A stretch of DNA of 28,987 nt, taken from an uncultured Nitrososphaeraceae archaeon. GTDB lineage: Archaea; Thermoproteota; Nitrososphaeria; Nitrososphaerales; Nitrososphaeraceae. Position 1 is the first letter of the stretch. The number at the start of each line of letters is the position of its first letter. The stretch lies in the NCBI GenBank assembly GCA_963765895.1, contig CAVXZB010000052.1:1-28987 (forward strand), read 5' to 3'. The notes beneath the pieces are model-generated. The model saw nothing but the letters and a program-made list of their open reading frames with translations. It was not told the origin of the DNA and did no database searches. Below are positions 1 through 28,987 of this stretch, piece after piece. The position numbers and the translations under genes were made by a program.

Positions 1-289
1 GACACACCCGCTGGCTGGTGTATATAACAGTAAAGCTGACTTTTGAAGCATACATTTGAGCGCTTAGAGGATTATAAAAGGAGGATCTGTAATAATGAAG
101 ATAAACTACATATACGTTTCAACTGATACTGCTATTGTAGAGATGACTTCTATTTCCGTTGCTCTGAATGGACGGCCATATGCTCAAAGATTCTGCTGGA
201 TAACACGGTTTGTTGATGGTTTGATTGTCGAGGTTCGAGTCTACTTGGATTCAGTGCTTGTTCAACAACTGATCGATGAGAATGAGTGA
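1..289 (+). CDS. SnoaL/NTF2-like protein, 5'-truncated, error-containing mirror copy of 18681..19082
   Basis: ORF 95..289 matches the C-terminal half of the 18681..19082 protein; indels near 41-68. Confidence 0.8.
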
Positions 290-321
290 GTGAGTGAGTG
301 AGTGAGTGAGTGAGTGAGTGA
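286..321 (+). repeat. (GTGA)9 tetranucleotide microsatellite
   Basis: Read directly; overlaps the TGA stop of the SnoaL-like gene. Confidence 0.95.
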
Positions 322-644
322 TCACTTAGGAATTGCTAAACATGTACTAAGGTTAATATGAAGACTAATTGATGAAAGTGATTTCATCAGAAAAGAGGAA
401 TAGAAATGAGAATCATGAGTCTGAAAGTAATGATCTTCTGGGACAGTCAGCAACAAGCGACTAAGACTCAACTAGAACAAATTCACGCATATTCATTTCG
501 GAAATTATATACTGCCTGGATATAATCAATGTCCGAATAAACAACTCATAATAGGTAGTGCAAAATATGCAAGTTTGGTCTCACTTGATAATTGTAGAAT
601 CACTAGTCTAAGTAATATAATGCATAGAATCAGTAGTAATACTA

Positions 645-1494
645 ATGGCTTCTTCCTCTTCATCCAATCAAAAGGTTGCCGTTGTTACGGGTAGCTCAAC
701 TGGGATAGGATACGAAACATCTCTAATCTTGGCAAGGAATGGTTTTCTTACTTATGCGACAATGAGGAATCTTAACAAAAGTGAGAGTATAGAATCGATC
801 ACTACTAAAGAAAACTTACCTATTCATATTAAACAGCTTGATGTTACAGATGATACATCTGTCAAAAATGCAGTAGAAGCAATATCGTCTGAGACAGGAC
901 GTATAGACCTCTTAGTAAATAACGCAGGATATGGACTTAACGGTGCCTTTGAGGATCTTGCAATGGATGAGATAAAAGCTCAATATGAAACTAATTTGTT
1001 TGGATTGATAAGAACAACTCAAGCAGTCCTTCCGATTATGAGAAGACAAAAATCAGGAACGATTGATAAATATTAGCTTGGCGTTGGAAGATTTGGTCTT
1101 CCTGGGAGCTCGGCTTATGTTAGCACAAAATTTGCAGTTGAAGGACTAAGCGAATCTATGTCATATGAATTGGAGCCATTTGGTATAAAAGTGGTTTTAG
1201 TGGAGCCAGGAGTTATTAAAACGAACTTTGTAGACGGCATGGTCATTGCAAGAAAATCTCAAGATTCAAAATCTCCATATTCTCAAATAATCCAGAAAAT
1301 GGTTACTGGCTTGGAGGAAATGATGAAAAATGGATTTCTCCTATCTTGTAGCAAAGATAGTGCTTAACCAGCTACAAATGAAAATCCTAGCCTCAGGTAT
1401 TTAGCTGGAAATGATGTAGAACAATTGTTGGGGAATAAAAGGAACATGTCTGATGAGAGTTTTATAAAATGATGAGCAAAATCTGATGACGTAG
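645..1494 (+). CDS. Short-chain dehydrogenase/reductase, frameshifted mirror copy of 17375..18229
   Basis: TGSSTGIG and NNAG motifs. Split by indels at about 1063-1079, 1335-1343, 1367 and 1455-1475 relative to the intact copy. Confidence 0.85.
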
Positions 1495-1560
1495 AGCATT
1501 GTCCAAGTATACGTAGATATTACTCCATACGTGAGATGCCTCATTTTAGAAATATTTATA

Positions 1561-1681
1561 ATTTGGCGCGCCGCACATCTGTATTAGAAGATATTTTTCC
1601 GATATACATATAAGACATGTCAAAATCCTGACATTGTCCGATGTGTTAAAACTTTGGCTATAGACTGAATTAATATGCTGG
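1561..1681 (-). repeat. GGCGCGCC-ended dispersed repeat, mirror of copy A (17188..17308)
   Basis: TTTGGCGCGCC at 1562-1572; part of the inverted arm. Confidence 0.7.
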
Positions 1682-1792
1682 TCCACGTCAGCTAGACGCT
1701 ACTATATATAGATATCAATTTGTAGAGTCATCAATTCTGTTATGGAATTAGCATCTAGGCGTGAAGATTTACTTATCCATGGAATCAGTTAG

Positions 1793-2144
1793 TCATGAGT
1801 AACCTTGGAATTTTAATAACTCATTTATGCTTGTCAGGATCTTTGTGCTTTACATGATGCTCGACAGATTCTAGATGTACATTCTGTACGTCAGGATCCA
1901 GCCTGCAGTAATAACAATCCTGCTTTAAAGCAATACTAGGACAGCATGGACTCTGGTCTAAATCGTGTTCTGGAAGTGGCGTATATGGCGCGTTTGGATC
2001 TTTGTAGAAAAAATCGGTTACAGAGATGACTTTGGCTGTCTCGTATCCTGTACCTACTGATGAAACGCCATCTAACGGGGGATATGAGTTTGTGCGCGCC
2101 TCCGCTTCACCGCCATGTTTTCCATTAGTAGTCCTAGGAATTTG
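1793..2144 (-). pseudogene. Cys/His-rich C-terminal domain remnant, mirror of 16725..17076
   Basis: Reverse complement of the start-less reading frame at 16725..17076. Confidence 0.55.
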
Positions 2145-2152
2145 CTAACAAC

Positions 2153-3430
2153 TTAGTGTCTTTGCGAAGATAAAATGGTAGATTCTTTAAAGTCTCTGAC
2201 TGGATCTGAAAGCCAGCCAAAAAGGCCTTCCAGAACACTCTGTTGTATTGGTCCGATACCAGTCGACCATTGAGACGAGGGATAAAAGTCATGTCCAAGG
2301 TTTGGATATGTTAACAATGTATGATCAGGATGTCTTACTTCAGTTAGTCTTTGTTGTAATAGAAATGCTTGCCGTATTGGGGTTTGTGAATCATTCTTTC
2401 CTTGCATTATTAAAATGGATGTGGTGGACGGAACTTTACCTATGATATCCAAATTAGGTATCGAAGAGCAAAACGATGTAATCCAAATAGGACACGGAAC
2501 TCTTAGATCGTTACACTTCTCACCTTTTTTTACAACTGACATTGATTTGAGATGGTCAATTAACTGGGGCTTAAGTTCATCATTAATACTTATGAAGGTG
2601 TCATTGTTAATATTATATTGGGGATTGAGTCGTTCGGCTGTTCCATTGGCAGTAGTAATGTTTTGAGCAAGAACTAGAGTAAGATTTCCGACCATAGAGC
2701 TGAAAACAGGATTCTTTGATGCTTCTTGTACTGATAGTAATCCATTGTGATTATGGTCTAGAACCTGCTGAGCGTAGAGTAATGGGAGCGTAACTGCCTG
2801 GGAGTCTCCTATTTTACTAAAGTTCTGGGCCACTGCCCCCATCAGTACAATTTTATCTACTATATTTGGATTGTTGATTGCAATTGCAATTCTTGGGACA
2901 ATCACTGTACCCTCGCTATGTCCAACTAGAGTTACATGGTTAGAATTAACCTCTGGTTGCTGTATTAGAACGTCTAGGGCTTTCTCTGCATCTTGTGTCA
3001 GATCGTTAGATGTTATGTTTCCCCATACATTGCTATCCAATAGTGTCATATTCGCGCCAAAACCTCTCTTGTTATACTGTAATACTGCAAAGCCTCTTTC
3101 TGAAAGATATTTAGCTATATCAAAGAACGGTCTAGCTGGCGGATAAATAATTGAGCCTGTTTTGTTATCTATACGAATATAGCCTCCAGTTTCATTCATA
3201 TCAGTGGTTCCAGAACCAGGGACAAGAAGTACACCTGGAAATGGTACTTTTCCAAAGGCTGGAAGATTTAGCTTAGCATTTGTCTTTAAACCATTACCCA
3301 AATCTATAGCTATATTTCTATGTTTAGTTGTCTGCAAGTCTGATTGAGCTTGAACTGTGAGAGCTACACCACAAAATAAGAAGCATAGAGCACAGGCAGA
3401 AAGAACTATCGCTACTATCTTTAATGACAT
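2153..3430 (-). CDS. Secreted alpha/beta-fold serine hydrolase (intact copy)
   Basis: Signal peptide MSLKIVAIVLSACALCFLFCGVALTVQA; PGSG motif, nucleophile GHSEG, QGKNDSQTP (Asp) and LGH (His). Start placed at the second ATG of ORF 2153..3445. Confidence 0.85.
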   Translation of the reverse strand: MSLKIVAIVLSACALCFLFCGVALTVQAQSDLQTTKHRNIAIDLGNGLKTNAKLNLPAFGKVPFPGVLLVPGSGTTDMNETGGYIRIDNKTGSIIYPPARPFFDIAKYLSERGFAVLQYNKRGFGANMTLLDSNVWGNITSNDLTQDAEKALDVLIQQPEVNSNHVTLVGHSEGTVIVPRIAIAINNPNIVDKIVLMGAVAQNFSKIGDSQAVTLPLLYAQQVLDHNHNGLLSVQEASKNPVFSSMVGNLTLVLAQNITTANGTAERLNPQYNINNDTFISINDELKPQLIDHLKSMSVVKKGEKCNDLRVPCPIWITSFCSSIPNLDIIGKVPSTTSILIMQGKNDSQTPIRQAFLLQQRLTEVRHPDHTLLTYPNLGHDFYPSSQWSTGIGPIQQSVLEGLFGWLSDPVRDFKESTILSSQRH

Positions 3431-3691
3431 CTTTGACCATCCCATCGTTGCATTACCCTAACTACCTGTCCAGACTTTGAATTTATCGTTCCTGGAATCC
3501 TAACCAAACATGAGTTTATGGATGGTCTATGTTGCCGATCTCCTTTTTTATTCGTAAGAAAATCCTCTGCAAATTGCATGAATTTACTGGTGAGGTCTCT
3601 TCCATTAGGATCTATAAACTTTGCAAACACTTCTTCCTCTTCTAAGATAAATCCTGTCACCGGTGGTAAATATGATAGCCGTTGCCAGTCC
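3431..3691 (-). pseudogene. Internal fragment of an AEP primase-like gene (mirror of 15177..15437)
   Basis: Encodes TGNGYHIY...RIPGTINSK...RWDGQR; truncated at the arm boundary. Confidence 0.65.
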
Positions 3692-3889
3692 CTCACTGCC
3701 GAAACGCGGCGTACAGTCAAAATGCTGATGCAATCACAAACCGCTTGAATGGGTTGTATTGATATGGTGTAGTAGGACACAATTACTGGATTGGCAATAA
3801 CTACTCTATAACACAAGAAAATAAAAAACTACACTAACTACTGGGGGAATATTTTTCTAATCGATTAAAAGATGACCTTTTCATCATTT

Positions 3890-5231
3890 TTAGCTTTCCT
3901 GTGCAAAAATTCTGTATATTGAAAGTGCCTCAGCTTCACCGGTAGCCCCGACGATCGTTGCTGCACCGCTCGTTAAGAAACTGATCGATGTCTTATCATT
4001 TATAGCGGTCACCCCAAGGTTGCCTTTAGCTTTGACTTTATATCCTAGTGATTCGGCAGTTTTTACAATATTATTCAAATTTATTGGTGAGTATGGCTCC
4101 AATGGAGTTAATGTATAAGTCCTCTTCCCTCGATCTCTCCCACATAATTCTTCTACAATAAGATGATTCTGAGTTACTACTATATTTTCAGTTACTTTCT
4201 CACTGTACGAACCGCATGCAGGACATTCTTGTTGTCTAAACATCTGTATCTTTTCAAAAGATAGATCGTTTAAATCAATGTACATTAACCTATTTACTAA
4301 TGAGGGTTGCTTGTGCGTAATAATCTTTATAGCTTCAGATACTTGTATAGAGCCCACAATATAGAGTATGGACGGATGTACTCCTTCAGTACTGCATGTG
4401 GGCATATTATCTTCAGACAAAGCAGGGAATATGCATCGTAGACATGCAGATCTTTTTGGTAATATAGTGCAAACCGAGCCAACAGTCCCCAATGCACCAG
4501 CATAAATAAATGGAATATCATGTTTTATACATGCATCATTTAGAGCATATCTTGCATCTACGCTGTCAAGCGCATCTATAACTACATCTGCACCTTTGAC
4601 AACCCTATCGGCAGTATACTTGGTTATGGATATAGGGATAGCTTCGATATTAGCTGCGGAATTTATTTTTCTTAAGCGATCAACAGCAGCTTCAACCTTA
4701 ACTTTGCCAAGATCATCTTCTGTGTACAGATGTTGTCGGTGCAAGTTAGATATCTCAACAACATCTCTGTCTACCAATTTTAGGTTCCCAATTCCCATTG
4801 CGGTTAATTGGGTTACAACCGGATTTCCGATACCACCAACTCCTACAACACAAATTTTCGCGTTTCTTAAATATTCCATTCCAGTGAATCCAATTTCCTC
4901 GAGCATTAAGCTGCCGAGAGTATCGTTGGATATCTTCATTTGTTAATTCTGTACCTCCAGCTACTGCTGGTAATATGAAAACTGAATCGCCATCTTTCAG
5001 CACTGTTGATAATCCGTCGTTACTAAAACGAATATTTTTTCCATTAAGATAGATGTTGATCAGTGCTCGTGGTTTGCTGTTGACATCAAAGACTCTTCTT
5101 TTGAATTCCTCCCCCATTTCAATAGTAATTTTAGTAAATGCGTCACTTAGATCGTTTGCATCGAGAGAAATTTTTCTCTCTCCGTTACTCTTATTTAGAA
5201 CTGAAGGAATTACGAATTCTACCTTTGCCAT
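3890..5231 (-). CDS. Fused ThiS/MoaD ubiquitin-like domain + ThiF/MoeB E1-like adenylyltransferase (one apparent frameshift near 4908)
   Basis: ORF 4755..5231 gives a beta-grasp domain ending PAVAGG, then RYSRQ. ORF 3890..4939 gives VGVGGIG, DRDVVEISNLHRQ and two CxxC pairs. RYSRQ joins MLEEIG after removing one base. Confidence 0.88.
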
Positions 5232-5264
5232 TTTGCTTTTTCTTTACCTCTGCTAATATATATG

Positions 5265-6492
5265 TCATCTAATCATGGCAGAAACCAATTGTACATCCGG
5301 CTTTACAGCATTAAGTTTCGGAAGCACATCTACAATAGCTTCTGTAGCCTTGAGCCCATTGCCTGTAATATAACAAACAACATTTTCGTCTTTGTCAATT
5401 TTACCCTCTTCTACCATTTTACGGAGTACCGCTATAGATACACCACCTGCCGGCTCAGTGAAGATGCCTTCTGTCTTGGCAAGCATCATTATTCCGTCTA
5501 TAATTTCCTCATCAGTAGCTTCTTCCGCGCTTCCTCTATACTGCTGCAATCTTTTTAGAACGTATCGTCCATCTCCAGGATCCCCTATAGCAAGACTCTT
5601 CGCAATTGTTTCAGGTTTTTCAATCGGAATAACTTCATCGCTTCTTCTCTTAAAAGCATCAACTATTGGAGAACAACCATGAGGCTGTGCCGCTGTAATT
5701 TTTAATCTTGATATGTCATCCAATAATCCAATTTCACATAACTCTTCGAATCCTTTACATATTGCATTCAACATTGCTCCGCTTCCTACTGGAATTATCA
5801 AATTATCTGGAACTTCCCAATTCAGCTGCTCAGCTACCTCATAAGCAAGTGTTTTTGAACCCTCTACGTAGAACGGCCGCATATTTATATTAACTATGCC
5901 TATTCCCTTTGCATCGCCAACTACAGAAGCTACTCTGTTAGCATCGTCATAGGTCCCATCAACTGCTACGAACTCTGCGCCGTATGATAAAGCTTGGGAA
6001 ATCTTTACCTTTTCAATATCAGATGGTGCAAAAATATAACATGGCAATCCTGCCTTTGGCAGCATGCGCAGCAGTTGCAGAAGCCAAGTTCCCAGTCGAT
6101 GCACAACCTACTGCCTTTAGTTTAATTTCCTTTGCCCTTGAAACAGCTATGCCTGCAGGCCTATCCTTAAATGAAAAAGTCGGGTTTACAGAGTCGTTCT
6201 TGATAAATAAATTTCTTAATCCACCTAATGTCGTTCCTATTCTGTTCGCATGTTGTAAAGGCGTAAACCCCGCATCTAGACTTACAATGTTGTTACGATT
6301 GGCAATCGGTAGTAACTCAAAATATCGCCAATAGTTCTTTGTTTGTCTAGACATGAAAGAGGCCCTATTCAGTGAGGAAGGTAAATCATAAATTATATCC
6401 AACGGACCAAAACATTCTTCGCATATATACCTAAATTGAGCCCCATATTCTTTATTACATTCTCTACATTTTAGACATCTTATAACACCCAT
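5265..6492 (-). CDS. thrC: Threonine synthase (PLP-dependent), one apparent frameshift near 6055
   Basis: N-terminal CxxC/CxxC, NPTFSFKDR (PLP lysine), CASTGN, PVGSG, EPAGG, TGNGLK. The extra A lies in a homopolymer. Confidence 0.9.
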
Positions 6493-6637
6493 ATTTATGA
6501 CTGTCCATCTTTCGGATATTAATATAAATAAAGCTCTCTAAGATATAATTTAGTATTACTAAACATCGATTGCGAGCACAGTTTATATTGTATCATATTT
6601 CAAGCCGTATCTTATAACAACGATAAGGTTAATGTAC

Positions 6638-7006
6638 TTAGTTACATACATTATTTTTTATTAAATAATGGAAACAGGTGCGATTTCCGGTGTGGCATAT
6701 GGGGGTCTTAGAATCGACTAGATATAATAAGGCATCATAATCACAATCTAATAATACATCTTCTACAGGTTGTATATTACCAGACTCTTCGCCTTTCATC
6801 CATAATTTATTGCGTGACGTACTCCAGAACCAAGCATTTCTTGTCCTAATGGTATTTTCAAGTGCCTCCCTGTTTGCGTAAGCAAGAGTTAAAATGTCTT
6901 TCGTGTTTTTGTCTTGTACGACTACAGGTAAGAGTCCATTCCTTTTCGTAAAATCAACGTCATTCAAAGATTTATTCATACTAGAACGAATCATAGTAAA
7001 GGACAA
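6638..7006 (-). CDS. hisI: Phosphoribosyl-AMP cyclohydrolase
   Basis: SRNKLWMKGEESGN, DCDYDALL and CHTGNRTCF motifs. Confidence 0.95.
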   Translation of the reverse strand: MSFTMIRSSMNKSLNDVDFTKRNGLLPVVVQDKNTKDILTLAYANREALENTIRTRNAWFWSTSRNKLWMKGEESGNIQPVEDVLLDCDYDALLYLVDSKTPICHTGNRTCFHYLIKNNVCN

Positions 7007-7551
7007 TCAAGACGCGAATAAATTAATTGCTATCTAAAGAGAACTCTGATCGCCTTTTTAATATTTAGTGACAATCTCTAATCAAATCACGACTATTCCA
7101 TCTATTCGAGGAAAACTATGATTGTATACAACTAACTATCAATAGTATTTGATTTTTATAGACTTTTATACACTTTTTATTAGATTGCTGCCTAGTAGGG
7201 AGAAAAATATTAACCTAAATATAGTGAGGATAATGATAGATATTAAAGTAAACTAATGCAGTACGAATTAATAATAATGCACATTTTGTCGAACCCTTGT
7301 TATCCCTATCAACAATTTACATGTGGAAGATTCTACCTAGCTTATTGAATATTTATTATGCCTGTCGTGGACAAATTATATATTAAAGGTGTCTAATTGG
7401 AGCCTAAAGCATGGGTATATTGTATAAATAAGACTATCTCAGATAGTTTAAGTATAAAATGCTATCTTTAACTAGTCGTCTTGTCTAAATTTATGAAGCT
7501 CGTTATAAGTGTAAATTTAAATATATATAAATGACTTATTTTTTGTCAGAT

Positions 7552-7788
7552 ATGGCGTACAAATATATCGATATCGTGGGTACTTCAAATAGAGATATTA
7601 CCGATGCAGTGAATAATGCCTTCCAAGAGGCGTCCAAAACTGTTAAGAATATTAAATGGGGAGAATTAGGCCGTATAACGTTTAGGGTGGAAGACGGAAG
7701 AAAGATGGAGTACCAAACCGAGGTCAGGATTGGTTTTGAAATTCTCAGGGAAGATCGGAATAACCAATCATCTACTCGCGACTCATAA
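7552..7788 (+). CDS. Dodecin-family flavin-binding protein
   Basis: YKYIDIVGTS...AVNNA...ASKTVKNIKW...EYQTEVRIGFE. Start placed at ATG 7552, just after an AT-rich TATA-like tract (7517-7530). Confidence 0.85.
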   Translation: MAYKYIDIVGTSNRDITDAVNNAFQEASKTVKNIKWGELGRITFRVEDGRKMEYQTEVRIGFEILREDRNNQSSTRDS

Positions 7789-8010
7789 TAGTTTTATGAA
7801 TGAAATATGGTGTAGAAAATAATCGGCTAAATTATTATAGCGTGTATCATACAATATAGCAAATTAGGGATTATAGTGTTCGGGACCATACATTAAGAAA
7901 TACTCGCCAGGATACTGTTATTGAGATTTACGCGGCTATGCCATGTCTCGACTAAATAAGTAGAATCTCCACTAAATTATAGATAGTAGAGGTCTCTTAG
8001 AATAATTGAA

Positions 8011-8925
8011 ATGACCGGGATGTTCGATATTAGTAAGAAGATAGATACTTTTAGGACAGCAACTGCGCGGGCCATTCTAAGGATTTCTAGTACTACTATA
8101 CATCGTATTGATAATGGTAACTCTCCGAAAGGCAATATAATCGAAGCTGCAAAAATTTCTGGCACTATGGCTGCAAAAAAGACCTATGATTTGATACCTT
8201 ATTGTCATCCGATCCCAATTGATTATGTTAAAGTTGATGTTTCCATAGGAGAGAATCAGATAGAGATTCTAGTACAAGTAAAAAGCATATGGAAGACTGG
8301 TGTGGAAATGGAGGCACTCACCGCTGCTAGTATAGCGTCATTAACGATCTACGATATGCTAAAACCTATCGACGCATATCTATCAATAGAATCTATTAGA
8401 CTAATCAAAAAAAAAGGCGGCATTAATGACTTTAAGGAGAGTTCTTGCAGTAAGATTAAGGCTGCAGTTCTGGTTGCTAGTGATACTAGAAGTAAGCAAG
8501 AAGATGAGTCTGGCAGAATCATTATTGAAAAGTTAAAAGGAATTAAATGCAATATCGTGGAGTACGTAGTAATCCCTGACAATAAAGCGACGATAATATC
8601 TGAACTCAAAAGGTTTTCTGATGACTTGAATGTAGATATTGTCATAACAACTGGAGGAACAGGCGTTGGACCACGCGATTTTACTCCCGAAGCGACAAAA
8701 GAGATCTTAGAAAAAGAGTTGCTTGGCGTGGCTGAGACAATTAGAGCCCATGGCCAAAGGAGGACTCCTCTATCTATGTTGTCAAGAGGGGTTGTGGGCC
8801 TCAGAGGAAATACAGTGATAATAAATTTACCAGGAAGCGTTAATGCTGTTTTAGAATCATTAGATTGTATTTTTCCAGGAATATTGCACATCTTTAAAAT
8901 GTTGCATGGACATAGACATAAATGA
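8011..8925 (+). CDS. moaC: Bifunctional molybdenum cofactor biosynthesis protein MoaC/MoaB
   Basis: MFDISKK...R.A.A, LIPYCHP, TGVEMEAL and IYDMLK (MoaC); TTGGTGVGPRD.TPEA and NLPGS (MoaB/MogA). Confidence 0.93.
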   Translation: MTGMFDISKKIDTFRTATARAILRISSTTIHRIDNGNSPKGNIIEAAKISGTMAAKKTYDLIPYCHPIPIDYVKVDVSIGENQIEILVQVKSIWKTGVEMEALTAASIASLTIYDMLKPIDAYLSIESIRLIKKKGGINDFKESSCSKIKAAVLVASDTRSKQEDESGRIIIEKLKGIKCNIVEYVVIPDNKATIISELKRFSDDLNVDIVITTGGTGVGPRDFTPEATKEILEKELLGVAETIRAHGQRRTPLSMLSRGVVGLRGNTVIINLPGSVNAVLESLDCIFPGILHIFKMLHGHRHK

Positions 8926-9313
8926 ACTTTATCCGATCTGTTCTAATAAACAGGGACTACGGCATAAACAGTCAATTTTGTAATACATCAAGAAATGTTC
9001 AGTAATTTAAAAAAAATTAATAGTGATAAATCAATTTCGATTTGGCCTGAAACTTTACTGTACTTTATCCTCTGAACTGCATTATCTTTTATTCCATATT
9101 GATTAATATATTCAAGGTATAATATTGTGGTCTCGTACAACTACAATTCCTCCTGCAATAGATAGAATGCTAAAGCAGTGCCACTATTTAGTGTAACAAT
9201 CATGTGCCGAAGGTGATAATTTAGTTTTATCGCACACATTCCCCAATTATTGTAATCCACTGTAGCCTTAAAATGTTGGAATGTAAACTAGATAAAATTG
9301 ATATTCAACTAGT

Positions 9314-10500
9314 CTATACCGAAATAGCATCCTTCCTAGAATAGGCTTCGCATGCAACACTTATCGCGCCCTTCCTTAACAGCATAGCCCGATATACTCG
9401 TTGTTTTGACATCTCTAGAGCTAGTATTCTGGGATTCTCTTCATTCATGATAGCCTGAGTAAGGATATTTTTTATATTCTTAGATATTTTGTATCTGATA
9501 AGCTCAAATGCTTCTTTTTCTGTTCTTCCCTGATATTCTACGAATGACCCAATAACGCCACCTGCGTTTGCTAGGAAGTCAGGAATAAGCCAAACGCCAT
9601 TCTTATTCAAATATTCATCTGCTGTCGATGAAGTTGGAAGATTTGCTGCCTCTATAACTATTTTTACACCATGATTAAGTAGTTTTGTTACCGTTTTATC
9701 TATAATAACATTTTTCCATTGCAGCCGGAATAAATATATCTGAGTTAAATTCAAAAATCTGATTCTTATCTAAGATATCGTAACCGTCCAGATCTGACAA
9801 GATAGATTTACCTTTCATGTCTATCATTAGCCGTGGTATGTTAAGTCCATCTTTATTGCACACAAGCCCCGAAACATCACTTATGGCAACCACCTTAATT
9901 CCTGCTGAATCAAGGAATCTTGCGGTAAATGATCCAACATTACCAAATCCTTGGATAGATACTTTGATGTTATCTCGTTGAATATGTATAGCTCTTAGTT
10001 CCGATAGCACTTCGAGAGCAGTTTCAAGTGCTGTGGTCACGCCATAGCCCGTAGTTCCCAATTCATGTGGAATACCGCCAAGTTCTGATGGTTTTCCAGT
10101 ACATGCGCGCATATCACCTATTTCGTGTGCAAATATAGCCATATCCAATTCGGTCGTTCCAATATCTGTTGCGGCTATGTATTGTCCTGGGCAATACGGT
10201 CTGATCATTTTTGCAAATGATTTAACCCACGCAACTCTGTCAACACTGTTGGGATCAGCAATAATGCCACCCTTTGCTCCTCCGAAAGGCAAGCCAGGCA
10301 GCACATTTCCATGTCATAGTTCTAGCTAGTTTGAAAACGTCTAACGGTGAGGTACCTTCGGCAAATCGTATTCCTCCTTTGCCTGGGCCTGTAGATGTAT
10401 TATCAATAACCAATACACCTTTCATACCAGTATCGGGATCATAAACCTGTAGAACTTTTTCTGGACCCCACTGATCAGTTTCCTCCCATACAGATACCAA
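9314..10500 (-). CDS. gdhA: Glu/Leu/Phe/Val dehydrogenase (glutamate dehydrogenase), two apparent frameshifts (~10297, ~9713)
   Basis: GPGKGGIRF, MTWKCA, LPFGGAKGGI, QGFGNVG, EAAN and PDFLANAGGV are spread over three consecutive ORFs. Confidence 0.88.
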
Positions 10501-10843
10501 CTATTGTTCATTTGATTTTAAGAAAATATCCTACTTAATTCTTTAGTGGACATACGACTTGAGGATTGCTAAGCATGATGACCTTTGATTAGTATTTGTA
10601 ATACGTCATTATCCATCTATGACGGGACTAGTTTGTAGTTATTGGATTAATAGATATATGTGGCTTTAGTGCGTCGGTATTCAATATCTCTTCACAGGGA
10701 GTTTATATCACTCTCAATTATATTATTTTGTTGACTAGGAGTTTATCTATGTCTTATTCACATAATAATCGGAGTCCAATCTAAGGAGGGTACTATATTA
10801 ATGACAGAGGTGACTCTTATTACTCTAGCTGTCATTACCATAT

Positions 10844-13040
10844 CTATCTGTAATGTGATAAAGTCGTTACACGCTCCTCAGGCCTTCTTTCCCTTTGTAT
10901 CTTTATCTTTTTAACTGCGTCTTCAAAATGTCGCATTGAAATAAGAGCATCTGAAGCATGTTTGGCTGCTTCTTCTGGCGTAGTATATTTTTGAAGATAC
11001 TCATGTAGTACTATGGAAATAGCAGTATTAGCCACCCCTGTTATATCTGCACCACTAAATCCTTCTGTTATTTCAGATATCTTCCTAAAATCTATACCTT
11101 GTCCTAAAGGTTTACCCCTTGTATGTATTTGAAGAATTTTCTCCCTTGTATTCATGTCAGGGTTTGGTACAAATATTATCTTGTCAAATCTTCCAGGTCT
11201 TAGTAATGCAGCGTCAATCATGTCTACTCTATTCAGTAGCGGCAATTACCACTACTCCTTGTAACTCTTGTATTCCATCCATCTCCGTTAATAATTGAGA
11301 TAGCATTCTATCTGAACTACCACTACCACCATATCCTCCACCACTATCTGTTCCGCCCATGCCTCCTCTTGTAAGAGCAATAGAGTCTATCTCATCAAAG
11401 AATACTACACATGGAGCCGCTTGCCTTGCCCTTCTGAATATTTCCCTCATCCCTCTCTCTGATTCACCTACCCATTTTGATATTAATTCAGGTCCCTTTA
11501 CACTGATAAAATTAGCTTCAGACTCTGTTGCAACAGCTTTTGCTAGCAATGTCTTACCAGTTCCAGAAGGACCATGTAATAGTATGCCTTTTGTAAGAGT
11601 GTGTTTAAGTTCCTTGTACAGATCAGGATATCTCAACGGCCATTCAACTGCCTCTTGTAATTCACGTTTTATGTCTTCTAGACCGCCTATAGATGTCCAA
11701 GGAATATCTGGAGATTCCAAATAAACTTCCCTCATAGCCGATGGCATTACTTCCTTTACTGCATTTTCAAAATCATTCATAGTGACTATTAGCTTGTTTA
11801 AAACCTCTGGTGCGAGCTTCTCATCTTCTAAATTGAGCTCTGGCAGCAATCTTCGTAAGCATTTCATGGCCGCCTCTTTACACAGGTATTCTAGATCTGC
11901 ACCTACGAATCCATGAGTCACGGCTGCTACTCTATCTTGATCAACATCTGTATCCAGTGGCATATTATGAGTGTGAATTTGTAATATCTCAAGCCTTCCT
12001 CGCTTGTCAGGAACTTTTATCTCTATTTCTCTGTCAAATCTACCTGGCCGCCTTAAAGCAGGATCTAACGCGTTTGGTCTGTTTGTAGCTGCAATCACGA
12101 TTACTTTACCTCTTGCCTCCAAACCGTCCATTATTGATAATAATTGAGAAACCACTCTTCTCTCAACCTCGCCGGTTACTTCTTCTCTTTTTGGGGCTAT
12201 AGAGTCAATTTCATCTATAAATATTATAGATGGAGCTTTTTCCTTAGCTTCTTTGAAGATTTCTCTCAACCTAGCTTCAGATTCTCCATAAAATTTGCTC
12301 ATTATTTCAGGACCAGAAATACTGATAAAATGAGCATTTGTCTCGTTAGCTACAGCTTTTGCTAGTAATGTTTTACCTGTACCAGGAGGTCCATATAACA
12401 AGACTCCCTTTGGAGCTTCAATCCCAAGTTTCTCAAATATTTCTGGATGTCTTAGCGGAAGCTCAATCATTTCCCTAACCTTTTGGATTTCCTCCTTTAA
12501 TCCGCCAATGTCTTCATATGCCACATTAGTAATTCCTCTTGCTACTTCACCCTTTTCTGATATCTGAAACACTGTCTTTTGCGTTACCAAAATTGCGTCC
12601 GCAACTGGAGTTACGCCTATAACTTGGAAAGTAAGTCTTCCACCAAAATATGGAACCATCACGTTATCTCCCTTAATGAGTGGAACGCTCTCCAAGGCAT
12701 CTGCTAGGTATCTTTCATCTATAGAAGGTATTGTTTCCAAAGGTGCAACTATTACTTTTTCAGCTGGAACTGCTTTAATCTTTCTTACTACTACAGTATC
12801 TCCTATTGCCACTCCTGCATTATTCCTCACCAGACCATCTACTCTGATAATCCCTTTACCTTCATCTGAAGGGTAGAGAGGTAAACATTTGGCAACAGTT
12901 CTACGTTTGCCTCTAATCTCTATAACATCCCCAGTAGAGGCGCTTAAAGAATCCATAGAGTCATAGTCAATACGTGCTACGCCACGGCCAACATCTCTTG
13001 TATAGGCTTCCAATACCTTTAGAGTATGATCATCAGTCAT
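10844..13040 (-). CDS. cdc48: CDC48/VAT-family AAA ATPase, one apparent frameshift near 11235
   Basis: N-domain [11 protein letters not shown], two Walker A motifs ([16 protein letters not shown]), Walker B IDEID/FDEID and RPGRFD twice. IAAT joins NRVDM after removing one base. Confidence 0.93.
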
Positions 13041-13097
13041 GTCTAACGCACCTTCTCAATAGCGCTTTATACACGTTTCATAGCCCATGGCCTGATC

Positions 13098-13120
13098 TAT
13101 TTAGATATTTAGATATTTAG
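13098..13120. repeat. Three tandem copies of TATTTAG(A) abutting the IS left end
   Basis: tatttaga tatttaga tatttag read directly. Confidence 0.85.
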
Positions 13121-14070
13121 GGCTGTGTAGAAACCATCTCATACAGTCAAAGCTTTGTAAGAGTATAATACCAATAGTCTATTGAAAGAATCAATGTACG
13201 TCAGACTTGCAGGTACTATGTTCCGTGTTTTGAAGCATGCAAGGATTCCTCTATTTTCTAACAGGAAAAGTAATCACATATTTACAATATGGCAGCACAT
13301 AGTTCTAGTTGCTATACGACAGTATGAAGGTAAGAGTTATAGGATGTTTGTCGAGTGGTTAGTCGAGGCATATTACCTTAGATCGTACCTACGATTGTCA
13401 CGTATTCCTCATTTTACAACATTGCAAAAGTTTACAGACAGAATTAGCAATTCACTGCTTGAGAAGATAATTTCGTCATTCATTGTAATTAGCTGTACGA
13501 AGCATATCTTTGTAGGAATAGATTCAACAGGATTTAAAATAACTCATGCTTCACAGTATTATGATGAACGAATAGAAGCAAGAAGAAAATATGCGAAATT
13601 ATCTATTAGAGCCGATGTATTACAACAGATTATCTGCAACATAAGGATAAGACGAGCTCCTACAAGACATGATAATGTAGATTTCAAGCCAATCATAACA
13701 AGGACGTCAAATATCCCTTCCACTATCCGTAGTTACAGCTGATAAGGGATATGATAATGAAGATAATCATCAGTTGGTAAGAGAAACCTTGCATGCATTC
13801 AGTGTTATTCCAGACTCGATATGAACATGTACCGATATGGAGAACACATGGCAGATATAGAAAGCAGATGAAACGTGGATATAACGAACTATTGTACAAT
13901 CAACGAAACAAGGATGAGACCATAATGTCTGTCATAAAACGACTATTTGGAGAATATATTTCTTCAAGGCTAGTAAAAACACAGAACAGGGAACTATCAT
14001 TCAGATGCATAGCCTATAACATGCACAGGCTAACGAATATTGTCATTTTTGTGATGATTTCTACATGGCC
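13121..14070 (+). mobile_element. IS5/IS4-like insertion sequence, ~950 bp
   Basis: Imperfect terminal inverted repeats GGCTGTGTAGAAACCATCTC (13121-13140) and revcomp of 14051-14070, GGCCATGTAGAAATCATCAC (16/20 match), enclose a DDE transposase. Confidence 0.88.
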
Positions 14071-14080
14071 GTTATTTTAG
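13182..14080 (+). CDS. DDE transposase (IS5-family-like), two apparent +1 frameshifts (~13716, ~13814)
   Basis: IPHFTTLQKF, IDSTGF, ADKGYD (in the intervening frame) and RNKDET. The stop codon lies just outside the right TIR. Confidence 0.88.
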
Positions 14081-14408
14081 TAAAAATTAAATATAATGTG
14101 AGATATCATTAGGTAGTAGCAAACTATTTTGATTATAACTCTCATTATTACCATTTCTGTAGTCAGAATGATTATGTTAACCCAGATTTTGAAAAAAGAG
14201 CAAGATTTGGCTGGATTAACGTTAGCACCAATAGTTACTAATATAAGATATAGTGTATAATATTACTTACACCTTACACTAGTTATATAGACAAACAAAC
14301 AATATGACATGCTTTAATTTGACATCTAATCCTGAAGAGAAATCTCTATCTTGGTGCTAAAAACGAGACGTCAAAGTGTATTACTACTATCATTATTGTT
14401 TCGAGTCC

Positions 14409-14540
14409 TGGCCTGCGCAGCAGGACTATGCTTTGGCAGATCTTTATTCATGGCTTGCAACTCATTCTGGATTTACAAATCATGCTGCCACGCGGCTGGC
14501 TACTATTTCTATGCCATCCTCTAGCTCTACTGCTAAATAA
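14409..14540 (+). pseudogene. Possible C-terminal remnant of a paralogous alpha/beta hydrolase
   Basis: Frame reads PAQQDYALADLYSWLATHSGFT...SSSSTAK*, resembling GPIQQSVLEGLFGWL at the end of the neighbouring hydrolase. Confidence 0.4.
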
Positions 14541-14829
14541 AAACCTGAAAATAATGCATGCGCATCTTTTGGTAGCATTCTAACAGATAATCACTACAAG
14601 GACGGAATTTTTCATTCAGCTATAGTGTCCCTAGAATCTGGACTGAAAGAAATTTATCCCCTTAGTAGTATGCTTTTTAGTTCTAGTAATTCAGGCATAT
14701 AGATAAAATGAAACTTAATCAGATTAATATTAGTCGTAATGATTATAATAAACACTGGGCCAGCTTCGAAACGAAAATAATGATATACAAAGGGGTAGTT
14801 TTTCTTTCACCCCCTCACAGAAAGAAATT

Positions 14830-15437
14830 TTCCCCCTTACTAGTCAGGAATTAGAGCAGAACCTGTACTTCATAATATCACATTTACAGGAGCCCATTTT
14901 CCCAAGAAATATAATGACCAAAGGCTCTTGGTTACCAGAAAGAAGTGTTCAACATAAAGGAAGTCCTTGAATATTTTAGGCATCAAACTATGAGGATTGT
15001 AGAATCAATGCTTATCCTTCCTTTACTAAATACGATGGCATTAATAGAACTCCACCAACTTTTCTAATTATAGATATAGATCTAAAGGACTTTGTTTCGA
15101 AAGATAAACTTGATAGGGCGTTGATCAGAATCTTAGAAAATTAAAACTAGTATACACTGCCATCCTACAGTATTATGGACTGGCAACGGCTATCATATTT
15201 ACCACCGGTGACAGGATTTATCTTAGAAGAGGAAGAAGTGTTTGCAAAGTTTATAGATCCTAATGGAAGAGACCTCACCAGTAAATTCATGCAATTTGCA
15301 GAGGATTTTCTTACGAATAAAAAAGGAGATCGGCAACATAGACCATCCATAAACTCATGTTTGGTTAGGATTCCAGGAACGATAAATTCAAAGTCTGGAC
15401 AGGTAGTTAGGGTAATGCAACGATGGGATGGTCAAAG
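14830..15437 (+). pseudogene. Archaeo-eukaryotic primase (AEP/prim-pol)-like gene, frameshifted and 3'-truncated
   Basis: Joined frames read FIISHLQEPIFPR...EDCRINAYP...FLIIDID (motif I, 15073-15081), HPTVLWTGNGYH (motif II, 15161-15196) and LVRIPGTINSK. Ends at RWDGQR where the hydrolase begins. Confidence 0.72.
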
Positions 15438-16716
15438 ATGTCATTAAAGATAGTAGCGATAGTTCTTTCTGCCTGTGCTCTATGCTTCTTATTTTGTGGT
15501 GTAGCTCTCACAGTTCAAGCTCAATCAGACTTGCAGACAACTAAACATAGAAATATAGCTATAGATTTGGGTAATGGTTTAAAGACAAATGCTAGGCTAA
15601 ATCTTCCAGCCTTTGGAAAAGTCACCATTTCCAGGTGTACTTCTTGTCCCTGGTTCTGGAACCACTGATATGAATGAAACTGGAGGCTATATTCGTATAG
15701 ATAACAAAACAGGCTCAATTATTTATCCGCCAGCTAGACCGTTCTTTGATATAGCTAAATATCTTTCAGAAAGAGGCTTTGCAGTATTACAGTATAACAA
15801 GAGAGGTTTTGGCGCGAATATGACACTATTGGATAGCAATGTATGGGGAAACATAACATCTAACAATCTGACACAAGATGCAGAGAAAGCCCTAGACGTT
15901 CTAATACAGCAACCAGAGGTTAATTCTAACCATGTAACTCTAGTTGGACATAGCGAGGGTACAGTGATTGTCCCAAGAATTGCAATTGCAATCAACAATC
16001 CAAATATAGTAGATAAAATTGTACTGATGGGGGCAGTGGCCCAGAACTTTAGTAAAATAGGAGACTCCCAGGCAGTTACGCTCCCATTACTCTACGCTCA
16101 GCAGGTTCTAGACCATAATCACAATGGATTACTATCAGTACAAGAAGCATCAAAGAATCCTGTTTTCAGCTCTATGGTCGGAAATCTTACTCTAGTTCTT
16201 GCTCAAAACATTACTACTGCCAATGGAACAGCCGAACGACTCAATCCCCAATATAATATTAACAATGACACCTTCATAAGTATTAATGATGAACTTAAGC
16301 CCCAGTTAATTGACCATCTCAAATCAATGTCAGTTGTAAAAAAAGGTGAGAAGTGTAACGATCTAAGAGTTCCGTGTCCTATTTGGATTACATCGTTTTG
16401 CTCTTCGATACCTAATTTGGATATCATAGGTAAAGTTCCGTCCACCACATCCATTTTAATAATGCAAGGAAAGAATGATTCACAAACCCCAATACGGCAA
16501 GCATTTCTATTACAACAAAGACTAACTGAAGTAAGACATCCTGATCATACATTGTTAACATATCCAAACCTTGGACATGACTTTTATCCCTCGTCTCAAT
16601 GGTCGACTGGTATCGGACCAATACAACAGAGTGTTCTGGAAGGCCTTTTTGGCTGGCTTTCAGATCCAGTCAGAGACTTTAAAGAATCTACCATTTTATC
16701 TTCGCAAAGACACTAA
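15438..16716 (+). CDS. Secreted alpha/beta-fold serine hydrolase, one extra base at ~15623
   Basis: Same protein as 2153..3430; GTCAC here versus GTAC in the intact copy. Confidence 0.85.
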
Positions 16717-16724
16717 GTTGTTAG

Positions 16725-17076
16725 CAAATTCCTAGGACTACTAATGGAAAACATGGCGGTGAAGCGGAGGCGCGCACAAACTCATATCCCCCGTTAGATG
16801 GCGTTTCATCAGTAGGTACAGGATACGAGACAGCCAAAGTCATCTCTGTAACCGATTTTTTCTACAAAGATCCAAACGCGCCATATACGCCACTTCCAGA
16901 ACACGATTTAGACCAGAGTCCATGCTGTCCTAGTATTGCTTTAAAGCAGGATTGTTATTACTGCAGGCTGCATCCTGACGTACAGAATGTACATCTAGAA
17001 TCTGTCGAGCATCATGTAAAGCACAAAGATCCTGACAAGCATAAATGAGTTATTAAAATTCCAAGGTTACTCATGA
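16725..17076 (+). pseudogene. Start-less remnant with a Cys/His-rich (putative Zn-binding) C-terminal domain
   Basis: Open frame 16725..17048, absent from the ORF track: ...YTPLPEHDLDQSPC...YYCRLHPDVQNVHLESVEHHVKHKDPDKHK, continuing NELLK after a shift. Resembles a domain I recall from Nitrososphaeraceae hypothetical proteins. Confidence 0.55.
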
Positions 17077-17187
17077 CTAACTGATTCCATGGATAAGTAA
17101 ATCTTCACGCCTAGATGCTAATTCCATAACAGAATTGATGACTCTACAAATTGATATCTATATATAGTAGCGTCTAGCTGACGTGGA

Positions 17188-17308
17188 CCAGCATATTAAT
17201 TCAGTCTATAGCCAAAGTTTTAACACATCGGACAATGTCAGGATTTTGACATGTCCTATATGTATATCGGAAAAATATCTTCTAATACAGATGTGCGGCG
17301 CGCCAAAT
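17188..17308 (+). repeat. Dispersed non-coding repeat, copy A (short form)
   Basis: ccagcatattaattcagt...tttaacacatcggaca...cggaaa...GGCGCGCCAAAT aligns with copies B and C. Confidence 0.7.
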
Positions 17309-17374
17309 TATAAATATTTCTAAAATGAGGCATCTCACGTATGGAGTAATATCTACGTATACTTGGACAATGCT

Positions 17375-18229
17375 CTACATCATCAGATTTTGCTTCATCA
17401 TTTTATAAAACTCTTCATCAGACATGTTCCTTTTATTCCCCAACAATTGTTCTACATCATTTCCAGCTAAATACCTGAGGCTAGGATTTTCATTTGTAGC
17501 TGCGTTAAGCACTATCTTTGCTACAAGATCAGGAGAAGATCCATTTTTCATCATTTCCTCCAAGCCAGTAACCATTTTCTGGATTATTTGAGAATATGGA
17601 GATTTTGGATCTTGAGATTTTCTTGCAATGACCATGCCGTCTACAAAGTTCGTTTTAATAACTCCTGGCTCCACTAAAACCACTTTTATACCAAATGGCT
17701 CCAATTCATATGACATAGATTCGCTTAGTCCTTCAACTGCAAATTTTGTGCTAACATAAGCCGAGCTCCCAGGAAGACCAAATCTTCCAACGCCAGAGCT
17801 AATATTTATGATCGTTCCTGATTTTTGTCTTCTCATAATCGGAAGGACTGCTTGAGTTGTTCTTATCAATCCAAACAAATTAGTTTCATATTGAGCTTTT
17901 ATCTCATCCATTGCAAGATCCTCAAAGGCACCGTTAAGTCCATATCCTGCGTTATTTACTAAGAGGTCTATACGTCCTGTCTCAGACGATATTGCTTCTA
18001 CTGCATTTTTGACAGATGTATCATCTGTAACATCAAGCTGTTTAATATGAATAGGTAAGTTTTCTTTAGTAGTGATCGATTCTATACTCTCACTTTTGTT
18101 AAGATTCCTCATTGTCGCATAAGTAAGAAAACCATTCCTTGCCAAGATTAGAGATGTTTCGTATCCTATCCCAGTTGAGCTACCCGTAACAACGGCAACC
18201 TTTTGATTGGATGAAGAGGAAGAAGCCAT
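17375..18229 (-). CDS. Classical short-chain dehydrogenase/reductase (17beta-HSD-like group)
   Basis: TGSSTGIG, NNAG, catalytic S and YVSTK, VEPG; intact 284 aa. Confidence 0.95.
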   Translation of the reverse strand: MASSSSSNQKVAVVTGSSTGIGYETSLILARNGFLTYATMRNLNKSESIESITTKENLPIHIKQLDVTDDTSVKNAVEAISSETGRIDLLVNNAGYGLNGAFEDLAMDEIKAQYETNLFGLIRTTQAVLPIMRRQKSGTIINISSGVGRFGLPGSSAYVSTKFAVEGLSESMSYELEPFGIKVVLVEPGVIKTNFVDGMVIARKSQDPKSPYSQIIQKMVTGLEEMMKNGSSPDLVAKIVLNAATNENPSLRYLAGNDVEQLLGNKRNMSDEEFYKMMKQNLMM

Positions 18230-18552
18230 TAGTATTACTACTCATTCTATGCATTATATTACTTAAGCTAGTGATTCTACAATTATCAAGTGAGACCAAA
18301 CTTGCATATTTTGCACTACCTATTATGAGTTGTTTATTCGGACATTGATTATATCCAGGCAGTATATAATTTCCGAAATGAATATGCGTGAATTTGTTCT
18401 AGTTGAGTCTTAGTCGCTTGTTGCTGACTGTCCCAGAAGATCATTACTTTCAGACTCATGATTCTCATTTCTATTCCTCTTTTCTGATGAAATCACTTTC
18501 ATCAATTAGTCTTCATATTAACCTTAGTACATGTTTAGCAATTCCTAAGTGA

Positions 18553-18684
18553 TCACTCACTCACTCACTCACTCACTCACTCACTCACTCACTCACTCAC
18601 TCACTCACTCACTCACTCACTCACTCACTCACTCACTCACTCACTCACTCACTCACTCACTCACTCACTCACTCACTCACTCAC
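18553..18684. repeat. (TCAC)33 perfect tetranucleotide microsatellite
   Basis: 132 bp counted directly; includes the stop codon of 18681..19082. Confidence 0.95.
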
Positions 18685-19082
18685 TCATTCTCATCGATCA
18701 GTTGTTGAACAAGCACTGAATCCAAGTAAGCTCGAACCTCGACAATCAAACCATCAACAAACCGTGTTATCCAGCAGAATCTTTGAGCATATGGCCGTCC
18801 ATTCAGAGCAACTGAAGTAGAAGTCATCTCTACAATAGCAGTATCAGTTGAAACGTATATGTAGTTTATCTTCATTATTACAGATCCTCCTTTTATAATC
18901 CTGGCTAAGCGCTCAAATGTATGCTTCAAAAAGTCAGCTTTACTGTTATATACACCAGCCAGCGGGTGTGTCCCCATCACCGTCCACTGTACGTCATCAG
19001 CTACGCTATCAAAAAAGACCCTTTGCCTTTCATTAGAAAGATTCTCATACAGCTTAGCGACAGAGTCAAGTGTAAGAGCCAT
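18681..19082 (-). CDS. SnoaL/NTF2-like (ketosteroid isomerase-like) protein
   Basis: ADDVQWTVMGTHPLAGVY...NGRPY...WITRF.DG.IVEVRAYLDS pattern. Confidence 0.9.
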   Translation of the reverse strand: MALTLDSVAKLYENLSNERQRVFFDSVADDVQWTVMGTHPLAGVYNSKADFLKHTFERLARIIKGGSVIMKINYIYVSTDTAIVEMTSTSVALNGRPYAQRFCWITRFVDGLIVEVRAYLDSVLVQQLIDENE

Positions 19083-19276
19083 ATATCTATCGAGAAAAAT
19101 TCGTAACTATGATATAATAATTGATATAATAATATGATGAATGCATCGCAATCCACCATATTAGATTCACGCATCCAAACGATCAATTTAACTAAAATTT
19201 AGGGACTAAAAAGCAATACAAACTCCATTAATGATTACAGGAAATTTGCAGTGTAGCATATATTGTCTCATGCTAG

Positions 19277-19478
19277 CCAACATATTTAGTTCTGTTAATA
19301 CCCAATATGTTTAACACCTCGGACATCTAGTATAATTATCCCGGAAATAGTGTTATGATTGGATATGCGGCATGCCAGATTATAAACACTATCAAAAATG
19401 GTGCATCAGGTATAGACGGGAGTTTTCGTAGACGGATATACAGTATGTATGTATGTCTATCATGAGGCGCGCACATTA
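19277..19478 (+). repeat. Dispersed non-coding repeat, copy B
   Basis: Colinear similarity with copy C over ~200 bp (tataattatc.cggaaa, tatcaaaaatg.tgc, tagac, atgaggcgcgc). Confidence 0.8.
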
Positions 19479-19498
19479 TACCTCTAGTTTGAATTATA

Positions 19499-19772
19499 TT
19501 AAGTGCAATTACACTCGGATACTTTAGTAATCAATTCATTAATCATCTTTTCATGCTGCAATACTAAGAGCATAGATAATGATTCACCGGGATAGTTTTC
19601 GCCTTTGGAGTTAACAGCTCTGATGTAGTCTTTATTTTGTCCACATTCAGAAAGCATCTTACCAAATAGAAGTGCATTTTCTTCTCAGAGCATATTCAAA
19701 GTCTTTCTGTGATTTGATCTCTTTAGCTAGGATACCAACGTTGCCATTCTCATTTTGTTCATTTTGGGACAC
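19499..19772 (-). pseudogene. Small helical protein resembling the PolB2-operon accessory family; one frameshift near 19682
   Basis: Not in the ORF track. Reads ...ILAKEIKSQKDFEYALR/EENALLFGKMLSEC...ESLSMLLVLQHEKMINELITK; family assignment from memory. Confidence 0.55.
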
Positions 19773-19861
19773 TCTATTATCTTGAACGTACATTCTTTTT
19801 AACTACAGAGCCTTTCGGGAACTGAGAACGCATAAATGGCAGTCCTAGATTCCACGGTCAC

Positions 19862-20257
19862 ATGGCTCTAGGAGATTTAGCATTCGAAGAAACTGGAAAG
19901 TTTGCAGGAATAAGGGCACTCCCCGACGGAAAGGTGGAAGCGACATATCAGGGAACTGGCAAATTGTTCGGTGTAGACTATTCATCTATCTATACCGGCG
20001 TCGCAAGCCCGCATGGAGGAACCTTGATTGCAGAGTTCAATGGAATCTGCACAACCAAAGATGGGGACACTGTTGGTGTGTGGGCTCATGGAAGGGGGCG
20101 ACCTACCGGAAGTGGCCTAAAGGCGAGCTGGCGAGGTGGAGTTATCTGGCAGGCTTCCTCGCCGCAATTTGCAAGGTTGAATAGCGTGCCAGGAGTGTGG
20201 GAGTTGGACATTGACGAAGGAGGTAACTTCCATTTGAAGGTTTGGGAATGGAAGTAG
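19862..20257 (+). CDS. Conserved hypothetical beta-rich protein, GC-richer than its flanks
   Basis: Intact 131-aa ORF ending KVWEWK; pyrimidine-rich tract downstream. Confidence 0.8.
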   Translation: MALGDLAFEETGKFAGIRALPDGKVEATYQGTGKLFGVDYSSIYTGVASPHGGTLIAEFNGICTTKDGDTVGVWAHGRGRPTGSGLKASWRGGVIWQASSPQFARLNSVPGVWELDIDEGGNFHLKVWEWK

Positions 20258-20506
20258 GGTTCCCGACACGAAGCTTAGCTAGCCGTTTCCTCTTCTCTCA
20301 TTTTCTTTCTTGTAGGAGGCGGACATTCCATTAGTAATTGCTGCCACCATAATAATTACCATTGTTACACTACACTTGTGACAAACCTGGTCCACTCAAA
20401 CGTCCACTCTGTCCACTCGTATAAATGAACTGAAGTCCATAACCTCTAATAATTCTTAATAGAAAATAGTTGGGAGCAATTTCCTTTGGTATTTCTTATT
20501 CTCTGC

Positions 20507-20998
20507 CTAAGCTGATACCACCATCTTCTTTTTACGTCGACGCTCCTCTACACTCTTTTCATATTGAATCTGCTGTCGTTCCCGCTTTTGGCCTGTATAC
20601 TCTTCATGTTTTTGACTTTTTTCTATAAAAGTAGCATCTTTATTGAGACGTTTTTCAGTTTCTTCTTTTTCCAAAATATTTTTTGGTTCTGACGGAGAAT
20701 TGTCAACGTAGTGTTTGTAACGCCTTTCGACCTCGTAATTATTCCCCTGAAGCACCTTTTCTATTGTATTATCCAGAGATTTCTTAATTCGTTCTTCGAG
20801 CTTGTCTGTTTCAAGGCATTGCGGATAAGTAGCTAGCAAGTATTCAAATTGTTTCATGTATTCTATTACTTTATCACGATATTCTTCCTTGGTAGGCTTG
20901 TGATTTTTTGTTATCTTGAACCATGTGGTTGCACATTGAGCAGGATACGCTTTCGCGAGTTCTTCAATTACACGATCCATTTCAAAATAGTCTAGCAT
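20507..20998 (-). CDS. Hypothetical protein, helical with charged C-terminal tail
   Basis: 163-aa ORF with plausible composition; N-terminal part resembles thaumarchaeal hypothetical proteins. Confidence 0.7.
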   Translation of the reverse strand: MLDYFEMDRVIEELAKAYPAQCATTWFKITKNHKPTKEEYRDKVIEYMKQFEYLLATYPQCLETDKLEERIKKSLDNTIEKVLQGNNYEVERRYKHYVDNSPSEPKNILEKEETEKRLNKDATFIEKSQKHEEYTGQKRERQQIQYEKSVEERRRKKKMVVSA

Positions 20999-21750
20999 AC
21001 AAATTAGCTCCTACCTGAAAGGATTAGAAATATATCTTTGTTTTGCAATCATGGTTATAGCTGCTAACTTGAAGCTGATATTATCGTCTTGTAAAGGCTG
21101 TTTATTACATTCCATTAATTACCATATGAGGATTACATGTTTATAATTTAATCTATTGTTTATTTGTTTGTTCTAATTGGATATCTGAATAATTATTATA
21201 AAAAGTATTATATTTATGAAGATATTCAAATTACTGATTCAGTCTTAAACGAGTCAGGTTTTAAAGTTCTCGTTATGGCGATTTTGGTTATCGATTCCGC
21301 GGGACAGTATGATGTTTTACAGGTTCATGATCTTTTTGTGAAGATAACGAAGGATGATATCTTCTGATTGGTAGTTTATCATAAAGGTCATAATGCGATA
21401 TCTGAATGCGTCTTAGGTCTCCTATTCTAACGCTGGCTAGATTAGCTAATAACTGCATAGCTTCAAGATATCCATAATATATAAGCGGCACGATGTTAAA
21501 ATAATACAAAGATGGGACAGTCAAAGGCCTGCAATAAACTATCTATTGCGCGATTTTAGAAGATGGCTCATAAATAAAAAGTAATGCAGAGATTGACTAA
21601 TGGTAGAAGGGGGGCGCGCAGATCACGGATATGATGTGACTCAATATCCTGGATGGTGTCCGGGTTTTAAAAGTGGGTACGCCGCTGAGTGGGCAATTCT
21701 AGAGGTCGGTAAATAAGTAGCACTAGCTCGCTACTGTCTGAGCTTCTACA

Positions 21751-22008
21751 TCAGCGACGGCTTTTACTACAGGGTCGCTGCGTAGCACCTGATACACTGG
21801 GTTTATTAAGGTAATAATTCTTAATATCGTCTTTATAGTCTTTGGCGTTTTTGTCTGATTTCTCCACGAGGCAGGTTGTTGCGTCTCCCTCGCTAGCAGT
21901 AGTAGGGGCCACGTCCTTAATAGGTTTATTGAGCGCCTTCGCGACAGGGGGTATGGCATTTAAAGCCTGCACTAATTGGTTAAATACAGACTCAGGTCTT
22001 CCTTGCAT
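21751..22008 (-). CDS. Hypothetical protein or gene fragment
   Basis: 85-aa ORF only; no recognised motif. Confidence 0.3.
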   Translation of the reverse strand: MQGRPESVFNQLVQALNAIPPVAKALNKPIKDVAPTTASEGDATTCLVEKSDKNAKDYKDDIKNYYLNKPSVSGATQRPCSKSRR

Positions 22009-22347
22009 ATCTTAACCAATGTCTTTAAGTCTAAATCACTGTAGTGCACACGTCCATACCACAAATATATCTAAAAATTGGTGGATAGAAAGACTATTGC
22101 AATTGTAACGAATTTGAAAAGGCAGTTGACTATAATGATATTCGATATTATCGACCTGAGGACGATAGGTTTAACGCAGTAAAAAAGCAGGTTGGTACCT
22201 ACATTCTTTGAGACATCAGCGTCCCACTGCTAGTCTGGAGCCTTTCAAGTATAGTCCATGGTGTACAAAGAAACTAAAACAACTAAAGAGTGAATAATTA
22301 TCCATACCACTTATATCGACCATAGCCCTTAAAATTATACACGAATA

Positions 22348-22551
22348 ATGCAGCCATACCATATGCTATTTAAGAAGGCCGAAGAGGGAGGCTTTACAGG
22401 AAAGTGCTTAGAGTTACCTGGAGCCATTTCTGAGGGAGAAACCATGGAAGAACTTAGAGCGAACATGATAGAAGCAATCTTGTTAGTCCAAGAGTCTATC
22501 AAGGAAGAGGCAGAACTAAGGCATGAGCAGATAACCGAAGTAATTGTCTAA
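22348..22551 (+). CDS. hicB: HicB-family antitoxin (short form)
   Basis: EEGGF...C.ELPGAISEGET.EE...N..EAI.L signature. Confidence 0.9.
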   Translation: MQPYHMLFKKAEEGGFTGKCLELPGAISEGETMEELRANMIEAILLVQESIKEEAELRHEQITEVIV

Positions 22552-22574
22552 CAAAGTAATTATTGACTGACTAA

Positions 22575-22791
22575 TTGAGTCTACGAAATCATAACTGGCG
22601 TGAGGTAGTTAGGGTTCAAAGTCGTCATGGTTTTGATATGGAAAGGCAGAGTGGTAGCCATATCCTACTAAAACACGTAGATGGAAGAAGGATAACGGTG
22701 ACCAAAACACGACACACTAAAACAGGGTACGTTAAGGGCTATTCTTGACCAGGCTGATATTTCAAGAGAGCAGTTTCTTAGCGAACTGTAG
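22575..22791 (+). CDS. hicA: HicA-family mRNA interferase toxin, one apparent frameshift near 22700
   Basis: Not in the ORF track. From TTG: ...HGFDMERQSGSHILLKHVDGRRITV/PKHDTLKQGTLRAILDQADISREQFL. Confidence 0.88.
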
Positions 22792-23036
22792 CGTAGAACT
22801 AGGTTCAGTGTCGCAGATGGCACATGCGGTGTTTACAACGAACTAACTGACACTATTATTCCTTTTCTATATTTTTTATGTTAAAGAGGCTTTACCTCCA
22901 GTAAGTAGGCGTTATTACGTTATTGCTGGATTGTAATCCGCATCTGGCAAGTTCTCGTCACTAAGATAACCAAATAATGGAACAAGCCATAATTTGTGTC
23001 CAGTTAATTATATATTTTCCTTAGGGTATGTTACCA

Positions 23037-23239
23037 ATGAATAAAATATTTTATGCAGTAGGCTTGGCTTTGCTAATTGTAGGAACTGCCGCAGCGACTA
23101 CAATCTTGACAATTCAGCCAGCGCAGGCACAGCACCATAAATGTAGCTTGCCGAACGGGGACCATTTCCAGGCCAAGGAGACCAAGGTTGTCCCCCGGGC
23201 TTAATTGATAACCCAGGCAGCGAACACGCAGGCAACTAA
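23037..23239 (+). CDS. Small secreted peptide (signal peptide ending AQA); probable 1-nt slip in GGGG 23157-23160
   Basis: MNKIFYAVGLALLIVGTAAATTILTIQPAQA-QHHKCSLPNG. As read it stops at 23204; the shifted frame ends at 23239, directly before a T-tract. Confidence 0.6.
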
Positions 23240-23260
23240 CTTTTTTTTATTTTTATTTAT
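23240..23260 (+). terminator. Oligo-T archaeal terminator-like tract
   Basis: cttttttttatttttatttat immediately after TAA 23237-23239. Confidence 0.55.
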
Positions 23261-23728
23261 AAACTAAACAAAATCGCATATTTTTCATTTATATAGTAAA
23301 AAAAATCTCTGGTGATTTCACGAGGGAATTTATGAACTCCTTTTTAGTTTCTTAGTACACCGCGGACAGAACAGAAAGGGCGCCAACGACACTATAGGCC
23401 TATCAAATTGTGCATCATTGCATATACCAACCGTCTTTTGTTATAGCGTTATAGGAATCCTCCTTAGCCTTGTAGTAACAGATATATCATATTCCACGCT
23501 TTTTTTAATTTTGCGACAACAATATCCTCCAGCCAATATAGTCATTACGAATTATCTATGACGTTTTTGCTGCCACTGCCATCGCTCTCGCTGTTATTGC
23601 TTTTCATTTTTTTAGTTTTGTTATGCGTATAGACAATAGTCCAGATAGTTGTTACAAACTACGGCAACATTATCAGTATTGCCGCTACGGGTGTAACTTC
23701 AGTTGGAACGACTACGACCATGATTTAA

Positions 23729-23893
23729 TTATCTCTCTTCAGTAACTTCTCCTTCTTCAACAATGAGGTTTGTTATCTCTGAACCATCGACATGTCTTAC
23801 TATGATATTGTATAAGTGGTCCATGCCTTGATCCCTATTCTCGCACTCGAAAGTTCCAGATATCTTGAAACTATAACGCTTTCTTTCTGTCAT
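23729..23893 (-). CDS. Small acidic hypothetical protein (54 aa)
   Basis: MTERKRYSFKISGTFECENRDQGMDHLYNIIVRHVDGSEITNLIVEEGEVTEER, read manually. Confidence 0.45.
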   Translation of the reverse strand: MTERKRYSFKISGTFECENRDQGMDHLYNIIVRHVDGSEITNLIVEEGEVTEER

Positions 23894-24255
23894 TGAATTC
23901 CACGTCTCAAGTAACTAATCATTTATCCTTTTTTATCTCATCCGTGGCGTGCTGAAAGATTTTAGCCATTGATGTATTACTACTACTACTGCTCGCCGTT
24001 ACTAGTTGGGGGGGTGTGTCGTAAATGTATCATTTCCAAGTGCCTTCACATTTACAAAGCGAGGCAAGTGAGGCAGATCCTGCCAGTCCTATTGTAACTA
24101 CAAGGATAGTCGCCAGAATAACGATGTCATTTCTCTCTTTACCTCATATCACTAGCATAAATGGATACCTTAAGATTCCTAATGTGTTGTTTAGACCGTG
24201 AGTCGGCGTTTTTATACGACCTTGCGCCTTTACTCATTAAAGTAGAGCCCCTTAA

Positions 24256-24543
24256 TTAGGTCAAATTTGATTCATACACCCTTGGGCCCCAGAAGATATA
24301 GCAATAAGAGGCTAGATGATTTGGATAACAAGTAATTATATGAATAAAGTCCTTTTTTTGATGATTGGACGTTCTTTTTGCTAATGGTGCTTCTTGGTAA
24401 ACACTTGTTGTAGGTGGATTAGGTCTTTTGCAGTTCAGTAACTGATCGATTGTCAAGATTTGGATCTTTGGATACTTGCGTTTCCAGACAGATGATGCAT
24501 AACGATCTGTTATTTTAGGTTCCTTTATCATTTCACTTGTCAT
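24256..24543 (-). pseudogene. C-terminal remnant of a DNA methyltransferase/restriction-endonuclease fusion
   Basis: T..MIKE....Y...W.RKYPKIQILTIDQLL..KRP matches the recalled C-terminus of MTase-Mrr-like fusions; no catalytic part present. Confidence 0.6.
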
Positions 24544-24660
24544 CTCTTATCTGTGCTTCTCTATGATTGATCCCATGATTGATGACGTTCCATTGGTTGC
24601 CTATCCTATTCCATTAAATTAATTAGAACCTAATATAGTATATAGATAATCAAGAAGCAT

Positions 24661-24897
24661 CTAGTGTGAGCGATAATGATGATGGTTGTCGCTAGTTCTC
24701 CTCTTATCAAAAGAAGCAACATTCCGTGGCGGAGGAGGACTATCATTCTCATGCCCTGAATGTGTTCTAATATGATTCCAGTAGTCTGAATTTGTGATCG
24801 CAGTTTTGCATACAGGACAATTGGCATAACCACATTTATGATGTCCTATAAAGTTTGGATGAAACGTAATGTTACATTTATCACATTTATTTTGCAT
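24661..24897 (-). CDS. Small Cys/His-rich protein with two putative zinc fingers
   Basis: CDKC-x10-HHKC and CPVC-x11-H-x3-H; His-rich tail. Confidence 0.6.
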   Translation of the reverse strand: MQNKCDKCNITFHPNFIGHHKCGYANCPVCKTAITNSDYWNHIRTHSGHENDSPPPPRNVASFDKRRTSDNHHHYRSH

Positions 24898-25044
24898 GTC
24901 TATTTTATCACTTTTGTCGTTGATAGTAGTATGTGCATATCGATAATTAGGATGTATCGAACGATTGCAGTTATATCAAGCTGGATAAGACGAAGCTCGA
25001 ATTACTACATGAAGTGAGTATAGTTATAGTTAGTTCACATGCAT

Positions 25045-25110
25045 TCCGGATATACATAGACTAATCTATAATACCTCATGTATATCTCAGTCATGGGCGC
25101 ACGCCAAATA
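25045..25110 (+). repeat. Dispersed non-coding repeat, degenerate 3' part (copy D)
   Basis: cggatataca...atgtatatctcagtcatgGGCGCACGCCAAAT resembles the ends of copies B and C. Confidence 0.5.
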
Positions 25111-25329
25111 GTGTGTTCTATAGATAAGGATTGAGACTTGATGATTTTTTCCAGCTCTAAACATGAGCCACTTTATTAACCAATTTCAGCAAGTTTCAAA
25201 TTTCATAGCTGTCCCAGCTCTTGACTTGATTGACTTGAATTTGTTGTACCGACTAAAGATAGAAATAATGAAGATATTGTAAATGCTCAGGGAGTGAAAG
25301 GTATGATGGCGAAGGGATCCGAGTTATAG

Positions 25330-25494
25330 ATGGAGCTAGTCTCATCACAGTCAGTAGAAGGAGCTTCTACCATCGAAATTAGGGCATTTAGAGGAAAGAA
25401 GAATGTATTCAAAGATGATATACTTGTAAGTAATGCTGACGCACAAAGACTAATGAGATTCATCAAGGAAAACTTCTCCCTCACCTCCCCATGA
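25330..25494 (+). CDS. Small hypothetical protein or gene remnant (54 aa)
   Basis: MELVSSQSVEGASTIEIRAFRGKKNVF...; the same frame continues upstream beyond a single TAG. Confidence 0.3.
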   Translation: MELVSSQSVEGASTIEIRAFRGKKNVFKDDILVSNADAQRLMRFIKENFSLTSP

Positions 25495-25694
25495 AATTAG
25501 GCGGTTACTGAAGTTCTTCCCAGAAATCAAAAGTTTTAATCCCAATTATACGATCAAGTATAATATCAATTCTGCAAAAAGGATGGTTATACTTATCAAT
25601 TATGATACCTTAATCCGATACTCGTGGTGAACTTAACATCTGTTGACTCCTTATTGATGATATCTATAGATAGTAGTAGCTAGTCGATGCGAAT

Positions 25695-25904
25695 CAACAT
25701 ATTAATTCCGTTAATATGCAACAAGTTTAACGCATTTGACTTTTTAACATATCCGATATAATTATCTCGGAAAAAGCGTTATAACCCGATAGGTGGGATG
25801 CTAGGTTTTAACCATTATCAAAAATGCTGCCTACTAGATGTAGACTAACGTCCCAAGATGGTGATAGAATTTATATATGCCGTATATGATGAGGCGCGCC
25901 AAAT
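25695..25904 (+). repeat. Dispersed non-coding repeat, copy C (best-preserved palindromes)
   Basis: CATATTAA-N5-TTAATATG (25698-25718), TCCGATATAATTATCTCGGA (25752-25771), GGCGCGCC (25893-25900). Confidence 0.8.
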
Positions 25905-26034
25905 AATCCATTCTATGAAAAACCTTCATTATTTTCCCGTCATGTTCACGGACTAGGTCTACTACTCTCAATAAAGATGAGATTACAAGAATGGCACGTA
26001 TGCTAAACTAGTAGCAATCATACCTCGCGAAGTA

Positions 26035-26340
26035 TTACCTTAATTTTTTAACTGAACCTGATTTATGCATAATACTCTTACCTGGTTTTTGTATCTGAGG
26101 CGCTGGCTGTTGTTGAATGAGCATATCTGCCTCCTCTCTTTTCTTTCTTTCTCTAAGCTTATCCTTATACTTCAAATTTCGTGGCCTTGTTCTTAGTCTA
26201 TAGCCACAGCAAGGACACCACAATCCAACCCAGTTGATGAATATTTCACAAATTTGGCATCGCCTCTGTCCTAAAGCGTAACGGCCATAGCCAGCTGGTT
26301 TTTGTGCCTTGTGACGTATACATATGCCTTTACAAGTCAT
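26035..26340 (-). CDS. Basic Cys-rich zinc-binding protein of a thaumarchaeal family
   Basis: MTCKGIC...RY..GQRRCQICEIFI.W.G..CPCCG.RLRT.PR. Confidence 0.8.
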   Translation of the reverse strand: MTCKGICIRHKAQKPAGYGRYALGQRRCQICEIFINWVGLWCPCCGYRLRTRPRNLKYKDKLRERKKREEADMLIQQQPAPQIQKPGKSIMHKSGSVKKLR

Positions 26341-26564
26341 TTTGCAATCCTACTGACGATTAATTGACGTTTTACTGTTTACGTATTGTACTTGGCAGGA
26401 AAAGGCTAGTTGATGGAAACATATCTCATAATTTATTTTCTATATTTATCAAAATATTATTTGTTATTCTTTCTTTTAGTATAAAATGAATACATATGAG
26501 TACTGCATGTAATATTTCTTCCAAATAGTTAATATATCGTAATGTACTCTATCTACGATAAAAA

Positions 26565-27043
26565 TTGGAAGAATATGACTTTGATGAAATGTGTCTGGTT
26601 GCTCTTGACATAAGCAAAGATGTAAAGGTTTGTGGCTGTTACAGATACTAACGGGAAACTACTCGCTGGAAAACAGTGTAAGGATGGTAATATCAATAAC
26701 AGTCTAATCAAAACTAGACTTTTCCAATTATCTTCTGCAGAAGCAAAAGAGTATCGGCAACATAGTCTAAAGGCTTCAGCTACATTTTTGTCATTACAAT
26801 ACGAATTATCTTTTCTATACAAATTACTTAGCAAGTACATTGAAGAGAATAAAAGATGACATGCAACATTCAGATAGTAAAGAGCAAGATTCGGCTCATC
26901 AAGTCGGACTTGTACAAATCCATGGGTTACTAAAAATAGCTATAGCTTCGCTAACGGCTAGGAACGATAGATATCTTTGTATATATTTAGAGTCTGCCTC
27001 GTCAAATCAAGAGATAATTACAAAGATACGTAACGCTATGTAA
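26565..27043 (+). CDS. Hypothetical protein with roadblock-like N-terminus, split by two apparent frameshifts
   Basis: EYDFDEMCLVALDISKDV/RFVAVTDTNGKLLAG.../...NDRYLCIYLES joins ORFs 26632..26859 and 26840..27043. Confidence 0.5.
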
Positions 27044-27375
27044 TCTTTCCATCATACAACACGGAATAAAAAAGTTGCATAAATATTGACGAGATTTGAA
27101 GAAGACCAAGTTTATGTTCTGTGATATGTTTAGTTTGCTTATTAAAGCCTCAATACTATACCAATTAAAATAATTTCTCTGATACATTGCCATAGTAACC
27201 TCTTCAGTCTGAGTTTGCCACTCAACTATAGATACAGATGAAAAATATCACTGTTAATTGAAGATATATATAATAAATAATATGCAGATGGAATCCATAT
27301 CCTGAGACAGATAAGGCGGTACCATTCACTATAACTGAGGACTCAAAAATTGCAAATACAGAAAGAGTATCCGCA

Positions 27376-27789
27376 ATGTTGGTAATTCCTGAGAGTTGCT
27401 TTCCATATTCGGGGGTTTGGATTGGTGGTATCAAAGATGGTGATAACCATTATCATTACCGGAGTCAGATAAGCGCGACACTTGACCATATATTTCTTAT
27501 GTCGTATATTGAAAATGATGACATGACCGATACTATGAGGGAGTTTAATCTAGTGTTTTGTCCAAAAGCATGTCTAGGATTATCAAGAATTGATAGGACC
27601 AGGCGAGCACAAATGCGACGTGTGAAAATGATAGCTCAACCAGATTTAATGCGACCTTATGTATTCATGGATATTAGAGCGTCGGATGTTGCACTGTCTA
27701 ACTTAATAAATTATTCTGAGCGTATACCTGCAGAATTTATCCCAGATATAACCAAGTATTATGATACCTGTAGGAAACACTTTACGTAA
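27376..27789 (+). CDS. Hypothetical protein (frame open from 27277, so the true start may be upstream)
   Basis: 137-aa ORF; no recognised motif. Confidence 0.55.
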   Translation: MLVIPESCFPYSGVWIGGIKDGDNHYHYRSQISATLDHIFLMSYIENDDMTDTMREFNLVFCPKACLGLSRIDRTRRAQMRRVKMIAQPDLMRPYVFMDIRASDVALSNLINYSERIPAEFIPDITKYYDTCRKHFT

Positions 27790-27920
27790 ACGGATCGTGC
27801 TTGGCATGAATCACAATTTTCTGTTTTTGTGGATGGCGCACCTCCAAACGATAATCAAAGTTTTGCAAGTCCTGCTACCGGTTCGTAAACTTAAATTACT
27901 TCGCAAAGTGCTTTGAAATT

Positions 27921-28601
27921 ATGGGATATAATTCAGTTCTCAAAAACTCCTTTGAAATATATCATGCAATCTATTGTCTTCGTTCTCTAGGTCTATTTCC
28001 ACATCATGATAGAGTAAAGTCATGGGATACACATAAGATGGTTGATATAATTAAGCAATCAGACACAAGCGCTTTTGTACTAGATGTTGGATGTAATGGT
28101 TCTCCGATTTTGACCCTGCTAAGTAGACTTGGTTTCATAAACCTATATGGATGTGATTTGCTCCTAGAAGAAGGAATACCATCCACAGTCGAAATGTACA
28201 AGACATTTGATATTTCAATTCAAAATTTAGAAAAAACCGAATTTCAAAACAATACATTTGATTTCGTTACATCACTATCAGTCATCGAGCACGGTATTAA
28301 TATTCAAAACTATTTTAAAGAAATGAATAGAATATTAAAAAAAGATGGATTACTTTTGACATCGACAGACTACTGGCCTGAGAAGATACCTAATCTAATA
28401 AATACGGATGTAAATCCTAAGAATTCGCCTGATAATATATTCAGCAGAAGAGAAATAGAGGAAGACGTAATTAGCATTGCAGAACAGAACGGTTTCCTTC
28501 TTACCGAACCAATAGATTTCACGCATGGGGAAAAAGTTGTTCATTGGAATGCTACGTGCCTTGATTACACTTTCATATTCTTTGCACTAAGGAAGAATTA
28601 G
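27921..28601 (+). CDS. Class I SAM-dependent methyltransferase
   Basis: VLDVGC, YGCDL, FDFVTSLSVIEH and RILKKDGLL motifs. Confidence 0.9.
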   Translation: MGYNSVLKNSFEIYHAIYCLRSLGLFPHHDRVKSWDTHKMVDIIKQSDTSAFVLDVGCNGSPILTLLSRLGFINLYGCDLLLEEGIPSTVEMYKTFDISIQNLEKTEFQNNTFDFVTSLSVIEHGINIQNYFKEMNRILKKDGLLLTSTDYWPEKIPNLINTDVNPKNSPDNIFSRREIEEDVISIAEQNGFLLTEPIDFTHGEKVVHWNATCLDYTFIFFALRKN

Positions 28602-28765
28602 TTAGTATGTAAAGGCCTGTTACAATTACCATGCACTAGAAATTGGTAGTCGGTTAAATCTATTGTGTGTGAAGAACAGGCATAAAACGTAGTATTAGAC
28701 CCAAAGAATTTTGCAAATGCTAGCGAGACTTAAAGATTTTGTCCTACTAAATCGAGAAGAAAATT

Positions 28766-28987
28766 TTGACCCTTAGTAGTCAGGAATTAGAGCAGAACCT
28801 AAATTTCATGCTATCACATTTTCAGGAGCCCATTTTCCCAAGGAATATGATGACGGATATCTTGAATATCAGAAGGAAGTGTTCAACATAAAGGAAGTCC
28901 TCGGTACTTTAAGGCATCAAACTATGAAGATTGTAGGATCAATGCCTATCCTTCATTTACTAAATACGATGGCATTAATAGAACTCC
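28766..28987 (+). pseudogene. 5' part of a second AEP primase-like gene; diverged direct repeat of 14823..15053; runs off the window
   Basis: TTG start, then TLSSQELEQNLNFMLSHFQEPIFPR...EDCRINAYPSFTKYDGINRT with two apparent indels. Confidence 0.75.

Follow-up and report, generated by a model that had tools for sequence, protein, structure and literature searches.

The window analyzed here, a 28,987-nucleotide stretch of a contig from an uncultured Nitrososphaeraceae archaeon, contains a non-coding repeat that recurs among accessory genes. The question raised by this locus is what the repeat represents: the recombination site of a cassette-like gene-capture system, an end or origin of AEP elements, or a structured non-coding RNA, as the original prediction variously suggested.

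Copies of the Repeat in the Window

Three plus-strand copies (A, B, and C) and a partial fourth (D) had been proposed, beginning at CA(A/G)CATATT and ending in a rare GC-rich word. Copies A, B, and C are homologous and all lie on the plus strand (blastn; nhmmer E values of 2.5e-21, 3.1e-35, and 1.2e-79, respectively), and all of their extents are wider than proposed, the conserved core beginning ~50 nt earlier, at TGATATCTATAGATAGTAGCA. Copy C (25641–25921, plus strand, model positions 4–294) is the full long form and carries a terminal GGCGCGCC at 25893–25900; the minus strand through it has an open frame of only 13 codons. Copy B (19253–19480, plus strand, model positions 36–281 and alignment) has a degenerate 5' block and the 3' end TATCATGAGGCGCGCA. 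Copy A (17143–17366, plus strand, model positions 9–217 and alignment) is a short form that comprises the core, iteron-like repeats, an internal GGCGCGCC (17297–17304), and a TATA-like block (17308–17320) and is without the 3' module; comparison with five other genomes places its abrupt end at 17366, 8 nt past the stop codon of the SDR gene. The GC word is terminal in copy C, as proposed, but not in copy A, where it is aligned with GGCATGCC, an internal word immediately 5' of the TATA-like block, and not with the terminal word of copy C.

The inventory was incomplete in that an inverted fifth copy (1524–1726, minus strand; blastn and nhmmer), 99.5% identical to A, had been overlooked. It belongs, along with the SDR and hydrolase genes, to an inverted segmental duplication and lies beside a relic of a replication gene recognized by homology (1800–2144, minus strand). 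Region D (25045–25110, plus strand, ..TCATGGGCGCACGCCAAAT) aligns only to the end motif and was not recovered by the profile in the first or the iterated nhmmer search; it is not significant as a copy and is at most a possible 3'-end fragment.

Size and Range of the Repeat Family

In the 4.9-Mb genome the nhmmer profile finds 100 copies at E ≤ 1e-3, distributed over 33 of the 88 contigs, and 124 copies at E ≤ 0.01 after one profile iteration; they are grouped in islands. The family is present in all six of the other genomes of the same genus and absent from all 34 genomes tested from other genera (18 from other genera of the family and 16 from other families of the order). It is confined to one genus. 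The word GGCGCGCC is rare by composition, as had been stated (6.5 occurrences expected), and is enriched genome-wide to 61, of which 24 lie in or beside repeats that together span 0.65% of the genome. Orientation is not random: neighboring copies separated by at most 15 kb have the same orientation in 38 cases and the opposite one in 7. Of 97 copies, 58 have a convergent gene next downstream, only a mild bias, judged from crude ORF calls. Some copies belong to sub-families in which an alternative 5' module is attached at about model position 95. An attP split near that position was considered and rejected, since the "right-half" copies have upstream flanks of their own in common and therefore represent such sub-families and not half-sites.

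The repeat appears to be undescribed, on the basis of a narrow search in which a literature look-up on MITE-like repeats in Nitrososphaera gave nothing relevant and neither did Rfam. Such a repeat is not mentioned in the part of the report on thaumarchaeal integrated elements considered here (PMC6563490).

Genes Adjoining the Repeat

On the 5' side of the repeat, in the same strand, a PrimPol-helicase replication gene is represented by its zinc-finger 3' end, with the stop codon ~50–100 nt ahead of the core. Directly upstream of copy A this is a relic of the C-terminal zinc-finger part (16725–17069, plus strand, ending ..CCPSIALKQDCYYCRLHPDVQNVHLESVEHHVKHKDPDKHK*) with 56% identity to residues 393–508 of the gene on contig C75 and one internal TGA (tblastn). 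Near repeats, all 20 ORF fragments homologous to C75:2542–4074 have the orientation of the repeat and 18 are upstream; for the AEP/PriX-like cluster, 16 of 16 have the same orientation and 15 are upstream. The C75 gene is the only nearly full-length copy and is broken into seven frame pieces, which may reflect assembly errors rather than decay. Searches of these pieces against PHROGs and Pfam gave no useful family, the upstream pieces had no Prim-Pol Pfam match, and the zinc-finger domain had no usable match in the protein atlas. Among 83 longer homologues, 40 match Pfam Prim-Pol (PF09250), those with names are annotated as "bifunctional DNA primase/polymerase," and four that are full length have a C-terminal C-x2-C..H-x4-H finger like that of the present gene. 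The full-length relatives of the adjoining gene are PrimPol(AEP)-helicase-zinc-finger replication proteins; no relatives were found in viral contigs. The core is present in ~100 copies as compared with ~20 C-terminal and 2–6 N-terminal fragments of the replication gene, and at least two other upstream contexts occur, a 55-amino acid ORF and a third flank type.

On the 3' side, a convergent tyrosine-integrase-like frame runs into the repeat at four loci (C60, C32, C38, and C24); such an end adjoins only 3 of the 100 profile copies and none of the 48 full long-form copies. Where the gene is kept, its product ends ..V-A-G-A-P-M-T-stop, and the last codons (GCT GGC GCG CCC ATG ACT TAG, AGAPMT*) contain GGCGCGCC; of the 3' ends of 36 integrase-like frames, 9 carry GGCGCG. 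Genes resembling integrases are numerous (21 Pfam matches, 62 HSPs), with many scattered fragments, and those near repeats are mostly in the opposite orientation (12 of 14) and downstream (11 of 14). Of the readings first offered, "ends or origins of AEP elements" fits best, with the replication-gene 3' end upstream and the integrase convergent at four loci. An element bounded by attL/attR was not delimited, and the seven genomes of the genus yielded no intact element.

In the window, the SDR gene (17375–18229, minus strand, ORF), the convergent neighbor of A, is a gene-sized module that is 90–95% identical in four other species and 88% identical in a fifth; its context is different in four of the five, and in four of the five genomes no repeat copy adjoins it. 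The convergent neighbor of C is a small cysteine-rich gene (26035–26340, minus strand, ORF) within a module that is 91–93% identical elsewhere from 25995 onward. Across species, region 17300–27000 shows no synteny other than such gene-sized modules.

Sequence Conservation and Folding

In five intact copies the zinc-finger codons have pN/pS values of 0.13–0.43, and in 10 of 10 pairs the p-distance of the repeat (0.17–0.40) is lower than pS of the adjoining gene (0.27–0.76, from ~47 codons). The segment diverges more slowly than neighboring synonymous sites. Near-invariant blocks are visible in the copy alignment, with identity highest over the gene end and core and declining on both sides. The segment contains a 12-bp palindrome, TATCTATAGATA, three ACATC(C)GG repeats, and a 20-nt AT-rich stretch flanked by GGCNNGCC words. 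Its T-runs are a T6 on the plus strand and a T5 on the minus strand that lies inside the "TATA-like" block, and a terminator-like hairpin with a T-run is present on the minus strand at 25845–25829.

Dyads had been noted, and they are present in copy C and the consensus, but over 43 copies they pair in 73.2% of cells as compared with 71.9% in shuffles. RNAalifold predicts 0 pairs for the 43 copies, the alignment has no stacked covarying column pairs, and the folding energy of the DNA is unremarkable (mean z of -0.45, with 3 of 29 copies below -2). No long stem-loop of the type found in origins is present, and Rfam has no match over the window at gathering score or in the copies at E ≤ 1. The repeat has no conserved fold.

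Two coding or guide features were considered and rejected. A small ORF of 22 codons, from a conserved AAAATG to TCATGA, is open in copy C and the consensus, but in B and several other copies the ATG is lost or there is an early stop. Readings of the 3' module as a C/D-box sRNA or guide RNA fail in that the boxes are not conserved and the module is homologous across types.

Probable Relics of Integrated Plasmid-like Elements

The repeat does not stand alone as an element. Its copies are probably relics of a cis-acting backbone segment of genus-specific, decayed, and tandemly integrated plasmid-like AEP elements. The backbone would be a ~370-nt non-coding stretch between the convergent 3' ends of the replication and tyrosine-integrase genes. 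Many elements may have entered the same islands by head-to-tail integration and subsequently undergone truncation on both sides, segmental duplication, and interleaving with cargo genes and IS copies, a decay that would have left the ~100–124 relic copies. In a live element, the segment would provide facing oligo-T terminators for both genes, and the palindrome, the ACATC(C)GG repeats, and the GGCNNGCC words are putative double-stranded DNA binding sites in a replicon control region.

Cryptic integrated elements of thaumarchaea, in the part of the published description considered here, encode replication proteins with AEP (primpol) and superfamily 3 helicase domains together with tyrosine integrases, integrate in tandem, and insert into intergenic regions and gene 3' ends (Krupovic et al. 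2019, PMC6563490). The present elements resemble them in host lineage and in the association of a PrimPol-helicase gene with an integrase and differ in the conserved non-coding segment, which that part of PMC6563490 does not describe; here, moreover, almost all elements are relics, and the segment outnumbers the genes.

The predicted control region would most likely be an origin recognized by the zinc finger of the Rep protein. In the Sulfolobus plasmid pRN1, replication starts from an origin located no more than 166 bp beyond the 3' end of the prim/pol-helicase gene orf904, a 100-nt stem-loop of which the integrity is required (Berkner et al. 2014, PMC4234260). The likeness is that of a non-coding region, putatively cis-acting in the present case, directly 3' of a prim/pol-helicase gene; such a fold is not conserved here, and the sequences are unrelated.

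The att region of the integrase is the next candidate for the function of the segment. In phages of the lambda type attP adjoins the 3' end of int, whereas SSV-type integrases have the att site within the int gene. Similarly, the segment abuts an integrase 3' end, although in four loci only, and many copies end 10–14 nt from the GC word in the last codons of the integrase; unlike in those systems, an attL/attR pair, core identity, and attB are not demonstrated. It is conceivable but doubtful that the GC palindrome in these codons is the crossover of an SSV-like, integrase-splitting integration. Repeated integration would then build co-oriented arrays, and the segment with its adjacent cargo would be a cassette-like unit, with Rep and Int supplied in trans by a few intact elements; if true, it would shuffle accessory genes among the species of a genus of soil ammonia oxidizers.

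As relics of such elements, the repeats do not amount to a novel class of system. A conspicuous, undescribed repeat would be explained as the debris of integrative AEP elements, and the genomes of this uncultured Nitrososphaeraceae genus, which are unusually large, would hold much decayed mobile DNA in co-oriented arrays. The segment is a candidate origin or att region, more constrained than neighboring synonymous sites, and either would aid the construction of replicon or integration tools for ammonia-oxidizing archaea, which are without genetic systems.

Alternative Explanations

The repeat could instead be a portable promoter or small-RNA gene, in which the near-invariant GCCAGATTATAAATATT is a BRE/TATA element and a short transcript runs from ~25 nt downstream (GTCCTAKGTGTAGACTGA..) to near GGCGCGCC, or acts as an antisense RNA against the neighboring gene; antisense counter-transcripts are known on plasmids. 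Conservation is highest in the TATA-like block (at least 90% at most positions in 43 copies), the block resembles TTTATATG and TTAAATAT, found 30–40 nt upstream of tRNA genes of this genome, and in 25 of 92 copies homology ends at model positions 210–229, right past the predicted start. Nevertheless, these words read on the minus strand as a T-run terminator ~75 nt after the integrase stop, AT-rich TATA-like words are frequent at 37% GC, consensus fold, covariation, and Rfam match are all absent, and the 3' module, instead of varying, is homologous from type to type. This explanation is unlikely.

Recombination sites through which an integrase shuffles single accessory genes between arrays and species were also part of the original prediction. 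The integron attC site is an imperfect palindrome of 57–141 nt that folds as a hairpin, and the array of an integron is headed by a single integrase with attI and a promoter. As in integrons, including archaeal ones, the repeats are co-oriented (38 to 7) among accessory genes with tyrosine recombinases nearby, integrase-like genes are abundant, and the SDR, Zn-ribbon, and small-protein modules are 88–95% identical across species in differing contexts, with boundaries at gene ends. However, the repeat has no attC-like hairpin and at 280–370 nt is ~2–5 times longer, its junctions are not at fixed termini (the SDR junction truncates copy A within the repeat rather than at a terminus), the SDR gene mostly occurs elsewhere with no adjoining copy, the truncated copies are sub-families and not half-sites, and no single integrase-plus-attI platform was seen among the scattered integrase-like fragments. 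Gene capture of this kind is very unlikely.

A non-autonomous transposable element, MITE-like or mobilized in trans and spreading by itself, would account for ~100 copies in excess of the flanking genes, for the sharp right-hand boundary (10–14 nt past the GC word in 26 aligned copies), and for the many pairs in which homology is limited to the repeat. It is highly improbable, in that inverted matches between the two ends of the consensus reach only 7 nt (terminal inverted repeats are absent, as first noted), no empty site was found within this genome with the flank pairs of all copies of at least 40 bits, and the copies are 70–80% alike, with near-identical ones confined to duplicate contigs and the interior of larger duplications. 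The dyads would suggest a structured non-coding RNA or a hairpin element of single-stranded DNA, a reading that is close to refuted by the folding, covariation, and Rfam results above.

RNA, Viral, and Metagenomic Contigs

RNA contigs from two metatranscriptomes (X15 and X16) cover the coding genes of 19100–27000 and next to nothing of copies B and C, with one 151-nt contig of depth 2 at 25881–26032; because assembled contigs cannot show absence, the sparse RNA over B and C counts neither way. An exact 17-mer of the core occurs in three stretches of viral contigs (L061, L062, and L063). The match in L061 is inside a coding frame, L061 and L063 share the same weak 47-nt profile match, and L062 has no profile match. 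In the DNA runs X1 and X10, two contigs link 25676–25681 to 19283 and so join the 5' flank of C to the body of B, a link that may derive from other repeat copies (90% likeness, metagenomes).

Extent and Boundaries of the Repeat Family

Copies A (17143-17366), B (19253-19480) and C (25641-25921), all on the plus strand of the window, are clearly homologous by sequence comparison, as the original prediction held. Searching with a profile of 11 long copies gave 100 matches at E ≤ 1e-3 in the whole assembly (4.9 Mb, 88 contigs, 37% GC, the window being the entire 28,987-bp contig C52), spread over 33 contigs and with no copy on the other 55; one profile iteration raised the number to 124 at E ≤ 0.01. 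Near-identical duplicates, which derive from duplicate contigs or large duplications, make up 8 of the 72 matches scoring at least 60 bits. The copies cluster in islands, with nine on contig C25 (67 kb), nine in the first 66 kb of C48 and five on C18, and the co-orientation described for the window extends to the genome, where adjacent copies point in the same direction in 38 cases versus 7 in opposite directions. The supposed partial copy D (25045-25110) was matched by neither the first nor the iterated profile. A fifth copy, missed previously, lies on the minus strand at 1524-1726, within an inverted segmental duplication (1-3445 versus 15613-18303, 93-99% identical) that also holds an SDR gene, shortened in the copy at 645-1076, and an alpha/beta-hydrolase-like gene. 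A long run of the tetranucleotide CTCA, about 34 units (18553-18690), and its complement (GAGT)n (280-323) both fall within this duplication.

The boundaries required revision. The core, the conserved part of the repeat, begins at TGATATCTATAGATAGTAGCA rather than at CA(A/G)CATATT, and in many copies homology begins ~95 nt farther 5′, immediately past the upstream gene's stop codon. The 3′ limit of the unit is TATCATGAGGCGCGCC(C)AAAT. Copy A lacks the 3′ module, and its GGCGCGCC, formerly taken as the repeat end, aligns with an internal word of consensus GGCATGCC that immediately precedes the near-invariant block GATTATAAATATT. Among 92 non-duplicate matches, breakpoints fall mainly at four places: 52 begin at the start of the profile and 11 at model positions 90-109, and 25 end at positions 210-229 and 42 at the profile end. 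Copies starting near position 95 were considered as half-sites, a possibility ruled out because they have their own upstream flanks in common; they are sub-families with an alternative 5′ module. Some copies are preceded by a 55-aa ORF, itself between two repeat copies, and a third type of upstream flank exists for others.

Genes Flanking the Repeat

Just upstream of many copies is a same-strand coding sequence ending ..CRLHPEIKNTHLESIEHHIKYKDPATHKSELLKLPKLTHN*, which on C75 closes an open frame of 511 codons (2542-4074) that contains a P-loop and is preceded by six further co-linear frames beginning at position 244. Longer homologues of the 511-aa part comprise 83 proteins of about 900-1600 aa; Pfam Prim-Pol is present in 40 of these, and some carry the name bifunctional DNA primase/polymerase (Nitrososphaeraceae or Nitrosocosmicus). 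The four homologues that were inspected have a C-x2-C..H-x4-H zinc finger at the end, after the helicase part. From these homologues, the gene upstream of the repeat is a PrimPol-helicase-zinc-finger replication gene. When ORF fragments within 4 kb of repeat copies were clustered, fragments of this gene had the orientation of the repeat in 20 of 20 cases and were upstream in 18; an AEP-like cluster with a weak PriX match had that orientation in 16 of 16 and was upstream in 15. Besides C75, no intact replication gene with a following repeat was found in 7 genomes of the genus. Open frames of ~1400 aa in other genomes (G001:C49, G006:C589 and G006:C208; L136, L142) join a helicase resembling that of the replication gene to a family-B polymerase motif, and fusions of Prim-Pol and PolB also occur among the database homologues. 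ARAGORN called a tRNA-Pyl at position 61936 of C78, ~4 kb from a replication-gene relic, and only 23 tRNAs in the whole assembly.

On the 3′ side, an integrase-like frame on the opposite strand runs directly into the repeat at four loci (C60, C32, C38 and C24), and its last codons, GCT GGC GCG CCC ATG ACT TAG (AGAPMT*), include the GC-rich word found near the 3′ end of the repeat. In the clustering of ORFs within 4 kb, integrase-like fragments were oriented opposite to the repeat in 12 of 14 cases and downstream in 11 of 14. The claim that this word is rare by composition held, and the word is enriched genome-wide (GGCGCGCC observed 61 times versus 6.5 expected), in part because integrase 3′ ends carry it; 24 of the 61 occurrences are in or beside repeats, and GGCGCG is present at 9 of the 36 integrase-like 3′ ends listed. 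In an alignment of 26 long copies, AGGCGCGC is 90-99% identical; identity drops to 55-75% over CAAAT(A)AT and reaches background after 10-14 nt. An integrase end adjoins only 3 of the 100 profile matches and none of the 48 full long-form copies. The word itself varies in length among aligned long copies (GGCGCGCC, GGCGCGCGC, GGCGCGCACC, GGCGCGCACGCACC), as slippage at the GC run, or sequencing error there, would produce. A second class of integrase-like genes in this assembly (C18:855-1286, C59:41369-40908, C26:1072-1329, C9:8782-8994, C3:9656-9859 and C80:8027-8206) ends ..GAR* on GGCGCGCGC and leads into a flank common to the class, GATTATGCTGTGAAC.., rather than into the repeat.

Distribution and Constraint

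BLAST located many copies at 70-82% identity in all six other genomes of the genus and none in 18 genomes of the family that belong to other genera or in 16 of the order that belong to other families. The relatives show a like arrangement, with co-oriented clusters in which short 3′ relics of the replication gene precede the repeat. A search of the species-genome collection with an exact 17-mer from the core gave 58 stretches; seven MAG records named as a Nitrososphaeraceae, Nitrososphaerales or Thermoproteota archaeon account for 27, and the remainder are single matches in unrelated organisms, by exact-word matching alone.

Among five intact copies, pN/pS for the zinc-finger codons is 0.13-0.43, so their divergence took place while the replication gene was functional. 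The p-distance of the repeat (0.17-0.40, model positions 15-222) is below pS (0.27-0.76, estimated from only 47 codons) in 10 of 10 pairs. Identity peaks in the last 77 nt of the gene (78%) and in the core (74-75%) and declines on both sides.

Nature of the Repeat

The structured RNA that had been entertained was not borne out. In an alignment of 43 copies from this single genome, a scan for Watson-Crick covarying columns gave isolated pairs only, with no stacks, and RNAalifold predicted no pairs. The two long dyads proposed earlier pair in 73.2% of cells, as compared with 71.9% in shuffles; DNA folding z-scores average −0.45 and fall below −2 in 3 of 29 copies. Rfam gave no match in the window at the gathering score and none inside the copies at E ≤ 1. 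Terminal inverted repeats are absent, as stated originally, since inverted matches between the two ends of the consensus are no longer than 7 nt, and no empty sites were found within this genome.

On the simplest reading, the repeat is the backbone of integrative AEP elements, a diverse family specific to this genus, and consists of the intergenic stretch between two convergent genes plus the ends of both. Its relics would have been left by repeated co-oriented integration, decay and segmental duplication. A T6 run on the plus strand ~165 nt past the replication-gene stop, and a "TATA-like" block that on the minus strand reads as a T-run ~75 nt past the integrase stop, beside a small hairpin, are predicted facing terminators of the two genes. 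Because the other blocks are conserved in sequence without covariation, they fit candidate double-stranded DNA binding sites: a 12-bp palindrome TATCTATAGATA, three ACATC(C)GG repeats, and GGCNNGCC words flanking a 20-nt AT-rich stretch.

The proposal that the copies are ends or origins of AEP elements fits best of those made, in that the replication-gene 3′ end adjoins the repeat. The nearest precedent by position is found in pRN1, whose origin is downstream of orf904 (PMC4234260), but the stem-loop that defines that origin is absent from the repeat. The repeat thus has two serious candidate functions, an origin and an att region adjoining the integrase. The core outnumbers the replication gene and the integrase gene each by at least 5-fold; it may have evolved more slowly than the genes, may be shared among several element types, or may have spread by its own means. 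The same over-representation keeps alive a cassette-like gene-capture system, to which we assign a low probability.

Neighboring Modules and Other Repeats

Gene-sized neighbors, including the SDR gene, a small cysteine-rich gene and a small-protein module of ~300 nt, are 88-95% identical across species in differing contexts. The SDR junction is 8 nt beyond the SDR stop codon, where copy A is cut at a non-terminal point, and the SDR gene lacks an adjoining repeat copy in 4 of 5 other genomes. The small-protein module (19509-19812, protein on the minus strand) starts 30 nt past copy B and recurs dozens of times in the genus at about 80% identity. An IS-like segment at 13114-14077, matched up to 75 times in the genome, contains an ORF with a weak DUF772 transposase match. 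A second repeat family is represented at 14642-15131 and 28753-28987 (87-89% identity between these copies) and has up to 14 members genome-wide. Contig C7 of the same assembly duplicates 19325-28987 at about 99.6-100% identity, beginning inside copy B, which suggests an assembly break or an alternative path at the repeat.
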